Shown piece by piece: positions 1 to 64,000 of a DNA stretch of 64,000 nucleotides. The DNA comes from an uncultured Candidatus Saccharibacteria bacterium. GTDB taxonomy: Bacteria; Patescibacteriota; UBA1384; XYA2-FULL-43-10; 1-14-0-10-43-13. The position numbers and the translations under genes are program-made. The notes below the pieces were generated by a model. That model had not been told where the DNA came from. It made no database searches and saw only the letters and a program-made list of their open reading frames with translations. Numbering within the stretch: position 1 is the stretch's first letter; every line of letters starts with the position of its first letter. The DNA lies in NCBI GenBank assembly GCA_964628585.1, contig CAZVMH010000001.1, positions 64,450 to 128,449 of the forward strand. Direction: 5' to 3'.

Positions 1-58
1 AAAACGATATGGTTACTATACAACTTCTCCACAAAATTGCAAATAAAATATAGCAAAA

Positions 59-85
59 CCCCTCCCCCCGGTCTGGGGGGAGGGG
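59..85 (-). terminator. GC-rich hairpin (11-bp perfect stem cccctcccccc/ggggggagggg, 5-nt loop) at the 3' end of the mtnP operon; on the minus strand it is followed by a U-rich tract (plus-strand A-run 41-58).
   Basis: Perfect inverted repeat read directly from the sequence. It lies immediately downstream of the 96..920(-) stop codon and marks the left edge of the GC-rich island. Confidence 0.6.
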
Positions 86-95
86 CGATTGCGCT

Positions 96-920
96 CTACT
101 TCTTGTAGTACTCGCGGTATGTCTCGGTGCAGTCACATTCGGTCTGTCTGTCGTCCGATAGTGCTGGCAGAACTTTGAGGAGCAGTTCTTTACCGAGCTC
201 GATGTTTCGGTGGAAGATGGGGAGTATCTCTTCCATCTTTCCGGGAGCTATTTGAAGCTCGTGCCGAACGCCAGGGTCGTAGTCCGTGATCATCGCTATG
301 CTTCCGTAGCAGATCCCGAGCATCCTGGCAAAATAGCACTCGGGATACTGTGTCATGTTCACAATGTCCCAGCCATTCCTGATGAAGTAGCTGCTCTCTG
401 CCAGGGTGGAGAACCGAGGTCCCTGAATCACAACCACGGTTTTGTCCTGATGGACCTTAATCCCGAGAAAGTTAGCCTCTTCACTGATCACTCTGCTGAC
501 GGTCGGACAGTAAGGGTTGGCCATGGGAGTGTGAACGACCAGGCCGTCCTGATCGAAGTTATCGTCACGTCCATAGGTTAGATTGACGAACTGACTTGGA
601 ACCACGAAGCTTCCTGGTTCTATCTCCTGCCTCAGGCTTCCGGCGATGCATGTCGCCAGAATCGCATTGACTCCTAAAGACTGGAGTGCAGCGATGTTCG
701 CCATGTATGGGATCCTGTGGGGAGGAATCGAGTGTTCTGGTCCATGTCTGGGCAAGAAGGCGATGGGTACTCCTCCATATCTCCCGAGGATGATTTCATC
801 AGAGGGCAACCCGTACATCGTATTTGGTCGCACCCTGTTATCAACCTCGAGCTCAGGCAGTTTGCATAGCCCCGAGCCACCAATCACTGCGATTCTGGCT
901 TTCTGTGTGCTCAATCTCAT
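96..920 (-). CDS. mtnP: S-methyl-5'-thioadenosine phosphorylase (PNP/MTAP family); also expected to accept 5'-deoxyadenosine
   Basis: 274-aa ORF with the MTAP-type N-terminus ARIAVIGGSGL and strong similarity to MTAP along its length (GPRFST..AES, DIVNMT, GICYGSIAMITDYD). The start overlaps the upstream rSAM gene by 4 bp (translational coupling). Confidence 0.8.
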   Translation of the reverse strand: MRLSTQKARIAVIGGSGLCKLPELEVDNRVRPNTMYGLPSDEIILGRYGGVPIAFLPRHGPEHSIPPHRIPYMANIAALQSLGVNAILATCIAGSLRQEIEPGSFVVPSQFVNLTYGRDDNFDQDGLVVHTPMANPYCPTVSRVISEEANFLGIKVHQDKTVVVIQGPRFSTLAESSYFIRNGWDIVNMTQYPECYFARMLGICYGSIAMITDYDPGVRHELQIAPGKMEEILPIFHRNIELGKELLLKVLPALSDDRQTECDCTETYREYYKK

Positions 921-2257
921 ACTCCTTTGTCATTCAGCCAGAGAAGATAGTCGAAAGCCTCCTCGGCGAATATGGTTGACGCTAGGTCCTGTTCCATATA
1001 GTCGCCAGAAAGCTCAATGTTGTTCCATGCACAACCGCCTCCGCAAAGGCTTTTGGCATCTAATTCATCGTATGCCGGGTTGAAGATTGGCAGGCGTTGT
1101 CTCCATTGCTGGGCAGTCTCCGACTGCCAGATCCTGAAGTTCGTGCCTACCAGTTCGGTGACATCTCCCATATCATTGCGGTAGAAAGGACAGTTTGTCA
1201 CTTGACCGTTTGGCTGAACCACAATCTGGCTACCGTAGCAGGTGCAGTCAACGGGGAAGAAGTTCTTGCCCGTGAGACCAGAGTACTTCTTCTCCATCTG
1301 AAACTCAAAGTCGGTCCTGTCCTGATTTTGGAAACCCCTGATCATTGCCTGGGCAGCTTGCCTGTAGAAGGTCTCCGCGTCAACGCCTGGATAATCCGCT
1401 AATGCACGCCCTTTGAGAAGGTTGAAGCCAAACTTCTCGACTCCCAGTTCCACGAGAGTCTGATAGTAGCTATCCACCACCTCGATGTTGTCCGGGGTGA
1501 TGCTGACAGATGCACAGGTTGTAATGTTGTTGCTGACCAGTATCTTTATCGCTTCGATGACCTGATCGGTCGAATTGGTCGGTTGTTGTGCCTGTCGAGC
1601 TCGATTGTGCTTGGCATCAAATCCGTCGATTCCAACCGAAACGATCACGTCATGTTTCTGACACAGACCGATCGTTTTGTCATCAATGAGCAGACCGTTG
1701 GTCGCAATCATCTTTCTGATGCTGCCTGGCAAGAGGCCACCCTGTTGCAGTTCGTGGAGATACTCGAGAGTATTGGTGATAATCGGCATATTCAGCAGCG
1801 GCTCACCGCCGTAGAAGATCACATAATAGTCTCTGTTCTCGTCGTACAGCTCTGCCAGATGTTCTCTCCATAGCCACACTCCTGCTCGAGCATGCGTGTC
1901 GGTCATGTTGATTGGCCCATACTGATCGGCCAAGCTGGGAACCGGGCAGTAGCTACATGCCAGGTTGCAGTGTTGAGCTGTCAAGAGATAAAGGATGATG
2001 GTCTGGTTGAGGTTCTGGTTGGTGCGCTGTTGAACCATCCTCAATTCTGCCTGGTCTTCCTCTTGTCTACTTATCAAAAGTCGTTTCTCCACCAGCACAG
2101 TTGCCAATGGGGAGGCAAAATCCGGGTGTTCCAGAAAGGAATCCCAGGATCTTGCGGTCAGAAAGATCGGCTCGGGGTGCAGTTCGTGAAAGATGGCTAC
2201 ACGGGTCCCTCGCCTGCGCTCCCTGAGGTATTTAGAGAAGAGCAATCTACTGTTCAA
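917..2257 (-). CDS. Radical SAM enzyme with C-terminal SPASM-type auxiliary Fe-S domain (peptide-modifying maturase-like); the ~95-aa N-terminal extension is a possible RiPP-recognition element
   Basis: 446-aa ORF with the canonical CxxxCxxC motif (CNLACSYC). Its C-terminal Cys cluster (CTCYG...CPFY...CGGGCAWNN) is typical of SPASM/twitch domains. It sits immediately downstream of the small Cys-peptide gene. Confidence 0.75.
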   Translation of the reverse strand: MNSRLLFSKYLRERRRGTRVAIFHELHPEPIFLTARSWDSFLEHPDFASPLATVLVEKRLLISRQEEDQAELRMVQQRTNQNLNQTIILYLLTAQHCNLACSYCPVPSLADQYGPINMTDTHARAGVWLWREHLAELYDENRDYYVIFYGGEPLLNMPIITNTLEYLHELQQGGLLPGSIRKMIATNGLLIDDKTIGLCQKHDVIVSVGIDGFDAKHNRARQAQQPTNSTDQVIEAIKILVSNNITTCASVSITPDNIEVVDSYYQTLVELGVEKFGFNLLKGRALADYPGVDAETFYRQAAQAMIRGFQNQDRTDFEFQMEKKYSGLTGKNFFPVDCTCYGSQIVVQPNGQVTNCPFYRNDMGDVTELVGTNFRIWQSETAQQWRQRLPIFNPAYDELDAKSLCGGGCAWNNIELSGDYMEQDLASTIFAEEAFDYLLWLNDKGV

Positions 2258-2344
2258 GGATCCTGATTCCTTTCCTGTTTATTAAAGAACAATGAAACGG
2301 CCCAGCTGGAATAACCTCTCCAACTGGGCCCTGCGTCTTCTTCG

Positions 2345-2536
2345 CTAGCGCGCGGTCTTGCCGAGCTCGGCGAACTCTGCTCTGGTGAGCGTGATCTTGC
2401 CGCCGTGGTCGTCTGTGATCGTGACCTCGCTTGTCTTAATCACCGCCTGCGGGCAACACCCCTGGACACCACACATTGTGACGATCGTCGGATCCGCGTC
2501 TGTTCCGGAACCTTTCCTGTCCTGAAGCTTCTTCAT
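2345..2536 (-). CDS. Small (63 aa) Cys-containing protein, candidate precursor/substrate peptide for the adjacent rSAM-SPASM enzyme (motif TMCGVQGCCPQ)
   Basis: ORF preceded by a strong SD (GGGAGGTG, 7-nt spacing) and a near-consensus promoter. It is the first gene of the operon, directly upstream of the rSAM gene. No TM segment or recognisable enzyme motif. Confidence 0.5.
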   Translation of the reverse strand: MKKLQDRKGSGTDADPTIVTMCGVQGCCPQAVIKTSEVTITDDHGGKITLTRAEFAELGKTAR

Positions 2537-2585
2537 CTTGAATCACCTCCCTTGCCGATGAAGACGGCACCTAATCTCAGATTAC

Positions 2586-2613
2586 ATAATACCACAGTTG
2601 GCTGTACTGTCAA
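2586..2613 (-). promoter_or_regulatory. Sigma70-type promoter (minus strand: TTGACA, 16-nt spacer, TATTAT) driving the peptide/rSAM/mtnP operon
   Basis: Minus-strand TTGACA (plus 2608-2613) and TATTAT (plus 2586-2591) with 16-nt spacing, about 40 nt upstream of the peptide start codon. Confidence 0.55.
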
Positions 2614-2619
2614 CGCCAA

Positions 2620-4302
2620 TCAACAAATATCATTGCCCCTAGGTTTATCGACACCGATACTTTCCAGATACGACTGAAGATCGCTCAGTTCCTTGACTGA
2701 GCCATCCTCGATCATAAATAGCTTGTTGGCGGAGATAGTCTCAAGGAAATGGCGATCATGCGAGACGAAGATCACCGTACCCTTGTAAGTGGAAAGAACC
2801 TTCTCGAGTGCATCTAATGCATCAACATCGAGATGATTAGTTGGCTCATCTAGCACAAGTACATTAGCAGAATTGAGTGAAAAGAGTGACATTGCCAGTC
2901 TGGCCCTTTCTCCAGGACTGATTTCACCAATCTCTTTTGTACTGATTGCTTCTGGTGTGAAGTTGAAGTTGGCCAGGACATGATAGAGCTCGGTTATACT
3001 TGACAAAGAACCGTCTCGAAGGAAATCGAGCACGTTCATGTTCCTTGGCATATCTCCGTGAGTCTGTGTGAGATTGCCGAATACAACCGATGGACTTATC
3101 CTGACTATGCCGCTAATAGGCGACAGTTCTCCGGTAATTGTTCGGAGTAGGGTAGATTTACCCGTTCCGTTTTTCCCGATGAAGCCAATCCTCTGTCCAA
3201 AACCAATCTCAAGAGAAACTGGTTCTAAAGCAAAGCCATCTTTGTAACCCACTACTGCTCGACGAAGACGAATTGCAGTATCTGCTTCGCTATGCTTTGG
3301 CGCTAGGGGAATTATGGTGGGTTCTCTGTCGCGCTTCAGCTTTACGAGTTTGATGCCAGAAATCTGCTGTTCGATTGCCTTTGCTTTGGCCGCCGACTTG
3401 CCAGAACGATCTCTTTGGGCACCGCGAACAAACTTATCGTTGTCGCGAGTATCCTGTCTGCTTCCCTGGTCGCTCCATGACTTGATCTGGCGAGCACTTT
3501 CTTCTAGTCGAACGATCTCGTCTTTTTGTCTTTCGTGTTCTAGCTGGTCTCTTCTCATCTTTGCTAATCTGCGGTCGATATAACAGGAATAGTTACCTGC
3601 GTATTCGACAAGATTGCGATCATACCAATCGATCTCGAAGACCTTGCTCACTATTTTGTCCAAAAAGTAGCGGTCATGAGAAACGATCAAGCAAGCAGCT
3701 TTGCATGAAGACAGAAAAGATTCAAGCCACACGATAGATGGTAAGTCGAGATTGTTGGTTGGCTCATCGAGGAGCAAGACGTCCTTACCTTGAAGGAGTG
3801 TTCCTGCTAGAGCTACCTTGGAGCGCTGACCTCCACTCAATGTTGATATTTGTCGACTTGGTTCAATTCCAGCCAGTCCAAGTCCGGCCAAAACTTTGGC
3901 CATGGTGTGATCAAAGTCGTAGCCATCATTATCCATATAGAGCTGAAGTGTATTGGAATACTCCTCGGCCTTTTCTGGATCATCGAGCTGACCAGCAAGT
4001 ACTTCTAGTTGGTCTTCGAGCTCAGCGATTCCGACAAATTCCTTGAGATACCTCTCTATGGTCAGTCCTGTCTTTCCAAGAACTATCTCCTGAGGAAGGT
4101 AACCTAAGCGCCTTTCGGCACTTATTTGGACGTTGCCAGAATCGGGCTCCTCCAACCCTGCCAAAATCTTAAGCAGGGTAGACTTTCCACTTCCGTTTGA
4201 GCCAACAATTGCCACTTTCTGTCCAAGATTAAGGAAGAAAGAGACATCGACAAGAACATCTTGGCCCGCGTAGGACTTTGAAATGTTGTTAGCTGATATC
4301 AT
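2620..4302 (-). CDS. ABC-F family ATPase (two tandem ABC nucleotide-binding domains, no TM domain; EttA/Uup/YbiT-like translation factor or ARE-type)
   Basis: 560-aa ORF with two Walker A motifs (GSNGSGKST, GKNGTGKST), two LSGGQ signatures and a charged linker between the domains. Confidence 0.8.
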   Translation of the reverse strand: MISANNISKSYAGQDVLVDVSFFLNLGQKVAIVGSNGSGKSTLLKILAGLEEPDSGNVQISAERRLGYLPQEIVLGKTGLTIERYLKEFVGIAELEDQLEVLAGQLDDPEKAEEYSNTLQLYMDNDGYDFDHTMAKVLAGLGLAGIEPSRQISTLSGGQRSKVALAGTLLQGKDVLLLDEPTNNLDLPSIVWLESFLSSCKAACLIVSHDRYFLDKIVSKVFEIDWYDRNLVEYAGNYSCYIDRRLAKMRRDQLEHERQKDEIVRLEESARQIKSWSDQGSRQDTRDNDKFVRGAQRDRSGKSAAKAKAIEQQISGIKLVKLKRDREPTIIPLAPKHSEADTAIRLRRAVVGYKDGFALEPVSLEIGFGQRIGFIGKNGTGKSTLLRTITGELSPISGIVRISPSVVFGNLTQTHGDMPRNMNVLDFLRDGSLSSITELYHVLANFNFTPEAISTKEIGEISPGERARLAMSLFSLNSANVLVLDEPTNHLDVDALDALEKVLSTYKGTVIFVSHDRHFLETISANKLFMIEDGSVKELSDLQSYLESIGVDKPRGNDIC

Positions 4303-4316
4303 CAGTTCTTCCTTTC

Positions 4317-4330
4317 CTCGAAATTTCGAG
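4317..4330. promoter_or_regulatory. Perfect 14-bp palindrome CTCGAAATTTCGAG in the 5' leader of the ABC-F gene, just upstream of its RBS; possible operator or leader hairpin
   Basis: Palindrome read directly from the sequence. Its distal edge is 15 nt from the ABC-F start codon. Confidence 0.3.
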
Positions 4331-4439
4331 AGATGCCACGCTCTTGCGAGTCGTCAAGCAATGTTAACATAATATTTATTTAATTACAACACAAAATAAA
4401 GAATATTGCTATACTTTACGATAAGCATTTTTTAGAAAA

Positions 4440-4979
4440 TTATTCCAATACGTGATTGAGGATCTTTTTAACAGTTTCTTCAGGAGATAGAGTGCTATCA
4501 TCGATTACAAAAGAGTCGACAAAGGGGACGGTTTTGTCTGTTTTATGTTTAGCCTCAATGTTTTCTAATATATTTTTGTCGGTTAATTTCTTAAACTCTT
4601 TTCTTGAAGGCAAGTTTAAGCGTTTTAATTGTTCTTCTTTGGAACATTCCAGCTTAACAAAAACTGTTTTACCTGTTTTATTGATATTTATCATTTTCTT
4701 TATGAAGTCATCATCATATTTTCCCTCAAAAGTTTCAAGACCGTAGGCGTAAGTCATAATCAGACCGGACAACTTATTTTTTACACATAGCTCAATTATT
4801 TGAAGTCGTATGCTGGTCGCGAGTTCGGAATATTGTATTGTTCCTGACTCAAAAATAGAACCAGCCAAATCGGCGGTCAGGTGATTGTGAAATAATTTGT
4901 AACCAGTTTTGTCTTGGAGTGCTTTTGCAACGGTATATTTACCGGTTGCTGGGGCTCCATAAATAAATATCAATTCCAT
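4440..4979 (-). CDS. P-loop NTPase / small-molecule kinase-like protein (TmrB / AAA_33-like)
   Basis: 179-aa ORF with an N-terminal Walker A motif (GAPATGKYT). Its size and layout resemble P-loop kinases such as TmrB or CPT. AT-rich gene. Confidence 0.5.
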   Translation of the reverse strand: MELIFIYGAPATGKYTVAKALQDKTGYKLFHNHLTADLAGSIFESGTIQYSELATSIRLQIIELCVKNKLSGLIMTYAYGLETFEGKYDDDFIKKMININKTGKTVFVKLECSKEEQLKRLNLPSRKEFKKLTDKNILENIEAKHKTDKTVPFVDSFVIDDSTLSPEETVKKILNHVLE

Positions 4980-4998
4980 ACAATTTTTATACCATTTA

Positions 4999-6546
4999 TT
5001 ATAATTGTTGTCTATCTATCTTGCGTTCTGTTAAACTAAAAGCGGACAGTATTAGAAGGATAAGAAAGATGAGAACAAATAAGAGAGCAGTTGGAATTAT
5101 AACAAAAGATGGTAAAATACTTCTTTTTAGGCGAGTCAAAGACAACGAAGAATATTTTTCTGGACTATTTTTTATATCTTCAATTAGCTCTTTCCAGTTT
5201 GTCCACTTCCAGTCGGAAGCTTCTTCGGGGTTTAATTCTGGTTCTTTATCGTATCTTCCGACAAAAACATGATCGTATTCGTATTCAGTTAACTTTCCCA
5301 AATTTGCTTTGTAAGTGAAAGAAAAGGTCTCTTTTAGCTCGGTATCTAAACCCATCTCTTCTTTTAATCTTCGGTGGGCCACATCAACAGTCTCTTCGCT
5401 TGGCGCCGGGTGACTGCAACAGGTATTGGTCCACAAGCCAGGAGAGTGATATTTTTCATCTGCTCGTTTTTGCAACATCAACTCGTCTTTCGAATTGAAA
5501 ACAAAGATTGAAAAACATCGGTGCAGTTTTCCATCTCGATGAACTTGCATCTTTTCTCCCGTCCCGATTTCCCTGTCATTCTCATCAACCAAGATTATGT
5601 CGTTCATTTTTAGTATTCTCCGCTTTGAAAAAATACCTGTGAATATTGGGACAGGCAGAAGAGCGAATCCTGCTTGAATTGGACTCCAGCCCAAAGTATT
5701 TTGGAGGAAGAAGGTAAGAACAAAAGACATGCCAATTACAGAAACCATTACAATAAAACTTATTATGTTTGAGGCGGTAAAGGTTTGATTCTGGAAGAGA
5801 TGAAAATCAAGCAGAGAATTTTTTAATCGCTTCTGGTAATAGTAAAGGGCTACCAAAAATAGAAAACCTAAAATCAGAAACAGTTTATTGATTTGTGATA
5901 ACGATAGGGCGATAGTAACAAGTCCAAGAGCAAGAAGCGCCACACTACCATAATCGAGTTTAATTTCTTTATTAGCTGGTAGATCTGGAATATATTTGGA
6001 TGAAATGATTAAGCCTACAATGACAAGTGGAACATTAATTAAAAATAATAAGTGCCAGCCGTAAAACTGACCAATATTAATATTTGACAACATTCCGCCA
6101 ATAATGGGACCGACTAACATACCAGCGGCAAATGTTCCAGCGGTTACAGCAAAAGCTTTCTCTCGTTCTTTCCAGAGATGGGCAATAATTGCCATTGGCA
6201 TAGTATATAGAATAGCAATCGAAATACCTTGGACTGCACGTAATGCAATCATTATTTCAATATTACTGATAAACCCGAGCACTAAAGACGATAGTCCGAA
6301 AAGAGATAGGCCCCAAATATACAATTTTTTAGGTCCAATTTTGTCACCCAATTTGCCCATAAAAATCAAAAAAATTATCAAGGCAAGGGTGAGGGCATTT
6401 GGTATCCATTGGGTGAGAGAAATAGGAATATCTAATGTAGAAGTGATTTTTGGCAAAGCAACATTTAACCCCGTGCTGTCTATGGCACCGAGAAGGTCGG
6501 CAGTTGCAACAGCAACAAGAATAAGGGTTAAATTATTTTTTTTCAT
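4999..6546 (-). CDS. Chimeric protein: an N-terminal MFS (DHA2-like) transporter half of ~8 TM segments, a type-1 isopentenyl-diphosphate isomerase (NUDIX) domain, and a C-terminal TM helix
   Basis: Residues ~1-310 are hydrophobic helices with MFS motifs (GKLGDKIGPKK loop). Residues ~315-480 match IDI type 1 (NTCCSHP, E-rich NUDIX box, W..W). The last 40 aa form a TM helix. The ORF is continuous. Confidence 0.6.
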   Translation of the reverse strand: MKKNNLTLILVAVATADLLGAIDSTGLNVALPKITSTLDIPISLTQWIPNALTLALIIFLIFMGKLGDKIGPKKLYIWGLSLFGLSSLVLGFISNIEIMIALRAVQGISIAILYTMPMAIIAHLWKEREKAFAVTAGTFAAGMLVGPIIGGMLSNINIGQFYGWHLLFLINVPLVIVGLIISSKYIPDLPANKEIKLDYGSVALLALGLVTIALSLSQINKLFLILGFLFLVALYYYQKRLKNSLLDFHLFQNQTFTASNIISFIVMVSVIGMSFVLTFFLQNTLGWSPIQAGFALLPVPIFTGIFSKRRILKMNDIILVDENDREIGTGEKMQVHRDGKLHRCFSIFVFNSKDELMLQKRADEKYHSPGLWTNTCCSHPAPSEETVDVAHRRLKEEMGLDTELKETFSFTYKANLGKLTEYEYDHVFVGRYDKEPELNPEEASDWKWTNWKELIEDIKNSPEKYSSLSLTRLKRSILPSFVIIPTALLFVLIFLILLILSAFSLTERKIDRQQL

Positions 6547-7345
6547 CAGGTGTAAGCATTAAGTTTGGGTCAAACATTACATATTCAGGGGCAACCTTGA
6601 CTGGTAATCCCAGCGCGACTCTTTTAGCTGCAATTACTGTCAAGGCCGAAAGAATATATGACGCAGAGACTGGCTGTGGGAAGTGCGGGAGTTTTCCTTC
6701 AGTAAATTCCATTGCAATTTTTTGAACATATGGAGGCATAATTTTTACAAAGAATTCAATGAATTTCTCAAATGCAACTACATTATCAACTTTGTCCATT
6801 GGGGTTTTAGGGTCTAGGCCAATCATTTTTTCATAAGAAATTGAATCAGGAGTAAATACTTGTATCATAGCCCCCCAACCAACATCGGTAGGCTGAATCA
6901 CGGATTTCTTATACTTCTGTGCCGCTCTATGCATTGCCAACACTGCTATTGCAGCATCGGGGTCAATTGTGTCAATTACAATGTCGGACTTTCTTACAAG
7001 CCTTTCTGCGTTTTTTGCATCAACAAAAATCGGGAACTTCTTAATCTTTGCATGGGGATTAATTGCTCTAATTTTACGAGCCAGGGCATCAACTTTAAAT
7101 TTTCCAACATCACGCCACGTGTACCCCTGCCGGTTATTGTTAGAAATTTCGATCGTATCGCCATCGACTAATATAAACCTTTCGAATCCAATACGAGTAG
7201 CAGAGAGTGCAACTTGAGAACCGACACCGCATCCAGCAATTAAGAGTGTTGTGTCGCTAATTTTTTGCTGTTCTTCTTCTGTTAACAGCCCTAGATTCCG
7301 AGAATGATGTTCTTTTTGAAAGAGTTCTTTATCAATCTTTGGCAT
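6533..7345 (-). CDS. ThiF/MoeB/TcdA-family E1-like adenylyltransferase; no C-terminal CxxC motifs, closest in layout to tRNA t6A dehydratase TcdA/CsdL
   Basis: 270-aa ORF with a Rossmann GxGxxG (IAGCGVGSQ) and a DGD..E..SNNNRQ motif typical of E1-like enzymes. It overlaps the downstream gene by 14 bp. Confidence 0.65.
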   Translation of the reverse strand: MPKIDKELFQKEHHSRNLGLLTEEEQQKISDTTLLIAGCGVGSQVALSATRIGFERFILVDGDTIEISNNNRQGYTWRDVGKFKVDALARKIRAINPHAKIKKFPIFVDAKNAERLVRKSDIVIDTIDPDAAIAVLAMHRAAQKYKKSVIQPTDVGWGAMIQVFTPDSISYEKMIGLDPKTPMDKVDNVVAFEKFIEFFVKIMPPYVQKIAMEFTEGKLPHFPQPVSASYILSALTVIAAKRVALGLPVKVAPEYVMFDPNLMLTPDEKK

Positions 7346-7435
7346 GATGTTTTTTATAAATAATTAGATAGCATAAATTTATCACTATCGGTCTACAAAA
7401 GCAATGAAATCGCGTTCATTGTTGATATCTTAGTG

Positions 7436-7464
7436 TTGACGAAAAATATCTGGCTTGTTAGAAT
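7436..7464 (+). promoter_or_regulatory. Sigma70-like promoter (TTGACG, 17-nt spacer, TAGAAT)
   Basis: -35 at 7436-7441 and -10 at 7459-7464, inside the 358-bp intergenic region upstream of 7704(+). Confidence 0.45.
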
Positions 7465-7470
7465 AGCTAA

Positions 7471-7640
7471 GTCGCTCAAAATGCTAGCCACTGACGACTC
7501 GGCGCCATTGGTGCTAGAAATATATCGGTCATCTGACCAAAAATGGCATGCTGAATTCATCAGTGTGCCATTTTCGTTATGCAAGATTTAGTTTTTTTGT
7601 AGAACAAAATAAGGGGCACTTACGAGCGCGCCTTATTTAA
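7471..7640 (+). ncRNA. Candidate small RNA or structured 5' leader (~170 nt) lying between the predicted promoter and a GC-hairpin plus U-tract
   Basis: An extended hairpin AAATGGCA-tgCTGAattcaTCAGtg-TGCCATTT is followed by a T-run. A second hairpin (AAGGGGCAC...GCGCGCCTT) is followed by TTTAAATATTTGTTTG. The region has no convincing ORF; the 63-aa antisense ORF 7393..7584 looks spurious. Confidence 0.25.
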
Positions 7641-7703
7641 ATATTTGTTTGTTTGTGGTACATTATTGGTGCTAGGATTTAATTAATTAAGCATAATAAA
7701 ACT

Positions 7704-8453
7704 ATGATCACTCAAATTTGTGGAAAGAAGAGAGCAGTATTATTTCCTGCCAAATCACAATCAGATAAATTCGTCCTGTTCTTAACTGGTTTCCCAAAAT
7801 ATCCCGCATCCAACAACTTTATCGATTTTTTTGTTGAGAATAATTACAACGTGATTTGCCCTCTCTACACGGGAACTTTTGATAGTATGGGAGATTTTTC
7901 GATTAGTAATTGTATTGAGGATGTTAGGGATTGGTTTAACTTTATTAAAAAGGGAGAGTATTTTTTTGGGCCTCAAAGGCCAAAGCAAGAGATTGAAGCA
8001 TCGGAGATAGTGTTTTTCTCTCACAGTTTCGGCTCCTACATTTTGGACTTGGCACTTCGAAAATATGATTTTGAAGGTGTTGAAAAAACGATGTTTGTTT
8101 CTCCTCTTAGTAGGCCCAACAATCATCAAACTCAAGAAAGTGGTAAAATCTCCAAAACGACTGAAGAAATGGTGGCTCGGAACTATCCTCTTTCCTATAG
8201 ATTTGGAAATAAATCAGAATTTTTTGGCGAAATTGCTGGAGACGTGATCAATCCATTGTCTTCAGAAAAAATTAAGTCTAGCAAATTGAAAGCACTCGTA
8301 CTGGTCGGAGACCAAGATCAGGTGACACCAAAGGAAATGGCCACATCTTTGGCCCAAGATTATCCGGGGAGCACTCTGAAAATTATTGGCGGCGGCCATT
8401 CTTCATCGATTGATTTTGTGGCGGCCTCCAAGTTAATCGAAGAATTTATATAA
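7704..8453 (+). CDS. Alpha/beta-hydrolase fold esterase/lipase-like protein
   Basis: 249-aa ORF with a nucleophile-elbow pentapeptide HSFGS (GxSxG) and a C-terminal GGGHSS motif consistent with the catalytic His region. Confidence 0.55.
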   Translation: MITQICGKKRAVLFPAKSQSDKFVLFLTGFPKYPASNNFIDFFVENNYNVICPLYTGTFDSMGDFSISNCIEDVRDWFNFIKKGEYFFGPQRPKQEIEASEIVFFSHSFGSYILDLALRKYDFEGVEKTMFVSPLSRPNNHQTQESGKISKTTEEMVARNYPLSYRFGNKSEFFGEIAGDVINPLSSEKIKSSKLKALVLVGDQDQVTPKEMATSLAQDYPGSTLKIIGGGHSSSIDFVAASKLIEEFI

Positions 8454-8478
8454 TATAATTTAAATTGTAACATAAAAG

Positions 8479-8504
8479 AAAGGCGTTGCTCTCGCAACGC
8501 CTTT
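8479..8504. terminator. Bidirectional intrinsic terminator hairpin (11-bp perfect stem AAAGGCGTTGC/GCAACGCCTTT, loop TCTC) between the convergent hydrolase and tyrS genes
   Basis: Perfect inverted repeat with a U-rich flank on the plus side. It sits 26 bp after the 7704..8453 stop codon and 29 bp after the tyrS stop codon. Confidence 0.65.
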
Positions 8505-8532
8505 CGGTGTGTTTTCCTCCCTTTGATTCTGG

Positions 8533-9726
8533 CTACTTGAGCCTGATTTGGGCGAACTTGATCTTTCCTGCCCGCAAAATGCAGTCGTGGGTGATCATGT
8601 AGCCGATGTCAGACACTTTCTCGCCATCAATTCGGGCTCCGCCTTGCTCGATGAGGCGCCTGGCGCCGTTTTTCGATTCGGCGAACCCAATTGTTGTCAG
8701 TACATCTACGATGTTTGCCGGACTAATCGCATAGGTCGGCATGCTCTCTGGCGTTTTCCTCTCCTGGAAAACCCGATTGAACTCATCCGCAGCCTTCTGG
8801 GCAATTACGGATCCGTGAAGGTCAGCGACAATCTCAATCGCTAGCGCGAGTTTGATGTCGCGGGGATTAGCCTTTCCCGATTTCATGTCGAGTTCAGATT
8901 TCTCGATGGTTTTGCGCGGTATCCGCGTCAAATGAATCAGGTATGGCACTATCATGTCGTCCGACATGCTCATGAGTTTTCCGAGCATATCGTTGGGGCT
9001 GTCGGTCAGGTTGATGGTGTTGCCCCAGGACGAGCTCATCTTCCTTCCGTCCAAGCCATTGATCAGAGTTGTCATGATCAGGGCTTGGGGCTTTGCTTGG
9101 TGGGCGCGTTGTATCTCTCGGCCTGCCAGCATGTTAAATCTCTGGTCAGTACCACCAACCTCAATGTCAGCGCTAAGGTAAAGCGAGTCGTACCCCTGCA
9201 TTATGGGGTAAACCATTTCTCTGACCGAGACCCTCTTGCCCTCTTGGAGCCTCTTGGCGATGTTAGATCTCGCCGAAAACTCCGCTAGGGTGAATAAGTT
9301 GGTCAGTGCCAGGAAACGACCGAAGTCCATCTGGCTCCACCAAGACTTATTGTAATGGACTTCAGTCTTCGCGAGATCTAGTATCTGCCCAATCTGCTGG
9401 GTATATGTCCGCATATTGGTTGCGACTACATCTGCGGATACTGCAGGACGCTCGCTCTCTTTGTCGCTCGTGTCGCCAATCTCGGCCGTGAAGTCTCCTA
9501 TAATCAGGACTATCTGGTGGCCAAGCTTCTGCAGATCACGCAAGAGCATAATCGGGATAGCCCTTCCAAGATGAATGTTCTCGCTGGTTGGATCGGTGCC
9601 CCACTTAATCCTTAGGGGCGGGCCACTTAGAAGGTCAACCATGCTGGTATCGGAGATGATCTCTTGGATGTGTCCCCGGTCGAGCAGTTCTGTTACGGCG
9701 GAAACTCTTTTGGCGTGATTCATCAC
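8533..9726 (-). CDS. tyrS: Tyrosyl-tRNA synthetase (class I; degenerate HIGH = IHLG, KMSKS = KMSSS, C-terminal S4-like domain)
   Basis: 397-aa ORF with DPTS..IHLG, GGTDQ and GRKMSSS motifs and a C-terminal GARRLIEQGGARIDGEKV S4 motif. The gene is GC-rich (about 52% GC). Confidence 0.8.
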   Translation of the reverse strand: MMNHAKRVSAVTELLDRGHIQEIISDTSMVDLLSGPPLRIKWGTDPTSENIHLGRAIPIMLLRDLQKLGHQIVLIIGDFTAEIGDTSDKESERPAVSADVVATNMRTYTQQIGQILDLAKTEVHYNKSWWSQMDFGRFLALTNLFTLAEFSARSNIAKRLQEGKRVSVREMVYPIMQGYDSLYLSADIEVGGTDQRFNMLAGREIQRAHQAKPQALIMTTLINGLDGRKMSSSWGNTINLTDSPNDMLGKLMSMSDDMIVPYLIHLTRIPRKTIEKSELDMKSGKANPRDIKLALAIEIVADLHGSVIAQKAADEFNRVFQERKTPESMPTYAISPANIVDVLTTIGFAESKNGARRLIEQGGARIDGEKVSDIGYMITHDCILRAGKIKFAQIRLK

Positions 9727-10514
9727 ATACTCCTTTTCGCGGTGACGATGTCACCTATTCTGAATGGACTTGAGGTAGTTGTGAGCTTGCGCACACAGCC
9801 TACTTCAGCAAGTCCTAGCGAGCTACCCTTGTAGATTGCCCAGGTGCTGTCTGGCAGGTTCTTCATGGCGTGTGAGAAGGTAACAACTTGCCAATCGTTG
9901 CCGTTGATGGCCAACTGCAACTTCTCTCCCTCGGCTAAGCTAGGGGGGAGTAACATCTTTACCTTAGCAACGCCGAAGTTGTCAATATGAACGATTGTGC
10001 CGTCAGCGATCTCTAACCGTGTAAGGCGGTTGGGATCAAACTTGCATTTGTATCCGTTAAGATTGGCCATACTGGCCACCTTGACCGCCTCTGGTGCGTG
10101 GAAATACTTACCACCGAAGGAAATGAACTGAACGCCATCAAGTCCTTCGGATGAATACTCGTACACTTCGCTCAGACCGAAATCGTCCAGTAGCCAGCTT
10201 AAGGCGCCGGTGTTTTCGGCCACAAATCGAATTCCGTTCTGGGTCCGGCCAACAAGCCGGGCTCGATTTGCGCGGGCAGTAGGTAGAGCGTTAGCTACAA
10301 TCAGTAAGACAGTGCTTAACGGATCGCAACTTTCTGCTAGTAGGCGAACCAGAAAGGCGCAATTGATGGTCGAGAATTCTTTGCAGTTGACGAACGGGTC
10401 GATTACTACTTTGTCTTCTTGGCCTAGCGCGTTTATGGTTCGATTGAGCGTCGCATGCAGTTCGTTGCTTGCGACATCGGTGCAATCGGTGAACGTTAGG
10501 ATTCTTGATTTCAT
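9723..10514 (-). CDS. SAM hydroxide adenosyltransferase family protein (DUF62 / fluorinase-chlorinase-like fold)
   Basis: A D-x-FG motif (IVHIDNFGVA) in the C-terminal domain and an N-terminal TDxxD-containing segment. The likely true start is 10514, where an AGGAGG SD lies 7 nt upstream; the longer ORF reaches 10583. Moderate similarity only. Confidence 0.5.
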   Translation of the reverse strand: MKSRILTFTDCTDVASNELHATLNRTINALGQEDKVVIDPFVNCKEFSTINCAFLVRLLAESCDPLSTVLLIVANALPTARANRARLVGRTQNGIRFVAENTGALSWLLDDFGLSEVYEYSSEGLDGVQFISFGGKYFHAPEAVKVASMANLNGYKCKFDPNRLTRLEIADGTIVHIDNFGVAKVKMLLPPSLAEGEKLQLAINGNDWQVVTFSHAMKNLPDSTWAIYKGSSLGLAEVGCVRKLTTTSSPFRIGDIVTAKRSM

Positions 10515-10533
10515 CTGGTTGCCTCCTTGTGGT

Positions 10534-11478
10534 CTACTCGAACACGGACACCTCATAAACACGGTCGTCGGCAGAGAAATCATATGTATCGATAATCTTA
10601 CCGCTCCAGTCTAGCTGAAGTATGCGATGGTTGTCGGCGTCAGCTGCAAAGATAGTATCGTCTTTTTGGCAGTGTATCGCGTCCTGAACCCAGGACATGC
10701 CGAGGTCTGCGCCCAACTCTTGCGTAAGCTCAAGCTGGTCGTTTAAGACCATGATCGTATTAGCAGACGTGTTGCAGAGAAGGTGCCTTCCTGCTCCTGC
10801 GTCTTTCAGGTTGTGGGGATTCTTGAGTCCCCTTAGCACAACCTGAATTGTGTCGGCTTCCTTGTCAATCAGTACAAGCTCGCCCGGATGGAAAAGTGTT
10901 GCCACGATTTTGCTTTCTTTTTCATCCACGTAGCGACAGTAATTGACGTGAGTCGTCTGGTGCAAGGAGGGGTATTCAACTCCCTGGTGTTTTGTCTCTC
11001 GATCAACGATCCTTTCGCCTCCGAGTTGATCTGACTTGTACCCATGCTCGGTAAACAAAAACGAGTAGATCGTTTTTCCAGAAGAGTCGACTTCTACTAT
11101 TGCATCGGTACCAGTGCTGGCTACCATCCAGCCAGAGCTAGTTTTTACCAAAGAATGTGGCTTGTTGAACAAGTCGTTATCTATGGTCGTCAAGATAGCC
11201 TTCTGGGATAACGATATTGCCAATATAGCACCGCTCCTAAGCGTGTTGGCCATCAACAAATCGTTAGATGCACGATAGGTTCCCGTGGGGCACTCGACTG
11301 TCATGCTCCAGGCGATTTTCTTTGTTGCCCAATCAATGATGTCTATACGGCCACCAAGTCTTTTCACGAAAGGCTTGTCGCTTCCTCTCTTTCCTTCGCT
11401 CATCAAAACGGAGTGTCTAGCCCAATGTCTCTTGAGCTGGTCGAAGTCTGTTGACAGATACGATGCCAATAAAAACAT
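10534..11478 (-). CDS. Hypothetical protein, possibly beta-propeller-like; function unknown
   Basis: 314-aa ORF in the GC-rich island, in an operon with the DUF62 gene and tyrS. No confident motif. Confidence 0.4.
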   Translation of the reverse strand: MFLLASYLSTDFDQLKRHWARHSVLMSEGKRGSDKPFVKRLGGRIDIIDWATKKIAWSMTVECPTGTYRASNDLLMANTLRSGAILAISLSQKAILTTIDNDLFNKPHSLVKTSSGWMVASTGTDAIVEVDSSGKTIYSFLFTEHGYKSDQLGGERIVDRETKHQGVEYPSLHQTTHVNYCRYVDEKESKIVATLFHPGELVLIDKEADTIQVVLRGLKNPHNLKDAGAGRHLLCNTSANTIMVLNDQLELTQELGADLGMSWVQDAIHCQKDDTIFAADADNHRILQLDWSGKIIDTYDFSADDRVYEVSVFE

Positions 11479-11490
11479 GTTTCTCCCTTC

Positions 11491-12135
11491 CTATCGACTT
11501 TCATTTATTGCATCAAGGACATCGGGGGATAGTTGTCTTAGCGCCACGCTCTCGTGTTCAAAATCGGTCTTGACCGTGAAACTGGCCGTAACAATTGCGC
11601 TTAGCGGATCGGACGATATGTTGCGATGCAGCGCAACGATAGCTTGAGCAAATTGTGGAATTATTATCGCTTGAGTCCCAACTAATCGGGCTTGCTCGAA
11701 TGCAAATAATTCCGCAGATGTGTGGAGACATTCGGATACAGGTATCGTTGTCTGGCCGCTCACAGTCTTCTTCTCGGGAAGGCATTTCACAAATTCACGA
11801 AAAGTAATGCGTTCCAGCATTGCGATTACTCCCCGCAGATATTCAGAAGATGTCATTGCAGCGCTCATTAGATGCACTGACGAATATAGTCCCGATATAG
11901 CAGAAAAAAACTCGCGGTTGAGCTCTTCTTGCTCTATGGCCGACCGTCCGAAGACTGCCATCGGCAGATAGTCATCCACAAAGATGCTGGGCTTTCTATA
12001 AGTGCAGATCTCAGACAATACTGAGTGCATTAGAAAACCAGGACCTGGTGGTCGGTTCGCCCACAGGACGATCCCGAAGGGGTGTTCAACACTGATCGGA
12101 CCCATGAATCCCTTGATATAGTCCCCAATTTTCAC
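11491..12135 (-). CDS. Hypothetical protein
   Basis: 214-aa ORF with GC-rich coding statistics and the same orientation as its neighbours. No recognisable motif. Confidence 0.4.
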   Translation of the reverse strand: MKIGDYIKGFMGPISVEHPFGIVLWANRPPGPGFLMHSVLSEICTYRKPSIFVDDYLPMAVFGRSAIEQEELNREFFSAISGLYSSVHLMSAAMTSSEYLRGVIAMLERITFREFVKCLPEKKTVSGQTTIPVSECLHTSAELFAFEQARLVGTQAIIIPQFAQAIVALHRNISSDPLSAIVTASFTVKTDFEHESVALRQLSPDVLDAINESR

Positions 12136-12241
12136 GTCATTTCCTCCAGTAATGTCAAAGAGCCTTGTCGAGAAACCAACGATTTACGATGGTCATTGCA
12201 ACGGCTAGTTATAACACCCACAAGCTGGGCCTGTCAAGCAA

Positions 12242-12469
12242 ATGTGCTGGCTCACCACTTTTCTAATAGCAGGATTTGTGTTATTGTGGATGCGAAGCAT
12301 TGTTGTTCGAAAGGAGAAAGCGGTGAGACTCGCAAAAAGGACCCTAATCGCGGTTTCTGTCCTAGCTGTTGTTATCTTGGGGGTATACTATGCAGGAGTA
12401 TTGAACTGCAATACCCCAGAGAACGCAGCGATGTACACCCGTGTCGTTCATAGCATGGGCGTGCAGTAA
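12242..12469 (+). CDS. Possible small two-TM membrane protein (75 aa)
   Basis: ORF with two hydrophobic helices. No SD could be identified, so it is questionable. Confidence 0.25.
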   Translation: MCWLTTFLIAGFVLLWMRSIVVRKEKAVRLAKRTLIAVSVLAVVILGVYYAGVLNCNTPENAAMYTRVVHSMGVQ

Positions 12470-12508
12470 CTTAGCCTGTCGCTCAAACTAGAGTAATAGG
12501 GAACCAGT

Positions 12509-12540
12509 CGTTTCAGGGGCGTGATTACGCCCCTGAAACG
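12509..12540 (+). terminator. Strong hairpin (14-bp perfect stem CGTTTCAGGGGCGT/ACGCCCCTGAAACG, loop GATT) at the right boundary of GC island 2
   Basis: Perfect inverted repeat. No U-tract follows; the next gene's RBS (AAGGAA) and ATG do. It could be a terminator, an RNA-stability element or an island-boundary element. Confidence 0.4.
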
Positions 12541-12557
12541 AAGGAACATATAGAATT

Positions 12558-13232
12558 ATGACAAATTTCATTAAAAAAGAATCTGCACATTATGATTTTT
12601 TCTTTTTTCCAGATTCGCTGGCCGAAAAGGAAATTGATAAAATTATAAAAATCCAGGAATCGGCTTACGCCAAAATTTTGGAATTTTTGGGTGTGGAAAA
12701 TAATCGAAAGATTAATTACTTTCTATATCCATCAAACACAGTTAAAGGTAAAATAATGGGTGACGACGGTAATGGAAATGCCGACCCTAAAAAGTTTGAA
12801 GTGCATGCTGTTTATAACGAAGATGTCAAATGCATTGGTCCACACGAAGATACCCACCTATTGGCAATACCATTAGGGTTGCCTCCTCAACTTTTTCGTG
12901 AGGGCTTAGCCGAATATATGAGCGAAAAATGGGACAGCAGAAGCCATGCCCAGTGGGCAAGTCAATTTCTGTCTGAAGGAAAATTGCCAAATCTGGAACA
13001 GATTATCGATGATGAAGAGTGGTATGAATGTGACGATCTGGTTGCATATCCATCGGCAGGATCCTTTGTAACCTTTTTAACCACAAAAATTGGCAAAGAA
13101 AAATTTCTTGATTTATATAAAGCACTAAGTCGTGATTTTACTCCAGAAAAGAATAAAGATATTCTCAAAAAAATTACAGGTTCATCAATTTCTGAACTAC
13201 AAAAAGAGTGGGAAATCTTGCTGAAAAGATAG
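12558..13232 (+). CDS. Hypothetical protein with an HExxH motif (GPHEDTHLLA); putative zincin-like metallopeptidase fold
   Basis: 224-aa AT-rich ORF preceded by an RBS. The HEDTH motif is the only recognisable feature. Confidence 0.4.
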   Translation: MTNFIKKESAHYDFFFFPDSLAEKEIDKIIKIQESAYAKILEFLGVENNRKINYFLYPSNTVKGKIMGDDGNGNADPKKFEVHAVYNEDVKCIGPHEDTHLLAIPLGLPPQLFREGLAEYMSEKWDSRSHAQWASQFLSEGKLPNLEQIIDDEEWYECDDLVAYPSAGSFVTFLTTKIGKEKFLDLYKALSRDFTPEKNKDILKKITGSSISELQKEWEILLKR

Positions 13233-13354
13233 TAATTTTCTTATAACTTCTATATTGCTGGACTGTTATTTTATTGTATCAGGGCCATTTTTGTGATACA
13301 AAAAATGTAGTAGTAAAGTACCTGCTTTAGGGCAGAAGACAGGGGGCATCTGAA

Positions 13355-13801
13355 TTGAGGAGAAATCTGTTTCTTGCAGTAGTGCTCGTAGTTGTGATGC
13401 TAATGCTGGTCGGCTGCGGCGGTGGAGGCGGAGGGGGCTCGAATCCTCCGGGAAACCTGAACAAAGATGTGATCAAGGGAAAGATCACAGGCAACTGGGC
13501 GGGGGCGACCAATCTTGTAGTGCACTTTTACTACATTGATGATTGGGGACACGCCCAGACAGTTGCGACAGCAAACGTGAACCCAGATGGATCTTACCAG
13601 ATCACGATTCCACAGTCGGCAGAAGTGATCGGCGAGTACTACTCGCTCAATCTGTGGCGCGGTTCTATCTACGCGGGATCTGGCAAGGGTCTGTTTAGCT
13701 ACTTTGGGACCAATGATATTTGGCGCTGGGCAGAGGACGCATTTTCGCCAGACATCCCGATATCTGGACGTCAGTTCGACATTGAGTACTGGTCGCCGTA
13801 G
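13355..13801 (+). CDS. Lipoprotein (signal peptide with lipobox LVGC followed by a Gly8-Ser linker); function unknown
   Basis: N-terminal MRRNLFLAVVLVVVMLMLVGCGGGGGGGSNPPG. Short GC-rich gene. Confidence 0.55.
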   Translation: MRRNLFLAVVLVVVMLMLVGCGGGGGGGSNPPGNLNKDVIKGKITGNWAGATNLVVHFYYIDDWGHAQTVATANVNPDGSYQITIPQSAEVIGEYYSLNLWRGSIYAGSGKGLFSYFGTNDIWRWAEDAFSPDIPISGRQFDIEYWSP

Positions 13802-13827
13802 GGAAGGCGACAACGTTGTCATCATAG

Positions 13828-13857
13828 TTGGCGGCCGCATATTTGCGCGGCCGCCAA
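13828..13857 (+). terminator. GC-rich hairpin (11-bp stem TTGGCGGCCGC/GCGGCCGCCAA, 8-nt loop) 27 bp after the lipoprotein stop codon, followed by a T-rich tract
   Basis: Perfect inverted repeat that happens to contain two NotI-like GCGGCCGC sites. It marks the right edge of GC island 3. Confidence 0.55.
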
Positions 13858-13866
13858 TTGAATATT

Positions 13867-13895
13867 TTGACCTGGTTTAGAAATCATTATATAAT
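13867..13895 (+). promoter_or_regulatory. Sigma70-like promoter (TTGACC, 17-nt spacer, TATAAT) for the sortase gene; the predicted TSS coincides with the ATG, implying a leaderless mRNA
   Basis: -35 at 13867-13872 and -10 at 13890-13895. The start codon is at 13902, 7 nt after the -10. Confidence 0.45.
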
Positions 13896-13901
13896 GTTAC
13901 T

Positions 13902-14606
13902 ATGATAAAGATTGAGGATATTAGCCCGTCTAAAAGGATAGCCATTTTTGTGGTTTTGATGTTTGGCGTGGTTTACGGTGCTTATTGGTACTTATTTCAT
14001 CCCATCCCGGTTAAGGTTGCTGCTTCGGGTAGTGATGAGGTCATTATTGTGGTTCGAGACCAGTCAGTACCGACCCAACAATACGAGACTACGACAAATT
14101 ATGCCTTGATAAAGGACTACTTAAGTAATGCAGCCAGTTCACTAAAAGGCAAAGACACGAAACAAAATCCTGCAAACTATCTAATTATCGATAAAATTGG
14201 TGTTTCAGCTCCTTTAGAATCTGTTGGTTTTGATAAAGATGGCAACATGGCTACCCCTTCTGGACCAAACGTGGTGGCTTGGTACAGCCAGGGTGCCAAA
14301 ATTGGTTCTGTTGGAAATGCAGTTATTTCTGGTCACAAAGATACTACAAAAGGCAAAGCCGTTTTTTATCGATTGGGTGAACTTACCGTTGGAGACAAGG
14401 TCTTAGTTACCGACAGTACAGGTAAAGGTTATCAATATACAGTCGACTCTAAAAATAGCTATCCGAAAGATAATTTTCCCGCCAAAGAGATATTTTCAAA
14501 CGGGACTTCTGCCAGGCTTAATCTTGTAACTTGTTCTGGAACCTATGATAAGAATGCTAGATCATATAGCCACAGATTGGTAGTTTCAGCAGTATTGGCA
14601 AAGTAA
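13902..14606 (+). CDS. Sortase-family transpeptidase
   Basis: 234-aa ORF with an N-terminal TM anchor, the catalytic His in ISGHKD, the active-site Cys in the LVTC motif (TLxTC) and a conserved Arg (SHRLVV). Confidence 0.8.
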   Translation: MIKIEDISPSKRIAIFVVLMFGVVYGAYWYLFHPIPVKVAASGSDEVIIVVRDQSVPTQQYETTTNYALIKDYLSNAASSLKGKDTKQNPANYLIIDKIGVSAPLESVGFDKDGNMATPSGPNVVAWYSQGAKIGSVGNAVISGHKDTTKGKAVFYRLGELTVGDKVLVTDSTGKGYQYTVDSKNSYPKDNFPAKEIFSNGTSARLNLVTCSGTYDKNARSYSHRLVVSAVLAK

Positions 14607-14623
14607 ATTTTATATTAGATATG

Positions 14624-14657
14624 AAAAAACAGCGCATATTTCAGGCTGTTTTTTTGC
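14624..14657. terminator. Bidirectional intrinsic terminator (stem AAAAAACAGC/GCTGTTTTTT with an extra T-run) between the convergent sortase and vWA genes
   Basis: Inverted repeat with U-tracts on both strands. Confidence 0.6.
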
Positions 14658-14700
14658 ATATATTATCTACCAGACTACTTAACTATTGATACATAAACTC

Positions 14701-16269
14701 TTATCTTCCCGTTTTTGGTGGTCCAGCTGGAATGACTGAAACAGAAGCGTTGCCAGCTGCTGAAACCGAAGCATTACCAAATGCGGTGACGGTTTGGTTG
14801 TTATAGTAACCAGTTACGGTAGCATTGCTAGTCATACTCGAAGTTACCTGACGCTGACATGTATATCGCCAAGTCTCGGAATTTTGGAGTTTTGAATCAC
14901 TATTTGTGTCGCCACTTTTATAAGTAACAGGAGAACACTGAGTATCGGTAACATTAACTTGCTCAAGTTCGGTATTACTAGGGTTTACTATAGTATAGGT
15001 AAACACAACCAAGCCACCTCCAATTGGAACGCCAGTTGGACTGGCCGTAACTGTTATGCCTATTTGAGGAGTCGTAGCTTTATTAATAAAAACACAGTAT
15101 GCATTACTAGATAGAGTTATTGGGATATTACTAATTGTATTTGTAATAAGATTAAAATTCCCTACGCTGGAACCATTTTGCTGACACTCCGCCGATTCCA
15201 ATGTATATCCAGTTTTTGGTGTTTCTGTAATTGAATAACTTCCTACGTCTAACTCAGTATATTGGAAAAGGCCTGTTGTGGTTGTCGTCTGACCGGTAAT
15301 AGATGAAGGTCCAGACAGATCAAAACCATATCCTGTCAAAAGTGCGTTCTCAATGCCACCATCGATATCTGCGTCACCATCACCGTCGGTGTCAATCTGA
15401 GCTTGAACCACGATTGCATCGTTGCACATTGAACTATAGAGTGTTGTAAGATTTGTGCCCAAGTTGTCGAAGTCGGAAGAAATTATGTCTGTACTTAAGG
15501 TAATGGGATCAGGGTCTGGCGAAACACTGTTTCCGATAACTTGTTTGAAGTTATCTATGTTGGCGTCAGCGCTAATAGCAAGCCCTAAAATCTTAATATT
15601 TTCTGCTTGTATTTCATCGGCCATTTCGGCGGCGTGTTGAACAGCCGTTGTCCCACCTGGATCACTTACGATAGCTACCGAAATAAGATCATCGACTTGT
15701 GTAATCTCGTCATAATAATTTGGTTGTCCGTCGGATGCAAAGATAATCAAATCTCTTTTTGCCGAGCGGTTGTTTACTGAATCGAAAGTATCTTTTGCAT
15801 TATACAATGCGTCATCCCAGTTCGTTCCGTCTTCTTCCGGCACTGTTGCGGCATCAATACTATTTTTAATCAATTCTGGCGTAGTACTTGGTGAAAATTC
15901 TAATACAGTAGAGGCAAAATTTCCGAAAGTGACTAAGGCAAATTGGGTCGGGGTAGAAGCAAATGAATCAACAAGATTCTTCAGAGCTGTTTTCATAATT
16001 ACTCTTTCGCCGTCAGTCATACTTCCCGTCATATCCATTACAAGAGTAATATCCATTCCGCATGTATTTACCGAATTTACGGTTGGGGCACCAGCGCCAG
16101 TAGGAGCCGGCGAAGATCCACCCTCAGGAACAAAATAGGGTGCATCAGCCGATATTCTAAAATCAATTGTTTTATTACTTCTAAGCCAAACAAACCCACC
16201 CAGGACTAGTACAAAAACAAGAGTTAGGGGTGCAACTATTTTTAATCTTCGATTAAAGTTCATAGACAA
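14701..16269 (-). CDS. Surface protein with an N-terminal signal-anchor, a von Willebrand factor A domain (MIDAS DMTGSM) and Ser/Thr-rich beta-repeat (Cna-B/DUF11-like) domains, ending in PAGPPKTGR; probable sortase substrate or adhesin
   Basis: 522-aa ORF with DITLVMDMTGSMTDGE (DxSxS-type MIDAS) and repetitive T/S/N-rich segments. It lies adjacent to and convergent with the sortase gene. Confidence 0.6.
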   Translation of the reverse strand: MSMNFNRRLKIVAPLTLVFVLVLGGFVWLRSNKTIDFRISADAPYFVPEGGSSPAPTGAGAPTVNSVNTCGMDITLVMDMTGSMTDGERVIMKTALKNLVDSFASTPTQFALVTFGNFASTVLEFSPSTTPELIKNSIDAATVPEEDGTNWDDALYNAKDTFDSVNNRSAKRDLIIFASDGQPNYYDEITQVDDLISVAIVSDPGGTTAVQHAAEMADEIQAENIKILGLAISADANIDNFKQVIGNSVSPDPDPITLSTDIISSDFDNLGTNLTTLYSSMCNDAIVVQAQIDTDGDGDADIDGGIENALLTGYGFDLSGPSSITGQTTTTTGLFQYTELDVGSYSITETPKTGYTLESAECQQNGSSVGNFNLITNTISNIPITLSSNAYCVFINKATTPQIGITVTASPTGVPIGGGLVVFTYTIVNPSNTELEQVNVTDTQCSPVTYKSGDTNSDSKLQNSETWRYTCQRQVTSSMTSNATVTGYYNNQTVTAFGNASVSAAGNASVSVIPAGPPKTGR

Positions 16270-16350
16270 ATAAAAAATTATTACTAATAATCACATTATA
16301 CCAATTCTAATTAAGTAAACGCAATTGTCATTTATAAAAATAATTTTTTA

Positions 16351-17181
16351 TTGAGAACAAAGTTAAAAAAATATATAATGAGTACAATGAAAAAATATTG
16401 GCTTTATTTTTCAACGGCTTTTAGGGCAGAATCTGCCTACAAAGCCGATTTTCTATTCTCGATAATAATAAATCTGGTCTATTTTTTTATTTATTTTACG
16501 ATTTGGAAAACAATTTATACCAATGGAGGTATTGATCAGATTAGTTCATATACTCTTGGTAGTACAATTACATACTATTTTATTAGTAATCTTATTTTTC
16601 AAACTGATCCAAGCAATTTTATTTACTTAGGATGGGATATCTGGGAGGGGAACCTAACAAACGATTTAATCAAACCATATAGTATTAAAATAATTGAGAT
16701 TTTAATCTCTTTAGCTGACGTTGCAATTAACTTTCTTCTATATCTACCAATTGCAGCTGCTATTATAGTAATCTTTTATCAATATCTTCAATTTCCGACT
16801 GCTCTGACTTTCGTTTACTTTATTATTGCTTTTTTACTTTCAATTTTACTAATGCTTTCAATAGGATTGTTCTTACATAGCATGAATTTCTTTTTTGGGG
16901 ACCAAGAGGCCAATATTGGTCTAGCAAACTACATAATATTCTTTTTTGCTGGTGCGTTCTTCCCGCTTGCTTTTTTGCCACAAAAAATTGGGGCAATAAT
17001 TAATCTTTTGCCTTTTAAATATTTATTTAATACCCCAATCAATATCTTTTTAGGTAAAATGTCTCATACTGAAATTATGTCTTCTTTTGCAGGAGCATTG
17101 CTTTGGATACTGATATTCTATTTTGCATTTAACTTTTTGTTCAATAAAGGTATAAAGAGATATTCGGGAGTAGGAAAATGA
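16351..17181 (+). CDS. ABC-2 family transporter permease (integral membrane protein)
   Basis: 276-aa ORF with about six predicted TM helices, upstream of a second permease and an ABC ATPase. Confidence 0.55.
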   Translation: MRTKLKKYIMSTMKKYWLYFSTAFRAESAYKADFLFSIIINLVYFFIYFTIWKTIYTNGGIDQISSYTLGSTITYYFISNLIFQTDPSNFIYLGWDIWEGNLTNDLIKPYSIKIIEILISLADVAINFLLYLPIAAAIIVIFYQYLQFPTALTFVYFIIAFLLSILLMLSIGLFLHSMNFFFGDQEANIGLANYIIFFFAGAFFPLAFLPQKIGAIINLLPFKYLFNTPINIFLGKMSHTEIMSSFAGALLWILIFYFAFNFLFNKGIKRYSGVGK

Positions 17182-17969
17182 AAAAATATTTTAAAGTTTT
17201 TTGGATAATAGTTGTAAATTCTATCAAGCGTGACAAATTGGTACCGGGTGCTGTTTTTGCAAATCTTGTTGGCGAGTTGCTTGAAATATCAATCACAATA
17301 ATATTTTTTAATATCATTTTTTCCAATACTAAAACATTTGGCGACTGGACATTTTATCAAACTTTATTTTTATATGCCTATACCAGAACAGTAACCTCAA
17401 TAAGTGCTGCTATAACTCGAGGAGGTACTAAAGATTTGGCTAATAAATTAATTCGCAGAGGCGAACTTGATTTTTTACTCACTAAGCCCCTAGAGTCGTT
17501 TCTCTCTGTTTTATTAAAAAGACCTAGACCATATGTCATTTTAAATACTCTTTTCTTTATTATGCTTGGCTCCTATTCAATACTTAAAGGGGGAATCCAA
17601 ATATCTTTTGCTGGAGTGTGTTTTTTAATTTTTCTAACAATTTTTAGTGTCGTATTGATTTCTTTTTTACGACTTTTAACAGTAATTCCAGTGTTTTGGT
17701 TTATTAGACTCTGGGCAATACAAGATGTTTTAAACAAATTTGTTCAATTTATGCGTTACCCAGCAAAAGTTTTTGCTCTGCCACTTCGAATCGGTCTTTT
17801 TGTGGTTTTGCCCGTCTTGGCTGCTTCCTATATTCCAGCTTCAATTTTTGTAATAGGGTTTAATTGGCTTCAAGCATTGTATTTAATGATTATTACTTAT
17901 ATTTTTGTTATAATAACTAAAGCATTTTGGAAAGCGGGATTAAAAAAATATGGGAGCGCTTCGTCGTAA
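17178..17969 (+). CDS. ABC-2 family transporter permease (second subunit)
   Basis: 263-aa polytopic membrane protein. The ATGA start/stop overlaps the previous gene, and the ABC ATPase gene follows. Confidence 0.55.
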   Translation: MKKYFKVFWIIVVNSIKRDKLVPGAVFANLVGELLEISITIIFFNIIFSNTKTFGDWTFYQTLFLYAYTRTVTSISAAITRGGTKDLANKLIRRGELDFLLTKPLESFLSVLLKRPRPYVILNTLFFIMLGSYSILKGGIQISFAGVCFLIFLTIFSVVLISFLRLLTVIPVFWFIRLWAIQDVLNKFVQFMRYPAKVFALPLRIGLFVVLPVLAASYIPASIFVIGFNWLQALYLMIITYIFVIITKAFWKAGLKKYGSASS

Positions 17970-17986
17970 AAATATTTTATAAAGAT

Positions 17987-18943
17987 ATGAAAATAATTGA
18001 AGCAAAAAACATAACAAAAACTTTTACCAAATCAAAATTCAACTGGAAAAATTTTGATTTTGAAAAATCTGACAAAGATGCAGTAAAAAATTTAAGCGTC
18101 GAAATTGAAGAGGGCGAATTTATTGGTTTTTTAGGTCCAAATGGGGCCGGTAAGACTACATTTTTAAAAATGCTTTCTGGTATTCTCTTCCCCACATCGG
18201 GAGAAGCAACTGTTTTTGGCTTCGTTCCCTGGGAGAGAGATTTTAATTATTTGAAACAGATGGGAATTGTAATGGGACAAAAAAATCAGCTTTGGTGGGA
18301 CTTGCCAGCAATAGATTCATACAATTTGCTCAAAGCAATATATGATATTAAAGAAAAAGATTACAAAAATAATTTAGACATGTTTGTAGAAGCCTTAGAT
18401 ATGAAGCATCTTTTAGTAAAAAGACTGAGGGAGATGTCTTTGGGTGAACGAATGAAATGCGAACTAACCGCATCTTTTTTGCACGATCCAAAGGTAATAT
18501 TTTTAGATGAACCAACAATTGGACTGGATGTTGTATCAGCCCAATCAATCAGGAAGTTTCTAAAAACCATTAATAAAGAAAAGAAAAGCACAATTATTTT
18601 AACGAGTCATTATATGGGTGACATTGAAGAACTTTGCAAACGAGTAGTAATTATTAATGAAGGTGAAAAAGTATTTGACGGTGAGTTAAGTAAATTAAAA
18701 GAAAAATATTCTCCTGAAAAGAAAATTGAAATATATCTAAATGGTTTGGAAGATAAAAAAAAGTTTGCTCAGATTAAATGCAATAAAAAAATCCGAGAAA
18801 ATATTGGGTTGATTAGGGCCGAAAAGAATGAAATTGGTCGTATTGTCAAAGAAGTCTTTGAAAGATTTGAACCTGAAAATATTAATATTTCTGATCCTGA
18901 TGCGGAAGAAGTAATTACAAAAATTTTTAAAGAACAAAAATAG
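17987..18943 (+). CDS. ABC transporter ATP-binding protein
   Basis: Walker A (GPNGAGKTT), signature (LSLGE) and Walker B (IFLDEPTIGLD) motifs. The likely start is MKIIEAKNITKTF at 17987; the longer ORF begins at 17927. Confidence 0.75.
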   Translation: MKIIEAKNITKTFTKSKFNWKNFDFEKSDKDAVKNLSVEIEEGEFIGFLGPNGAGKTTFLKMLSGILFPTSGEATVFGFVPWERDFNYLKQMGIVMGQKNQLWWDLPAIDSYNLLKAIYDIKEKDYKNNLDMFVEALDMKHLLVKRLREMSLGERMKCELTASFLHDPKVIFLDEPTIGLDVVSAQSIRKFLKTINKEKKSTIILTSHYMGDIEELCKRVVIINEGEKVFDGELSKLKEKYSPEKKIEIYLNGLEDKKKFAQIKCNKKIRENIGLIRAEKNEIGRIVKEVFERFEPENINISDPDAEEVITKIFKEQK

Positions 18944-19023
18944 TTTTATCTCGTTCATATCAGCCATTTTAAACCATAAAGTGCTCTTTTATCTTAAGCT
19001 TAATTTTGATAATATGAAGTTAG

Positions 19024-22000
19024 ATGTTTAAAAAAGTTGATCCAAAATTGAATCTTCCTGAAGAAGAGGAGAAAGTTCTTAGGTTCTGGGATGAAAACGG
19101 AATTTTTGAGAAGTCTCTCGAAAAAGATAGCCCAAAAGGCAACTTTGTTTTTTATGAGGGCCCTCCGACTGCAAATGGTCATCCTGGTATTCACCATGTG
19201 GAGGCTCGTTCTTTTAAAGATCTTTTTTGTCGTTACAAAACAATGCAGGGCTATTATGTAAAACGAAAAGCTGGTTGGGACACACATGGTTTGCCGGTTG
19301 AATTGCAGGTAGAAAAAGAACTTGGTATTTCTGGCAAGGGTCAGATTGAAACACTTGTTCCTGGCGACAAGAAAGCTTCGATTGAAAAATTTAACAAACT
19401 CTGCAGGGAATCGGTTTGGAAGTTTAAGGGCGAGTGGGAGGAAATGACAGAGCGCATGGCCTATTGGGTAGATATGAATCACCCTTACATTACATATGAT
19501 GCAAACTATATTGAGAGCATTTGGAATATAATGTCTGAGATTGATAAAAAAGGACTTCTATATCGTGGTCACAAGGTCGTGCCATATTGTAATCGTTGCG
19601 GAACTACTCTTTCATCGCATGAAGTAGCACAGGGGTACAAAAATATCGAAGAAGAATCTGTACATATAGTATTAAAGTCAAAAAAAGATCCTGCAATTAA
19701 ATTCTTGGTTTGGACTACGACTCCATGGACGCTGGCAGGCAATGCAGCGATAGCAGTAAATCCTAAGATCGTTTATAGCTTATTGCAGATAGCAGATAGC
19801 AATTCAAAAATTGTTATGGCAAAGAACAGAATAGGTGGTGTTTTAAAAAATATCGATTACAAGGTTATCGAAGAGTTTTCAGGTGAAGAGTTTGTCAGAA
19901 AATACTCTACCGGTGGACAAGATTATGAGCCAATCTACCCAGATGGTGAAAAGTTTGTCGAAGGTGGAGAAAAGTCATACAAAATCATACTTGCCAATTA
20001 TGTTTCTGATTCAGATGGAAGTGGCATAGTTCATATTGCTCCAGCTTTTGGGCAAGATGACTATGTTTGGGGTTATCAAAAAAATCAAATCAAAGTTTTA
20101 AAAACTGTCGACGAAAAGGGGACAGAGCTTGCTGGAGCGGGCAAAGGTAGTTTTGTTAAGAAAGCCGATACCGAAATAAAAGCAGACTTAGAGAAACGAG
20201 AAATTTTATTTAAAACTGAAAAAGTTAAGCACGACTATCCGTTTTGCTGGCGTTGCGACTCCCCTCTTTTATATTTTGCTCGTGACTCTTGGTATATTGC
20301 CTCAAGCAAAATTAAAAACGAACTAGTTGCGAACAACGAACACATTAACTGGAATCCCGCCTACTTGAAGCATGGCCGTTTTGGTAATTGGCTCCAGAAT
20401 ATTGAAGACTGGGCCATCTCACGCGACCGATACTGGGGGACTCCACTTCCTGTCTGGAACTGCCAAAAATGTACCAAGAAAAAAGTGGTGGGTGATTTTA
20501 TGGATTTTAACAAAAGCAAAAATGAAACTATTACAAAACTTATTTTTGTTCGACACGGCGAATCAGAAACTAATGTAGGACATTTCAATTCAATATTACA
20601 CGACAAATGGGGGTTAACTACGCTTGGTAGAACACAAGCCGAGGCTGTTGCCGAAGACCTAAAAGATATTCAGGTTGACGCACTCCTTGTCTCGCCAGTT
20701 TTACGCGCTAAGGAAACAGCCAAGATTATTGAAAATAAGATTGGAATAAAATCTGAAGAAGATGCCCTTATTTCCGAATATGATTTTGGAGAATGGTGTG
20801 AAATAAGTAGAGAAGAACGCCTAAAACTTGAAGAATATAAAAGATACAAAGCAGTAACAACGCTCGAAGAAAAGTATCAATTCAAGCTAGGTGGTGCTGA
20901 GTCAAGAAAAGACGTTGTAACACGTGTAAAAACCTTTCTAGATAAGATTATGAAAAAGTACGAAGGCAAAACTATTGTGGTGGTCAGCCATGGCGGAATT
21001 TTAGCTGCTATTATGAAAAATATTGCCGATATATCCTTAGAAGAATATGATCATGTTGAAGACCATGTTTTACAGGGTCAACCGCATATTCGATATATTA
21101 ACTCAAGGGGCAAGCTTTTTGATCCGCATAAACCATATATTGACGAAATTACTTTTGATTGCGAATGCGGTGGAGAAATGGTTCGAACGCCCGAAGTGCT
21201 AGATGTTTGGCTTGATTCCGGCACTATGCCTTTTTCTCAATACCATTTTCCATTTATTAATAATACTCTTCTCAGAGAGCAATTTCCGGCCGACTTTATA
21301 TCTGAAGCGGTTGACCAAACCAGAGGTTGGTTCTGGACCCTTCTTGCCATTTCAACAATTCTTAAAGGCGAGTCGCCATACAAGAACGTTATCTCCTTGG
21401 GTCATGTTTTGGATGAAAAAGGCAAGAAGATGTCAAAGTCTTTGGGCAATATCATTTTCCCAATGCAAGCATTCGATAAATATGGTGCCGACATTATTAG
21501 ATATTATTTCTTCTGTGTTAATGGACCAGGTGAACCAAAACTCTTTTCTGACAAAGAAGTTACTTCATTATCGAGAAATTTATTCTTAACACTTTGGAAC
21601 GTTTTTTCATTCTTTATTACTTATGCTTCAATTGATAATTTCGAACCAAAGGAAAATATTGAACGCAAAAATATTTTGGATCGATGGGTATTGGCTAAAT
21701 TTAATAAACTGGTTGAAGAAGTAAATGAAGGATTAGACCACTACGATACTTTCAAACCAAGTAACTTAATAATTGAATTTGTCGGTGAACTTTCAACTTG
21801 GTATGTAAGACGATCAAGAAGAAGATTCTGGAAGAGTGAGAACGATAGTGATAAAATTGAAGCTTTTCAAACTTTGTATGAAATTATCATACAACTAGCA
21901 AAGTTGCTGGCACCGTTCACTCCGATGTTTGCTGAAACCATTTATTCTTATTTGCGAACCGAGAAAGATCCAATTTCAATTCACCTAACCGATTATCCAA

Positions 22001-22515
22001 AACCGGTAAAAATGGATGATTTAGTAATTAAAGAAATGGATACGGCCAGAAAGATTGTAGAGGCTGGTCTGTCAAAAAGAGCAAGTGCAGGGATTAAAGT
22101 TCGTCAACCTTTAAGCAAATTAACTTACAATGGTAGTAAATTAGATTCCGAATTAGAAACAATCATTGCCGAAGAAGTAAATGTGAAGTCTGTAGAAAAC
22201 GACTCAAAAATCACAGAGGTAATAATCGACACAGAAATTTCTCCAGAACTGAAAATGGAAGGGACTGCCAGAGAGATAATCCGAAACATCCAATCGCTAC
22301 GAAAGAAGACAGGTTTTGAAGTTGAAGACAGGATCGGTATGGTCTATCAAACAGAATCAAAATTTCTAGCAGATACTCTGGAAAAATTTGAAGAAGTAAT
22401 TAGCAAAGAAATTTTAGCCAAATCGATCAAATCTGGTAAATTAAAATCCGAAGGGACAGAAGAATTCACCATCGATGGCGAGAAAATTCAGATTGGAATT
22501 AACAAAAATAATTGA
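19024..22515 (+). CDS. ileS: Isoleucyl-tRNA synthetase, type 2 (Thermus/eukaryote-like), with a ~190-aa histidine-phosphatase (PGAM-like) domain inserted between the two halves of the zinc knuckle
   Basis: IleRS type-2 motifs PPTANGHPGIHH and KKMSKSLGN, an editing-domain motif GSGIVHIAPAFGQDDY, and a Zn knuckle C480QKC...C713EC. Between the knuckle halves sits a complete histidine-phosphatase domain (IFVRHGESETN, VSPVLRAKET, VVVSHGGI). Total length is 1163 aa. Confidence 0.85.
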   Translation: MFKKVDPKLNLPEEEEKVLRFWDENGIFEKSLEKDSPKGNFVFYEGPPTANGHPGIHHVEARSFKDLFCRYKTMQGYYVKRKAGWDTHGLPVELQVEKELGISGKGQIETLVPGDKKASIEKFNKLCRESVWKFKGEWEEMTERMAYWVDMNHPYITYDANYIESIWNIMSEIDKKGLLYRGHKVVPYCNRCGTTLSSHEVAQGYKNIEEESVHIVLKSKKDPAIKFLVWTTTPWTLAGNAAIAVNPKIVYSLLQIADSNSKIVMAKNRIGGVLKNIDYKVIEEFSGEEFVRKYSTGGQDYEPIYPDGEKFVEGGEKSYKIILANYVSDSDGSGIVHIAPAFGQDDYVWGYQKNQIKVLKTVDEKGTELAGAGKGSFVKKADTEIKADLEKREILFKTEKVKHDYPFCWRCDSPLLYFARDSWYIASSKIKNELVANNEHINWNPAYLKHGRFGNWLQNIEDWAISRDRYWGTPLPVWNCQKCTKKKVVGDFMDFNKSKNETITKLIFVRHGESETNVGHFNSILHDKWGLTTLGRTQAEAVAEDLKDIQVDALLVSPVLRAKETAKIIENKIGIKSEEDALISEYDFGEWCEISREERLKLEEYKRYKAVTTLEEKYQFKLGGAESRKDVVTRVKTFLDKIMKKYEGKTIVVVSHGGILAAIMKNIADISLEEYDHVEDHVLQGQPHIRYINSRGKLFDPHKPYIDEITFDCECGGEMVRTPEVLDVWLDSGTMPFSQYHFPFINNTLLREQFPADFISEAVDQTRGWFWTLLAISTILKGESPYKNVISLGHVLDEKGKKMSKSLGNIIFPMQAFDKYGADIIRYYFFCVNGPGEPKLFSDKEVTSLSRNLFLTLWNVFSFFITYASIDNFEPKENIERKNILDRWVLAKFNKLVEEVNEGLDHYDTFKPSNLIIEFVGELSTWYVRRSRRRFWKSENDSDKIEAFQTLYEIIIQLAKLLAPFTPMFAETIYSYLRTEKDPISIHLTDYPKPVKMDDLVIKEMDTARKIVEAGLSKRASAGIKVRQPLSKLTYNGSKLDSELETIIAEEVNVKSVENDSKITEVIIDTEISPELKMEGTAREIIRNIQSLRKKTGFEVEDRIGMVYQTESKFLADTLEKFEEVISKEILAKSIKSGKLKSEGTEEFTIDGEKIQIGINKNN

Positions 22516-22546
22516 TATCGAACGTAAGTTTGGGCATAATCAAATT

Positions 22547-23935
22547 ATGGAGATGAAACTTTTCAATACATTGGGACGCAAACAGGAAATCTTTAAGCCG
22601 ATCAAAAAAAATGAAGTCGGTATTTATTCCTGTGGCCCAACAGTTTATTGGAACCAGCACATCGGAAACATGTATGCCTACGTTGAGTGGGATTTGCTTA
22701 ATCGAACTCTAAAATATCTTGGCTATAAAACAACCTGGGTCATGAATATTACTGATGTAGGCCATTTAACTTCAGACGAAGACACCGGAGAAGACAAACT
22801 GGAAAAGGGCGCCAAGAGCGAGGGGATCTCTGTCTGGAAGATCGCCGATAAATATATTGGTCAATTTAAGGAAAGCATGAATCTTCTTAATATTAAAGAA
22901 CCAGACGAATTGCCTCGAGCAACAGACCATATTGCAGAACAAATCAAGATGATAGAGGAGATGGAAAAAAGAGGCTTTACCTATAAAACTAAAACAGGAA
23001 TTGTTTTTGATACTTCTAAATTCCCTGATTATGCCAAGTTTGCCAATTTAAATCTTGAGGAACAAAAAGCTGGCTCTCGTGTCGAAGTAGATGAGGAAAA
23101 GAAGAATCCTTGGGATTTTTTGCTCTGGATTACAAATCAGCCAAATCATGTAATGCAATGGGATTCACCTTGGGGCAAGGGCTTCCCTGGCTGGCATATT
23201 GAATGTACAGCCATGTCAACAAAGTATCTTGGCAATAAATTTGATATTCATACTGGTGGTAAAGAACATATCCCAGTTCATCATACCAACGAAATTGCTC
23301 AGGCTTACGGAGCTTTTGGCGAGCAGACAGCCAACTATTGGCTTCACAACGAGTGGGTTACCTTTGGTGGAGATAAAATCGCAAAGAGTGCTGGCAGTGC
23401 AATTTTAATTACAGATTTAGAGGAAAAGGGGTTCTCTCCGCTTTCTTATCGATATTTGATTATGACCTCACATTACCGGACCGGTTTAAATTTTACCTGG
23501 GAAAGCTTGGAGAGTGCACAAATCGCTCTAAATCGATTAAAAAATTCAATTAAAAAACTTCAGGAAGCATCAAACGATAATATCAAATCCAATCCAAAGG
23601 AAGACATAAACTGGGATGCAAAGTTCAAAAATGCGATCGCAGACGATCTGGGCACTCCACAAGCCATTGCAATTTTATGGGACATGTTAAAAGGGGATAT
23701 GAGCGCCAAAGAAAAAATCGAATTAGTGGCAAAGTGGGATAAAGTCTTCGGGCTAGACTTGTTAGAAATCAAAAAAGAAGAAATACCTGCCGAAGTATCC
23801 GAATTGGCTAAAGAACGCGCCAATGTCAGAAAAGAGAAAGCTTGGCAAAAGTCAGATGAACTAAGAGATAAAATATCGGAACTAGGTTACGAGGTGATAG
23901 ACACTTCAAGAGGATTCGAAATTAGAAAGAAATAA
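22547..23935 (+). CDS. cysS: Cysteinyl-tRNA synthetase
   Basis: The N-terminus MEMKLFNTLGRKQEIF..CGPTVYWNQHIGN (HIGH region) and a KIAKSAG (KMSKS-like) motif. The start could be 22547 or 22553; the longer ORF from 22475 overlaps ileS. Confidence 0.8.
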   Translation: MEMKLFNTLGRKQEIFKPIKKNEVGIYSCGPTVYWNQHIGNMYAYVEWDLLNRTLKYLGYKTTWVMNITDVGHLTSDEDTGEDKLEKGAKSEGISVWKIADKYIGQFKESMNLLNIKEPDELPRATDHIAEQIKMIEEMEKRGFTYKTKTGIVFDTSKFPDYAKFANLNLEEQKAGSRVEVDEEKKNPWDFLLWITNQPNHVMQWDSPWGKGFPGWHIECTAMSTKYLGNKFDIHTGGKEHIPVHHTNEIAQAYGAFGEQTANYWLHNEWVTFGGDKIAKSAGSAILITDLEEKGFSPLSYRYLIMTSHYRTGLNFTWESLESAQIALNRLKNSIKKLQEASNDNIKSNPKEDINWDAKFKNAIADDLGTPQAIAILWDMLKGDMSAKEKIELVAKWDKVFGLDLLEIKKEEIPAEVSELAKERANVRKEKAWQKSDELRDKISELGYEVIDTSRGFEIRKK

Positions 23936-23949
23936 CGAAAGGACATAGC

Positions 23950-24951
23950 ATGAAAAAAGTCATACTTACAGGCGACAGACCAACTGGAAAACTTCATCTA
24001 GGACATTTTATAGGCTCCCTTCAAAATAGAGTAAAACTTCAGGACGAATATGAGGAGTATATTCTTATCGCAGATATGCAAGCTCTGACTGACAATGCTG
24101 AAAATCCAGAAAAAGTTAGTAGCAATATTTTAGAGGTTGTCTTAGATTATTTGGCAGTTGGAATTGACCCAGATAAAGCCACGATCTGTCTTCAATCAGA
24201 GCTGCCAGCGCTTGCAGAGTTAACAATGTACTATTTAAATCTTGTTACATTGGCTCGTCTGCAAAGGAATCCAACAGTAAAAGATGAAATGAAGCAAAAA
24301 GGTTTTGAGGCCAATGTTCCGGTCGGTTTTTTAACTTACCCTATTAGTCAAGCAGCCGATATTACTGCTTTTAAAGCCGGTTTTGTTCCAGTGGGAGAAG
24401 ATCAGGTACCCGTTTTAGAACAGACGAACGAGATAGTTAAAAAATTTAATGCTAGTTATAAGACAGATGTTTTAGTTGAATGCGAGCCAATTTTGTCGAA
24501 GGTTGGAAGACTTCCTGGCACAGATGGCAGTGCTAAGATGAGCAAGTCACTAGAAAATTGCATTTATCTTTCTGACTCTGATGAGGAAATAAAGAAAAAG
24601 GTAATGAGCATGTACACAGATCCTGCCCATATCAAAGCAGAAGATCCAGGCAAGATTGAAGGTAACACAGTGTTCATTTATCTTGATGCCTTTGATCTAG
24701 AGAAAGAGGCAGTACAAAAACTAAAAGAACAATATCAAAAAGGTGGCTTAGGCGACGTGGCGGTTAAAGAAAGATTGGTTGGCGTATTGCAGAATCTAAT
24801 TAAACCAATTAGAGAAAGAAGAGAAGCGCTAGCAAAAGATCCTAAAAAAATAATGGAAATTGTTAAAGCCGGTACGATAAAAGCGCAAAAAGTGACCGAA
24901 GTAACTCTCGAAGAGGTCAAAAAGGCAATGAAATTAAACTATTTTAACTAA
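23950..24951 (+). CDS. trpS: Tryptophanyl-tRNA synthetase
   Basis: 333-aa ORF with ILTGDRPTGKLHLGHFIG (HIGH) and KMSKSLEN (KMSKS) motifs and TrpRS-like length. Confidence 0.85.
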   Translation: MKKVILTGDRPTGKLHLGHFIGSLQNRVKLQDEYEEYILIADMQALTDNAENPEKVSSNILEVVLDYLAVGIDPDKATICLQSELPALAELTMYYLNLVTLARLQRNPTVKDEMKQKGFEANVPVGFLTYPISQAADITAFKAGFVPVGEDQVPVLEQTNEIVKKFNASYKTDVLVECEPILSKVGRLPGTDGSAKMSKSLENCIYLSDSDEEIKKKVMSMYTDPAHIKAEDPGKIEGNTVFIYLDAFDLEKEAVQKLKEQYQKGGLGDVAVKERLVGVLQNLIKPIRERREALAKDPKKIMEIVKAGTIKAQKVTEVTLEEVKKAMKLNYFN

Positions 24952-24952
24952 T

Positions 24953-27151
24953 ATGAAACAGTTCGAAAAAACCTGGCAACACGATAAATTTGAAGAAAAA
25001 ATATACTCTGATTGGGAAAAATCGGGATTTTTTCGGCCAGAATACAGAATACAGAATACAGATAACAGTAAAACTGAACTTCAATATGATCGTGAAAAAG
25101 ACGGGAATCCTTTTGTTATTGCAATGCCACCACCAAATGTTACGGGTAAACTTCACCTGGGTCATTCACTGGTGTTAACACTTGAAGACATTATGATTCG
25201 GTTTCATAGAATGAAAGGGCAGCCTTCTCTTTGGATTCCTGGGATGGACCACGCTGGTATTGCGACCCAAACGGTGGTAGATAAAGCATTAAAGAAAAAA
25301 GGCATCAACAAAAACGATCTTGGACGCGAAAAGTTTATTGAGGAAGTTTGGAAATGGAAAAAGGAATATGGCGACATTATTCTAGAACAGACTCGCAAAA
25401 TGGGTGCCTCCTGTGACTGGTCGCGTGAACGATTCACTATGGATGAGGGATTATCAAATTCTGTAAAAGTAGCTTTTGTTGATTTCTATAAAAAAGGTTT
25501 AATCTATCGCGGTGAATACGTTGTGAACTGGTGTCCTAGATGCCAAACTGCCATTGCTGACGACGAAGTAGAACATATTGAGCAAAAAACCAAGCTTTAC
25601 TATTTTAAGTATGACAAAAATTTCCCAATCACCATTGCCACAACCAGACCAGAAACAAAGTTGGGCGATGTTGGGGTGGCGGTTAATCCAAATGATAAAA
25701 GATACAAAAATTACATCGGTAAAAAATTCGAAGTAAATATTGACGGCGTAAAGCGAAAGATTCTTGTTTTTGGCGATAGATCGGTAGATGAAAAATTTGG
25801 CACAGGCGCCGTTGGCGTAACTCCGGCCCACTCACTTATCGACTGGAAAATGGCAGAGGAGAACAAACTTCCCGTAATAAAAGTTATAGACAAATATGGC
25901 AAAATGACCGAGGAGGCAGGTAAATACGCAGGACTTAAAGCAAAAGAAGCGGGCGATAAATTAGTTGAATATTTTAAAGCAAATGGTCTTCTAGAAAAAG
26001 AAGAAGACTACGACAACAATCTTTCCACCTGTTATAGATGCAACACCGCCATTGAACCAATTCCTTCACTCCAATGGTTTGTAAAAATGAAACCTTTGGC
26101 CGAAAAGGCCAAAGGGGCGGTTAAATCCGGGCAAATTAAAATAATTCCAGAGCAGTATGAAAAAGTATACTTTCACTGGATGGACAATATCCGAGACTGG
26201 TGTATCTCGCGGCAACTTTGGTGGGGACATCAAATTCCAGTTTGGTATAAAGGCAAAGAAGTTTATTGCGGACTGGAAGCTCCAAAAGGAAACGGTTGGG
26301 AGCAGGATCCGGATGTTTTAGACACCTGGTTCTCGTCTGGTCTCTGGCCGTTTTCGACATTGGGTTGGCCCGATAAAACAAAAGATTACAATTACTTTTT
26401 TCCGAACACTGTAATGGAAACGGGAAAAGACATTCTTTTTTTCTGGGTTGCTAGAATGATTATGATGAGTTTGGAACTAACCGGCAAGATTCCGTTTGAA
26501 ACAGTTTATTTGCATGGTATGGTTCAAGATGAGCATAACAAGAAAATGAGCAAATCCTCTGGCAATGCTCTTGACCCACTGACGCTGATTGAAAAATATG
26601 GCACAGACGCAATTAGAATGTCCTTGGTTGTTGGGGCGACTCCTGGCCAGAATATTGCCATGAGCGACGCAAAGATTAAAGGCTACAGAAATTTCTCCAA
26701 TAAAATATGGAATGCCTCACGTTTTGTAACACTTAGAGTTTCAGAGGGCGATCTGCAGGCAGGTGAAGTTGGTCCTCAAAAAATTGAAAACCTAAATATT
26801 GATGCCAAAACATTGACCGAAGCAGACAAAGAAATTTTGTCTTTGCATAAAGAAATCGTTTCGGCCGTAACAGAAAAAATCGAAAAGTTTCGTTTCTCGC
26901 AAGCGGGCGAAGAGCTTTACGAATATTTCTGGCATCAATTTTGTGATATTTACATCGAAAAAGCAAAATTACAGCTTGAAGGAGAAAATAAGGAAAATAC
27001 TAAAAAGATTTTAATTAAAATACTATCAGAATCACTTGCCATGCTTCACCCTTTCGTACCATTTGTTACAGAAGCGGTCTGGCAAGAACTCCGCGAAATT
27101 TACCCAAAACTTTCAAAATCAATAATGATCTCTAGCTGGCCCAATATTTAA
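24953..27151 (+). CDS. valS: Valyl-tRNA synthetase (short form, 732 aa, lacking the C-terminal coiled-coil)
   Basis: PPPNVTGKLHLGH, the editing-domain motifs TTRPETKLGD and GTGAVGVTPAHSLID, and KMSKSSGN. An in-frame tandem heptamer (gaataca)x3 lies near the 5' end. Confidence 0.8.
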   Translation: MKQFEKTWQHDKFEEKIYSDWEKSGFFRPEYRIQNTDNSKTELQYDREKDGNPFVIAMPPPNVTGKLHLGHSLVLTLEDIMIRFHRMKGQPSLWIPGMDHAGIATQTVVDKALKKKGINKNDLGREKFIEEVWKWKKEYGDIILEQTRKMGASCDWSRERFTMDEGLSNSVKVAFVDFYKKGLIYRGEYVVNWCPRCQTAIADDEVEHIEQKTKLYYFKYDKNFPITIATTRPETKLGDVGVAVNPNDKRYKNYIGKKFEVNIDGVKRKILVFGDRSVDEKFGTGAVGVTPAHSLIDWKMAEENKLPVIKVIDKYGKMTEEAGKYAGLKAKEAGDKLVEYFKANGLLEKEEDYDNNLSTCYRCNTAIEPIPSLQWFVKMKPLAEKAKGAVKSGQIKIIPEQYEKVYFHWMDNIRDWCISRQLWWGHQIPVWYKGKEVYCGLEAPKGNGWEQDPDVLDTWFSSGLWPFSTLGWPDKTKDYNYFFPNTVMETGKDILFFWVARMIMMSLELTGKIPFETVYLHGMVQDEHNKKMSKSSGNALDPLTLIEKYGTDAIRMSLVVGATPGQNIAMSDAKIKGYRNFSNKIWNASRFVTLRVSEGDLQAGEVGPQKIENLNIDAKTLTEADKEILSLHKEIVSAVTEKIEKFRFSQAGEELYEYFWHQFCDIYIEKAKLQLEGENKENTKKILIKILSESLAMLHPFVPFVTEAVWQELREIYPKLSKSIMISSWPNI

Positions 27152-27175
27152 AATAGACCAAAGGAATTATCGGAG

Positions 27176-27865
27176 GTGTTAATGATAGGCATGAAACCTG
27201 GACCGGAAGTTGGAGGAGAATATAAATATTTAACAAACAGAACAGATAGAGAGGCAATTTTTGATTGTACTAAAAATTTAGTTGAATATGTTTATAACAA
27301 TCAAATTCCTCATATTGTATTATTTGATCGAAGTGCAAGACCGATGAGTACTGCAATATTGAAATATTGGATGGAAACTTATCCAAATGATCCTCGACCA
27401 GAGATAGAATTTATCAATCCTGATGGTTTTCGTGATTTTGCCTTTTATAGACAAAAAGATGCTGATTTAGAGAGTCATAAGAACGTTGTGAAGCAAGAAT
27501 TTGTACAAAATTACCCAAAATTAATGGCGGACAGAGATAAATCGATTTTACTTTTTGATGTTTGTATACATTCAGGCGATACAATGGAGCCAGTTGTTAT
27601 TGCTCTTAAAGAATTCGGCTTTACAAATTTAATAATTGGTTCGGCTAAATCTGAAGATATGGGATCGGCAGTTACACCAGATGTCACATTCATTGATGAA
27701 TCTCAGAGTCTGTGTGAACCTTTCCCTCAAAGCGTAGTTGAGAAAACAAACGATAGTGTTCACACCAAGAGACGGGTTGCAAATAGCCAATTTCTAAAAG
27801 AGGCTCGTGGTGCTAGACAGGAGATTAAACAAATGATTGAAGAAGGTACTGATAAAACCATATAG
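27176..27865 (+). CDS. Phosphoribosyltransferase-domain protein (PRT type I fold), function unknown
   Basis: 229-aa ORF with a PRPP-binding-like motif (ILLFDVCIHSGDTM) and a good SD (GGAGGTG). Confidence 0.45.
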   Translation: MLMIGMKPGPEVGGEYKYLTNRTDREAIFDCTKNLVEYVYNNQIPHIVLFDRSARPMSTAILKYWMETYPNDPRPEIEFINPDGFRDFAFYRQKDADLESHKNVVKQEFVQNYPKLMADRDKSILLFDVCIHSGDTMEPVVIALKEFGFTNLIIGSAKSEDMGSAVTPDVTFIDESQSLCEPFPQSVVEKTNDSVHTKRRVANSQFLKEARGARQEIKQMIEEGTDKTI

Positions 27866-27901
27866 AAATGATTTTTCTAGCAATTTTCGATTTCGTTTTT
27901 G

Positions 27902-27930
27902 TTGACTTTATTTTTATTGGTGGTTACTAT
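27902..27930 (+). promoter_or_regulatory. Sigma70-like promoter (TTGACT, 17-nt spacer, TACTAT) upstream of purF
   Basis: -35 at 27902-27907 and -10 at 27925-27930. purF starts with GTG at 27988, preceded by an AGGAGG SD. Confidence 0.45.
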
Positions 27931-27987
27931 CTAAGTAACGGGTCTTAAGTAAAAAAGATTAAGCAAACCAAAACCTAGGAGGCAAAT

Positions 27988-29523
27988 TTGTGTGGAATAT
28001 TCGGAACTATTTGCTGTAATAAAGATTGTCAAAACTCTCTAAATACCGCTAGCATGACATACAGGGGGTTAACGGGACTTCAACATAGAGGTCAAGAAGC
28101 GGCTGGAATTTCTGTAAGCAATGGGAAAGAAATATTCACAAAAAAAGGTTCAGGCTGGGTTTCTCATGTTTTTAATAAAAAAATATTAGAGAAGATGGAG
28201 GGAAATTTAGCGATTGGTCATAACAGATACGGTACGACAGGTGGCTCTACTGAAAAAAATGCTCAACCTTTCTATAAAAAAGAAAATTACGAATTAGCAT
28301 TGGCTCACAATGGGAACTTGGTTAATAGCCATGCTCTGCGACAGGAGCTAGAAAAAGAAGGGGCACATTTCGATTCAACCACTGATTCAGAAGTCATAAC
28401 AGAAATGATTGCTCGATCAAAAAAACCTACAATTGAAAAAGCAGTTATAGATGTATGCACCAAGATTCGTGGTGCATATTCTTTATTAATCCTCACAAAA
28501 AACAAAATTATTGCCGTCCGCGATCCGCACGGTATCCGTCCTCTTTCTCTTGGTTATAAAGGAAATCAGAACAGTCCAGATTTTTATTTTTTAGCTTCAG
28601 AAACTGCTGCTTTCAATGTGACTGGATCTCATTATATTCGCGAAATTCAGCCAGGTGAGGTTCTTTCTATAAGTCCACAAGGTAGAAGATCATTTAGACT
28701 TCCTGAAGAAGCAAATCTTAAACTTTGTATTTTCGAACTGATATATTTAGCTCGACCAGATAGTATATTTCATATCACTAAACCAGACGGTAAAACTATT
28801 CCAATCGGCGTTCATCAGGCCAGATTGAATATGGGCGCGCAGTTGGCAGAGGAAAATATTGCAGATAAAGGATTCGATATGGTCGCACCGGTTCCAGACT
28901 CGGGCAACCCAGCTGCAATTGGTTTTGCCAAAGAGAGTAAAATTCCTTTTGGTCAGGCTTTTACGCGTGACAGATACTATGCCGAAAGAACATTTATTAA
29001 CCCAGATCAAGATTCGAGGAAAGAGGGAGTTCTTCAGAAACTTTTTCCGCTTACCGATCAACTTTACAATGTGCGAATGGTCTTAGTTGAGGACTCCATA
29101 GTTCGCGGAACAACACTTGGTGTTTTGGTTCGAACAGCAAAAGAAGCAGGTGCTTGTGAAGTACATGCTAGAATTTCTTCTCCGCAATATCGTAATCCTT
29201 GCCATTTAGGAATTGACACTCCAGAAAAAGAAAAATTAATAGCAGCTAATATGGACGACGAAGAGATTGCTGAATATGTTAGTGCTGATAGCGTGAAATT
29301 CCTCTCGCTAGAAGGACTCATAAAAGCGCTCGGCATACCAAAAACTTGCTTCTGTTGTGCTTGCTTTGATGGTAAATATCCAGTCGAACCAGAGGAAGAA
29401 GAAAAAGGTAAGTTTATTCTTGAGAAAAAATCAAAAGATATAACATTAAAATCATCAGTCCAAGAGCCACAAAATCTAGAACAAAAAGGTACAAAAAAAT
29501 CCCCCCAACCTGTATTATTTTAA
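27988..29523 (+). CDS. purF: Amidophosphoribosyltransferase (glutamine-PRPP amidotransferase; Ntn-hydrolase Cys2, PRTase domain, C-terminal 4Fe-4S Cys cluster)
   Basis: An N-terminal (M)CGIFG, type-II glutamine amidotransferase and PRT motifs, and a C-terminal CFCCAC...DGKYP segment. Confidence 0.8.
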   Translation: MCGIFGTICCNKDCQNSLNTASMTYRGLTGLQHRGQEAAGISVSNGKEIFTKKGSGWVSHVFNKKILEKMEGNLAIGHNRYGTTGGSTEKNAQPFYKKENYELALAHNGNLVNSHALRQELEKEGAHFDSTTDSEVITEMIARSKKPTIEKAVIDVCTKIRGAYSLLILTKNKIIAVRDPHGIRPLSLGYKGNQNSPDFYFLASETAAFNVTGSHYIREIQPGEVLSISPQGRRSFRLPEEANLKLCIFELIYLARPDSIFHITKPDGKTIPIGVHQARLNMGAQLAEENIADKGFDMVAPVPDSGNPAAIGFAKESKIPFGQAFTRDRYYAERTFINPDQDSRKEGVLQKLFPLTDQLYNVRMVLVEDSIVRGTTLGVLVRTAKEAGACEVHARISSPQYRNPCHLGIDTPEKEKLIAANMDDEEIAEYVSADSVKFLSLEGLIKALGIPKTCFCCACFDGKYPVEPEEEEKGKFILEKKSKDITLKSSVQEPQNLEQKGTKKSPQPVLF

Positions 29524-29540
29524 TTTATCCAATAGTACTA

Positions 29541-29725
29541 ATAGTCTCTTATTTTAGCTTCAAAAGCTTTTTCTATAGAACTAATTATTTTTTCAACAAT
29601 TTCTTCGGCTTCTTTGTCGGTCAGAGTTTTTGATTCAGCTTGAAGATAAATGTGGTAAGCTACATTCTTTTTGTCTTCGCCAAATTTGTCGGAGGCGAAC
29701 TCATCGAACAATTCAACTCGGTTTA
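29541..29725 (-). pseudogene. Orphan duplicate of the pheT 3' end (~170 bp; encodes an in-frame remnant ...EEIVEKIISSIEKAFEAKIRDY* with its own stop codon); repeat copy A
   Basis: A 104-bp core (29590-29693) is 100% identical to 31364-31467 inside pheT. The flanks are about 75-80% identical, with conservative codon changes (ALDAKIRNY to AFEAKIRDY). Confidence 0.6.
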
Positions 29726-29776
29726 TGATATTTGGCTGATCTAAGAATTATGCCCAGAGAATACTCATATCAATTT

Positions 29777-31306
29777 TTAATCCGGCCAGTCCATTCCGGC
29801 CCAGCCATAATCATTTTTAAACATGTTTTTAACACATTGACTTGATTTCAAATATATATTCCTAATGTCTTCACCAGTTTTGTGATATTCTTGTTGGGCA
29901 TTAACAAACTCTCTTGAACAAGAAGGGTTTGGATCAGAATCATGGACATAGACAACTGTTCCGATTGATGTTAAATTAAAAAGTTTTTTGGCATCATGGT
30001 CAACAAGTCCTATACATCCAGCAGTTCCCATTCCCGCGGCATGAAAACCGTAATTGCCTACAAAGTTTTGCCAGTAAGGCATATCCATCTGCCAGATTGA
30101 AGAAAACCGATGTTCTGCTTTAGATAAAATTCTATAAGTGCCCGATGGTGCGTTGTCATCATAACCTCCATCCATAAAGCGAGTGTTGAAAATTATTACA
30201 TTATTTTTATCTACCATGACGACTTTATGTGCAAAAAGATCAACATCAATATATGCCTCATGAAATCTGCCAGTGGTGCTAAAATTGATAGTAGAAACGG
30301 GAAGTGGAATTGTCACATCACTTTTAGTAATATTATCCATAATTAACTGTGAAGTTTTTAAAATATCAAGAGCTTTCCCAACTCTTCCATTCTGAATGAC
30401 AGCATTGCTTACATAATCAATCCTTTTGTCTATAACACTGACATTATTTTGACTCGCGATAGTACTTGAATATATTTTGATTTTTTCAATATCAAAATAA
30501 GGTTCGTAGTTCTTGGTTTTATCGAACGATAGCCACGAAAGAAGATTTGTTTTTGTGACAGGGATGATTTTTGATTCGTAACTTAGTTTGATATTTCTGT
30601 TTGAGAGAGCAAGAGCTTTTTCTAGGCCAGGGGTCAGGTCGCTAATAACTAGTAATGGTTTTTCTTCATCAAGCGGAATATTTAATTCTTCAGTTTGTTT
30701 ACTATAAAATCCTTGATAAATTTTGTCATATAAACTTTCAATATTGATACGATATCCGATTTCCTCTGGTTTAATAGAAATTTTATCACCGTCGATAACG
30801 AAACTTGCATCAATAGATGATTTCTCAAATTCATTTTTGATTGTATCCAAAAAAGCATTTCTTGTGTTGTCAATAATAATTGGTTTTGGTTGAACATCTT
30901 TACCTTTGAATACGATTTTATAAAAATCAATTATTCCAGCAATACTGTTGGTCCGGCCCAAATTATAAGTTTCATTTAAAGAAGCAGAATTATCAATTAA
31001 AAAACCTGTGCCAAAATAGGTCGATTTGAAAATCTTGTCATTTGCTTTAAAAGTTATCTCATTCTTTAGTAATATTTCGTTTTGTTCCGAAATAATCTGA
31101 TCTGCTTCACTTTTGGTCTTGCCAGAGAGTTCGATGCCCGAATACTTAATGTTGTTTATTATTTTGTCTTTATAAAAATAACGGTAGGCCAAAACAAAAG
31201 AGACTGATAATATGAAGAGAACTACCAAAATGGCAACCGTATAAATCAATGGCTTTAATATTTTTGAGAAATTATTCACATCTATATTATATATTTTTTG
31301 AACCAT
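29777..31306 (-). CDS. L,D-transpeptidase (YkuD) domain protein with an N-terminal TM anchor
   Basis: 509-aa ORF with the catalytic motif FHAAGMGTAGCIGL (H..G..C) near the C-terminus and an N-terminal signal-anchor. It sits 5 bp downstream of pheT on the same strand. Confidence 0.65.
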   Translation of the reverse strand: MVQKIYNIDVNNFSKILKPLIYTVAILVVLFILSVSFVLAYRYFYKDKIINNIKYSGIELSGKTKSEADQIISEQNEILLKNEITFKANDKIFKSTYFGTGFLIDNSASLNETYNLGRTNSIAGIIDFYKIVFKGKDVQPKPIIIDNTRNAFLDTIKNEFEKSSIDASFVIDGDKISIKPEEIGYRINIESLYDKIYQGFYSKQTEELNIPLDEEKPLLVISDLTPGLEKALALSNRNIKLSYESKIIPVTKTNLLSWLSFDKTKNYEPYFDIEKIKIYSSTIASQNNVSVIDKRIDYVSNAVIQNGRVGKALDILKTSQLIMDNITKSDVTIPLPVSTINFSTTGRFHEAYIDVDLFAHKVVMVDKNNVIIFNTRFMDGGYDDNAPSGTYRILSKAEHRFSSIWQMDMPYWQNFVGNYGFHAAGMGTAGCIGLVDHDAKKLFNLTSIGTVVYVHDSDPNPSCSREFVNAQQEYHKTGEDIRNIYLKSSQCVKNMFKNDYGWAGMDWPD

Positions 31307-31311
31307 AGAAT

Positions 31312-33561
31312 CTAATAGTTTCGGATTTTTGCGTCGAGAGCTTTTTCTATAGAGCTAATAATCTTTTCAACAATTTCTTCGGCTTCTTTGTCGGTCAGAG
31401 TTTTTGATTCAGCTTGAAGATAAATGTGGTAAGCTACATTCTTTTTGTCTTCGCCAAATTTGTCGGAAGCGAACTCATCAAAAAGTTCGACTCTATTAAT
31501 TAGTTCCGATTCTTCATATATCAAATTTGTAATTTTGTCTGCTTCAACACTGGCGTCGACGATAAAAGCGACGTCTCGAGTAATGGATGGGTATTTTGAA
31601 ACGGCTCGGTAATGAATTTGTTTGTCAGAAAGTGTGAGCTCAATATTATCTTTATTAATTTTTGAGTTCTTATTAATATCATCAATTTTGATCTCAAAGG
31701 TATAGGTGACCGGTTTTTTGATTTTAAATTTAAGCAGATCATCTCGAGAAAGTTCGTTAACTTGAATATCAAGATCCAATTTCAATTTATCTTTCAAATT
31801 AGAAATAGCAGATTCGATTTCTTTTTTGGCGTTCTTTCCGCTTGAGGCAAGGGCCAAATGGGCTTCTTCGGAGCTGGTTGTGAAAACATTGCCAATTTCG
31901 AAGATTAAAACTGGGTCAAAAATCGGATTTTTGGCAACGGCTTTCAAAAGTGAAGGCAATAAAAATTTTCGCAGATATTTATTTTCTGGTTGAACTGGAT
32001 TAGCAACTTCTAATAGATCGGTTTTGTCTAATTTAAGCGCTTCCAAGTCGGCTTCGCTTAAAAACGAATAAGTGTTAACTTCAGAAAAGCCGGCCTCAAC
32101 TAAAACATCTTTCATGTGCTCTTTAAAATGGTAAATTCCACTTTTTGGCTTTTCTGTCTTTGGTGTCTCAACCTTGGCAATATTATTCAAATCAAATATT
32201 CGCCCAATTTCCTCGGCCAAATCTTGCCAGATGGTAACATCATGACGCCATGAAGGGGCTTGAACCATATTATCTTTCAGTACGAAGCCCAAGTTTTCAA
32301 GATATTTCTTGGCGTCAGCCTCTTTGATGTCTGTTCCAAGTAAATTATTAATGCGCTCCAATTCAAATGGAACCCAAGTGTTTTCATAAGTGCTAGCAAT
32401 ATTTGTTTTCTTTCCAGTAATTTTCCCACCACAGAGTTCAACTATCAGACTAGTCGCTTTGTCTAAGGCTTTCTCGGTCATCTCAGGGTCAATTCCTCTT
32501 TCAAAACGGTAGCTAGCTTCAGTTGCCAGCCCCAACTTTTTAGCAGTTTGGCGAATATTTACAGGATTAAATTCAGCAGATTCCAAAATTATCGAAGTTG
32601 TGTTATCGTCAACTTCAGAATTTAGTCCACCCATAACACCAGCTAGCGCAACGGCTTTTTCTGGATCGGCAATCACGAGCATTTCTTCACTCAAAATTCG
32701 TTTCTCATTATCAAGAGTGATAAATTCTTCATCTTTTTTGGCTTCTCGAACAACAATATTGTTATCAGATATTTTCTTGGCATCAAAAGCATGAAGGGGT
32801 TGGCCTAAATCAAACATTATGTAGTTGGTGATATCTACCAAATTATTGATCGATTTTCCGTCCATTGCCTCAATTTTTTTGACTAGCCAGTCAGGAGAAG
32901 GACCAATTTTAATATCAGAAATGGTGATTCCACAGTAGCGAGGACATTTTTCAGGAGATAAAATTTCAATTAAAAAGTCAGAATCCTTGTCATCGATTTT
33001 CGGAATATCAAGATCCAATTTCTTGTCCAATACGGCTGAAAGTTCTCGCGCCATACCAACATGCGAAAGACAATCGCCACGATTTGGCGTGATTTCAAGG
33101 TCAAAAATTGCATCGCTATCGAGTAGATCGACAACTGATTTGCCCAACGGTGTATTGGCGGGCAATTGCATTATGCCTTCGTGATTTTCGGAAATGCCGA
33201 GTTCCTTTTCACTGCAAAGCATGCCGAAGGATTTTTCACCTCGGATCAAAGCTTCTTTTATCTCAAAATCAGAAAATTTAGTACCAATCTTGGCTAGTGG
33301 CACAATCTGATCGACAGCAATATTTGGGGCGCCACAGACAATATTAAATTCTTCTTTGCCGTCGGTAACCCTGGCAAGTTGAAGTTTGTCGGCATTAGGA
33401 TGTTTTTTGACTTCTAAAATTTTTACGGCGACAACTTTTTTGTCAATTTTGCCCAAAACTTCATCTACTAGAGAGCCTGAAAAAGTCAAAAGATCGGCAA
33501 TCTCTTCGTTTGATTTATCTGTCTTAACATATTCAGTTAACCAACTTCGTAATATCTTCAT
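31312..33561 (-). CDS. pheT: Phenylalanyl-tRNA synthetase beta subunit
   Basis: 749-aa ORF with the N-terminus MKILRSWLTEYV and PheT-like B3/4, B5 and FDX-ACB segments. It is coupled to pheS through an ATGA overlap. Its 3' end contains repeat copy B (31331-31500). Confidence 0.85.
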   Translation of the reverse strand: MKILRSWLTEYVKTDKSNEEIADLLTFSGSLVDEVLGKIDKKVVAVKILEVKKHPNADKLQLARVTDGKEEFNIVCGAPNIAVDQIVPLAKIGTKFSDFEIKEALIRGEKSFGMLCSEKELGISENHEGIMQLPANTPLGKSVVDLLDSDAIFDLEITPNRGDCLSHVGMARELSAVLDKKLDLDIPKIDDKDSDFLIEILSPEKCPRYCGITISDIKIGPSPDWLVKKIEAMDGKSINNLVDITNYIMFDLGQPLHAFDAKKISDNNIVVREAKKDEEFITLDNEKRILSEEMLVIADPEKAVALAGVMGGLNSEVDDNTTSIILESAEFNPVNIRQTAKKLGLATEASYRFERGIDPEMTEKALDKATSLIVELCGGKITGKKTNIASTYENTWVPFELERINNLLGTDIKEADAKKYLENLGFVLKDNMVQAPSWRHDVTIWQDLAEEIGRIFDLNNIAKVETPKTEKPKSGIYHFKEHMKDVLVEAGFSEVNTYSFLSEADLEALKLDKTDLLEVANPVQPENKYLRKFLLPSLLKAVAKNPIFDPVLIFEIGNVFTTSSEEAHLALASSGKNAKKEIESAISNLKDKLKLDLDIQVNELSRDDLLKFKIKKPVTYTFEIKIDDINKNSKINKDNIELTLSDKQIHYRAVSKYPSITRDVAFIVDASVEADKITNLIYEESELINRVELFDEFASDKFGEDKKNVAYHIYLQAESKTLTDKEAEEIVEKIISSIEKALDAKIRNY

Positions 33562-33563
33562 AA

Positions 33564-34346
33564 TTAAAATTGCTTAAGGAATCTTAAGTCACCGCTCTTA
33601 AAAAGACGAATTTCTTTAATACCGTATTTGATCATGATGGCTCGTTCAATGCCGGGACCAAAAGCGTAACCAGAATATTCATTCGAATCAATTCCCATAT
33701 TTTCTATAACTTTAGGGTGAACCATACCAGCGCCACCTAACTCAAACCATTTGCCACGGAATTTCATCTCAAATTCGATTGAAGGTTCGGTAAAAGGAAA
33801 GTGGTGAGGACGAAATCGTAAAATGGTGTCTTCTCCGAGCAATTCTTTATATAGTTTTTCCAAAATATCGAAAAGCTGTCCCATCGAGACTTTTTTATCA
33901 ATATAAAGACCCTCAATCTGCATGAAGGTATTTTCGTGTCCAGAATCGGTTGCTTCATTTCTATAACATACACCGGGTACGATAACTTTGATTGGTGGCT
34001 TATGACTTTCGCCATATTTTACCTGCGAGTTGGAAGTTTGAGTTCGAAGTAACCTGCCATCGGTTAGCCAAAAGGTATCCTGAACATCTCGAGATGGGTG
34101 ACTAGCAGGCACATTGAGCGCATCAAAGTTGTACCATTCAGTATCAACTTCTGTTCCCTCATAAACGTCAAAACCGTAGCGTTCAAAAAAAAGCACCGCT
34201 TGGCGAATTGCACTAGTAATCGGATGTAAATTTCCCTTAATCATTACTATTATAGTAACAAAAGTTTGTGCTAAGTTCAATTGAGGTATTGCATTAATAT
34301 AGTAGAAGGCATATTTTGAAACTAATGAGGGAAAGAATAAAGACAA
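33564..34346 (-). CDS. pheS: Phenylalanyl-tRNA synthetase alpha subunit, N-terminally truncated (catalytic core only; the probable true start is MIKGNLHPITS at 34244, giving ~226 aa)
   Basis: Class II motifs: GNLHPIT (motif 1 region), FDALNVPASHPSRD, and the motif 2 and 3 regions (FRPHHFPFTEPS, GFAFGPGIERAIM). The first 34 aa of the long ORF are hydrophobic non-protein-like sequence. Confidence 0.8.
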   Translation of the reverse strand: MSLFFPSLVSKYAFYYINAIPQLNLAQTFVTIIVMIKGNLHPITSAIRQAVLFFERYGFDVYEGTEVDTEWYNFDALNVPASHPSRDVQDTFWLTDGRLLRTQTSNSQVKYGESHKPPIKVIVPGVCYRNEATDSGHENTFMQIEGLYIDKKVSMGQLFDILEKLYKELLGEDTILRFRPHHFPFTEPSIEFEMKFRGKWFELGGAGMVHPKVIENMGIDSNEYSGYAFGPGIERAIMIKYGIKEIRLFKSGDLRFLKQF

Positions 34347-34927
34347 TTTTAACGCTTTTAATAATAATTTGTTCCATTGGGGCGATTGTTCAGTTCATTT
34401 TAATATGTAAAAACAACTTAACGTCACCGGAAAATTTAGTTAGTGAAAAAACTTATAATATTGAAATTGGTACTAAGTTTATAAAGTTTAAAATAGAAAC
34501 CTATTCCGATGCCGAAGGATTCAGTTCTTATATTATAAAAAAGAATTTTACTCATGTCGAAAAGTTAAAACTATCTGGTTTTGAACATGATATAAATTTT
34601 TATAAAGAACGATCGGTGAATTTGGATGGGCAAGAATTATTACTACTTTTCGGGGATGTTGGGGTTCATGCCCAAAATATTCAAGTCGTGAATTTTATGG
34701 ACAATAAAATCAAAGCAGTAAAAATTGAAGAAAATAAAAATCTTTTAGATAATATAATGACAGACGTACCAAATTTCATAATTGAAGATAATATGAAGAT
34801 CTTAACAATTGATCTGCGGGATTATGACAAAGATCCAACCATGTTCTCTAAAAAGAATGTTTATAAGTGGCAAAACGGACGGTTTGTTTTTGACAGAGCT
34901 GAAGATTTCTCATATAATGAAGAGTGA
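34316..34927 (+). CDS. Hypothetical membrane-anchored protein
   Basis: 203-aa AT-rich ORF with an N-terminal TM helix (ILTLLIIICSIGAIVQFILI). Confidence 0.4.
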   Translation: MKLMRERIKTILTLLIIICSIGAIVQFILICKNNLTSPENLVSEKTYNIEIGTKFIKFKIETYSDAEGFSSYIIKKNFTHVEKLKLSGFEHDINFYKERSVNLDGQELLLLFGDVGVHAQNIQVVNFMDNKIKAVKIEENKNLLDNIMTDVPNFIIEDNMKILTIDLRDYDKDPTMFSKKNVYKWQNGRFVFDRAEDFSYNEE

Positions 34928-34945
34928 AGTTAATCAAAGGAGAAA

Positions 34946-35386
34946 ATGAAAACACATCATAAGTCTTTCATTCTAACTCTCGCAGTTGTGGTTTTTATGG
35001 GTCTTTTGGGGGTGTTTTTGCTCGGTAGGGGAAATGCTGGTGGTGATAAAAAGGTGGCTGAAAACAGTGAGGGGGACGTTGCTGGAGCCACAACAATTGG
35101 AGGAGACGATTATCTGGCTAATTTGGCCAAGAGCTTGCGTGATCAGGGAGCTGTTCTCTATGGCTCTTACTTGAGTCCAGAAACAAATGAACAAAAAGAA
35201 ATGTTTAAGGAGTCTGCCTCCACCCTTGACTATGTCGAGTGCGATGCTGCAGGTCCTGACGCTAATCCAGATGAGTGTATTGCTCAAAAAATTGAAACTT
35301 ATCCAACTTGGGTTTTTGAGGGAACACAGTATAAAGATGTTCAGGAGCTAAGTACTTTAGCTCAAATGATTGGTTTTTCTGAGTAA
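34946..35386 (+). CDS. Hypothetical secreted or membrane-anchored protein, possibly with a thioredoxin-like fold
   Basis: 146-aa ORF with a signal-anchor, paired cysteines (CDAAGPDANPDEC) and a cis-Pro-like YPTW segment. Weak assignment. Confidence 0.35.
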   Translation: MKTHHKSFILTLAVVVFMGLLGVFLLGRGNAGGDKKVAENSEGDVAGATTIGGDDYLANLAKSLRDQGAVLYGSYLSPETNEQKEMFKESASTLDYVECDAAGPDANPDECIAQKIETYPTWVFEGTQYKDVQELSTLAQMIGFSE

Positions 35387-35537
35387 ATTCTTGTTTGTGC
35401 CTGCGGATAACTCAAAACAATTATTATTTAAAAATTTTAATTCAAAAATATTTAGAAATTATTACCTTTATAGGACTATTAAATTTTACTCTCAAGCACA
35501 ATAAGAGAAAATTAATTTTTCATGAGCTCAAAAAGGC

Positions 35538-35566
35538 TTGACATGAGAGGGTGCCACTCTTAAAAT
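35538..35566 (+). promoter_or_regulatory. Consensus sigma70 promoter (TTGACA, 17-nt spacer, TAAAAT)
   Basis: -35 at 35538-35543 and -10 at 35561-35566, about 70 nt upstream of the small zinc-ribbon gene. Confidence 0.5.
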
Positions 35567-35637
35567 GTATAGGAGGGATAATATAAATGAATTTGATTAA
35601 TAAATAATTAACTACATTTGAGAGGAGGTGAAATAAC

Positions 35638-35781
35638 ATGGAAGCATACTGCGTTAAGTGCAAAGCTAAAAAAGAAATGAACAGCCCAGAAGCTGTTACT
35701 ATGAAAAACGGCAAGCCAGCTACAAAGGGAACCTGCCCAGATTGTGGCACAGGAATGTACAGAATTGGTAAAGCTGCTTAG
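35638..35781 (+). CDS. Small zinc-ribbon protein (47 aa; CxxC-X23-CxxC)
   Basis: MEAYCVKCKAKKEMNSPEAVTMKNGKPATKGTCPDCGTGMYRIGKAA. It has a strong SD (GAGGAGGTG, 7-nt spacing) and a consensus promoter. It is below the 60-aa cutoff of the ORF track. Confidence 0.55.
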   Translation: MEAYCVKCKAKKEMNSPEAVTMKNGKPATKGTCPDCGTGMYRIGKAA

Positions 35782-35859
35782 GGATATATATTCAAAAAGT
35801 TTTTGTTTTTGGTAAAAAATGTCTAAAATCGTTTTGGTTGAGGGCATTTTTTATACACA

Positions 35860-35888
35860 TTGAAAATTTAGGCATTTTAGAATATAAT
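35860..35888 (+). promoter_or_regulatory. Sigma70-like promoter (TTGAAA, 17-nt spacer, TATAAT) upstream of the sugar-transferase gene
   Basis: -35 at 35860-35865 and -10 at 35883-35888. Confidence 0.45.
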
Positions 35889-35903
35889 TCATATTAACTT
35901 ACT

Positions 35904-37328
35904 ATGAAAAAGTCAGAACTTTTTTTTGCGTTCTTATTACTTCCCGTAGATGTCGGAATGATATTCTTATCATTCATTTTGGCATATCAAATTCGCGTCA
36001 GCCTTCTTGATGTTCTCCCTGCTCTTTCCGATATTACACTTAAGCAATATTTGCACTATTCTCTTATAATTATGCCTATTTGGATTGCCCTCTTTGCTCT
36101 AAATGGACTTTACTATAGGAGAGCAACAGGTGGAGTTTTTCGTGAATTTTATAAAGTTTTGTCTGCTTCTTCTACCGCGATGCTTTTTTTGGTTGTTTTA
36201 TTCTTTTTTTCTAAAACAGTTTTTTTCTCAAGATTAATTCTTATCTTTACCTGGGTTTTGAGTATATTTCTAATCTGTACTGGCCGAATTATTCTTAAAT
36301 TAACACAACGCTATCTTCTCCGTTTCGGAATAGGCCGGAGGAATCTGCTTTTAATAGGTGACAATCAAACTTCAGAAACAGTCTGTAAAACGGTGTCTAG
36401 AAACCCAAGTTTTGGTTATGAGGTAATTGGAATTCTAAATGGCGAATCAAAACTAAGTAAATTTGGTCTAAATGTAATTGGACCAGTATCCGATCTTCTT
36501 AAAAAAATTCGCCAATACCATATTGATGAAATTGTTATGACTGATATAAATTTATCAAAAACAAAGATTTTAGAGATTATTCAAACTTGTTCCGACACAA
36601 AAACGGCTTTCAAATATATCCCTGACACTTTCTCCTTGATGACTTTCAATGTAACTTCTGGGCTTCTCGGTTCAATCCCTGTAATGGAACTAAAATCTAT
36701 CCCGTTAGATGGCTGGGGCAGAATTGTTAAAAGATTAATTGATGTTGTTTTTTCTGCAATTTTACTTATTATTACCTCGCCCATTATGTTAATTGTCGCA
36801 ATATTAGAAAAACTGACTTCGCCTGGCCCAATTTTTTACAAACATGAAAGAATTGGCCGTGACGAAAAAGTTTTTAATTTTTACAAATTCCGTTCAATGT
36901 ATATTGATAAATGTGACTTTAAGGGCGGTGTTTTTTGGAGCACAAAAGCAGATGAAACAACTAGAATTACACCGCTCGGGCGAATTCTGCGAAAGACCAA
37001 TATAGATGAACTGCCACAGTTCTGGAATATCTTGATTGGTGACATGAGTCTTATTGGCCCAAGACCGGAACTTCCAAAACACGTACAAAGATTCGAAAAA
37101 GAAATTCCTGACTATTTTAAACGTCACAAAGTAAAGGCTGGTTTAACTGGTTGGGCTCAGGTAAACGGTTTGAAGGGTGATACCTCAATTAAAGAACGCG
37201 TACGATATGATATTTATTATATCGAAAATTGGTCATTGTGGTTTGATTTAAAAATTACTTTTAAGACCGTAGCATTGATAATTTATGAAATATTTGGCGG
37301 AAAATATGAATATCGCACTCGTCCATGA
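35904..37328 (+). CDS. Polyprenyl-phosphate sugar phosphotransferase (bacterial sugar transferase family, WbaP/PglC-like initiating enzyme)
   Basis: 474-aa ORF with an N-terminal multi-TM region and a C-terminal sugar-transferase domain (KRLIDVVFSAILLIITSPIML...ERIGRDEKVFNFYKFRSM...PGLTGWAQV). Confidence 0.75.
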   Translation: MKKSELFFAFLLLPVDVGMIFLSFILAYQIRVSLLDVLPALSDITLKQYLHYSLIIMPIWIALFALNGLYYRRATGGVFREFYKVLSASSTAMLFLVVLFFFSKTVFFSRLILIFTWVLSIFLICTGRIILKLTQRYLLRFGIGRRNLLLIGDNQTSETVCKTVSRNPSFGYEVIGILNGESKLSKFGLNVIGPVSDLLKKIRQYHIDEIVMTDINLSKTKILEIIQTCSDTKTAFKYIPDTFSLMTFNVTSGLLGSIPVMELKSIPLDGWGRIVKRLIDVVFSAILLIITSPIMLIVAILEKLTSPGPIFYKHERIGRDEKVFNFYKFRSMYIDKCDFKGGVFWSTKADETTRITPLGRILRKTNIDELPQFWNILIGDMSLIGPRPELPKHVQRFEKEIPDYFKRHKVKAGLTGWAQVNGLKGDTSIKERVRYDIYYIENWSLWFDLKITFKTVALIIYEIFGGKYEYRTRP

Positions 37329-38400
37329 TTGGATTACCAATGTGGCTGGAGCCGAGAGAGTGGTTTTAGAAATTAATAAAATCTATCCTCGCGCACCAAT
37401 TTTTACCTCTGTTTTTGATACTAAAAAGGCTAAGCCTTTTTCTAAACTTGATGTTAGGCCTTCTTTCTTGCAAAAATTTCCTCTCGTTAAATCAAAAAGA
37501 GAACTTTTGATTCCCCTGACTCCCTTTGCTTTTGAACAAATTGATCTTTCAAAGTTTAATCTAGTTATCTCAAGTACAACTATGGCGGCAAAAGGAGTTT
37601 TAACTAAACCCGAAGCAATTCATATCTGCTATTGTCATACTCCTGCAAGGTATCTGTGGGAACCTGGAATAGATCCACGCGCGAGCAAAGGTTTTCTTTC
37701 TCCGCTCAAAAAAGGTGTTTCTCGCAGAATGCGAATTTGGGATAAGGTGGCAGCCGATAGAGTTGATTATTTTATCGCCAACTCAAATTATATAGCGCAA
37801 CGAATTAAAAAATATTATGACAGAGATTCAATAGTTGTTTATCCTCCAGTTAACGTAAATCGTTTTAAGGTGGCAGTTAAAAAAGAGATTGGCGATTACT
37901 TTCTTTTTGTCTCAAGATTGGTGGCATATAAGAAATGCGATATTATCATAGAAGCTTTTAATGATTTAGGCTTGCCTCTAAAAATTATTGGCCAAGGATC
38001 GGAGAAAAAACGTCTTACAAAGTTGGCAAAATCAAATATCGAATTTTTAGGGCATCTATCAGACGAGGACATTGCAAATTATTATGCCAAAACTAAAGCT
38101 TTTGTTTTTGCAGCCGAAGAAGATTTTGGTATTGTCCCGGTTGAGGCAATGGCAGCTGGACGGCCTGTAATTGCTTTTAATGGTGGGGGAGTGCGTGAAA
38201 CAGTCATTGATAAAAAAACAGGTATTCTTTTTGACGAACAAACACCACAATGCATTGTAGATGCAGTTAAAAAATTTAATCCAAATGATTTTGATCCAAT
38301 GGTGATTCGAAGGCAAGCTGAGAAATTTAGTAATGAGAGATTCAAAAAAGAGTTTAAAAATGCGATAGATGATATATTAAAGAAAGAGGGTAAAAAGTAG
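37306..38400 (+). CDS. Glycosyltransferase family 4 (GT-B fold)
   Basis: An N-terminal IALVHDWITNVAGAERVV motif and a C-terminal E-x7-E-like region (FVFAAEEDFGIVPVEAMAAGRPVIA). Confidence 0.7.
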   Translation: MNIALVHDWITNVAGAERVVLEINKIYPRAPIFTSVFDTKKAKPFSKLDVRPSFLQKFPLVKSKRELLIPLTPFAFEQIDLSKFNLVISSTTMAAKGVLTKPEAIHICYCHTPARYLWEPGIDPRASKGFLSPLKKGVSRRMRIWDKVAADRVDYFIANSNYIAQRIKKYYDRDSIVVYPPVNVNRFKVAVKKEIGDYFLFVSRLVAYKKCDIIIEAFNDLGLPLKIIGQGSEKKRLTKLAKSNIEFLGHLSDEDIANYYAKTKAFVFAAEEDFGIVPVEAMAAGRPVIAFNGGGVRETVIDKKTGILFDEQTPQCIVDAVKKFNPNDFDPMVIRRQAEKFSNERFKKEFKNAIDDILKKEGKK

Positions 38401-38417
38401 GTTGTTCAGGAGGTGGG

Positions 38418-40559
38418 TTGGGTTTTGTTGATGGCATTCGACCAAAAAAACGAAAAGAAGATTCTGGAAGGGAACCGATTTTTTCGGAGTTAATTACTAA
38501 TTCAGATCTTGAAGATAAGCATGAAGAGAGACTACTAAGACTTGGTGATAAGATTCACCAAGAAGTTTTTCGTATTCCAAACAAAAGAGAAATAATTTTT
38601 TCTTCTCGAAAAAAAGTAGGTAATTTTTTTCAAAACTCTCACTTTCCAAAATTTTCAGTAAAGAGCACATTTGTTTTGCTGATGATTGGAATGCTAACTC
38701 TTATTTCTTTAGCCAAAATTCAATCAGTAAAGGCTCAAACAAATCAATTGTCAGAAGAAGCACAGTCTCATTTGGAAAAAGCTTTCTTTGAAATAGAGGC
38801 AGGAGATTTAGCTAAATCCTTGGACGAGGCCAACCTAGCTAAAGATAAAATCGAAGAAATGAAAATGCTAGCCCAAGCGTATGGTCAGGATATTCAATAT
38901 TTTCGTTTGACTCCTTTTAAAAACTCTAAACTTTCGGCGGATGAGCGTCTTTTGGATGCCTCATACAATATAATAAACACAATGACCAGTTTTAATAAGA
39001 CGATTGCACAATCAACTGGTAGTGAAGAAGGTTTTTTAAATAAAAGTTCAAATTATATTCTTAATTTAGAAAAGACCGGTCAGGAAATCAGCGGGGTTCT
39101 AGATGAGAGCCACAAGAAGCTATTGCAGTCAAAGAGCGACTTGGAGAAAATTTGTGATTCGCTTGACTCGAGTAAACAGGAAAATGTTGATAAAGCACTT
39201 GCTGTAATAGACAAAAGTCTCAATTCTATTAGTTTTTTTGGAACATTAGTTAGTCGAGATTTACCCTGGCTTTCTGGCGCAGATGGCACAGATAAGAAGC
39301 TCTTAATATTATTTCAAAATAATGCCGAACTTCGTGGAGGAAGCGGTGGTTCACTTGGTTCTTTTGGCACAGCTCACTTCTCTGAAGGAAAACTAAAAAA
39401 CATTGATTTTGGTAAAAATATATATAAACTTGATAAGCCTTTTGCAGCTTCAACTCACATTGAGCCTCCAGAGATTATCAAATTTCTAAATCCAAACTGG
39501 GTTATGAAAGACTCCGGATGGGCCGTAGATGGACCAGAATCAAGCAAAACGATTTTAGATTTTTATAAAAAGGAAACGGGCGAAACTATTGATGGTATAA
39601 CTATGATAGACACCACAGCAATTGTTTCGCTTTTAAAAGTGATTGGCCCAATAGATATGACAAAGTATGATAAAAGTATAACTGCCGAAAACTTTAGACC
39701 AGAATTAGAAAATGAAGTTCATGAATCATATTTCGACAAGCCAGAAAATTTAATTGAAAATGAACCAAAAAGAATCATTAGTGATATGATGCCCATTTTT
39801 ATTGAAAAAGTTCTTTCTGGTTTGAGCGACACCAATTCAGCAAAAATTCTTGCCTCGTTGTCTAATTCCTTATCTCAGAAAGATATAACTTTTTATTTTA
39901 CAAAAGAAGATTTTCAGCAGAATATTGAAAAGTTAAACTATTCTGGTTCTGTTTTACCCTCCATTGGAGACTATCTATATATTAACAATTCAAATATTGC
40001 TGGGCAAAAAAGCAGTTTAAGCGTTGAAGAAACAGTAAAACTAACTGTTGATATTTCAGCAAACGGAAAGATAACAGATAGTATAAACCTACAACGCAAT
40101 CATAAGGGCAAGGACGAACTTCCAGATGGCATTAATAGAAACTTTGTTCGTCTGCTTCTACCGGAAAATTCAAGTATTTTATCATTCACTCCGGTGACTG
40201 GTAGTTTTGAACAAATGGGGGATCAGGGTTACAAAAATAATTCTCCTTACTGGAATGGAACTGAAGCAGGAAAATCTGTCCTCAACTTTTGGATGACGAC
40301 TAATCCCGGTCAAAAAAGTGAACTCAATTTATCATATGAACCAAACTATAAAGTAGATACATCCAAAGATTTTACATATAATCTGGCTGTTCAAAAACAA
40401 CCGGGCGCTAACCCCGATAATTTAAATGTTACAATTAAATTCCCAGAAGGTTTTACGCCAGCAAATGTAAAAAATTATGATTCTAGAAAACATGAAATTA
40501 ATTTAACTTTTTATCTAGATCAAGACAAAACCTACAAAATCCAGTTTAAGAAAGACTGA
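38418..40559 (+). CDS. Large hypothetical protein, DUF4012-like (commonly linked to polysaccharide loci), with an N-terminal TM
   Basis: 713-aa ORF with a TM helix near residue 85 and a central FQNNAELRGGSGGSLGSFG motif. Confidence 0.45.
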   Translation: MGFVDGIRPKKRKEDSGREPIFSELITNSDLEDKHEERLLRLGDKIHQEVFRIPNKREIIFSSRKKVGNFFQNSHFPKFSVKSTFVLLMIGMLTLISLAKIQSVKAQTNQLSEEAQSHLEKAFFEIEAGDLAKSLDEANLAKDKIEEMKMLAQAYGQDIQYFRLTPFKNSKLSADERLLDASYNIINTMTSFNKTIAQSTGSEEGFLNKSSNYILNLEKTGQEISGVLDESHKKLLQSKSDLEKICDSLDSSKQENVDKALAVIDKSLNSISFFGTLVSRDLPWLSGADGTDKKLLILFQNNAELRGGSGGSLGSFGTAHFSEGKLKNIDFGKNIYKLDKPFAASTHIEPPEIIKFLNPNWVMKDSGWAVDGPESSKTILDFYKKETGETIDGITMIDTTAIVSLLKVIGPIDMTKYDKSITAENFRPELENEVHESYFDKPENLIENEPKRIISDMMPIFIEKVLSGLSDTNSAKILASLSNSLSQKDITFYFTKEDFQQNIEKLNYSGSVLPSIGDYLYINNSNIAGQKSSLSVEETVKLTVDISANGKITDSINLQRNHKGKDELPDGINRNFVRLLLPENSSILSFTPVTGSFEQMGDQGYKNNSPYWNGTEAGKSVLNFWMTTNPGQKSELNLSYEPNYKVDTSKDFTYNLAVQKQPGANPDNLNVTIKFPEGFTPANVKNYDSRKHEINLTFYLDQDKTYKIQFKKD

Positions 40560-40662
40560 ATATTCGTTTTTGCTATTACTCAAGTCTTGTCTTGAATTGG
40601 TCCGCATGATACAATGAGTGGGCATAAGGCAAGTGGAGGGGCTATTCACTGATTTTTTATTG

Positions 40663-42759
40663 ATGGAGAAAAATATGGTAGGGAAAGAAGAAAAGATCGT
40701 GTCATCGAACGAATATGATGCTTCAAAAATTACAGTTCTAGAGGGATTAGCGCCGGTTAGAAAAAGACCTGGCATGTACATTGGAGGAACTGGAGTAGAT
40801 GGACTTCATCACTTAATTTGGGAAGTCATTGATAACTCAATAGATGAGGCAATGGCTGGTTTTTGTAATAAAATTTTAATTACGTTGCATAAGGACGGTT
40901 CAGTCTCTGTTGATGATAATGGTCGCGGAATTCCTGTTGATGTTGTAAAAGCGACTGGTAAGTCTGCTCTTGAAACTGTTCTAACTGTTTTGCATGCTGG
41001 TGGTAAGTTTGGTGATGGTGGATACAAAGTTTCAGGTGGTCTTCATGGTGTTGGTGTTTCTGTTGTAAACGCATTGAGTACCTGGGTAAAGGCTGAGGTA
41101 AGAAAAAGCGGGAAATTATATTTTCAACAGTACGATAGAGGTGTAGCCAAGGAAGATATTAAAATTATTGGCGAGGCAGATTCAACTGGTACTAAAATTA
41201 CTTTTTTACCCGATCCGGAAATTTTTAGTGATACTACTTTTTCGTATGCAACAATTTTAAATCATTGTCGCCAACAGACCTACTTAACTAAAGGCGTGAT
41301 GATTACAATTAATGATGAGAGAGATGAAGGTGGTGTATCTAAAACTGAAACCGACACTGTTTTAACTAAAGAATCAGAACCCAATATCGAAACCGATACT
41401 GAAGAAGACAGTGACCATACTGGACGTGGTTCTTTGAGTGAAGAGGAAAAGGAATCCGCAAAAGAAAAGATTGGACATCAATCATACTCATTCTATTTTG
41501 AAGGTGGAATTTCCTCATATGTTCGCCATATAAACAAAAACCGCGAAGCCCTAATTGACCCACCAATGTATGTGGAGCGTGAGTTAAATTCGGTTGTGGT
41601 GGAACTTTCACTTGCTTACACGAACGATTTTAAAGAGCACACTTACACTTTTGCCAATAATATCAACACGGCTGAAGGCGGGACGCATCTAACAGGTTTT
41701 AAGACTGCATTAACACGTGCCATCAATGATTATGCCAAAAAACATTCTATTGTTGAAAAGGGCACAACCCTAACGGGTGAAGACGTTCGAGAAGGTCTAA
41801 CCTGTATACTTTCGATAAAATTGGCAGAACCACAGTTTGAAGGCCAGACAAAAGCTAAACTTGGTAACACAGAAGTTCGTTCCATTGTTGAAACAGTCAC
41901 AGCTTCAGCTTTGGGTGAATATATGGAAGAACATCCAAATGAAGCAAAAAAAATCATTGAAAAGTGTTCTTTATCTGCTAGAGCTCGTATGGCCGCCCGC
42001 GCCGCCCGAGATACTATTATAAGGAAAGGCGCACTCGAAGGAATGACATTACCTGGTAAGTTAGCAGATTGTTCTTCTCGCGACTCAAGTAAAACTGAAA
42101 TTCATATAGTAGAGGGAGACTCAGCTGGTGGTTCAGCCAAGCAGGGACGAGATAGAAGTTTTCAGGCCATTTTACCACTTCGAGGAAAAATTTTAAATGT
42201 AGAACGAGCCAGACTTGATCGAATGCTTACATCAGACGAAATAAAAGCGTTAATTGTTGCACTTGGTATCGGCATTGGCGAAGAAATTAATTATGCAAAA
42301 TTACGTTATGATCGCATTATTATTATGACAGATGCAGATGTAGATGGTGCCCACATTCGCACTTTGCTTTTGACTTTCTTTTTCCGTAATTTTCCAGAGT
42401 TAATTGAAAAAGGTCATGTTTATATTGCTCAGCCACCTCTTTTCTCTGTGGCAAAGGGCAAAGAAAAGCTTTGGGTCTACTCCGATAAAGAGCGTGATGA
42501 GGCCGTTGTTAAACTAAAGAAGGGCAACGAAGAAGCTGGTGGAATTATGATACAACGATTTAAAGGTTTGGGTGAAATGAACCCTACACAGCTTTGGGAT
42601 ACTACAATGAATCCAGAAAACAGAATTCTGCTGCAGGTTAATGTGGGTGACGCGGAAAGAGCAGACGAGATCTTTTCAATGCTAATGGGCGATCAGGTTG
42701 CCCCTCGAAAGAAGTTTATTCAAACTAGAGCAAAATCAGTTAAGAATTTGGATACTTAA
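40663..42759 (+). CDS. gyrB: DNA gyrase subunit B (with an acidic insertion of ~60 aa)
   Basis: GHKL ATPase motifs (GLHHLIWEVIDNSIDE, GGLHGVG), a TOPRIM domain (EGDSAGGS, DADVDGAHI) and a C-terminal QRFKGLGEM segment. The likely start is MEKNMVG at 40663. Confidence 0.85.
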   Translation: MEKNMVGKEEKIVSSNEYDASKITVLEGLAPVRKRPGMYIGGTGVDGLHHLIWEVIDNSIDEAMAGFCNKILITLHKDGSVSVDDNGRGIPVDVVKATGKSALETVLTVLHAGGKFGDGGYKVSGGLHGVGVSVVNALSTWVKAEVRKSGKLYFQQYDRGVAKEDIKIIGEADSTGTKITFLPDPEIFSDTTFSYATILNHCRQQTYLTKGVMITINDERDEGGVSKTETDTVLTKESEPNIETDTEEDSDHTGRGSLSEEEKESAKEKIGHQSYSFYFEGGISSYVRHINKNREALIDPPMYVERELNSVVVELSLAYTNDFKEHTYTFANNINTAEGGTHLTGFKTALTRAINDYAKKHSIVEKGTTLTGEDVREGLTCILSIKLAEPQFEGQTKAKLGNTEVRSIVETVTASALGEYMEEHPNEAKKIIEKCSLSARARMAARAARDTIIRKGALEGMTLPGKLADCSSRDSSKTEIHIVEGDSAGGSAKQGRDRSFQAILPLRGKILNVERARLDRMLTSDEIKALIVALGIGIGEEINYAKLRYDRIIIMTDADVDGAHIRTLLLTFFFRNFPELIEKGHVYIAQPPLFSVAKGKEKLWVYSDKERDEAVVKLKKGNEEAGGIMIQRFKGLGEMNPTQLWDTTMNPENRILLQVNVGDAERADEIFSMLMGDQVAPRKKFIQTRAKSVKNLDT

Positions 42760-42761
42760 TT

Positions 42762-45743
42762 ATGAATGAAGATAATTTGGAAAAAGATATGGAAGAAGAA
42801 AGCAACGATCAGCCAGAAATGGTTGATGGTCTTGATGTGGATGCTGAGGAATCAACAGAAGACATTGAAGAGACATCTCAGGAATCAGGATCTGATTCCG
42901 ACAATGACAATGATCATGCGGATGAGCTAGCGAGTGATCCAATTGTGGTTGAAGAAACATTTGTGCAGGATGTTGGGCATTTGCATTCACGAGACCTTCG
43001 TCTTGAAATGGAAACCTCCTATCTTGATTATGCAATGAGCGTTATTGTTTCTCGTGCCCTTCCTGATGTTAGAGATGGCCTGAAACCAGTTCATCGTCGA
43101 GTTCTTTATGCAATGTATTCAACTGGACTTCACCATAATGTTAAATATCGTAAATCTGCCAAAGTTGTCGGTGAAGTTATTGGTAATTTTCATCCTCATG
43201 GTGACGTAGCCGCTTACGATACTTTGGTGAGAATGGCTCAAGATTTCTCGATGCGTTATCCAATGGTAGATGGTCAGGGTAATTTTGGCTCAATGGATGG
43301 GGATTCTGCTGCTGCTATGCGGTACACAGAATGTCGAATGTCTTCTATTGCTGGAGAAATGCTCCAAGATATTGATAAAGATACAGTTGATTGGCAGGAC
43401 AACTATGATGGTACAACACAGGAGCCTAAGGTTTTGCCTGCTCGTGTCCCCCAGCTTCTCTTAAATGGCACAATGGGTATTGCAGTTGGAATGGCTACCA
43501 ATATTCCACCTCACAATCTTGGCGAACTTTGTCATGGTGTTATGGCCCTTATTGATAATCCAGAAGCAACAGTAGATGATTTGATGGAATTTGTAAAAGG
43601 ACCAGATTTCCCAACTGGCGGCAATATTTACAATACTGAAGATATAAAACTTGCTTACGCTACAGGTAAAGGCAAGATTATGATGCGGGCAAAGGCCGAA
43701 ATTGAGGAAACAAAAAGAGGATATCGCATCATAATATCAGAAATTCCATATCAGGTGAACAAAGCCACCATGATTGAAAAGATTGCTGATCTGGTCAAAA
43801 ATAAAAAGATTGATGGTATTTCAGATCTTCGCGATGAATCTGACAGGAAAGGCGTTAGAGTAGTAATAGAATTGAAATCAAGTTCGTATCCAAAGAAAGT
43901 TTTGAATCGTCTTTTTGAACTGACTCCAATGCAGACTGCTTTTCATGTTAATATGCTTGCTTTGACACCAGAACTTGAACCAAGAGTAATGACCCTAAGG
44001 GATGTTTTGCTTCACTATATAGATCACAGAAAGATTGTAATAGCTAGAAGAAGTGAGTTTGAATTAAAAAAAGCTAAAGACAGAGCACATATTTTAGAGG
44101 GGCTAAGAATTGCTCTTGATCAAATTGATAAAATCATAAATACAATTCGCGCTTCAGCAAATAAGGAAGAGGCAAAAAAAAATTTAATGTCTGGTTTTTC
44201 ATTATCAGACAAACAGACAGATGCAATTTTAGAGATGCGTCTTTCGGCATTGGCTGCACTTGAGCGAAAAAAAATTGAAGACGAATACAACGAGATGCTA
44301 AAGAGAATAGCGTTTTTGGAAGATATTTTAGCTCATCCTGAAAAGATTTTGGGGCTAATTAAAAAAGATTTAAATGAAGTTGTCGATAAATTTGGTGATG
44401 AAAGAAGAACAACTATTATCCCACATGCTTTAGGTGATTTTTCAGCCGAAGATCTAATTCCAAATCAGTCTGTAATAGTAGCTCTTTCTCGTGGTAATTA
44501 CATTAAGAGACAGGAAGTTGACACTTATAGAAAACAAACGCGAGGTGGCATTGGAGTGGTTGGAATGACAACAAAAGAGGAAGACATTGTTGATCATTTG
44601 GTTTGTGCTAACACGCATGATGACATTTTCTTATTTACAAATAAGGGCAGGGTTTTTAAGAGTAAAGTATATGAACTGCCAGTTTCTGGTCGTCAATCTA
44701 AGGGAACACCGGTAATAAATATTGTTCAGATCGCTTCTTCGGAAAAAGTAACTGCGCTTTTAACTGTAGCCAAAAATGACAATGGTGATAAATACTTTGT
44801 TATGGGTACAAAAGATGGTCAGATTAAAAAGACAGAAATTGAAAAGTATGAAAATATAAGAAAAACTGGAATTATTGCCATGGGGCTCAAGGGAACAGAT
44901 GAATTAAAGTGGGTAAAAACTTCAGTTGGAGATGATGTAATTGTTGAGGTCTCTCAAAAAGGTCAAGCAATTTGCTATCCAGAAACAGATGTTCGTCCAA
45001 TGGGCCGAAGCGCTAGCGGTGTAACTGGAATGAGGATGAAAAGTGGCGACCAAGTAATGGCAATGGAAGTGATTCCAAAGAGCTTGGCAGGATTTGAATC
45101 AAATAGTCGGGGTGCAGACATGCTAGTCGTTCTTGAAAATGGTTTTGGCAAACGAACAATGCTTAAGAATTTCCATCTACAAAAACGGGGCGGAATGGGC
45201 ATTAAAGCAGCTAATTGCACACCCAAAACCGGTAATTTAATTGGTATTCATGTCACCTATAATGACCTGGGAGACGTTATTCTTGCTTCAGAAAAAGGCC
45301 AATTTATCAGAATGGAATTAAATAAAATCAAACGGCTTGGACGAGATACACAGGGTGTAACTTTAATGCGTCTTAAAGACAACGATAAGGTTTCATCTGT
45401 TGCAATCATAATGCCAGATGAAAATAAATCAGAAAATAAAGAAATTCCAAAGGATCAACCTAAAGAGATTAAGACCAAAAAAGAAGATTCTGATGTAAAA
45501 AGCAAACTCAAAAATAGGCCACCTTTAGAGCCAATAAAAGTACATTTTTATGAAAAAGAAGGAGATGAGGATTCGAAAGATATAGAAAATGAGAAGCAAG
45601 GTGAGAAATTTCATATTAAATCATACAAACATGAAACAGGCGTAGAAGATACTTCTCAAGAAGAAACCAAAGACGATACCCCCAAAAATCCTCCAATTCA
45701 AAAAGACACAGTTAATTATTGGGGCGGGAACAAACATAAGTAG
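42762..45743 (+). CDS. gyrA: DNA gyrase subunit A, with a ~70-aa acidic N-terminal extension and a long Lys/Glu-rich C-terminal tail
   Basis: AMSVIVSRALPDVRDGLKPVHRRVLYAM, the active-site Tyr region (AAMRYTE) and C-terminal beta-pinwheel repeats. Confidence 0.85.
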   Translation: MNEDNLEKDMEEESNDQPEMVDGLDVDAEESTEDIEETSQESGSDSDNDNDHADELASDPIVVEETFVQDVGHLHSRDLRLEMETSYLDYAMSVIVSRALPDVRDGLKPVHRRVLYAMYSTGLHHNVKYRKSAKVVGEVIGNFHPHGDVAAYDTLVRMAQDFSMRYPMVDGQGNFGSMDGDSAAAMRYTECRMSSIAGEMLQDIDKDTVDWQDNYDGTTQEPKVLPARVPQLLLNGTMGIAVGMATNIPPHNLGELCHGVMALIDNPEATVDDLMEFVKGPDFPTGGNIYNTEDIKLAYATGKGKIMMRAKAEIEETKRGYRIIISEIPYQVNKATMIEKIADLVKNKKIDGISDLRDESDRKGVRVVIELKSSSYPKKVLNRLFELTPMQTAFHVNMLALTPELEPRVMTLRDVLLHYIDHRKIVIARRSEFELKKAKDRAHILEGLRIALDQIDKIINTIRASANKEEAKKNLMSGFSLSDKQTDAILEMRLSALAALERKKIEDEYNEMLKRIAFLEDILAHPEKILGLIKKDLNEVVDKFGDERRTTIIPHALGDFSAEDLIPNQSVIVALSRGNYIKRQEVDTYRKQTRGGIGVVGMTTKEEDIVDHLVCANTHDDIFLFTNKGRVFKSKVYELPVSGRQSKGTPVINIVQIASSEKVTALLTVAKNDNGDKYFVMGTKDGQIKKTEIEKYENIRKTGIIAMGLKGTDELKWVKTSVGDDVIVEVSQKGQAICYPETDVRPMGRSASGVTGMRMKSGDQVMAMEVIPKSLAGFESNSRGADMLVVLENGFGKRTMLKNFHLQKRGGMGIKAANCTPKTGNLIGIHVTYNDLGDVILASEKGQFIRMELNKIKRLGRDTQGVTLMRLKDNDKVSSVAIIMPDENKSENKEIPKDQPKEIKTKKEDSDVKSKLKNRPPLEPIKVHFYEKEGDEDSKDIENEKQGEKFHIKSYKHETGVEDTSQEETKDDTPKNPPIQKDTVNYWGGNKHK

Positions 45744-45771
45744 CTCTCAAATTGCTTTTTAACAAATTTTA

Positions 45772-47664
45772 TTGTATTATTTTAGCATGCCTAGAAACCC
45801 AAAACGAAAACTTAGCAAGAAAGAACAAAAAGCAATCGACAAGAATGTTCTTTTGCCAATAAAACAAACAGCAAAAGAAGAGAAAATAGAAAAGAAAAAA
45901 ACTGTTTTATTGCCAGAAGTCGTCTCTGTCAAAGATTTTGCTGACAAAACCAATTTGCCAGTTACGAAAATTATTACCGAACTAATGAAAAACGGCGTAT
46001 TGGCCAACATTAATCAAACCATCGATTTCGATACAGCTGCTATTATTGGAGATGAATTAAATCTTAATATTGAAAAAGAGCAAATTGGCGAAGAAAAATC
46101 AGAAATAGAAGTAAAAGAATCTCTTTCTAAAGAAGCAAATCTTAAAACAAGACCACCAATAGTAACAATTTTAGGGCATGTAGATCACGGCAAAACGTCT
46201 CTTTTGGATTACATTCGTAAAGCTCATGTTGCTTCAGGCGAATCTGGTGGGATAACTCAACATATTTCAGCTTATCAAATTACACTAGAAAAATTAAAAG
46301 CGACAAAAATTAAACATAGAACCATTACTTTTATTGATACGCCTGGCCACGCCGCTTTTTCTGCTATGAGAGAACATGGAGCTGCGATCACAGATATTGC
46401 CGTTATTATTGTTGCGGCAAATGACGGTGTCAAACCACAGACAATCGAGGTTATTAAATCGGCACAGGGAAGTAACGTTCCAATAATAATTGCTATTAAT
46501 AAAGTAGATTTGCCAGAAGCCGATGTAATGAAAACAAAACAACAATTGGCAGAATATGAACTTGTTCCAGAAGAGTGGGGCGGAAAAACAGTTATGGTGG
46601 AAGTTTCAGCCAAGACAGGCAAAGGAGTGGACGATTTATTGGAAATGATATTACTTCAGGCCGATATGATGGATTTGAAGGCAGATGAAAGCTCAAAAGC
46701 GGTTGGAGTTGTAATTGAATCACAAATGCAAAAAGGCAAAGGTGCTGTTGCAATGGTATTGGTAGAAAACGGAACATTAAATCAAGGTGATGCAGTTGCA
46801 ATTGGTGCAAGTTTTGGTCGAGCAAGAATTCTGGAAAACTTTAAGGGAGAAAATATTAAATCGGCTCTACCAAGCACTCCAGTCCGAATTGCTGGGCTTA
46901 AATCTTCTCCTGAGTTTGGTGACAAACTAGTTGTTTTTGATTCGGAAAAGGAAGCCAAAGAAGCTGCATCAAAAAATTTGACCACATTACCTTCAGTCCA
47001 AATGGCAACAGCAAAAAGAATGTCAGAAGACGGAGAAGATAATTCTGAAATTCTAGAATATAGAGTCATTTTAAAAGCAGATGTTAAGGGTTCGCTTGAA
47101 GCGATTAAAAAATCTTTATCAGAGATTAGAAGCACCGATATCAATTTAAAGATTATTTCTGAAGGGATTGGAGCTATTTCAGAATCAGATATTACTCTAG
47201 CTAAAGCTTCTAGAACAACCGTTATTGGATTTCGAGTAAAGGTGCTTGGGGCGGCTAGAAAAATTGCCGAAACTGAAAATATTAAACTTAAAACTTTTGA
47301 TATTATTTATGAGCTAATAGATCATATTCGTTTTGAAATGGCTGAGATGTTGCCACCAGAAATTATTGAAGAGGAATTGGCAAGCGGTACGGTCCTTGCT
47401 ATTTTCCGTGATGATAGAAAAGGTTTTGTTGCTGGCGGTAAAGTTGAATCAGGTGTCATTTCTCTTAATGACAAAATTAAATTTTATCAAAATGAGAATG
47501 AAAAATATCGTGCTACGGTACTTTCGTTGAGGAAGGAAAAGGGCGAAGCTAAAGAAGTAAATTCTGGCTCCGAATGTGGTTTCGGTTTGCCTCCTTTCTC
47601 CAAAGTCTCTGTTGGCGACAAATGGGTTGCCTTTAAGACAATTGAGAAAAAAAGATCGCTATAA
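45772..47664 (+). CDS. infB: Translation initiation factor IF-2
   Basis: A G-domain (GHVDHGKTSLLD, DTPGH, NKVD) followed by the IF-2 beta-barrel domains. Confidence 0.85.
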   Translation: MYYFSMPRNPKRKLSKKEQKAIDKNVLLPIKQTAKEEKIEKKKTVLLPEVVSVKDFADKTNLPVTKIITELMKNGVLANINQTIDFDTAAIIGDELNLNIEKEQIGEEKSEIEVKESLSKEANLKTRPPIVTILGHVDHGKTSLLDYIRKAHVASGESGGITQHISAYQITLEKLKATKIKHRTITFIDTPGHAAFSAMREHGAAITDIAVIIVAANDGVKPQTIEVIKSAQGSNVPIIIAINKVDLPEADVMKTKQQLAEYELVPEEWGGKTVMVEVSAKTGKGVDDLLEMILLQADMMDLKADESSKAVGVVIESQMQKGKGAVAMVLVENGTLNQGDAVAIGASFGRARILENFKGENIKSALPSTPVRIAGLKSSPEFGDKLVVFDSEKEAKEAASKNLTTLPSVQMATAKRMSEDGEDNSEILEYRVILKADVKGSLEAIKKSLSEIRSTDINLKIISEGIGAISESDITLAKASRTTVIGFRVKVLGAARKIAETENIKLKTFDIIYELIDHIRFEMAEMLPPEIIEEELASGTVLAIFRDDRKGFVAGGKVESGVISLNDKIKFYQNENEKYRATVLSLRKEKGEAKEVNSGSECGFGLPPFSKVSVGDKWVAFKTIEKKRSL

Positions 47665-47788
47665 AATTATCAGTTTTCTTTAATAGAATGTCATATTAAT
47701 CGCATAAACAATTAGATTAATACAGATGTCAATGATTGACTCATAAATTAGTAATAGTGTATTCTTTAATAAACTGATAGATTTATGA

Positions 47789-50700
47789 TTGTGGGGAGGG
47801 ATTTTGCTTAGACGCCTACAACTTTGGCTTTCTACTTTACCAAAAAAGAAACTAGTTGGTCTTTTTAGTGTCTTCGTCTTTGTTCTAGTATTGGGAGCAT
47901 ACTTCATATATCAAAAATTCTCTGCCGATGAATTTATTGATACCCGTATGAACATATCTGGACGGGTTTTTGATGCCGATGCAAAAACGTCTCTTGCTGG
48001 AGTCAAAGTCTCATTCATATCAAGAAATTACGACGGTCTTGGCACAACTCCAGCACCCCTTGAGTATACTTCTGACGCACTGGGTGCTTTTAATGTTACT
48101 CTACCAGATGAAGTAACCTATGATCTGGTTCTTTTTGAAAAAGAAGGCTACTTTGATATTGAGGGTACATATGCCTTAGAATCGGCCACTTCGGAGCCAA
48201 AAGAAGTAACACTTGCTATTACCATGAAACCAGGTTTTGGCAGGGAAAATGTACATCTGCAGACCATTATGCCAAAATGGAATCTAATATCTTCTCCTCT
48301 TGTTCCAGAAGACAGCAATCCAGCAAGCTTTTTTACCTATTACAGCGTAGCTGAAGATAACCTAAATATTAAAAAAAGCCAGCTTAATCTCACCGATAGC
48401 AACAAAGATACCGAGCTTTATCGTTGGGAAAACGCCAATCAGGGATTAAAAGTATATGATCAATGGTCTTCTGATGATTTTGGTCCAATAGAAGCCGGTG
48501 CCGGATATTGGCTCGAATACAAGGGCGAAACACCCAAAACTATTGTTATGCGAGGTAAACAGGAGAACTCTCTTCCAAACGGCACCTTTAATATTGCTAA
48601 AGCAGGTTGGGCGCTGATTGGTCTGCCTACCATAAATCAAATGCGAATGTCCGAGATCGGAATTGAAAAAGATGGCCAGCTAATGACCATTAATGAAGCT
48701 TTTGGAAAAGGAGAAGTAGAAGAGATATATTATTGGGATAATGGTAACCAAGGACTTTTAAACTACAACGATTGGTCAGGCGAAGAAGCTCTAGCTGAAG
48801 TCGGTTCTGGCTACTGGATAAAGACCAAAAATGATAATACAAAAATCTTTACAGGTCAGACTTTTATTGGTCATATGCAAACACCTAACGGCATCCCACT
48901 CCCGGGTGTCAATATCGGCTTTATGGCAGATAGCACCAACACCTACAACCCTAGCCAGCTTGCCACAACTGACGCAAATGGCAACTTTTCAATGACCAAT
49001 CTTAATCCTGCCTACAAATGGATTACGATACAAAAAAATGGTTATGTAAAAATTGAAGCTACAGTTACTACCAAAGAATCCGCGACGCAATATCTTGGTG
49101 GTCTAAACTTTCTTCTAGAGCCAGGTGAGGGAACGAAATATGTTCAAATTGTCCCGCTTAAAAAGGATCAAAAAACTAATTTCGGACTCTCAATCATACC
49201 TAGTAGCAGTACCACTCTTAATACAATTGTAAAAGAGGGCGATAATTATGTACAAAAACCACTCCAAGACCAAATCTCTGCCTTCGAGCTTTCAAAAGAA
49301 GAATTCATCCCAATGGAAGCAGATAAATTTACTAACTCTGATGGTGATCAACTAACACAGGAATTAACTGGTTCAACCTCAGGATCTATAGATAGTAATA
49401 CTTATATATTTGGTGGTATCGACAAAGCAACCAATAAGCCGACTGACATGATCTCATACTATGACCCGGTTTCCCAATCAATTAATACACTAAATACGAA
49501 GTTGCCAAAACCACTAACCGGAGCAGGAAGCTTTACTCTGCCGGGGGAAAATACAATTATCATCTTTGGCGGAGCTACTACTGACAGTCAAAAATCTGAT
49601 TCCATTTATGCTTTATCAACCGACAATGACACAATCAACCGAATCGGCTCTACTCCTGCACACGAACGGTACCAAGTTGTTAATGTAGATGGTAATTTAG
49701 TTCTAATTGGTGAGGATTCCAATGCCGTTACTGTACATCTTCTAAATCTAAAGTCTCTGACTCAACAGATTAAATCAGGCAACTGTCTTGTTAAAGATGC
49801 CACCTGTAGCCTCAACCTGGTCTCGAGCCCCTGGGCCCCAACAACAAAAATCGGTATCGGTTCAACTCCGTATTACAAAAATGGCAAACTATACTTTTTT
49901 GGTGGTGTAAAAAATGGTAATCCAGTTAATTCGATTTATGCTGTTCCAACCAACCCAATGCCAACAAATGATTCTTCTCTAAATCAATTGTCCCAAACCC
50001 TGCCTTACCCCGTAGCATATTCTTCATCCCTAGCCCTGTCTGACTCAAGTAAACTCTATCTAATGGGTGGAAAATCAGAGAATGGCGATCTAACCGATAA
50101 GATAACAGCTATTTCGTTTGCAGATCCCAGCAATATTGGTGTTTCTCAGATTGACCACAAATTGTCCAGACCGTCGGGCGATGTTGCTTTCAGCGCAGAT
50201 GCTTGGGATAATCTTCATGTCTTTTCCTCTTCAGCCTATACTGAACCAGATATTACCATAAATGAAAACGGAGATATTAATGAAGGTGAAGTTCCAGAGA
50301 TAAAATACAATCAAGTTATCTCTCCTAACTCTTCACTTAAACCGGGTCAGGTCTATTCTATTACCCCTTCTTCTTCATATGCTTTAGTAATCGTCTCATC
50401 TGTTGATTCGCCAGAAAGACCTCTTGATTTTGAGACTGCCAGTTTGCCAACCCAATCTTTTATGGTTTCTAAACCAAACAGTGAATACTTTATTACTTCT
50501 TCTTCATTAGGAGAAGAACCCTTAAAACATTACAAGTTTACTTTTGAAGGAGAAGAATACAATCTCAAGCAAGCTGCTGAACAAAATCTCATTAATTCAA
50601 AAATCAAGATTGATGATAGAGAAATTGATCTTGCCAGTCTACCAACACAAGACTTAAGCAAAACATATGTCTCACCGGGCAGTGTACTGTCTTTTACCGA

Positions 50701-52789
50701 CAAAGCAGACATGTATGTTACACGTGATTACGACGATTTAGAGCCTGCTTACTCAACAGGTTATATGCTAATTGACGAACTAGTCAAAGGTCTCAAAACA
50801 GAAGGTCTAAATGATGTCCAGGTTGACGATATACTCAATTTACTCAATAATTGTACCCCAAGCTTCTTTGATCGTCGTTCCGGTGATGCAGAGAGAGAGG
50901 AATGTCTAAATTCATTAGAAGAACCACGTAGTTTTAGGACTGAAGATGTTTTTGCACCGGTAAGTGCAGAGAAGCCAGAGAAAGGTTTAGCGAAGGCAAA
51001 CCCTTTGGTTAAGGGGGCTGAAGCAATCAGCGTAGGAAAGCTTTGGGACAAGGCAAAAGGGGCAGTGCTTACTACTACCCGAACTGTAAAAGCGGTTTTT
51101 GGTCCTGATTACAATGTTGAAAGAGATACAAAACGATTTGTCGAAAAATGGAATGAGCCACACAAAAAAGCCCGAACTGCATATCTGATTAAGGACCTTG
51201 GTCATGAGAAAAGACTTTCTATGTGGTACAGCTATTACATTGAAACACAGGAAAACCATTTAAAATTTTATTTTGACAAGCGATTTAAATACAAAAACGC
51301 AAGATACAACAATCCCTTTTATTACAAAAGGTTTTGGTTTACTGGAACAACTTTAAGCGGTCGTTATGACAATTTTGATAAGGATCCAGCCAATGCATGG
51401 TACACAAGCAAAAAATTAGACTATCTCTATGCCTTTTTCTGGCCAGATCTAAAGAAGAATCGTTATCAAGCAGAGTTTACTCCAGAAGAAAGGAGTCGTT
51501 TAGAGATGATAGTTAAAACAATGAAGAAGGAAAAGCTTAACCTTGTGCCGGTCTATGACAATGACGCAATTCGTGACGAAACTGGAGAGCTTGCAATTAA
51601 CTGGATAATTATGCCGATGGCCTTGAACTTTACTTCTAAGACTGTTATTGGTAGTTTGATCGGGGCTGTCGAATCTAGGCTGACTACACAAACGACTAGA
51701 GGGTTAATAAAAGAGCTTGCCACACTTACTAAAATAGAAAAAACCATGCCTAAAGTAGTACAGGCCACAAAAGTAGACCTCGATCTGGCACTTCGTTCTG
51801 AGGCAAAGAGGAGTGTTTCGGCAGGAGTTGGAAAATCCTTATTCGAACGTTTCATTTCAGACGAATTTAGACCCCATACGCCAACAATGTCAAGACTGGG
51901 AGGTTTGGGTGATGACTTTTTTTGGAAACCAATGAAGATAGGGGAACCCGGAGTGCCTACGGAATATACTGCACTTGAATCTTATTATCAAACATTATTA
52001 ATAAACAAAAGGGCTGTTGAATGGGGAGAGAAAATGGTGGTTGAAGAGGCTCCCATCTATAAAGCCATAATTTCGACAATGGAAGGCAAAGGGCATGAAA
52101 ACGATGTTGTTCAATATTCTACTTACGAATTAGCTCATCTTTTAAGAAATACCGGGAAGTTTCATCCGTCACCTGGTAGTGAGAACGTATTGGCAACCTA
52201 CAATAGCTGTGGAGACAATTTATTTCCGCAAATACGTGTGACTGACCAGTATCTGGATGATTATTTGTTTGAACAAGTTATGACACATGAGGATGCACAC
52301 TGGCTTCAGGGAGGTTATAGTCTTAGCGATAGAATTATAGATGCTGGTGGTGCCTGTAGTTTTGCTGCAATTGATGAATCTCTCGCAGAGATTGTCAGTC
52401 AATTAAATTTTCAAAAAATGCATCCTGACATACCAGTGCCCAGTTATAGTTATCCGGAATCAGTTAATATTATGAAGGCGCTAATAAGAGCATATGAAAG
52501 GAAATTAAGGAGGGAGGCCCTCCCGGGTCAGGTGATTACTTATGAAGAGGCAGCTTGGAAATTATTTATTGAAAATAATCTAAAAGGAAATTACTATTTT
52601 GATACTATATTTCTTAGGGAAGCAATTAGAACCAGTGCAGGGGCAATGAAGTCTAACTCTTTGTATTCAGAAGCTATACAAAAAACATGTTTAGCCGACT
52701 TCGTGGCTACAACCCCGGAAGAAATCAGCAGGTCAAATCAAATGGTACAAGCAAGATTGGCCGAAATTGAATTATTTTTTCCTGAGTAA
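47789..52789 (+). CDS. Giant (1666 aa) membrane-anchored extracellular protein with an N-terminal signal-anchor, carboxypeptidase-regulatory-like and Kelch/beta-propeller-like repeats, and a ~650-aa C-terminal domain carrying an HExxH motif (MTHEDAHW)
   Basis: TTG start followed by a TM helix (LVGLFSVFVFVLVLGAYFIY). It has repetitive beta-rich segments (GRVFDADAKTSLAGVKV...; GNFSMTNL...) and Kelch-like segments (IFGGID..., IIFGGAT...). The C-terminal region is novel. Confidence 0.6.
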   Translation: MWGGILLRRLQLWLSTLPKKKLVGLFSVFVFVLVLGAYFIYQKFSADEFIDTRMNISGRVFDADAKTSLAGVKVSFISRNYDGLGTTPAPLEYTSDALGAFNVTLPDEVTYDLVLFEKEGYFDIEGTYALESATSEPKEVTLAITMKPGFGRENVHLQTIMPKWNLISSPLVPEDSNPASFFTYYSVAEDNLNIKKSQLNLTDSNKDTELYRWENANQGLKVYDQWSSDDFGPIEAGAGYWLEYKGETPKTIVMRGKQENSLPNGTFNIAKAGWALIGLPTINQMRMSEIGIEKDGQLMTINEAFGKGEVEEIYYWDNGNQGLLNYNDWSGEEALAEVGSGYWIKTKNDNTKIFTGQTFIGHMQTPNGIPLPGVNIGFMADSTNTYNPSQLATTDANGNFSMTNLNPAYKWITIQKNGYVKIEATVTTKESATQYLGGLNFLLEPGEGTKYVQIVPLKKDQKTNFGLSIIPSSSTTLNTIVKEGDNYVQKPLQDQISAFELSKEEFIPMEADKFTNSDGDQLTQELTGSTSGSIDSNTYIFGGIDKATNKPTDMISYYDPVSQSINTLNTKLPKPLTGAGSFTLPGENTIIIFGGATTDSQKSDSIYALSTDNDTINRIGSTPAHERYQVVNVDGNLVLIGEDSNAVTVHLLNLKSLTQQIKSGNCLVKDATCSLNLVSSPWAPTTKIGIGSTPYYKNGKLYFFGGVKNGNPVNSIYAVPTNPMPTNDSSLNQLSQTLPYPVAYSSSLALSDSSKLYLMGGKSENGDLTDKITAISFADPSNIGVSQIDHKLSRPSGDVAFSADAWDNLHVFSSSAYTEPDITINENGDINEGEVPEIKYNQVISPNSSLKPGQVYSITPSSSYALVIVSSVDSPERPLDFETASLPTQSFMVSKPNSEYFITSSSLGEEPLKHYKFTFEGEEYNLKQAAEQNLINSKIKIDDREIDLASLPTQDLSKTYVSPGSVLSFTDKADMYVTRDYDDLEPAYSTGYMLIDELVKGLKTEGLNDVQVDDILNLLNNCTPSFFDRRSGDAEREECLNSLEEPRSFRTEDVFAPVSAEKPEKGLAKANPLVKGAEAISVGKLWDKAKGAVLTTTRTVKAVFGPDYNVERDTKRFVEKWNEPHKKARTAYLIKDLGHEKRLSMWYSYYIETQENHLKFYFDKRFKYKNARYNNPFYYKRFWFTGTTLSGRYDNFDKDPANAWYTSKKLDYLYAFFWPDLKKNRYQAEFTPEERSRLEMIVKTMKKEKLNLVPVYDNDAIRDETGELAINWIIMPMALNFTSKTVIGSLIGAVESRLTTQTTRGLIKELATLTKIEKTMPKVVQATKVDLDLALRSEAKRSVSAGVGKSLFERFISDEFRPHTPTMSRLGGLGDDFFWKPMKIGEPGVPTEYTALESYYQTLLINKRAVEWGEKMVVEEAPIYKAIISTMEGKGHENDVVQYSTYELAHLLRNTGKFHPSPGSENVLATYNSCGDNLFPQIRVTDQYLDDYLFEQVMTHEDAHWLQGGYSLSDRIIDAGGACSFAAIDESLAEIVSQLNFQKMHPDIPVPSYSYPESVNIMKALIRAYERKLRREALPGQVITYEEAAWKLFIENNLKGNYYFDTIFLREAIRTSAGAMKSNSLYSEAIQKTCLADFVATTPEEISRSNQMVQARLAEIELFFPE

Positions 52790-52799
52790 AGGATTGCTT

Positions 52800-53663
52800 A
52801 TGATGAATGATGAATTCTCCATGAACCCGATTGAACAGGCTTTTTCAACTGAAAATAGTCAGGAAATTATGGATTTGTGGAAGCAGAGCACCGAACTTCA
52901 AGAGGAGATTATTCCTAATCTTGTTATTATAAATAACATTACAAACAGACAACGTCTCATTGGGTTTTTTAAAGATAGGTTTCCCCAAACATCCGATAAA
53001 GAAAAAAACAATATCTTGGTTGCCTTATCAAAAATTTGTTACAGAGATCCTGAACTTCAATCTGATATAATAAAATATATTGGGAGTATGCCAAAAGAGC
53101 ATCCAGAACTAAATCAAACAGTTATTAACTGCTTAAAAGACATTAGTTCAAGTCTGGTTTATGGTTACGAAACCGAACTTAATAGAGATGGAGAATTTCC
53201 AACCAAAATATCTGAAAATTTGAATCAAATATTTTCTTATCTAATACAATTTGCTGATGGTGATTACGGCGATCAAATAAAAATGAATGCGCTACAGGAT
53301 ATTTTTCGTTATAAATTTGTTCATCAGGAGGATCATTTGGTGTCGGTACTTAAAAAACTTATAGAAACTGGTAGTCCGGAGCTTAGCACCTATGCTTTTT
53401 CGGAATTAGCGGGAATTGTTGATTCAAGTGACGGTTATTATAAAAAAGCACTTAAAAATGAAATTGAAAAATTGGATCCAAAAAATTGTCCAAAAGATGA
53501 CCTATTAAGATTAATTATTATTCTTAATCATACTGGTGACTCTAGCCATATACCATTTCTTGAAGATTTAAAAAATAAGTATTTTCTTGGAGACAATGAA
53601 TGTACTTATTATATTGATCACGCTATAAAAGCTATAAAATTAAGGGGGGCAAATGAAACATAA
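52800..53663 (+). CDS. Hypothetical all-alpha (HEAT/ARM-like) cytoplasmic protein immediately downstream of the giant protein
   Basis: No TM segment and helical-repeat composition. The start at 52800 has an AAGGA SD; the longer ORF from 52767 overlaps the giant gene. Confidence 0.45.
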   Translation: MMNDEFSMNPIEQAFSTENSQEIMDLWKQSTELQEEIIPNLVIINNITNRQRLIGFFKDRFPQTSDKEKNNILVALSKICYRDPELQSDIIKYIGSMPKEHPELNQTVINCLKDISSSLVYGYETELNRDGEFPTKISENLNQIFSYLIQFADGDYGDQIKMNALQDIFRYKFVHQEDHLVSVLKKLIETGSPELSTYAFSELAGIVDSSDGYYKKALKNEIEKLDPKNCPKDDLLRLIIILNHTGDSSHIPFLEDLKNKYFLGDNECTYYIDHAIKAIKLRGANET

Positions 53664-55962
53664 ATTTTTTTCAATTATGATCGGGTTTTTTTTGATAGCC
53701 AATATGTTTAATTTTGATTTTGCTTATGCTGTAGAACAACAACCCGTACCAACTCCTGAAATTACAGTTGACCAGTTGGGAGTAACAGATAAAACTGTCG
53801 GAACAATTGTACGCTGGACAATACCAGATGATGCTCCTCCTGAATTTTATGGCTTTATCTTAGAAAAGAAAATTCCCAATGGCGATAGGATTGAGATAGT
53901 AAACTATTACCCCGATGATTTAAATGATTTTGGTTATTATATGGACGATTATGTTGATCTGGGGAAGACTTACACCTATTACATTCGGGCGTATGTTCGT
54001 TCGTCAAATAATCCCGATGAGAGATACCATCGTTCTGACTGGGCAGAAAAAACAATTACTTTAGAGCCGATCAAATTTGCGAATGTGGTAGTTACGACTA
54101 CGAATACTGAAGCAAAAATTACTTGGGCATCGGACTACGAACTTGACTGTAAAATCGAATATGGTCTTTCAACGGAATATGGTACGTCAAAAGAGGAAAA
54201 TCAGGTTGACGATAGCAACCATATTGATCATACGGCCGCTCTTAGCAACTTAACCCCTGATACAACGTATCATTATAAAATTGTCGGGAATGAGATCGAC
54301 GACGAATCATCCATTATTGAATCTGCAGATTTTTCTTTTAAAACGAAAGGCGGTTCGGTAGATATTCTTAATCATACGGGCAGTTGGGTTGGTAATTATA
54401 AAGCAGAGGTTTCCTTTGCTTCAAATAAAACTGTCACAGCAGAAGTTATGATTGAAAAAGACGGTGACATTGAATCCAGACAAACTCATAACTTTTCCGC
54501 TGGAACAACTTTTTCTCATCAATTTGATGTATACGACCAGACTGAATATAATTATTATGTTTCAATTTCTGAAGAGGGGGAAGACCCTTCAATTGATGGC
54601 GCACAGGGAAAATTTACTACCCCACCTGTAGTTATTTCTGATGCGAGAATCATTCAAGACGGACAAAATTATAATGTTTTGTGGAACACGGATATCCCAG
54701 CAAGGAGTAAAATTGTCTATAAATGTTCTTTTGAAGAACTAAAGATGGGAGAGAAAATTGACGATAACTTTTCTTTGAATCATTCCATAACAATAAACAA
54801 AAGTGATCTCGAAATATTTGAAACCGGAGGAATATATTATGTTACTGTTTACGCTTATGGTAACAGCAATAATGAAAAAGTTGCTTACGCTGGTGAAATC
54901 TATTTTATTCCATTGGAAATATCACTTGCTAGCGCTACGCCCATTCTAGTTAATACGGCAACACTTGAATATGATGTTGTTTTTACATGGAGAACATCTC
55001 TTTCTGCTACTGGCACAGTTTTATTTTCAGGAACTACTCCAGGAACAGTATCATGTCTAAACTCGGATACGGTCTGTTCAGCGACTGCAAGAAATCTTAA
55101 AAGAGGAGCATATCAGTTCACAATTACTGCTACGAGTGAAAATAATGAGACAGAAACCTATGAGGCTGAGTTTCAGATTGGTGACGACCAAAAATATGTA
55201 ATAGTAACTTTTATCAGCGATGACGGAAATAACACGAATTTTTATTGGCATACTTATCCTGAAAATTTAATAATAGATAGCGCGACATTAAGAGGACGAG
55301 CAGAAACGGAAGCTACCAATCCTAGTACGGGCAATCTTCAGCAATATACTGCTTGTCCGATAAGTACAGTTTTCTCCGGTGATGGGCATGGAACCTTGTC
55401 TGTGGGCAGTCTCTGTGCTGGTCAGTACAGATTTTGGGGTGAAGCCAAAACAGATGCAACCACCATTCCAATCAGTTTTGCAGGGGAGGAAGCAACTTGC
55501 TATAGTTCTGGCGGTTACGGAGGAAGTTGCCCTAATCAGTTTGGTAAAACTTTTAGTTTTGGAGTTGCAGAAAAATCTTATAGCTCACCGGTTTTTAGTG
55601 GGTATGAACATAAATTTTCAAGATCACTAGCCTTTCCTTGGCAGTGGTCTGAATCATGGGAAAGTATGATTTCAGTATTTAGATATAGTAGCATTAATAA
55701 TTATAGTTATGCCATACTTAGGCCCGCAATAAGTATTTTTTCAGCAACTGTTCCCGTTGGATCGCCTCCAACAGATACGGTTATATTTGATCAGCTGTAT
55801 AATCAAATTCAATATGATGACACAATACCTTCATATAGTAGAATGCTTCATTCCGGCGAAACGGTATATGGACCACCTTATCCAAATTGTCCCGGCTCAG
55901 TTCAGTCCGTATATTCTTGGCCGTCCGGGTCGCAAAATCTATGTTCTTTTACTTGGCCGTAA
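53653..55962 (+). CDS. Secreted protein with a signal peptide and multiple fibronectin type III-like / Ig-like beta-sandwich domains
   Basis: 769-aa ORF with the N-terminal signal MKHKFFSIMIGFFLIANMF and repeated FN3-like segments (KTYTYYIRA, TTYHYKIV, GIYYVTVYA). Confidence 0.5.
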   Translation: MKHKFFSIMIGFFLIANMFNFDFAYAVEQQPVPTPEITVDQLGVTDKTVGTIVRWTIPDDAPPEFYGFILEKKIPNGDRIEIVNYYPDDLNDFGYYMDDYVDLGKTYTYYIRAYVRSSNNPDERYHRSDWAEKTITLEPIKFANVVVTTTNTEAKITWASDYELDCKIEYGLSTEYGTSKEENQVDDSNHIDHTAALSNLTPDTTYHYKIVGNEIDDESSIIESADFSFKTKGGSVDILNHTGSWVGNYKAEVSFASNKTVTAEVMIEKDGDIESRQTHNFSAGTTFSHQFDVYDQTEYNYYVSISEEGEDPSIDGAQGKFTTPPVVISDARIIQDGQNYNVLWNTDIPARSKIVYKCSFEELKMGEKIDDNFSLNHSITINKSDLEIFETGGIYYVTVYAYGNSNNEKVAYAGEIYFIPLEISLASATPILVNTATLEYDVVFTWRTSLSATGTVLFSGTTPGTVSCLNSDTVCSATARNLKRGAYQFTITATSENNETETYEAEFQIGDDQKYVIVTFISDDGNNTNFYWHTYPENLIIDSATLRGRAETEATNPSTGNLQQYTACPISTVFSGDGHGTLSVGSLCAGQYRFWGEAKTDATTIPISFAGEEATCYSSGGYGGSCPNQFGKTFSFGVAEKSYSSPVFSGYEHKFSRSLAFPWQWSESWESMISVFRYSSINNYSYAILRPAISIFSATVPVGSPPTDTVIFDQLYNQIQYDDTIPSYSRMLHSGETVYGPPYPNCPGSVQSVYSWPSGSQNLCSFTWP

Positions 55963-55977
55963 TAAGAGGAAAGTATA

Positions 55978-56661
55978 ATGAAAAAATCAATTAAAACTTT
56001 CGGAATTATTTTTATTGCAATTGTATTATTGGGAACCATATTGTTTTTCTTAAACAGATTAAACGAGTCACGTCTTCAGAAAGCAAGCAAAGCCGTTTGG
56101 GAGCAATTTTTAACCAAAACAGGGCAAGAAAAACATTCGTTTGGTTGCAATGTTAATGTTATTGCAAAAGAAAAAGGTAAGGAAAAATATACACAAAATA
56201 TTAATACCGGTTATCAAGAAGACTCAAAGCTAAAAGGCACATATCAATTCAAAAACGATAAACTAACAATTGAAAAACAATTTATTACCTTGGGGGACAT
56301 TACTTATTCAGAAGAGGGAAAAGATAAAAAATGGTTTATTTGGGCTACCAAATCATATCCAGAGTCCAAATACTACACGCCCAAACAAATAGTCGAGGCA
56401 CTAGACATGTCAAGTATTCGATTTGATAATAGAAAAAAGGGCTTGTTTTTTTATCATGGGTATTTAAAAACTCCAATTGAAAATGATGATTTAGGTATTG
56501 CCTCAATAAAAATTGTAGTTGACGGAAAAGATAAATTTATTAAACAGATCGAGCTGGTTGGCAGACAAAATAACATTATAATAACTAAAAAAGTTACATT
56601 TTCAGATTATGACAAAGTGTTTGATATTAACAAACCGGACGATAAAGATATTGTTAAATAA
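55978..56661 (+). CDS. Hypothetical membrane-anchored or lipoprotein-like protein
   Basis: 227-aa ORF with an N-terminal TM (FGIIFIAIVLLGTILFFL). Confidence 0.4.
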   Translation: MKKSIKTFGIIFIAIVLLGTILFFLNRLNESRLQKASKAVWEQFLTKTGQEKHSFGCNVNVIAKEKGKEKYTQNINTGYQEDSKLKGTYQFKNDKLTIEKQFITLGDITYSEEGKDKKWFIWATKSYPESKYYTPKQIVEALDMSSIRFDNRKKGLFFYHGYLKTPIENDDLGIASIKIVVDGKDKFIKQIELVGRQNNIIITKKVTFSDYDKVFDINKPDDKDIVK

Positions 56662-56683
56662 TTTTAATAGTCGTGTATAAAAA

Positions 56684-56857
56684 ATGAGCAAAAGGACAAT
56701 TGTAAAACACAAAAAGTCTTACTATGCCGAAAGAGATGCCAAGGGTCGGTTTGTTAGCTTTTCAAACATTGGCAAATCTATTGCCGAAGATTCTCGGACT
56801 AAGGCTAAGAAAAAGGTCAAACCTGGTCATGGTCATGAAGGAGATTTGAAGAAATAA
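56684..56857 (+). CDS. Possible small basic protein (57 aa)
   Basis: MSKRTIVKHKKSYYAERDAKGRFVSF...KKKVKPGHGHEGDLKK. Lys-rich, with no clear SD; below the ORF-track cutoff. Confidence 0.25.
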   Translation: MSKRTIVKHKKSYYAERDAKGRFVSFSNIGKSIAEDSRTKAKKKVKPGHGHEGDLKK

Positions 56858-56885
56858 AATAATGATTTATGAAGACAAAATCATT

Positions 56886-56914
56886 TTGCAAATTTTAGCG
56901 TTGTAGAGTAATAT
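56886..56914 (+). promoter_or_regulatory. Sigma70-like promoter (TTGCAA, 17-nt spacer, TAATAT)
   Basis: -35 at 56886-56891 and -10 at 56909-56914, upstream of the small membrane ORF and cdaA. Confidence 0.4.
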
Positions 56915-56948
56915 GTAAATACCAACAAGGTAGTAAAGAAATATAGTT

Positions 56949-57116
56949 ATGAATTCAAAAATGAAATGGGTATTATTCTTGATAATCTTAATTGCAATTG
57001 TAATCTTGTGCTTAAGAATATTTAGTCAGGAAGATGACTGGGTTTGTCAAAGAGGAGAATGGGTAAAACATGGCAATCCTACGGAAGCGATACCAAACCG
57101 ACAATGCCTCAAATAG
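56949..57116 (+). CDS. Possible small membrane-anchored protein (55 aa) with a paired-Cys extracytoplasmic tail
   Basis: MNSKMKWVLFLIILIAIVILCLRIFSQEDDWVCQRGEWVKHGNPTEAIPNRQCLK, downstream of a predicted promoter. Confidence 0.3.
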   Translation: MNSKMKWVLFLIILIAIVILCLRIFSQEDDWVCQRGEWVKHGNPTEAIPNRQCLK

Positions 57117-57180
57117 CATGACTCATACGAATAGCGAATTTTACTAATAACGAATAACGAATAAATAAGTAGGGGATAAA

Positions 57181-57993
57181 TTGGACGCTCTAAGTGGAAA
57201 AGTTCAAGGGATAGCCGAACGCTCTAGTTATTTTTTTAGTGATATAAAAATAAATTTCAATCTTCTCTCAGTTGTTGACGTTTTAATTGTTGCTTTTTTG
57301 TTGTATTGTGTCTATATCTTCCTAAAAGAAACAAGGGCGATGCGAATTTTATATGGCCTTTTGCTCATTGTAATATTAATGGCACTAGGAAAATTACTTG
57401 ATCTGGTGCTACTTAATTGGATACTTCGTAGCTTTGCCACAGCATTAATTGTCGCTATTCCAATTGTGTTTCAACCGGAGCTTCGAACGGCATTAGAGAA
57501 ACTTGGCAGAACAAAATTTCTTGGAGAACTCGCTTTTTCAAAAGAAGAATATGATAGTTCTCTTGGAAAGATTATCAATGCAGTCTTACTCTTATCGCAG
57601 AGAAAAACAGGAGCTCTCATAGTCTTACGCCGTCAGAACGGATTAAGAGATTATATTGAGAATGGTATTAAGATAAATGCCACAATTTCTACAGAAATGT
57701 TACTATCTATATTCTATCCCAAATCACCGCTTCATGACGGTGCAGCAATTATTGAAAATAATAAAATAGTTTCGGCCTCTTCAACTCTACCAGTTTCACA
57801 GCAAACACTAAGTCAAAACTTAGGCACAAGGCACAAGGCCGGGCTTGGGATAACTGAGGATTCTGATGCGATTTCAATTATTGTTTCTGAAGAAACAGGC
57901 GGTATTTCCGTTGCCGTTGGGGGTAAATTAGAAACAAAGATCTCTGAAGAGAGGTTAAAGAATAGATTAACAGCACTGTTACGTCAAAAGTAA
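57181..57993 (+). CDS. cdaA: Diadenylate cyclase (c-di-AMP synthase), membrane-anchored CdaA type
   Basis: Three N-terminal TM helices plus a DAC domain (LHDGAAII, GTRHKAGLGITE, SEETGGIS). Confidence 0.85.
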   Translation: MDALSGKVQGIAERSSYFFSDIKINFNLLSVVDVLIVAFLLYCVYIFLKETRAMRILYGLLLIVILMALGKLLDLVLLNWILRSFATALIVAIPIVFQPELRTALEKLGRTKFLGELAFSKEEYDSSLGKIINAVLLLSQRKTGALIVLRRQNGLRDYIENGIKINATISTEMLLSIFYPKSPLHDGAAIIENNKIVSASSTLPVSQQTLSQNLGTRHKAGLGITEDSDAISIIVSEETGGISVAVGGKLETKISEERLKNRLTALLRQK

Positions 57994-58010
57994 TTTAAAT
58001 ATATTAGTGT

Positions 58011-59231
58011 ATGCTTAAAAAATTACTAAAAAATCCCGGTATTAAAGTATTCTGTCTACTTGTGGCGGCTGTTTTATGGTTATATGTTGTGGCTGGTCAG
58101 AATACAGTAGGCAAATATCCTGGCTCAATCAAGATAAAAGCGATTAATGTTCCTTCCGGTTATGAGGCAATTTACGATATTAAAAGCGTTGATATAAAAA
58201 TATTAGCTGAACCGAGCATTTGGAAGAAGCTCTCTGTTGATTCGTTTTCTGCCTATGTAGATCTTTCTGGTCGAACTGGGGGCACCTATGAAATTCCAGT
58301 TACAGTTAATTGCTCAGTAGTGGGCGTATCAATAGTACAAAAAGATCCAGATCAAATTATTGTAAGGTTAGAAGAACTTATTACCAAGGAAGTTGATATT
58401 CAACCGAAAATTGAAGGTTCGGCTGGAGAAGGATTGATTGCGGGGTCTGTTGCCTTAGAACCTAGCAGAACAACTATTCGTGGCCCAAGAAGCATTATCA
58501 ATAGTATCTCTGAGGCAAACGCAGTAATTAAGTTAAATGGCGAGAAAGATTCTTTTGAGCGCGTAACCACCATATCTGCATTTAATGAGAATGGAATATT
58601 AATAAAAATTATTGAGTTCGTACCTTCCGAAACAAAAGCAAAGGTATCAATTGTAAAGGGCTCCAATAACAAAACGGTGGGTATTAAGGTTGTGACGAGT
58701 GGCCAACCTAAAGCGGGCTTTTACGTTTCAAATATATCTGTTACTCCAAACACAGTTGATATTGTTGGTCAATCGAGTGTACTTTCTTCTACTACATACA
58801 TTGAAACTTCAATTATTGACATTAATCAGATGGAGAGCAACCTTGATAAAGAAGTTATCTTAAATGTAAAAAACGGCATAGCTCTTCAAACCGGATCTCC
58901 TACAAAAGTAAGGGTAAAAATTGTTCTAAGTAAGGCAAATGTTTCTAGGGAGATGACAGCAACAATTAATCCTCAAAATTTACCTGCTGGCTATAGTATT
59001 ACTGGATATAGTACGACTCAAGTTAAAGTGGTTTGTTTTGGTCCTAGCGACATCATCTCTGACCTAAGAGATACCGATGTAGTATTAAATTTAAATTTTA
59101 GTGGTAAAAATATTACTGAAAATAATACTACGATTAATTTTGATCTCGCTTCGACTAGCTTTAGTGTCCCAGAAAAGGTAAATGTTGGCACGTTTTTACC
59201 CTCTTCTCTCTCAGTTAATCTATCTAAATAA
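58011..59231 (+). CDS. cdaR: CdaA regulatory protein CdaR (YbbR-domain repeats)
   Basis: 406-aa ORF with an N-terminal TM and repeated YbbR-like beta domains, immediately downstream of cdaA. Confidence 0.7.
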   Translation: MLKKLLKNPGIKVFCLLVAAVLWLYVVAGQNTVGKYPGSIKIKAINVPSGYEAIYDIKSVDIKILAEPSIWKKLSVDSFSAYVDLSGRTGGTYEIPVTVNCSVVGVSIVQKDPDQIIVRLEELITKEVDIQPKIEGSAGEGLIAGSVALEPSRTTIRGPRSIINSISEANAVIKLNGEKDSFERVTTISAFNENGILIKIIEFVPSETKAKVSIVKGSNNKTVGIKVVTSGQPKAGFYVSNISVTPNTVDIVGQSSVLSSTTYIETSIIDINQMESNLDKEVILNVKNGIALQTGSPTKVRVKIVLSKANVSREMTATINPQNLPAGYSITGYSTTQVKVVCFGPSDIISDLRDTDVVLNLNFSGKNITENNTTINFDLASTSFSVPEKVNVGTFLPSSLSVNLSK

Positions 59232-59307
59232 TTATTATAGAGGCAGATAATTTTATAAAATCCCTTTTTGTATTGACATGGTAAAAGCTACCCTGTAACA
59301 TATCTAA

Positions 59308-60441
59308 TTGTGGCGCGATAAGGCATCACAAATTATTATGGCATTATTTGACGAAATTGAACCTCCGTCGTCTCAAAATAGTGAGACGCACGAGAAAATA
59401 AAAAAATTATCCTCTAAAAAAAACAAATACCATTTTTACATAAATAGTAAATTATTCTCAGCTTTTGAGACATGGAATAAATTCGCAGAAACACTGAATA
59501 ATTTTTTTGTTGGACTCAAATTTGTTTTATCAAGCGGGAAATTCCTCCCCCACATTATTTTGCTTTTAATGGGAGCGATTGTTGGTGTAACGAATATTAC
59601 TCAAAAAAATGCAGCCAAGGCTTATTTTGAAGAAATTGTTACTGTTAATCCTAATATTAGCTTTGCTGTAAATGAAAGCGTCGCACAATATACTCCGATT
59701 ATTAAAAATAGCCAAAATATGCTTCGATCTTCATTGCTTGCCTCAAATATGTCAGATGGCTTTGTTGCCACTAATGCAACCGTTGCAACCGAACAAACTG
59801 CTACAGAAGAGCCAGCTGTTTTGGCTTCAAATGATCAGCAATCAGTTGACTATATTGTTCAAAACGGTGACACTTTAAGTGGTTTAGCCATGAAATATGA
59901 TGTAAAAGTTGCCTATTTGAAATATGTTAATAATCTCGATAATGAGAATTTGATTAAACCTGGTGTGAAACTAAAGATTCCATCAAAAGACTATTCTGTT
60001 TCATCTGCAGCAATTGCCAAAAAAGAAAAAGAGAGAAAGGCAAAGCTTGCCGCCGCTAATAGGAACACGACTACCAGAAGCGGAAGTACAATTACCGGGA
60101 GGGCTTCTTCTGTTAATCGAACTCCCGGTGCAAAAATTAATGGTTACCCCTACGGATGGTGCACATATTATGTTGCTACTCGAAGGTATGTCCCTTCAAG
60201 CTGGGGAAATGCCAGAAGTTGGCTCTCTTCTGCCAAAAGGGCGGGTTATGCCACTGGTAGCGAACCTGCTGCAGGTGCGATTGTAGTTACCTCTGAATCC
60301 GGCTGGGGCCATGTTGCCTATGTTGAAAGTGTAAATGGCGGAACTATTACGATCTCTGAAATGAACTACGAAGGTTGGGGAGTTACTTCTAGAAGAACAA
60401 TTTCAGCTAATGGAGGAGTTGTTCGTGGTTATGTTTATTAA
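59308..60441 (+). CDS. Peptidoglycan hydrolase with LysM and C-terminal CHAP domains
   Basis: LysM (DYIVQNGDTLSGLAMKYDVKVAYL) and CHAP (Cys in GYPYGWCTYYV; His in GWGHVAYVE). Confidence 0.75.
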   Translation: MWRDKASQIIMALFDEIEPPSSQNSETHEKIKKLSSKKNKYHFYINSKLFSAFETWNKFAETLNNFFVGLKFVLSSGKFLPHIILLLMGAIVGVTNITQKNAAKAYFEEIVTVNPNISFAVNESVAQYTPIIKNSQNMLRSSLLASNMSDGFVATNATVATEQTATEEPAVLASNDQQSVDYIVQNGDTLSGLAMKYDVKVAYLKYVNNLDNENLIKPGVKLKIPSKDYSVSSAAIAKKEKERKAKLAAANRNTTTRSGSTITGRASSVNRTPGAKINGYPYGWCTYYVATRRYVPSSWGNARSWLSSAKRAGYATGSEPAAGAIVVTSESGWGHVAYVESVNGGTITISEMNYEGWGVTSRRTISANGGVVRGYVY

Positions 60442-60549
60442 GTAAATACCTTTCTTATTGCTATGTTAAAAATTGTTAAATGTATTATTGCCTAGCAATT
60501 TTTTTGTAAAACTATTGTATAATAAAATTAATTAACAAAGGAGCTATTA

Positions 60550-61305
60550 ATGGAAGATAAATTTCGCAAATTGCGTACAATGAACATCTGGGCCATGTTC
60601 TTGCATTTGATCTCAGGTATTTTGATGGTCGTGCTGTCAACCAACTTAAAAGTGCCTGTCACGGCCTCGTTCTTAAAATTTGATGCTTTGACTCAAACTC
60701 TTGTGCCAGAATTAAGTACACTGTTTTCAATTAAGCTCGGTTTACTTGTTTCATCATTTCTTTTTATGTCAGCAATTGCTCATTTTATGATCGCTTTTCC
60801 ATTTAACAAATTTTATAACAACAATCTTAAAAGTCACATCAACATTGCTCGTTGGATAGAATATGCATTTTCTTCATCGGTAATGATAGCGGTAATATCA
60901 TTATTGGTGGGGATTAGTGATATTGCAACTTTAATAGTTATCATGTTCTTAAACGCAATGATGATTTTGTTTGGCTGGATGATGGAGCTTCACAACCAAA
61001 CTACAGAGAAAACTAACTGGACATCCTTTATTTTTGGTTGTTTTGCTGGAATTGGCCCATGGATAGCCATTGCTATCTATCTTGCTAGCCCAGGGAGTAC
61101 TTCGAATCCTCCGACTTTTGTTTATTGGATCTTCTTTTCGATTTTTATCTTTTTCAATATTTTTGCCATCAATCAGGTTCTCCAATACAAAAAAGTCGGC
61201 AAGTGGAAGGATTACCTATATGGAGAGAGAGTATACATCATATTATCTCTTGTAGCCAAATCACTTCTTGCCTGGCAAGTTTTTGCTGGAACCTTGAGGC
61301 CATAA
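60550..61305 (+). CDS. Heliorhodopsin-like 7TM retinal protein
   Basis: 251 aa with seven predicted TM helices. A Lys sits in TM7 (SLVAKSLLAWQ) and a Glu in TM3 (RWIEYAFSSSVM). ILFGWMME and GPWIAIAIYLASPGSTS segments resemble heliorhodopsins as I recall them (the 48C12 family). Confidence 0.65.
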   Translation: MEDKFRKLRTMNIWAMFLHLISGILMVVLSTNLKVPVTASFLKFDALTQTLVPELSTLFSIKLGLLVSSFLFMSAIAHFMIAFPFNKFYNNNLKSHINIARWIEYAFSSSVMIAVISLLVGISDIATLIVIMFLNAMMILFGWMMELHNQTTEKTNWTSFIFGCFAGIGPWIAIAIYLASPGSTSNPPTFVYWIFFSIFIFFNIFAINQVLQYKKVGKWKDYLYGERVYIILSLVAKSLLAWQVFAGTLRP

Positions 61306-61322
61306 CTCTACATAAAAGAAAA

Positions 61323-61346
61323 AGGGCTCCGGCCAGATCCGGGGCC
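61323..61346 (-). terminator. GC hairpin (GGGCTCCGG/CCGGGGCCC with one G-U) between the convergent heliorhodopsin and 61349..61729 genes; the U-tract is on the minus strand
   Basis: Inverted repeat followed on the minus strand by TTTTCTTTTAT. Confidence 0.5.
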
Positions 61347-61348
61347 CA

Positions 61349-61729
61349 CTAATCTTGGTTATACCAGGGGAGTTCTTTGCCGAAGACTCTTTCGCCGTCG
61401 GCGATCATACGGGCGCTTTTGCGCCTGATTTTCTCGTGCTCATCGACTCTTTGGCCGACCCACACGATCGAACCCTCAAGAAGCTCTCCTAGCAGGTTAT
61501 TCTGCTTGATAGTGTACTTGGCCATTGGGATAGCCAAGTACGTCCTGACCCTGCTGTTTCTGCAGCAATCCATGGTTGGGACTTCAAACCGAAATACCTG
61601 CCCTTTGGTAGTGCGAGCAGTGAACTGCTCCCACGTACCCGTAACGCTTCCTTTTCGCGGAGCAGACATGCTCCTCACTCCCTTCATTTTTGATACATCA
61701 ACAATATCACAAAAATGACAAAAAGTCAA
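61349..61729 (-). CDS. Hypothetical protein in a GC-rich islet
   Basis: 126-aa ORF (TTG start in the track; an internal Met start is possible). About 55% GC against the AT-rich surroundings. No recognisable motif. Confidence 0.35.
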   Translation of the reverse strand: MTFCHFCDIVDVSKMKGVRSMSAPRKGSVTGTWEQFTARTTKGQVFRFEVPTMDCCRNSRVRTYLAIPMAKYTIKQNNLLGELLEGSIVWVGQRVDEHEKIRRKSARMIADGERVFGKELPWYNQD

Positions 61730-61801
61730 TATATAGCCAACTATTTAACAATAATTCGTAAAGTGTTATGATTTTACTAAAGCAATAAAACAAGGATAAT
61801 T

Positions 61802-62302
61802 ATGGCAAGATATGAAGCAAAAACAGAAGAAAATAAATGCGTTTTCTGTGAGATTATAGCTGGAAGAATCTCAGCAAATATCTATTGGCAAGATGATGAA
61901 TTTCTGGCATTTTTATCAATTGATCCAAACACAGAGGGCTTCACTTGTGTCGTGCCAAAAAAACATTACAAGTCGGATGTAATGAAAATGTCAGATGACG
62001 TTCTAGGACGATTTATCGTTGCAAGTAAAAAAGTCTCAAAAGTTTTAGAAGATTATTTCGCTGATGTTGGCCGAGTAGGAGCGGTTATTGAAGGTCTTGG
62101 AATTGATCACGCACACATTAAACTTGTTCCAATGCACGGCACGGAATATTTAAAAAGAGGCGAATGGAAACAAAATTTGAGCGGAAAAGAGTTTTGGTTC
62201 CCAAAATATGAAGGCTGGATCTGTTCCGGAGGAGGGCCAAAAGCTGATGTCGAAAGCCTACAAAAACTAGGCGATGGGCTCAAAAAATTCCAGGAAAGTT
62301 AA
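61802..62302 (+). CDS. HIT-family (histidine triad-like) protein
   Basis: An N-terminal CVFCEII and a His-rich motif GIDHAHIKLVP. HIT-like, but the triad is not canonical. Confidence 0.5.
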   Translation: MARYEAKTEENKCVFCEIIAGRISANIYWQDDEFLAFLSIDPNTEGFTCVVPKKHYKSDVMKMSDDVLGRFIVASKKVSKVLEDYFADVGRVGAVIEGLGIDHAHIKLVPMHGTEYLKRGEWKQNLSGKEFWFPKYEGWICSGGGPKADVESLQKLGDGLKKFQES

Positions 62303-62417
62303 CGGCATGCCTGCCGGCGGGAAAGTTCAAAATAGACCGACAAAAAGATTTATTTTAATTCATATTAAATAATTGTTTTGGTAAATTAGTAATAAGAATC
62401 ATTAACGAAAGGTTTTT

Positions 62418-62627
62418 ATGATTATTGGACTATTTTTAATTATAATGGGCGTGCTTTGGGTTCTCACAAATGCAGGCGTTATCTCGGCCAATATGGAGGA
62501 TTTTATTTGGCCAATAGTTTTAATTGCTATTGGTGGTCAAATTCTTTTTGACCATTATCGCAAAGGCTCCAAAGTGGCCCCCTTCGGGGCCGGCAAAGAT
62601 TGTTGCAAACCTAAAGAAGATAAATAG
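62418..62627 (+). CDS. Small membrane protein (69 aa)
   Basis: Two hydrophobic helices and a C-terminal CCKPKEDK tail. Confidence 0.35.
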   Translation: MIIGLFLIIMGVLWVLTNAGVISANMEDFIWPIVLIAIGGQILFDHYRKGSKVAPFGAGKDCCKPKEDK

Positions 62628-62630
62628 TAT

Positions 62631-63134
62631 ATGAAGCCATTTACGCCTCAGATTACAAAAATTAAAGATCGAAAAGTTGTCACTGTTACATCTCTTGGTG
62701 ATCCTAATACTGTAATGGAGCCGTTCATGAAGGCACTCTATGGTGCCGTCTATTGGGCTAAAATGAAGGTGTACAAACCAAAGGGCATTAAGATGGAGCT
62801 TGGCAAGCTTTCGGCTTTCTGGCCAGATGCTCACTTGAAGCCCAAAAGCGAGTGGACAGGCATTTGGGGCGTGCCGGTGCCAGATTATGTGACCGAAAAA
62901 GATATTACTCAGAAAGATCCAAAGATTAAAGCTAAAGTCGCAGTCTGGAAGGGTGGAGAGTGTGCTGAAGTTTTATACATCGGCACTTACGCAGACGAAG
63001 GCCCAACGATTCAAAAGTTGCATGAATTTATCAAAGAATCGGGTTACAAGATGACTGGTATGCACGAAGAAGAATATCTAACTAAACCCGGCCCAAAAGC
63101 CAAAACTATTATTCGGTACTTAATTAAGAAATAA
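62631..63134 (+). CDS. GyrI-like small-molecule-binding domain protein (effector-binding fold)
   Basis: 167 aa. Its size and a C-terminal ...HEEEYLTKPGPKAKTIIRYLIKK are typical of GyrI-like/SOUL-type proteins. Moderate. Confidence 0.4.
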   Translation: MKPFTPQITKIKDRKVVTVTSLGDPNTVMEPFMKALYGAVYWAKMKVYKPKGIKMELGKLSAFWPDAHLKPKSEWTGIWGVPVPDYVTEKDITQKDPKIKAKVAVWKGGECAEVLYIGTYADEGPTIQKLHEFIKESGYKMTGMHEEEYLTKPGPKAKTIIRYLIKK

Positions 63135-63143
63135 GAAGAAAAA

Positions 63144-63461
63144 ATGCCAAAAACAAAACTAGAGAAATGGGCAATGTGGCTTGGTCTTCTTCCTTTTTTT
63201 AGCGGGCCAATTTTAGGGATTTCAGCAGCTCTGGTTGTGCCATTAATTTCTCGAACAACTAGTGAAAAAGTCGCCTCGACGATTGGCTTTAGCCTTGGGA
63301 TAGGATTGATTGTTCTAACTATTACTGCCTTTGTTTTGAATATTCTCGTCTACCGTACAGGCAATCGTTCTTTGTCAATGTGGATTGGACTGATCCCCTC
63401 AATTTTGGCTCTACTTTTTTGGATATTTATGATTGTTGGTGAATTTGCCTTTCCGCACTAA
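63144..63461 (+). CDS. Hypothetical membrane protein (3 TM)
   Basis: 105-aa ORF with predicted TM helices. Confidence 0.35.
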   Translation: MPKTKLEKWAMWLGLLPFFSGPILGISAALVVPLISRTTSEKVASTIGFSLGIGLIVLTITAFVLNILVYRTGNRSLSMWIGLIPSILALLFWIFMIVGEFAFPH

Positions 63462-63600
63462 ATAATAAATACCACTAGTTATTATCCTCGCGGTATTTAT
63501 TTAGAGCACCTATATCCAGATATAAAAACCGAACAAAACACGAACTTATCCACAAGCTCGGGCGTCTTGTAGCTTTGTGTATATGTGATATTATAAAACT

Positions 63601-64000
63601 ATGGAAAACAAAGCGATCGATACTCAAAAATTGGATGCACTGATTGATAAAAAAGCTGTTATAGGCGAAATACTCAAATCCCAAGACTTGCTTGGCACTT
63701 TTGGCCTTGCTGAATTTTTAGACACAGAAGACATCAAATACTTCGAGTCACTCGATATTTTCAAGGAGGGTGATAGCATTTATATTAATTGCCCCATTAC
63801 CAAGAAACCACGAATTGTCAAATCTTCTAAAAAAGGCTGTCCGGAAGAAATTATCAGACAACTTTATCTCATAAAATTAATAAAGCATTACGGTTATCCA
63901 GTTTCTAGAATCGAAATTGAGCGCCCTGTCACTTTTGGCAGAGAAAAAAGTAAAAGAGACGACATTGTTGTTTATCGAACCGATTCAAAAGAAGAAGAAT
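63601..64000 (+). CDS. Partial ORF (runs off the window end) with an HsdR_N-like / restriction-endonuclease-like N-terminal domain
   Basis: An open frame from ATG 63601 to the window end. The segment CPEEIIRQLYLIKLIKHYGYPVSRIEIERPVTFGREKSKRDDIVVY resembles the type I restriction R-subunit N-terminal (Mrr-cat-like) domain. It is preceded by a TTGTAG/TATTAT promoter-like sequence. Confidence 0.35.
   Translation, partial: MENKAIDTQKLDALIDKKAVIGEILKSQDLLGTFGLAEFLDTEDIKYFESLDIFKEGDSIYINCPITKKPRIVKSSKKGCPEEIIRQLYLIKLIKHYGYPVSRIEIERPVTFGREKSKRDDIVVYRTDSKEEE

Follow-up and report, generated by a model that had tools for sequence, protein, structure and literature searches.

Probable displacement of a pheT 3' end by an imported counterpart carrying an L,D-transpeptidase gene

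The 3' end of pheT, the gene for the beta subunit of phenylalanyl-tRNA synthetase, occurs twice in the 64,000-nt stretch of DNA analyzed here (the window), and the two copies bracket a gene for a predicted L,D-transpeptidase (ldt). We consider it probable that this arrangement is a C-terminal displacement, in which a foreign pheT 3' end together with ldt recombined into the resident pheT tail, most plausibly as a circle and through a single crossover. The locus adds one more case to an established process, a familiar type of recombination scar at an unusual, housekeeping site. Read in this way, an accessory cell-wall gene would have been gained, and could be lost again, at an essential aminoacyl-tRNA synthetase gene of a Berkelbacteria-like member of the Candidate Phyla Radiation, with no mobile-element machinery involved, leaving pheT chimeric yet intact. 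The logic of C-terminal displacement, known from polymorphic toxin loci, would thereby extend to a housekeeping gene, and the locus offers a concrete, read-testable case of gene flux driven by homologous recombination in unculturable organisms.

The two copies lie on the same strand at positions 29538-29726 (copy A) and 31312-31500 (copy B), with a spacing of 1774 nt. They are 90% identical, with 18 differences across 189 nt, and in both the repeat ends at a TAG stop codon. An earlier note on this DNA had described a direct repeat of about 170 bp around ldt; the repeat is real and slightly longer than that. When the window was compared with itself, this pair was the only direct repeat of at least 40 nt, and in a protein-level search for second copies of the 48 ORFs in the window, the pheT tail was the sole non-paralogous case. 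The 104-bp core of 100% identity reported in the note lies exactly where it was placed, with zero differences both in the alignment and in the list of differences. Its flanks, put at about 75-80% identity, measure 76% on the 5' side (8 differences in 33 nt) and 81% on the 3' side (10 differences in 52 nt), where the tips are still homologous. If 18 differences are placed at random in 189 nt, an identical run of 104 nt has a probability of P = 4e-6, and the same test restricted to third codon positions gives P = 9e-5. The pieces of the two copies and the neighboring genes are listed in the table.

Features of the pheT-ldt locus (positions in the window)
Feature	Coordinates	Strand	Remarks
pheS (phenylalanyl-tRNA synthetase alpha subunit)	33564..34346	-	Directly upstream of pheT; Pfam tRNA-synt_2d, E = 1.9e-80; gene calls on contigs L007 and L090; the JGI call is a 226-aa version starting at 34244
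pheT (beta subunit), intact	31312..33561	-	From translation and Pfam domains
Copy B 5' flank (upB)	31468..31500	-	Resident pheT sequence; identical in empty-site contig L007
Copy B core, 104 nt	31364..31467	-	100% identical to 29590-29693; putative crossover tract
Copy B 3' flank (downB), with TAG stop	31312..31363	-	Imported pheT end in our reading; missing from L007
ldt, 509 aa, predicted membrane-anchored L,D-transpeptidase	29777..31306	-	Pfam PG_binding_4 and YkuD; cargo of the inserted unit
Junction spacer, ldt stop to copy A	29727..29776	-	In-frame TAA at about 29748-29750 (translation)
Copy A 5' flank (upA)	29694..29726	-	pheT-like, of foreign type in our reading
Copy A core, 104 nt	29590..29693	-	Identical to copy B core
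Copy A 3' flank (downA), with TAG stop	29538..29589	-	Displaced resident pheT end in our reading
purF-like class-II glutamine amidotransferase gene, convergent	27988..29523	+	Pfam GATase_6/7; right-hand border of the site
One repeat period, 1774 nt	29590..31363	-	Present in the filled allele (window), absent from the empty allele (L007)

Copy B is the true C-terminus of pheT, as had been proposed, and the 749-aa product that it completes carries all five PheT Pfam domains. Copy A had been taken for an in-frame C-terminal remnant with a stop codon of its own. Its product (...INRVELFDEF...KAFEAKIRDY*) indeed aligns with the FDX-ACB domain over positions 36-94 (E = 3.9e-15). An in-frame TAA precedes the copy and leaves only a TTG-initiated ORF of 57 codons; public records annotate this remnant as a 'phenylalanyl-tRNA synthetase beta subunit' gene. 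Because no terminator is predicted between ldt and the remnant, the latter may be transcribed. Just past the TAA of the junction spacer, the peptide FLDQPNI resembles the pheT consensus in a by-eye comparison with 120 pheT tails, and the imported pheT fragment probably ends near 29750. On the other side of the remnant, 14 nt separate the stop of copy A from the end of the purF-like gene.

The differences between the copies bear on the origin of the second tail. In the flanks, 13 codons differ synonymously and 3 by conservative non-synonymous changes (dN = 0.06, with dS saturated), while dS = 0 over the 34 codons of the core. All 8 nucleotide differences between upA and upB are synonymous, as are most of the 10 between downB and downA. 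Because synonymous divergence is saturated at a dN of only 0.06, each tail must have been under selection as a functional pheT end, the two in separate lineages. The almost entirely synonymous pattern therefore indicates that two diverged, functional ends met at this locus, rather than that one of them was simply duplicated. Nor can the flank divergence have built up in place, because the filled and empty alleles show no SNPs, and one tail-equivalent was therefore imported from another lineage instead of being copied on the spot. The best reading of the sequence is that the last 17 codons of pheT (...KALDAKIRNY*) are the imported tail. Searches for a donor returned no intact pheT with upA and downB followed by ldt, the next-best pheT being 60% identical, and no lineage with an intact upA...downA pheT.

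The empty allele is found in JGI contig Ga0565070_009040 (L007), which equals the window minus exactly one repeat period, with 0 differences in 4405 nt. It has no ldt, and its single pheT tail reads upB-core-downA, with the same 14-nt spacing between the pheT stop and the purF-like gene. In this single contig, downA is the working end of pheT, the undisplaced state, and the sequence is exactly the reciprocal product that a crossover in the core would give. The earlier note had supposed that ldt was inserted next to pheT with duplication of its tail, or by recombination between the copies. The insertion and the link to recombination are borne out by an allele that lacks exactly one period and has a hybrid tail; duplication of the tail, as worded there, is not supported, given the saturated synonymous divergence at low dN. 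The empty allele is represented by one 4.4-kb contig from a low-coverage sample, a contig that an assembler could in principle also produce by skipping the loop at the 104-nt repeat. For the filled allele, the ldt-upA-core-downA-purF junction is 99.9-100% identical in seven other JGI samples (L083-L089).

Short-read assemblies break at the 104-nt core of this locus. Logan contig L090 stops after 30 nt of core sequence, which is what a branch in the graph should produce, and a second Logan contig of 1804 nt (L001) runs from 31393 to 29590 as core-downB-ldt-upA-core, so that its ends share the same 30 nt. L001 looks circular because the core breaks the assembly; it is compatible with a circle, and identical ends are equally expected from the integrated form. 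The circle junction upA-core-downB was not seen as such.

The ldt gene begins 5 nt past the pheT stop in copy B and is presumably co-transcribed with pheST. Its YkuD match scores 41.5 bits against a Pfam cut-off of 23.4. Aligned to PDB 5bmq, the predicted protein keeps the His (GFH) and the Cys (TAGC), and an Ala replaces the His that precedes Gly-Cys in the usual SHGC motif. The domain and the conserved His and Cys place it among the predicted L,D-transpeptidases of the YkuD family. Its closest homologue is 50% identical and sits in a different gene context, and the next is at 31%. The comparison was extended to 76 further pheT loci from Patescibacteria, and none of them showed a homologue of ldt within 6 kb or a second pheT tail. 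We conclude that ldt is an accessory gene and not a conserved neighbor of pheT.

If the arrangement is a C-terminal displacement, the donor would have been a contiguous segment from another, related lineage, consisting of roughly the last 0.2 kb of a foreign pheT, ldt 5 nt downstream and then about 25 nt, some 1.8 kb in all. One reciprocal crossover between this segment and the resident pheT tail, within the 104 nt of perfect identity, would yield a pheT made of the resident body, upB, the core and the imported downB, followed by ldt. The same event would shunt upA, the second core and the resident downA downstream as a putative silent remnant of 63 codons beside purF. The most likely route would be Campbell-type integration, in which a 1774-bp circular intermediate enters by a single crossover through the RecA-type homologous recombination of the host. 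A dedicated recombinase would then be unnecessary, and recombination between the 104-nt cores could loop the unit out again to give the empty allele. With no SNPs between the two alleles, the event may have been a gain or a loss. Perfect identity over 104 nt beside synonymously saturated flanks needs an extra assumption, for which heteroduplex mismatch correction or earlier cycles of integration and excision that swapped the core are candidates; recombination or gene conversion, suggested previously for the core, is consistent with the evidence.

The core had also been suspected of harboring an RNA structure or a terminator module. Its predicted fold is no more stable than that of shuffled sequence (z = -0.74 for the sense and -0.99 for the antisense strand), and it contains no terminator-like sites that we could find and has zero family matches in Rfam, and the synonymous sites of its codons vary freely among 65 related pheT tails. 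A cis-acting RNA element or terminator in the core is therefore not supported. The search for mobile machinery found no integrase, transposase or recombinase domains in the roughly 48 ORFs of the window, and the unit encodes ldt alone. Its boundaries show no convincing inverted repeats, only weak and distant ones, and viral contigs contained neither the core sequence nor relatives of ldt. Insertion of a transposon or IS is not supported either, given a diverged repeat of 189 nt where a short, identical target-site duplication would be expected, inverted repeats that are weak and distant, and the lack of a transposase.

Among the other explanations, the one that survives best, although we regard it as unlikely, involves a linear fragment and homology-facilitated illegitimate recombination (HFIR; de Vries & Wackernagel 2002; Prudhomme et al. 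2002, as cited in PMC5361080). A linear donor running from pheS/pheT to downB, ldt and about 25 nt would have replaced most of the recipient pheT, with a homologous anchor upstream and an illegitimate joint in the recipient pheT near 29750. The remnant would then be the last 63 or more codons of the recipient (upA-core-downA), later gene conversion would have equalized the cores, and L007 would be a secondary deletion between them. The final structure is identical, a circular intermediate is not required, and the junction within 29727-29776 fits a donor-recipient joint (HFIR) as well as a donor-donor joint (circularization). HFIR is documented in naturally transformable bacteria and has been proposed for the displacement of T6SS effectors with 3' remnants (PMC5361080). 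However, this route takes three events (HFIR, a 104-nt conversion and a deletion) to the one of the circular route, its conversion tract must spare both flanks, and HFIR occurs at frequencies orders of magnitude below those of homologous recombination (PMC5361080). The intact upA...downA pheT lineage that would represent the recipient was also missing from our searches.

A bolder version of the circular route, which we think rather improbable, is that the 1774-bp unit is a currently active, integrase-free, 'homology-addressed' gene cassette that alternates between the chromosome and a free circle and moves between the cells of a Patescibacteria population. Its address would be a 104-nt piece of the 3' end of an essential gene, and each landing would swap the end of the host gene. 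Repeated integration and excision at varying crossover points would account for the identical core, and the two alleles, one filled and one empty in backgrounds free of SNPs, would capture different moments of the cycle.

Less probable still is a remnant of a site-specific integrative element, in which the recombinase, of the tyrosine or serine type, had the 3' end of pheT as its target site and the substitute end was carried in attP, with the 189-nt repeats as attL and attR. The element would have decayed to a single cargo gene or been mobilized in trans, like the integrase-less att-flanked islets. Direct repeats that run precisely to the target gene's stop codon, inserted DNA that restores the gene end and an exact empty site that retains one hybrid repeat are all what such an element would leave. 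Against it, a recombinase is absent from both the 1.77-kb unit and the 64-kb window, and the viral contigs lack the core and ldt relatives; moreover, upA is pheT of coding type with only synonymous changes, which fits a captured chromosomal segment better than an attP arm.

Local duplication of the resident pheT tail at the insertion of ldt, with flanks that diverged in place and a core kept by conversion or as a functional element, is the simplest reading of a direct repeat around an inserted gene, and the identical core is compatible with conversion. We nevertheless judge it very unlikely: saturated synonymous divergence in the flanks stands against 0 differences in 4.4 kb between the alleles, a ratio of 13:3 synonymous to non-synonymous codons is unexpected for a non-coding remnant, and the core shows no structural or sequence constraint. 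An assembly artefact, in which two strains were joined into a chimera or a repeat was expanded so that the copies never lay on one molecule, is hardly credible. In its favor, the DNA comes from a metagenome-assembled genome, L001 and L090 end at the core, which forms a branch point of the de Bruijn graph, and the link between the pheT body and downB is seen in the window's own assembly only. Against it, the copies are non-identical and thus no simple expansion of one sequence, the junction of the ldt 3' end with upA lies 33 nt outside the core and so was not made by a join through it, and that junction recurs, through the core into purF, in 7 independent JGI assemblies and in Logan.

The proposed displacement at pheT shares features with several known systems. 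Integrative islands at the 3' ends of genes include tRNA/tmRNA islands, ICEs at housekeeping genes, SCCmec at rlmH/orfX and integrase-less att-flanked islets. Like these, the pheT unit has flanking direct repeats that end at the end of the target gene, a substitute 3' end and an empty site with one repeat. Unlike them, neither unit nor window has an integrase, the insert is a single gene, and the repeat is long (189 nt), a diverged coding homologue in place of a short, identical att core. In Campbell-type integration and in IS26 translocatable units, a circle with a homology segment and cargo inserts beside a resident copy and becomes flanked by direct repeats. The circle proposed for pheT would likewise carry a homology segment and cargo, but the segment is part of a host gene instead of an insertion sequence, and there is no transposase.

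Effector-immunity modules of the Vibrio cholerae T6SS have been proposed to be displaced by HFIR (Kirchberger et al. 2017, PMC5361080). As envisaged for pheT, a conserved upstream segment serves as the homology anchor, a new module enters and the old 3' remnant is pushed downstream. HFIR, in contrast, joins a linear fragment through one illegitimate joint, and no such joint in the recipient is identifiable at pheT. The pheT alleles differ by an exact reciprocal crossover, for which a single homologous crossover with a circle is the more direct explanation.

The closest parallel is the C-terminal displacement of rhs genes, along with the related orphan cdiA-CT/rhs-CT modules. For rhs, the old tip has been proposed to be shunted downstream when a circular intermediate undergoes homologous recombination, and an identical core is common to the attached and the dissociated copy (Jackson et al. 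2009, PMC2935791). At pheT, too, a fragment repeating the 3' region lies downstream of the intact gene on the same strand, the copies have an identical core and differing tips, and the cargo lies between the new tip and the displaced old one. The proposed mechanism is also the same, with RecA-type recombination, a small circle, no integrase and repeats that permit later excision, and the undisplaced state expected of such a displacement is seen at pheT in the one contig (L007) with the old tip attached. Several differences separate the two. Shared identity at pheT spans just 104 nt and is bordered on either side by homologous sequence that has diverged, there is one displacement and no array, and the cargo is a cell-wall enzyme and not an immunity gene. 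Whereas rhs tips are non-homologous toxin domains, the pheT tips are orthologous and functionally equivalent, with 3 conservative substitutions. Finally, pheT encodes an essential housekeeping aminoacyl-tRNA synthetase subunit and not a polymorphic toxin of the rhs/cdiA/maf kind; the process matches, although the family does not.

Downstream of pheS and pheT, the minus strand carries an L,D-transpeptidase gene (ldt), a short spacer and a remnant of the pheT 3' end, copy A, which abuts a convergent purF-like gene; the working end of pheT is copy B. The source is a low-GC Patescibacteria (CPR) bacterium, and its closest named pheT sequences come from Candidatus Berkelbacteria, at about 50% identity. 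The protein encoded by ldt keeps its predicted catalytic histidine and cysteine, and copy A matches positions 36-94 of the FDX-ACB domain (E = 3.9e-15). On contig L002 (8001-10111) of the closest genome in GTDB, Candidatus Berkelbacteria MAG JAPLVL010000035, pheT is present as two ORFs, 8001-9143 and 9317-10111, so that this record appears to contain a frameshift, a stop codon or a sequencing error.

Features of the pheT-ldt locus, in window coordinates
Feature	Position	Strand	Description
pheS	34346-33564	minus	followed by pheT
pheT	33561-31312	minus	749 aa; all five PheT domains
ldt	31306-29777	minus	509 aa; five nt past pheT; PG_binding_4 and YkuD domains
spacer	after ldt	minus	50 nt, with an in-frame TAA inside
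copy A	29538-29726	minus	encodes the last 62 residues of PheT, with its own stop
purF-like amidotransferase gene	ends at 29523	convergent	14 nt past the stop of copy A

The two copies form a direct repeat (29538-29726 and 31312-31500) that is 90% identical at a spacing of 1774 nt, and it is the sole direct repeat of at least 40 nt in the 64-kb window. When all 48 ORFs were searched against the window by tblastn, no other non-paralogous gene fragment turned up, and no further gene-tail remnant. The earlier note had put the repeat at about 170 bp; the repeat is real, but because a TAG stop ends both copies, its length is 189 nt. The core that it had marked as 100% identical is confirmed by the alignment and by the list of 18 differences: 29590-29693 and 31364-31467 are the same over 104 nt, with 0 differences, between 5' flanks that are 76% identical (8 of 33 nt differing) and 3' flanks that are 81% identical (10 of 52). 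An identical run of this length has a probability of 4e-6 if the 18 differences are placed randomly, and of 9e-5 when third codon positions alone are considered.

Of the 28 codons that lie outside the core, 16 are different in the two copies: 13 synonymously and 3 by conservative replacements (F/L, E/D and D/N). By the Nei-Gojobori method, the flanks have a dN of 0.06 and a saturated dS, and the 34 core codons have a dS of 0. Decay in place of a non-coding remnant would not yield this mostly synonymous pattern, so both tails evolved as working pheT ends, and their sequences mark them as orthologues from different lineages. The same flank values argue against a simple duplication of the pheT tail at the time of ldt insertion, as had been suggested earlier. 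The amino-acid states of relatives did not single out the native flanks, as each tail proved to have one ancestral-like and one derived residue.

The closest database protein to the window's PheT, P0004, is encoded on a JGI contig of 4405 nt (Ga0565070_009040, here L007), in which pheT is followed after 14 nt by a convergent purF-like gene and ldt is absent. P0004 ends in ...KAFEAKIRDY, and a three-way alignment resolves the single tail of L007 into upB, core and downA, where up and down denote the 5' and 3' flanks of the copy named and down includes the stop. Removing one repeat period (29590-31363) from the window leaves 0 differences from L007 over all 4405 nt. The filled allele of the window and the empty allele of L007 are therefore distinguished solely by a reciprocal exchange inside the core, the background being the same in both. 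The proposed link between ldt insertion and recombination between the copies is thus upheld, as L007 is the window without exactly one repeat period. The empty allele is seen on this one contig.

Parts of the filled structure recur in other assemblies. Gene calls of a 57-codon remnant ORF exist on an NCBI contig of 187 kb and on seven more JGI contigs, each from a different sample in the same project. These seven all extend from within ldt across upA, the core and downA to purF, and are 99.9-100% identical to the window. Since the junction between ldt and upA lies outside the identical core, it could not have been created by a chimeric join through the core. The ORF itself (29538-29711; proteins P0124, P0126 and P0127) is TTG-initiated and carries the JGI name 'phenylalanyl-tRNA synthetase beta subunit', most likely an annotation artefact; in one JGI variant, P0124 on contig L083, serine replaces alanine at the boundary of flank and core. 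A Logan contig of 1804 nt (SRR12447078_120903) matches 31393->29590 without a difference and starts and finishes with the same 30 nt. It has these identical ends, a k-1 overlap, because it is the loop between the two cores; in a k=31 graph, this is how a loop at a repeat shows itself. Circular-contig detection tools would report it as a circular element of 1774 bp. Another Logan contig, L090, breaks off precisely 30 nt inside the core. Only the window's own assembly contains the physical link between the body of pheT and downB. Database look-ups with purF matched no record, and those with pheS or the neighbouring 227-aa protein returned no new junction-spanning contigs.

The filled allele can be written as X-upB-core-downB-ldt-z-upA-core-downA-Y and the empty allele as X-upB-core-downA-Y. 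The simplest way to connect them is a single reciprocal homologous crossover in which the chromosome and a circle of 1774 bp exchange strands inside the core. This circle, upA-core-downB-ldt-z, would be a contiguous donor segment closed on itself, made up of the last ~0.2 kb of pheT, ldt and about 25 nt. Integration would shift the resident pheT end downstream and place the imported end on pheT, and the reverse reaction would loop the unit out. The main alternative begins with a linear donor fragment entering by homology-facilitated illegitimate recombination, which has been proposed for the displacement of T6SS effectors (PMC5361080), after which the core would have had to undergo gene conversion and the L007 lineage a deletion. 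Although this route ends in the same structures, it requires three events. Both the circle and the linear fragment need an account of how lineages with saturated synonymous sites came to be perfectly identical over 104 nt. Candidates are heteroduplex correction and earlier cycles of integration and excision with different crossover points; either would supply a circle with a core identical to that of the host.

The possibility raised earlier that the core embeds an RNA structure or a terminator did not survive. The core has no more folding propensity than shuffled sequence (z = -0.74 for the sense and -0.99 for the antisense strand), there is no terminator-like site within 29300-31700 and no Rfam match in the window, and across 65 related pheT tails the core codons take all alternatives at their synonymous sites. 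The identity of the core is best read as a recombination tract, with no sign of a functional element at the nucleotide level. Pfam scans of about 48 ORFs, essentially all of the window, found no integrase, recombinase or transposase, and no convincing inverted repeats stand at the ends of the unit. A phage or viral carrier is rejected, as an exact 42-nt piece of the core and relatives of ldt are both absent from IMG/VR.

An exhaustive HMMER search found 924 relatives of ldt; a single one reaches 50% identity, and the second-best has 31%. The gene for this sole close homologue, P0002, lies between ribosomal-protein genes and secY at 3462-4955 of contig L005 (also in L006), with no flanking repeats in L005. 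It stands on the opposite strand within a conserved ribosomal-protein/secY/adk cluster, between genes for a 1090-aa FG-GAP-like protein and a DUF975 protein, and appears to be an accessory gene inserted in the spc operon region of a different Patescibacteria genome. Neither a second pheT tail nor, within 6 kb, an ldt homologue occurs at any of 76 other Patescibacteria pheT loci. Judged by its gene contexts, ldt is accessory and mobile. A recurrent phenomenon is rejected, as the 76 pheT loci, the rest of the window and the ldt homologue in L005 all lack a comparable arrangement. Compositional foreignness is likewise rejected: the GC (0.326) and GC3 (0.276) of ldt are in line with the rest of the window, suggesting that the donor was related. 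No donor lineage emerged from a GTDB scan (best pheT 53% identical, with an Asp/Asn/Lys-type class II synthetase downstream, not ldt), the protein database (next-best pheT 60%), a tail-only search (the remnant ORFs and one 63% match, nothing else) or a metagenome scan (tail identity 73% at best).

Elsewhere in the window, gene blocks at 96-2257, 8533-12135, 13355-13801 and 61349-61729 have a GC of 0.46-0.53 and a GC3 of up to 0.65, against about 0.30-0.40 for the rest. They include a TyrRS-type synthetase (8533-9726, a second class Ic enzyme), a radical SAM protein and a PNP_UDP_1 phosphorylase, and could have been acquired horizontally, or could be mis-binned or chimeric. The region 19024-34346 is dense in aminoacyl-tRNA synthetase genes (IleRS-like, CysRS, TrpRS/TyrRS-type and Leu/Val-type class I), with pheT and pheS on the other strand. 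The isoleucyl-tRNA-synthetase-like protein (19024-22515, 1163 aa) contains a complete His_Phos_1 (histidine phosphatase) domain at residues 506-678, an unusual insertion that interrupts the match to the class I catalytic domain (E = 3.3e-35) midway. A full-length heliorhodopsin gene lies at 60550-61305 (Pfam E = 1.4e-100).

As a recombination scar, the locus is clear but ordinary in its mechanism, and it adds a new case of C-terminal displacement or Campbell-type gene insertion. Its unusual aspects are that an essential housekeeping gene was hit, in a CPR bacterium, and that the event was caught as a presence/absence polymorphism. The same circle model has been proposed for C-terminal displacement in rhs, where, as at pheT, attached and dissociated copies carry an identical core sequence (PMC2935791).

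Follow-up and report, generated by a model that had tools for sequence, protein, structure and literature searches.

The window analyzed here is a 64,000-nucleotide stretch of a contig from an uncultured Candidatus Saccharibacteria bacterium. It contains a compact block of four genes, which we call G, B, C, and D. Four plus-strand open reading frames had been predicted at 47789-56661, and the ORF list agrees with these coordinates. The genes are tightly packed: neighbours overlap or are spaced by 10 to 15 nt, and each is preceded by its own Shine-Dalgarno ribosome-binding site. The block and its parts are as follows.

47670..56683, plus strand: accessory block of 9.0 kb with four genes, flanked by infB on one side and a small conserved gene, followed by cdaA, on the other
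47789..52789, plus strand: giant gene G, 1666 aa (ORF call and reading of the start region)
47828..48904, plus strand: N-terminal ectodomain module of G, residues 14-372, common to G and the homologue P0002
47852..47911, plus strand: predicted signal-anchor of G, residues 22-41, LVGLFSVFVFVLVLGAYFIY (hydropathy)
48878..49084, plus strand: second CarboxypepD_reg domain of G, residues 364-432 (Pfam PF13620, E 3.7e-11, above the gathering score)
49301..50323, plus strand: Kelch-type beta-propeller insert of G, residues about 505-845 (Pfam Kelch families)
50336..51538, plus strand: best-conserved family core of G, residues about 850-1250 (phmmer and identity bins)
52196..52786, plus strand: gluzincin-like C-terminal region of G, residues about 1470-1666 (motif conservation in three homologues)
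52286-52300, plus strand: HEDAH of G, residues 1500-1504, within MTHEDAHW (translation)
52376-52390, plus strand: ESLAE of G, E1530 to E1534 (alignment with the homologues P0005 and P0006)
52800..53663, plus strand: gene B, 287 aa from ATG 52800 (Shine-Dalgarno sequence and reading of the junction)
53653..55962, plus strand: gene C, 769 aa, predicted secreted protein with FN3 / purple-acid-phosphatase-N-type repeats (Pfam PF16656)
55978..56661, plus strand: gene D, 227 aa, predicted signal-anchored small ectoprotein (hydropathy, about residues 7-27)

The block lies between gyrB-gyrA-infB and cdaA-ybbR. The nearest relatives of the IF-2 protein encoded by infB come from Patescibacteria MAGs, and the closest sampled relative, L042, has an IF-2 that is about 87-90% identical at the amino acid level. 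In the synteny alignment, L042 positions 1-658, 1074-1304, and 1509-1628 correspond to window positions 47033-47669, 56684-56914, and 57171-57290, respectively. At the place of the block, L042 has only 415 unrelated bp from infB to cdaA, and the block is absent there. Among the other contigs anchored by IF-2, L003 and L034 stop within infB or shortly past it and are therefore uninformative, and in the more distant relative L035 infB is followed by obg. Two related cassettes, in L071 and L072, have different neighbourhoods. Judged by its absence from the syntenic site in L042 and by these other neighbourhoods, the block is accessory and has a patchy distribution. We observed no flanking repeats, tRNA genes, or integrase around it, and its GC content (0.374, compared with 0.387 for the window) is not anomalous. 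Viral contig scans and tblastn searches of phages and plasmids were also negative, so that its origin from a phage or plasmid is unsupported.

When 1.84 billion representatives were scanned exhaustively with HMMER, two real homologues of G emerged, P0005 in L071 (21.5 kb) and P0006 in L072. Both align with G end to end, with 33% identity over the full length for P0005 and 26% for P0006, and the whole architecture is common to the three proteins. A third protein, P0002 from L070, is 35% identical over the N-terminal 360 aa and differs beyond residue 372. P0002 combines in a single chain the N-terminal module of G, a zincin-like motif HEMIH...WEEGH, and FN3 repeats similar to those of C. The family is extremely rare: three or four members are known, each a singleton and all from uncultured organisms. 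With the last 766 aa of G as query, a word-indexed homology search returned nothing. The only Pfam and NCBIfam families matched by G, P0005, P0006, and P0002 are CarboxypepD_reg, Kelch/mutarotase-like, and FN3. A 455-aa protein encoded beside P0002 in L070 also has an HExxH motif. It was considered as the C-terminus of G in the form of a separate gene, an idea that we reject as unproven: only the motif aligns (BLASTP E 24), and the hhalign probability is 9%.

Translation of G starts at TTG 47789 or at TTG 47804, the latter located just downstream of GGGAGGG. Hydropathy confirms the original description of a 1666-aa protein with an N-terminal anchor, as a single hydrophobic segment is found at residues 22-41. 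It has RR...KKK on its N-terminal side and a conserved QK[FY]SAD motif on its C-terminal side, and by the positive-inside rule we infer an N-in/C-out topology. The N-terminal module comprises a CarboxypepD_reg-like beta-sandwich and two W-x-N-x-x-Q-G...G-x-G-Y-W repeats, and it matches residues 6-354 of P0002 (BLASTP E 1e-50, 35% identity). A Pfam search with the fragment reveals a weak CarboxypepD_reg copy at about residues 56-125, and a PDB profile search with this module (A5) gave nothing significant. The beta-rich repeats that had been read as CarboxypepD_reg-like and Kelch-like are indeed recognized by Pfam, with E 4e-11 and E 1e-16, respectively, the Kelch match covering residues 528-650. 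The Kelch insert is optional in the family, as it is present in P0005 and missing from P0006 as one clean gap.

The core is the only region of G that is aligned by phmmer (E 1e-33), and identity in the family reaches 41-48% in bins 801-1000. Two conserved motifs are C-x-PSFFDR...R-x-x-CL-x-S, in which C1022 and C1039 are invariant, and PF-x-x-K-x-x-W...DL-x-x-x-RY-x-x-x-FT. The invariant cysteine pair suggests an extracytoplasmic disulfide. Sequence and profile searches with the core (A4) returned no matches in Pfam or PDB.

The original prediction assigned about 650 C-terminal residues to one novel domain with an HExxH motif. The lack of a recognizable family stands, since the last 766 aa have no matches in Pfam, NCBIfam, PADLOC, PHROGs, or PDB sequences. 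The proposed single unit does not, because conservation is best at about 850-1250 and poor at residues 1300-1500, and the zincin-like site lies within the last about 200 aa. HExxH occurs in G exactly once, with 0.012 copies expected from its composition. In the alignment of the three sequences, HEDAH, HELTH, and HEGTH fall into one column block with invariant H, E, and H. H1500, E1501, H1504, and E1530 are invariant across G, P0005, and P0006. The Glu corresponding to E1530 is part of an E-x-x-[AC]-[DE] pattern, with D or E at +4, located 26-33 residues past the second His. In P0005 and P0006 the HExxH motif is about 165 aa from the C-terminus. The probability of the composite motif in shuffled sequences is 5e-4 for P0005 and 2e-3 for P0006. 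The suspicion that the HExxH of G could be incidental is answered by its conservation in both homologues: the gluzincin pattern is kept at a local identity of only about 16-29%.

The C-terminus of G matches the gluzincin pattern of HExxH with an invariant downstream Glu; by inference, E1530 would be the third zinc ligand, and this region would bind zinc and be catalytic. Known gluzincin signatures (MEROPS clan MA) combine HExxH with ExxxD in thermolysin (M4), ExxAD in M48, and ExxAN in M78. The G family has E-x-x-[AC]-[DE] at the corresponding place, but it shares with these families only the motif, with no profile match. An Asp immediately after the Glu, as in HEDAH, is unusual among zincins. 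No curated peptidase family profile from Pfam, NCBIfam, or the PDB sequence profiles covers G or its homologues, and a PDB profile search with the zincin region (A2) gave nothing significant. The structure predictions proposed for the C-terminus were made for the 766-aa region. AlphaFold gave a pLDDT of 34 from the single sequence and 39 from the three-sequence alignment, both unusable, and Foldseek found only noise in PDB, with no matches at E <= 0.001. In the low-confidence model with pLDDT 39, both HEDAH and the E1530 motif fall into predicted helices. The zincin assignment therefore rests on the motif in three sequences. Taken together, the C-terminus of G apparently represents a new zincin-like domain family, and, as far as sequence comparison goes, the locus has two further conserved modules that lack a Pfam or PDB match.

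The start of gene B had been placed inside the stop region of G. Most likely, B begins instead at ATG 52800, 10 nt past the G stop, where AGGA is located 7 nt upstream; the protein is then 287 aa rather than 298 aa long. ATG 52800 is also the start in a gene call made independently by JGI for the same sequence; JGI 3300076265 contains the same strain. As anticipated, B has no signal peptide, and it has no transmembrane segment either. The label "HEAT-like" fares less well, as it has only two sub-threshold Pfam matches behind it: B to Adaptin_N (E 0.003, 16.7 bits against a cut-off of 37) and the B homologue from L072 to HEAT_2 (E 0.008, 16.9 bits against a cut-off of 27.7). A PDB profile search with the alignment of B (A3) returned nothing. 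Probably, B is an alpha-helical repeat protein. Its homologue in L072 is encoded directly downstream of P0006 and is 31% identical over the full length (E 2e-33). No B homologue is found in the 21.5 kb around P0005 in L071, although the HExxH/E site is intact there. A word-indexed homology search with B matched only a fragment from the same organism (L033), whose apparent 11-bp indel is a run of 10 N and thus a scaffold gap.

The first 11 nt of gene C coincide with the last 11 nt of B. In agreement with the earlier reading, C appears to be secreted and contains FN3-type repeats: it has a signal-peptide-like N-terminus (AYA|VEQ) and a Pfam match to Pur_ac_phosph_N (E 4e-9). The first about 240 aa of C are homologous to the products of the genes that follow P0006 (E 2e-32) and P0005 (E 5e-36). 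Thus, a G homologue and an FN3 gene are paired in three loci, those in the window, L071, and L072. In addition, the repeats of C resemble the FN3 repeats fused into P0002 (E 2e-6). Gene D had been called a lipoprotein. Its N-terminus, MKKSIKTFGIIFIAIVLLGTILFFLNRLNES, contains no Cys, and the first Cys occurs only near residue 57, so D has no lipobox; by hydropathy it is a signal-anchored protein. No homologue of D was detected. A 240-aa protein with a transmembrane anchor occupies the same position in L072, but its similarity to D is not significant (z = 1.0).

Giant surface-associated metallopeptidases of similar layout are known. The streptococcal IgA1 protease, ZmpB, and ZmpC (MEROPS M26) are N-terminally anchored surface zinc metalloproteases of about 1600-2000 aa that act on host proteins. 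They have a long non-catalytic ectodomain and, towards the C-terminus, HExxH with a downstream Glu. G resembles them in size, N-terminal tether, long ectodomain, and C-terminal gluzincin-pattern site. However, it has no detectable sequence similarity to them, Pfam reports no Peptidase_M26, CarboxypepD_reg and Kelch domains are present instead of LPXTG or a G5 module, and they have nothing that corresponds to the conserved partner genes B, C, and D. Other examples are SslE/YghJ and further M60-like/enhancin surface mucinases, which are giant proteins with a C-terminal gluzincin and carbohydrate- or protein-binding beta modules. G is likewise giant, predicted to be surface-associated, and composed of beta modules and a C-terminal gluzincin-like region, but it has no Peptidase_M60 match. 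In contrast to G with its signal-anchor, SslE is a lipoprotein that a diderm secretes through a T2SS.

At about even confidence, we interpret the block as a rare operon of accessory nature that would encode a cell-surface apparatus in a small-genome, Patescibacteria-like bacterium. At the core of this apparatus would be membrane-tethered, multidomain G with a gluzincin-type zinc-metallopeptidase site at its far end. Judging from hydropathy and charge, G would insert through its N-terminal signal-anchor, leaving about 1620 aa outside the cell. The beta-sandwich modules and the optional Kelch propeller may then serve as a stalk and ligand-binding parts, and the conserved Cys-containing core would lead to the helical C-terminal region. 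There, zinc would be coordinated by the conserved H1500, H1504, and E1530, with E1501 as the general base. Secreted C may work physically with G, given that the two genes lie close together in three loci and that such modules are fused in P0002. D could be a small membrane-anchored accessory protein, and B a cytoplasmic helical-repeat partner, perhaps with a chaperone, regulatory, or protective binding function. Several points speak against this reading: the C-terminal region is not tied to any zincin family by a sequence or structure match, the Asp in HEDAH is unusual for a zincin, a cytoplasmic protein such as B is hard to place in a surface operon, L071 lacks B, and D has no detectable homologue.

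Such an apparatus would likely cleave or grip proteins of a host cell or the surroundings, for attachment or peptide scavenging. Patescibacteria lack amino-acid synthesis and encode many proteases and surface proteins (PMC11665869), which fits a role in cleaving proteins and scavenging peptides. How these bacteria attach to hosts and extract nutrients is largely unknown, many of their large surface proteins have no annotation, and for one Saccharibacterium surface adhesins have proved essential (PMC11665869). The weight of the locus is limited by the small number of known members and by how common large unannotated surface proteins are among Patescibacteria genomes. The cassette of G and FN3 genes, with the helical and anchored proteins in addition, is a concrete candidate for a role in host attachment or nutrient uptake, and its four putative active-site residues are open to mutagenesis. 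One lineage carries the cassette, and its closest sampled relative lacks it at the corresponding site.

An unlikely alternative is that G is a non-catalytic adhesin or a surface-layer component. In this case, the HExxH/E site would be vestigial or would bind a metal with a structural role, and hosts would be bound by the Kelch, FN3, and beta-sandwich modules. Most recognizable domains are indeed binding or structural modules, no peptidase family matches, and surface adhesins are important in Patescibacteria (PMC11665869). However, the four putative active-site residues, including the Glu, are invariant within the least-conserved part of G, which argues for selection on a zincin-type site. Moreover, HExxH is also found in P0002 and in the 455-aa protein from L070, so a protease-like theme recurs.

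The original prediction offered two readings: a polymorphic toxin-immunity pair, and a host-attachment or degradative apparatus. The latter fits the evidence better, considering the topology of G, its pairing with FN3 genes, the fusion in P0002, and the patchy accessory block. The former is unsupported, since the C-termini are homologous, trafficking domains are absent, and one locus lacks B. Variable C-termini on a common scaffold had been suggested as a signature, but P0005 and P0006 keep the same C-terminus as G, with only three relatives known. P0002 has a wholly different architecture past residue 372 rather than a swapped tip. In Pfam and NCBIfam searches with G, P0005, P0006, and P0002, no pre-toxin or trafficking modules (RHS/YD, LXG, FHA/VENN, PT-TG, MafB, WXG100, etc.) were found. 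The window contains no orphan copies of toxin tips or immunity genes, tblastn with G, B, C, and D yielding self matches only. G does resemble the WapA/WapI, CdiA/CdiI, LXG, and Rhs systems in its large size, predicted export, and C-terminus of enzymatic appearance, and in the gene for a small cytoplasmic protein that comes immediately after it. In contrast to these systems, its C-terminus is homologous across the family rather than swapped, Rhs/YD, LXG, VENN, and PT-TG modules and orphan cassettes are absent, and B is lacking in one locus.

A narrower scenario, which we consider quite unlikely, is a contact-dependent effector with its immunity or protector protein: the C-terminal zincin of G would be the delivered toxin, and cytoplasmic B would neutralize it in the producer. 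This would be similar to WapA/WapI or CDI, but without polymorphic cassette swapping. B follows G directly in two of the three loci, with a 10-nt gap in the window and directly downstream in L072, and it has no export signals, whereas the zincin would be extracellular. The C-terminal third of G is also the fastest-diverging part (14-29% identity, compared with about 40-48% in the core). A concern that B could be conserved independently of G is not borne out, as the word-indexed search found B solely beside G homologues (n = 2); with the conserved HExxH, this is compatible with a dedicated G-B partnership. On the other hand, all three full-length homologues have the same C-terminal domain with no alternative toxins, known pre-toxin or trafficking domains and orphan cassettes are missing, and in L071 the HExxH/E site is intact although its 21.5 kb contain no homologue of B. 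Finally, the region that would be the toxin has no clear boundary and does not form a compact terminal module. A more doubtful extension is that G and B form a new kind of device with which an episymbiont attacks or feeds on contact. A zincin of an unclassified family, at the tip of a membrane-tethered stalk, would breach or digest the host surface, and B, as a dedicated cytoplasmic helical-repeat protein, would hold it in an inactive or unfolded state until export. If so, G and B would constitute an effector and its protector without relationship to the polymorphic-toxin families described so far.

Envelope-related genes occur around the cassettes: cdaA/ybbR in the window, a Peptidase_S11 PBP in L071, and RcpC/CpaB with a TrbL-like protein in L070. 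These neighbours would suit a cell-envelope maintenance enzyme, with the zincin processing the cell's own wall, S-layer, or pilus proteins instead of host molecules, but we regard this as very improbable, since the absence of the block at the same site in L042 and the extreme rarity of a family of singletons are atypical of a housekeeping envelope function.

The surface-protein locus proposed for this window is real, and the original prediction described it mostly correctly. In the ORF listing, four consecutive genes on the plus strand occupy the predicted coordinates: the giant gene G, the helical-protein gene B, the FN3-repeat gene C, and the gene of a small anchored protein, D.

47789-52789, plus strand, G, ORF of 1666 aa
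52767-53663, plus strand, B, ORF of 298 aa (likely start 52800, giving 287 aa)
53653-55962, plus strand, C, ORF of 769 aa
55978-56661, plus strand, D, ORF of 227 aa

The block is flanked by gyrB-gyrA-infB upstream and by cdaA and a YbbR-domain gene downstream, and the remaining window contains aminoacyl-tRNA synthetases and other housekeeping-type genes. Because of this content, and because the nearest relatives of the window IF-2 come from Patescibacteria MAGs (65-66% identity) with upstream synteny kept, the source organism is most likely a CPR bacterium with the standard genetic code. Each of the four genes has its own Shine-Dalgarno sequence. A start of B inside the stop region of G was not borne out: at the junction TAA-AGGATTGCTT-ATG, the likely start codon is at 52800, 10 nt past the G stop, and an independent gene call by JGI has this start too. 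The start of C overlaps the end of B by 11 nt, and D begins 15 nt past the end of C. The only B 'homologue' in the word-indexed protein search lies on a same-strain JGI contig (L033) and was rejected; its 107-aa and 191-aa products are artefacts of a scaffold gap, a run of 10 N at 994-1003 (window about 53075) that splits the B gene call.

A close relative is represented by L042, a 1.6-kb contig whose IF-2 C-terminus is about 87-90% identical. It aligns in turn to window positions 47033-47669, 56684-56914 (a 57-aa basic protein gene), and 57171-57290 (the cdaA start), and has 415 unrelated bp in place of 47670-56683. In the loci of two G homologues, P0005 (L071) and P0006 (L072), the cassette sits in neighbourhoods other than the window's. 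No flanking repeats, tRNA gene, integrase, or GC anomaly were found at the block. The very basic 57-aa protein (MSKRTIVKHKKSYY...GHGHEGDLKK; 56684-56857, plus strand) is encoded directly past the block, and its gene is kept in L042 (tblastx 85%), 415 bp past infB. Two related Patescibacteria contigs (L003 and L034) keep the upstream order of sugar transferase, GT4, gyrB, gyrA, and infB and stop within infB or about 200 bp past it; these ends may be assembly breaks at a variable locus.

The G family is extremely rare. In a word-indexed search of 5.8 billion proteins, the C-terminal region had no match, and the N-terminal 900 aa had one partial relative, P0002. Exhaustive phmmer against 1.84 billion cluster representatives yielded a same-organism fragment and two genuine homologues, P0005 with 1559 aa and P0006 with 1244 aa; their matches cover G residues 901-1250 (E about 1e-33). 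P0002, P0005, and P0006 are all singletons from Logan assemblies. P0002 and G have the anchor and roughly the first 360 aa in common (35% identity, E 1e-50). Beyond this, P0002 has its own HEMIH...WEEGH motif and FN3 repeats similar to those in C (E 2e-6), so that in effect it joins a G-like part to a C-like part in one chain. Three genes adjoin P0002 in its locus L070 (1-6047, 10935-11657), encoding a 455-aa HExxH (HELAH) protein lacking a signal peptide, a polytopic protein of 909 aa whose precomputed TrbL_3 match our own scan did not reproduce, and an RcpC/CpaB pilus-assembly protein. Through these neighbours, a link of the G family to secretion or pilus loci is possible.

G has a single hydrophobic segment (residues 22-41) with Arg and Lys on its N-terminal side, and the simplest predicted topology is a signal-anchor with a large ectodomain. 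The only Pfam domains recognised are Kelch repeats at 528-650 and CarboxypepD_reg, at 364-432 and, more weakly, near 56-125. The last 766 aa have no match in Pfam, NCBIfam, PADLOC, PHROGs, or PDB sequences, even for short fragments at permissive thresholds, in agreement with the predicted absence of a recognisable family. In the full-length alignment P0005 keeps the whole architecture, and P0006 keeps it apart from the Kelch propeller, which is missing as one clean gap. Identity peaks at 41-48% at residues 801-1000 and is lowest, 14-29%, at 1300-1666. G and P0005 are 33% identical overall and 40-48% in the core, comparable to the PheT proteins of the window and L071 (41%), so the family as a whole is not evolving extraordinarily fast. 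Directly past the anchor, a QK[FY]SAD motif (window 47912-47935, G residues about 42-49) is kept in G, P0002, and P0005 despite divergent surroundings; it may serve for processing or docking.

HExxH occurs once in G (1500-1504; 0.012 copies expected from composition), and P0005 and P0006 carry HELTH and HEGTH about 165-175 aa from their C-termini. H1500, E1501, and H1504 are invariant in the three aligned sequences, as is E1530 within E-x-x-[AC]-[DE] (ESLAE, EMQAD, EMECD), 26-33 residues past the second His. In shuffled C-terminal regions of the two homologues, the composite motif has probabilities of 5e-4 and 2e-3. This conservation and the low shuffle probability argue that the motif is selected, not incidental. 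Gluzincin zinc sites combine HExxH with an ExxxD or ExxAD motif on a helix further downstream (MEROPS clan MA; thermolysin M4, M48), and we take the G motif to be of this kind. AlphaFold models of the C-terminal region reached a pLDDT of 34 from a single sequence and of 39 from three, Foldseek returned only noise matches at this low confidence, and PDB profile searches with the zincin-like region were empty; we infer the function of G from the motif conserved in three sequences.

The gene order in L072 (P0006, 268 aa, 531 aa, 240 aa) mirrors G-B-C-D. The 268-aa protein matches B over its full length (31% identity, E 2e-33), and the similarity of the 531-aa protein to C (E 2e-32) covers the first 240 residues of C. 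The 240-aa protein is TM-anchored, as D is, with no significant similarity to D (z = 1.0). In L071, a 235-aa C homologue lies directly past P0005 (E 5e-36), and no B homologue is detectable within 21.5 kb. Adjacency in three loci, together with the P0002 fusion, points to joint action of G and C. The HEAT-like label of B draws on two sub-threshold matches, Adaptin_N in B itself and HEAT_2 in its homologue, and is tentative. D was taken for a lipoprotein, wrongly, since its N-terminal anchor looks uncleaved and has no lipobox cysteine.

The best-supported interpretation is an accessory surface apparatus, in which an anchored enzyme of gluzincin-like type, equipped with binding modules, would act with a partner carrying FN3 repeats. 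It fits the biology of Patescibacteria, which lack amino-acid synthesis and have many proteases and surface proteins as well as essential adhesins (PMC11665869). By architecture, the closest analogues of G would be the streptococcal M26 enzymes, large anchored surface zinc proteases, and M60-like SslE, an analogy without sequence relationship. A dedicated relationship of G and B, with B as a protector, chaperone, or regulator, has low probability; it is kept in view because B has turned up nowhere except next to a G homologue, and because G diverges most in its C-terminal third. The polymorphic toxin-immunity layout is not supported, as no alternative C-termini, trafficking modules, or orphan cassettes were found and one intact locus (L071) has no detectable B within 21.5 kb. 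For the surface apparatus, novelty is moderate: the domain family and the cassette are new and very rare, and the theme is familiar.

Another predicted surface protein is encoded at 14701-16269 (minus strand), with von Willebrand A and SpaA-like prealbumin-fold domains of pilin/adhesin type. GC content is 0.48-0.51 at 1-4000 and 8001-12000 versus 0.31-0.40 elsewhere in the window; these segments carry PNP_UDP_1, radical SAM, ABC-F-type ATPase, and TyrRS genes and two minus-strand ORFs (9723-10583 and 10534-11478) that lack a Pfam match. The ORF at 4999-6546 (minus strand) joins an MFS transporter domain to a C-terminal NUDIX hydrolase domain. An IleRS-like ORF of 1163 aa (19024-22515, plus strand) contains a His_Phos_1 (histidine-phosphatase) domain at residues 506-678 (E 3e-35), an unusual insertion that splits the class-I synthetase catalytic match roughly where the editing domain would lie.

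Follow-up and report, generated by a model that had tools for sequence, protein, structure and literature searches.

Two heliorhodopsins (HeRs) are the closest described systems for the gene reported here. TaHeR, from the Thermoplasmatales archaeon SG8-52-1, is represented by PDB entries 6is6 and 7u55 and by its E108D mutant, 7clj; 48C12 (PDB 6su3 and 6uh3), the founding HeR, comes from an actinobacterial fosmid. HeRs have been reported as confined to monoderm organisms. An SxxxK motif in TM7 is used to recognize them in PMC9166423, type-1 rhodopsins having DxxxK. Proton transport is known for some HeRs, among them V2HeR3 of Emiliania huxleyi virus 202, whose hallmark residues, E191 and W195, correspond to I199 and F203 of TaHeR (PMC9448325). 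Partners have been shown for three HeRs: AbHeR with glutamine synthetase (PMC9529153), TfHeR with photolyase (PMC9769723), and OcHeR with the ABC exporter OmrDE (PMC11109279). The majority class, at 61%, is “helR alone” (PMC11109279). A published set of 98 HeRs from CPR genomes has SLVAK as one of its most frequent TM7 motifs (Chiriac et al. 2022; PMC9166423), and HeRs of CPR/Patescibacteria are also catalogued by Bulzu et al. 2021 (PMC8612252). The role proposed in those studies is sensing or protection against oxidative stress.

The window, by which we mean the whole 64-kb stretch of DNA that was analyzed, contains a real, full-length HeR. Its gene and the associated features are as follows.

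60518-60543, plus strand: upstream signals read from the sequence, comprising a TATAAT box (60518-60523) preceded by TG and a Shine-Dalgarno sequence, AAAGGAG (60537-60543), 6 nt before the ATG
60550-61305, plus strand: HeR gene, 251 aa, ATG start, recognized from the ORF and from matches to PF18761, NCBIfam NF038020 and PDB entries
60859-60861, plus strand: codon of E104, the TM3 Schiff-base counterion (RWIEY), aligned with 48C12 E107 and TaHeR E108
61258-61260, plus strand: codon of K237, the retinal Schiff-base lysine of the SLVAK motif, aligned with 48C12 K241 and TaHeR K238; the S233 codon lies at 61246-61248

The first-pass annotation had described this ORF as a heliorhodopsin-like protein of 251 aa with seven TM helices, and the ORF agrees exactly with that description, which its hydropathy and its alignment with TaHeR support. 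All of the motifs that it quoted (NIARWIEYAFSSSVM, ILFGW, GPWIAIAIYLASPGSTS and KVGKWKDYLYGERVYIILSLVAKSLLAWQ) are present. The profile search that it proposed gives a match to Pfam PF18761 with E = 1.4e-100 and 336 bits (cutoff 26.7), covering profile positions 1-242 of 242, and the NCBIfam HeR equivalog NF038020 scores 349 bits (cutoff 100). PF18761 was the only Pfam family reported. The absence of a match to the type-1 microbial rhodopsin profile PF01036 at E ≤ 0.01, together with a TM7 motif of SLVAK instead of DxxxK, sets the protein apart from that group. Against the PDB, the protein matches TaHeR (6is6, E = 6e-77; 55% identity over 246 aligned residues that include all seven helices) and 48C12 (6su3, E = 4e-60; 46% identity). 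Both alignments run end to end with one or two short loop indels; with TaHeR there is a single 3-residue indel, which makes the TM5-TM6 loop (PGSTSNPP) of the present HeR 3 residues longer. Seven hydrophobic stretches stand out in the hydropathy plot, those of TM3 and TM4 running together.

The lysine and glutamate that had been singled out in TM7 and TM3 occupy the Schiff-base and counterion positions of both reference proteins. The position of E104 is the one mutated in 7clj, whose sole difference from 6is6 is an E to D change, and S233-L-V-A-K237 forms an SxxxK motif that aligns with S237/K241 of 48C12 and S234/K238 of TaHeR. Conservation extends to H19, S74, H78, N98, W102, E104, Y105, S108, E146, Q209, Q212, E226, S233 and K237; the His pair H19/H78 (48C12 H23/H80) and the polar cluster S74, N98, S108, Q209, Q212 and E226 are thus kept. 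From 48C12, the residues H23, S76, H80, N101, E107, E149, Q213, S237 and K241 are retained, as is the PGSTS loop motif. With TaHeR, the present HeR shares the Schiff-base Lys, the counterion Glu, the His pair, SxxxK, and a nearly identical TM7 and C-terminal end. It differs from TaHeR in having Q209 (as in 48C12) in place of Met and I139 in place of N143. The hosts also differ: that of TaHeR is archaeal, whereas the present one is bacterial (CPR) and belongs to a different phylum from the source of 48C12. Lys and Arg residues number 12 at the N-terminus and in loops 2-3, 4-5 and 6-7 versus 2 on the opposite side. By the positive-inside rule, the topology is predicted to be inverted, with the N-terminus cytoplasmic and the C-terminus outside. 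These data make it very likely that the protein is a canonical, non-pumping heliorhodopsin of a Patescibacteria (CPR)-type monoderm bacterium; its mechanism beyond residue homology is what we infer from characterized relatives.

In the proposed mechanism, all-trans retinal would be carried on K237 as a protonated Schiff base, with E104 as the single counterion, as residue homology indicates, and the N-terminus would face the cytoplasm, as the charge distribution predicts. By analogy with TaHeR and 48C12, light would isomerize the retinal, and the Schiff-base proton would move to an internal His19/His78/water cluster and stay inside the protein. A long-lived intermediate may then signal to, or modulate, a partner protein via the cytoplasmic loops. 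Retinal, and possibly a carotenoid antenna, would enter through a lateral fenestration between TM5 and TM6, the motif of which is intact. This fenestration raises the alternative that the protein is mainly a two-antenna light harvester, its role being defined by an exogenous xanthophyll bound there. In the proposed carotenoid-site motif, positions 162 and 206 are aromatic, 166 and 210 are non-bulky, and 169 is Gly (48C12 numbering is assumed, and 48C12 fits). Residues identical or equivalent to those of 48C12 occupy all five positions of the predicted site in the present HeR: F160, F202, C164, A206 and G167. The motif occurs in 91% of HeRs and is tied to monoderm hosts, according to a single preprint built mostly on sequence motifs and docking (10.1101/2025.11.27.691015). 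A motif this close to universal says nothing specific about the present HeR. An antenna alone, moreover, defines no output, and the harvester reading adds to the sensor model instead of opposing it. We therefore regard harvesting as an unlikely main role and retain the canonical sensor-type reading.

Gene content and the relatives of HeR both point to a monoderm host of Patescibacteria (CPR) type. The window (38.7% GC) encodes a sortase, a SpaA-type pilin with a VWA domain, CdaA-YbbR, LysM-CHAP and DUF4012 proteins; these genes and the nearest relatives of HeR agree with the reported confinement to monoderms. Among GTDB species representatives, the closest relatives (76-79% identity) are from MAGs labeled Patescibacteria/Berkelbacteria, and the nearest relatives overall fall in Patescibacteria, Actinomycetota and Chloroflexota. 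Some HeR loci carry the label Gammaproteobacteria. These loci are 82-90% identical in nucleotide sequence to loci of Patescibacteria MAGs, so the labels are unreliable, and the occurrence of HeR in diderms was dropped as a possibility. Taxonomy from housekeeping genes gave best matches of only 25-40% identity, the compared loci sharing too few genes. The Patescibacteria-type appearance supports the earlier view of the host as a reduced organism. The implied rarity of a HeR in such a host is not supported, given the 98 published CPR HeRs and relatives in more than 565 GTDB species in our scan. With its SLVAK motif already described in CPR genomes, the present HeR adds to a known set. It shares with that set the kind of host, SLVAK, the inferred inverted topology and, over the approximately 71 kb covered, the lack of a retinal pathway; the published set is dominated by Saccharimonadia, whereas the present HeR is nearest to representatives labeled Berkelbacteria/Patescibacteria.

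The surroundings of HeR were compared with those of its relatives. The upstream promoter is putative only, because a consensus scan found no full -35/-10 pair there. The gap of 108 bp to the upstream CHAP-LysM gene contains no predicted terminator, which makes co-transcription of the two genes possible. HeR appears to stand alone as a gene and belongs to the “helR alone” class. None of its neighbors in the window is syntenic across 80 related loci, and neither de novo clustering nor a Pfam census of the relatives' loci revealed a dominant neighbor family: among 145 immediate neighbors, no family had more than 4 matches, with 3 each for photolyase and Pyr_excise. Photolyase, SDR, DUF2177 and ABC exporters recur beside the relatives, as in the ten published groups. 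The present HeR presumably shares a regulatory-helper logic with its family members AbHeR, TfHeR and OcHeR; none of their partners adjoins it, and no histidine kinase or response regulator lies nearby. In the absence of a conserved partner, the question of what HeRs signal to becomes no more testable. UV-repair genes occur near HeR at about 7% of loci. In the present genome they are not adjacent, Pyr_excise lying 6.3 kb downstream, and the association is weak. Still, UV/DNA-damage repair is the only recurrent theme among the relatives, and for this reason the output is most likely to be light-triggered photoprotection. The recurrence of Pyr_excise (a UV-dimer glycosylase) and photolyase as HeR neighbors in Patescibacteria strengthens this link.

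Downstream of HeR lies a GC-rich islet with a gene of a different character. Its features are as follows.

61324-61347, no strand assigned: GC-rich hairpin, GGGCTCCGG-CCAGAT-CCGGGGCCC, between the convergent HeR and small genes, read from the sequence; 8 of 8 pairs are invariant in three lineages
61349-61669, minus strand: small lineage-restricted gene (protein P0001), 106 aa, which accounts for the GC-rich islet and yields a highly structured transcript (orthologue, codon pattern, folding z)
61514-61541, minus strand: hairpin of 10-12 bp inside the small gene, over the YLAIPMAKY codons; the window, L086 and L087 each have an inverted repeat at this homologous site
61671-61729, minus strand: promoter-like site of the small gene from a consensus scan, TTGACT-17-TATTGT with TG (61729-61701), and a Shine-Dalgarno sequence, GGGAGTGAGGAG (61682-61671)

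The first-pass annotation had called the region 61306-61740 GC-rich, which is correct (49.4% GC versus 36.5% for HeR and 38.7% for the window), and had assigned it a protein of 126 aa, which needs revision. The 126-aa ORF, starting from TTG at 61729, is a mechanical maximum; the supported gene runs from ATG at 61669 to a stop at 61349 on the minus strand. This start is preferred on the strength of gene calls on sister contigs, because an orthologue begins with the same Met, and because the promoter-like site and Shine-Dalgarno sequence fall within the longer ORF. In the strain variant L087, the promoter region has almost the same sequence. The hairpin at 61324-61347 is followed on the minus strand by TTTTTCTTTT, which makes it the intrinsic terminator of the small gene and a probable bidirectional terminator.

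That the islet is noncoding with a spurious ORF was considered and rejected. The orthologue P0002 occupies the same HeR-X-HIT slot at 68% identity. Substitutions are 3-periodic, numbering 19/15/44 by codon position (N-terminal half, 4/6/23), and insertions and deletions preserve the reading frame. The start and stop codons are both retained, and L086 has an interrupted antisense ORF. The product is soluble and not hydrophobic, with a predicted beta-beta-alpha-beta-alpha arrangement, and ORF length in the family ranges from 76 to 106 aa. No match to P0001 was found in Pfam, PHROGs, PADLOC or NCBIfam. The family was sought by a word search of 5.8 billion proteins, by scanning 1.84 billion representatives in full with HMMER, and in metagenome and viral DNA. 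Beyond P0002 and P0003, no relatives emerged among 15 billion proteins, 241 million metagenome records and viral contigs, leaving the family in three closely related lineages only.

The small-gene transcript folds far more stably than shuffled controls (z = -6.4 to -7.3 with dinucleotide shuffles and -6.0 with synonymous-codon shuffles). Within the hairpin at 61514-61541, two pairs keep pairing through two-sided changes, C-G to U-A and G-C to C-G. In the consensus fold, the Shine-Dalgarno region lies in a long-range 5'-3' helix. These data suggest, from three sequences only, that the RNA structure is under selection. The islet does not correspond to a known structured RNA: Rfam gave no match in the whole window at gathering thresholds, and a permissive search of the islet returned only suhB at E = 0.7, which is chance level. 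No tRNA or tmRNA is present in the window.

Small-protein genes with highly structured mRNAs include the hok-type type I toxins and dual-function RNAs. Like these, the islet gene has a short ORF served by a strong promoter and a terminator of its own; its extremely stable fold is maintained at synonymous sites, and in the consensus structure a 5'-3' closing helix covers the ribosome-binding site. The islet could accordingly be a selfish or foreign cassette, such as a type-I-toxin-like module or a mobile small gene, unrelated to light sensing. Its tightly folded mRNA, with the Shine-Dalgarno sequence in the 5'-3' helix, is one that we take to recall hok-type toxin mRNAs. Its composition (49-53% GC, GC3 0.57) is foreign to the host (GC3 about 0.28), and the HeR-HIT slot varies among near-identical strains, L087 having a small protein that has diverged strongly and an additional gene of 265 aa. 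However, the structured mRNA is the only part of a type I toxin-antitoxin system found at the islet. The islet lacks terminal repeats, inverted or direct, as well as an integrase, a transposase and an antisense RNA gene, and it gives no PADLOC or PHROG match and no known toxin or defense homology. The product, a soluble 106-aa protein without a family match, also contrasts with the hydrophobic peptides of hok-type toxins, and the 5'-3' helix pairs a purine-rich stretch with a U-tail and may have arisen by chance. A cassette of this kind is improbable on balance.

A broader reading is that the HeR-HIT gap hosts an undescribed kind of small gene, fast-evolving and compositionally foreign, whose transcript is independently selected for an extremely stable and conserved fold. 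It might act as a dual-function RNA/protein, either type-I-toxin-like or as an antisense regulator of HeR, with HeR itself being ordinary. We consider this doubtful and put it forward very tentatively. The more specific proposal that the small gene works together with HeR, by encoding a soluble transducer or as an antisense regulator through convergent transcription across the shared terminator, seems quite unlikely. All three known members of the family occupy the HeR-X-HIT slot. The small gene converges on HeR across a 43-bp gap with one shared hairpin, which lacks a good U-tract on the HeR-sense side, making read-through plausible. Selection on the RNA structure would also fit a regulatory role. 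However, the three lineages are closely related, with identities of 91% for HeR and 76-96% for HIT, and the adjacency to HeR therefore counts as a single evolutionary observation, and the small gene is found at none of 80 other HeR loci. Moreover, the small protein diverges fast (68% and 41% identity), whereas HeR is conserved. The link of the small gene to HeR is positional only. A structure encoded at synonymous sites in three lineages makes the gene of interest for the study of structured and dual-function RNAs in CPR genomes.

Returning to HeR as a canonical photoreceptor, its chromophore has to be accounted for. The first-pass annotation had suggested a check for retinal or carotenoid-cleavage genes. 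No carotenoid or blh gene was found among the ORFs of the 64-kb window or in 7 kb beyond it. On the basis of these approximately 71 kb, the host is very probably incapable of retinal synthesis, and the chromophore would then be obtained by scavenging, in the environment or from a host cell. Rhodopsin-bearing Saccharibacteria genomes were reported to lack blh (PMC9296517). An alternative is that HeR persists as a relic independent of light, or works without retinal, in a host that makes no retinal and may live in the dark. Several of the closest relatives come from groundwater MAGs, judging by record titles, which raises the question of whether light reaches them. Yet all of the retinal-pocket and Schiff-base residues are intact, and HeR of the sister lineage L086 is 91% identical, with differences of 17/10/112 by codon position that indicate strong purifying selection. 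External retinal is taken up rapidly by TaHeR and bound efficiently by HeRs and CPR type-1 rhodopsins (PMC9296517). A relic is thus very improbable. The value of the present HeR is confirmatory: its host is of monoderm type, no genes of a retinal pathway lie nearby, the fenestration for an exogenous chromophore is intact, and pump hallmarks are absent.

The remaining alternative is a light-driven or light-gated proton transporter like V2HeR3, through which an energy-poor cell would gain or dissipate proton-motive force. It has in its favor a shared fold and counterion, the correspondence of E226 to E215 and of E226 and Q212 to the E215/E205 region of V2HeR3, and the benefit that a fermentative CPR cell would draw from such a supplement, but it is extremely unlikely: where V2HeR3 carries its hallmark TM6 Glu and a retinal-adjacent Trp, the present HeR has I198 and F202, as in nontransporting TaHeR and 48C12, to which it is nearest overall and whose extracellular half is hydrophobic. 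Ion transport by the canonical HeR described here is not expected from these two residues. Relative to 48C12, its pocket-lining changes, W163 to I161, I167 to F165 and V171 to G169, may shift the absorption maximum.

The heliorhodopsin (HeR) gene is a 251-residue open reading frame in which every motif quoted by the first-pass annotation is present. Its features, read from the sequence, are as follows.

60550..61305, + strand, HeR open reading frame with an ATG start, 251 aa
6 nt 5' of the ATG, + strand, Shine-Dalgarno sequence AAAGGAG of the HeR gene
60518-60523, + strand, TATAAT box of the HeR gene

A consensus scan upstream of HeR gave no full -35/-10 pair, and the promoter is therefore only putative. 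In Pfam, residues 8-249 of the protein match the Heliorhodopsin profile PF18761 from end to end (profile positions 1-242 of 242, 336 bits, E = 1.4e-100), and no second Pfam family is found on it. The NCBIfam equivalog NF038020, 'heliorhodopsin HeR', scores 349 bits (cutoff 100). The best matches among solved structures are TaHeR (6is6/7u55, E = 6e-77), the point mutant 7clj, and HeR 48C12 (6su3/6uh3, ~4e-60), with identities of 55% to TaHeR and 46% to 48C12.

Residue maps were made from alignments with TaHeR and 48C12. The offset of 6 between chain and native numbering in TaHeR was validated in two ways: the single difference between 7clj and 6is6 is an E-to-D change in the residue that pairs with E104, and TaHeR I199, F203, Q213, and E227, named in PMC9448325, land on I, F, Q, and E of the chain. 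K237 in TM7 aligns with the Schiff-base lysine (K238 in TaHeR, K241 in 48C12), S233 with the serine of SxxxK, and E104 in TM3 with the counterion (E108 in TaHeR, E107 in 48C12). The His pair of the reference HeRs corresponds to H19 and H78, and S74, N98, W102, Y105, S108, E146, Q209, Q212, and E226 are further conserved residues. Because the profile match is significant and both the Lys and the Glu are in register, the proposed assignment survives on the two points at which it could have fallen. The identification as a heliorhodopsin is correct and holds in every available in silico test; family identity and residue homology are established.

Hydropathy gives seven spans. Twelve Lys/Arg residues lie on the side of the N-terminus (counted with loops 2-3, 4-5, and 6-7) and two on the other, a distribution that predicts the HeR-defining N-in/C-out orientation. 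Proton-transporting viral HeRs need Glu at V2HeR3 position 191 and Trp at 195, which correspond to TaHeR I199 and F203 (PMC9448325). Unlike V2HeR3, the window HeR has I198 and F202 at these positions, which would place it with the non-transporting type of TaHeR and 48C12. A 2025 preprint (10.1101/2025.11.27.691015) defines a lateral fenestration/carotenoid-binding site by an aromatic side chain at positions 162 and 206, a small one at 166 and 210, and Gly at 169; assuming 48C12 numbering, the window HeR fits this motif, with F160, F202, C164, A206, and G167 at the equivalent positions.

The first-pass annotation regarded a HeR in a reduced, possibly episymbiotic lineage as notable. Such genes are already documented: of 115 rhodopsins in 86 CPR genomes, 98 are HeRs, distributed over Saccharimonadia, Dojkabacteria, ABY1, Microgenomatia, and further classes, and SLVAK is one of the most frequent TM7 motifs (Chiriac et al. 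2022, PMC9166423). On this record, the presence of a HeR in a reduced CPR genome is unsurprising. The gene content of the window (38.7% GC; HeR ORF 36.5%) is CPR-like and of monoderm type. Seven aminoacyl-tRNA synthetase genes are present, along with GyrA/B, IF-2, CdaA-YbbR, and surface functions (sortase, VWA/SpaA-type pilin, DUF4012, L,D-transpeptidase, LysM-CHAP hydrolase, and a 1666-aa Kelch-repeat surface protein); no rRNA or tRNA genes lie within the 64 kb. Five metagenome contigs carry an identical HeR, and across GTDB species, each represented by one genome in the scan, at least 565 loci encode a relative. The 20 best relatives are 63-79% identical, 17 of them labelled Patescibacteria, Berkelbacteria, or Saccharibacteria; Actinomycetota and Chloroflexota come next. 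The organism would accordingly belong to Patescibacteria, with a probable relationship to Berkelbacteria.

Some HeR loci carry the label 'Gammaproteobacteria', and their DNA is 82-90% identical to Patescibacteria MAG loci. In comparisons of TPA_asm MAG records titled 'uncultured Gammaproteobacteria' with Patescibacteria-titled MAGs, locus L036 matches L024 over 6.9 kb at 82% nucleotide identity and L043 matches L041 over 15 kb at 90%. The labels are therefore unreliable, and these loci offer no evidence for HeR in diderms.

The synthetase genes are unusually concentrated in the 64 kb (8533-9726, 19024-27151, 31312-34346) and comprise IleRS, CysRS, a 333-aa class Ib enzyme, a 732-aa class Ia enzyme, PheRS alpha and beta, and a GC-rich TyrRS. 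IleRS (19024-22515, +, 1163 aa; TIGR00392, 884 bits in two stretches) holds a complete histidine-phosphatase/PGAM-like domain (PF00300, aa 506-678) between the halves of its catalytic core. GC3 is 0.45-0.65 in gene blocks at 96-4302, 8533-12135, and 13355-13801, versus 0.23-0.38 elsewhere in the window; the products of these blocks include a PNP-family phosphorylase, a radical SAM/SPASM enzyme, an ABC-F ATPase, TyrRS, and a number of proteins without a family. This compositional mosaic suggests a foreign origin for the blocks.

No carotenoid, blh, or carotenoid-cleavage dioxygenase gene was found among the window ORFs or in the next 7 kb on L001, a contig with the identical HeR that runs past the window end. 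blh was likewise not found in rhodopsin-bearing Saccharibacteria, and TaHeR binds external retinal fast through an opening in the apoprotein (Jaffe et al. 2022, PMC9296517). Across 80 related loci, the sole case of synteny between HeR and one of its window neighbours (CdaA, YbbR, LysM-CHAP, HIT, LiaF-TM, GyrI-like) is the HIT gene of L027, at a distance of 2.8 kb. When ORFs within 5 kb are clustered de novo, an ABC exporter appears near HeR in 15 of the 80 loci (within 1 kb in two) and no other cluster in more than six. A Pfam census of 145 immediate neighbours peaks at four per family (SDR/epimerase 4; DUF2177, photolyase, and Pyr_excise 3 each). These results reproduce the ten published neighbour groups and the stand-alone majority of helR genes (PMC11109279).

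UV-damage repair (Pyr_excise and photolyase, three loci) is the only recurring functional theme beside these HeRs. Three Patescibacteria-type loci have Pyr_excise (PF03013), a pyrimidine-dimer DNA glycosylase, 10-90 bp downstream of HeR and on its strand; in a fourth locus the distance is 1.3 kb.

L024:10769-11098, Pyr_excise, Patescibacteria-type locus
L036:10769-11098, Pyr_excise, Patescibacteria-type locus
L032:10846-11466, Pyr_excise, Patescibacteria-type locus
L042:8386-8727, Pyr_excise, 1.3 kb from HeR

In the window's genome, Pyr_excise is 6.3 kb downstream of HeR, past the window end (L001:17022-17366), with a superoxide reductase gene farther along. A type I restriction-modification module (HsdM-like N6_Mtase/Eco57I and HsdS Methylase_S; L001:13052-16654) lies between the HeR neighbourhood and Pyr_excise, just past the window end, and may be an insertion that parted them. 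An uncharacterised ~260-aa protein with an N-terminal membrane anchor, which matches nothing in Pfam, PHROG, PADLOC, or NCBIfam, also recurs directly beside HeR in several Patescibacteria loci (L024:9083-9844; L036:9076-9840; L041 and L043, ~11.0-12.0 kb; L047:9168-9938). Its gene is found as well as an insertion in the HeR-HIT slot of L087 (426-1223, -), a close strain relative of the window's organism.

HeR neighbourhoods in monoderms, Patescibacteria among them, have been taken to argue for a photosensory role (Bulzu et al. 2021, PMC8612252), and mitigation of oxidative stress has been proposed for CPR rhodopsins (PMC9166423). The window HeR would be a canonical retinal-binding photoreceptor, presumably with the photochemistry of TaHeR and 48C12. 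Its chromophore would be scavenged, and it would modulate a partner, with photoprotection as the most plausible output.

The GC-rich islet described beside HeR (61306-61740) is real, at 49.4% GC versus 36.5% for the HeR ORF and 38.7% for the window. Its gene is a genuine ORF, convergent with HeR, although the 126 aa first given is a mechanical maximum; sister-contig gene calls, the orthologue start, a promoter-like site, and a Shine-Dalgarno sequence support a 106-aa product from ATG 61669.

61729-61701, - strand, promoter-like site TTGACT-17-TATTGT (sequence scan)
61682-61671, - strand, Shine-Dalgarno sequence GGGAGTGAGGAG of the small gene
61684-61718 and 61701-61729, - strand, promoter inverted repeat/palindrome region
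61324-61347, single GC hairpin between the HeR and small-gene stop codons, then a T-run on the minus strand

The inverted repeat is a perfect 9-bp one flanking the -10 box (TCATTTTTG ... CAAAAATGA), and a TGAC-N5-GTCA palindrome covers the -35 box. A search of 5.8 billion proteins returned one relative, P0002 (68% identity), which occupies the same slot between HeR and HIT in a sister species (HeR 91%, HIT 76% identical). HMMER, run over all 1.84 billion representatives, brought in just one more, P0003 (76 aa, E = 1.4e-5), from strain variant L087, and metagenome and viral DNA scans added none. P0003 adjoins a HIT gene 96% identical to that of the window and has a nearly identical promoter; its -35/-10 stretch is almost unchanged, whereas the coding sequence downstream has strongly diverged. 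An extra 265-aa gene lies in between at the P0003 locus, so the HeR-HIT slot is variable even among close strains. The three small genes have 49-53% GC in surroundings of ~40%.

The 391-nt transcript region of the small gene folds at -160.3 kcal/mol, versus -122.6 ± 5.9 in dinucleotide shuffles (z = -6.4). Restricted to the coding sequence, the fold has z = -7.3 in the window, -6.1 in the sister lineage L086, and -3.7 in L087, versus +1.1 to -1.8 for HeR and HIT segments; of six other GC-rich gene segments, five lie between +0.2 and -2.6. Synonymous-codon shuffles, which keep protein and codon usage, still give z = -6.0, -4.5, and -3.9 (0/150 shuffles each), versus about 0 for HeR and HIT, so it is the choice of codons that encodes the stability. 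An RNAalifold consensus of the three-sequence alignment has 83 pairs, with 89.7% of cells paired versus 40-47% with partners slid. Pairs changed on both sides number 16, versus 1-9 slid and 7.8 ± 2.1 shuffled (0/500), figures that rest on three related sequences from which the structure was itself derived. A 10-12-bp hairpin over the YLAIPMAKY codons (61514-61541) holds the homologous position in all three lineages, with two compensatory changes.

The islet gene might be a type-I-toxin-like cassette, a dual-function RNA, or an antisense regulator of HeR; each of these readings has low confidence. The gene is not the sole unusually structured coding stretch in the genome, since the sixth GC-rich segment, in TyrRS (8901-9221, -), has z = -4.6 in dinucleotide and -3.5 in synonymous-codon shuffles (0/150).
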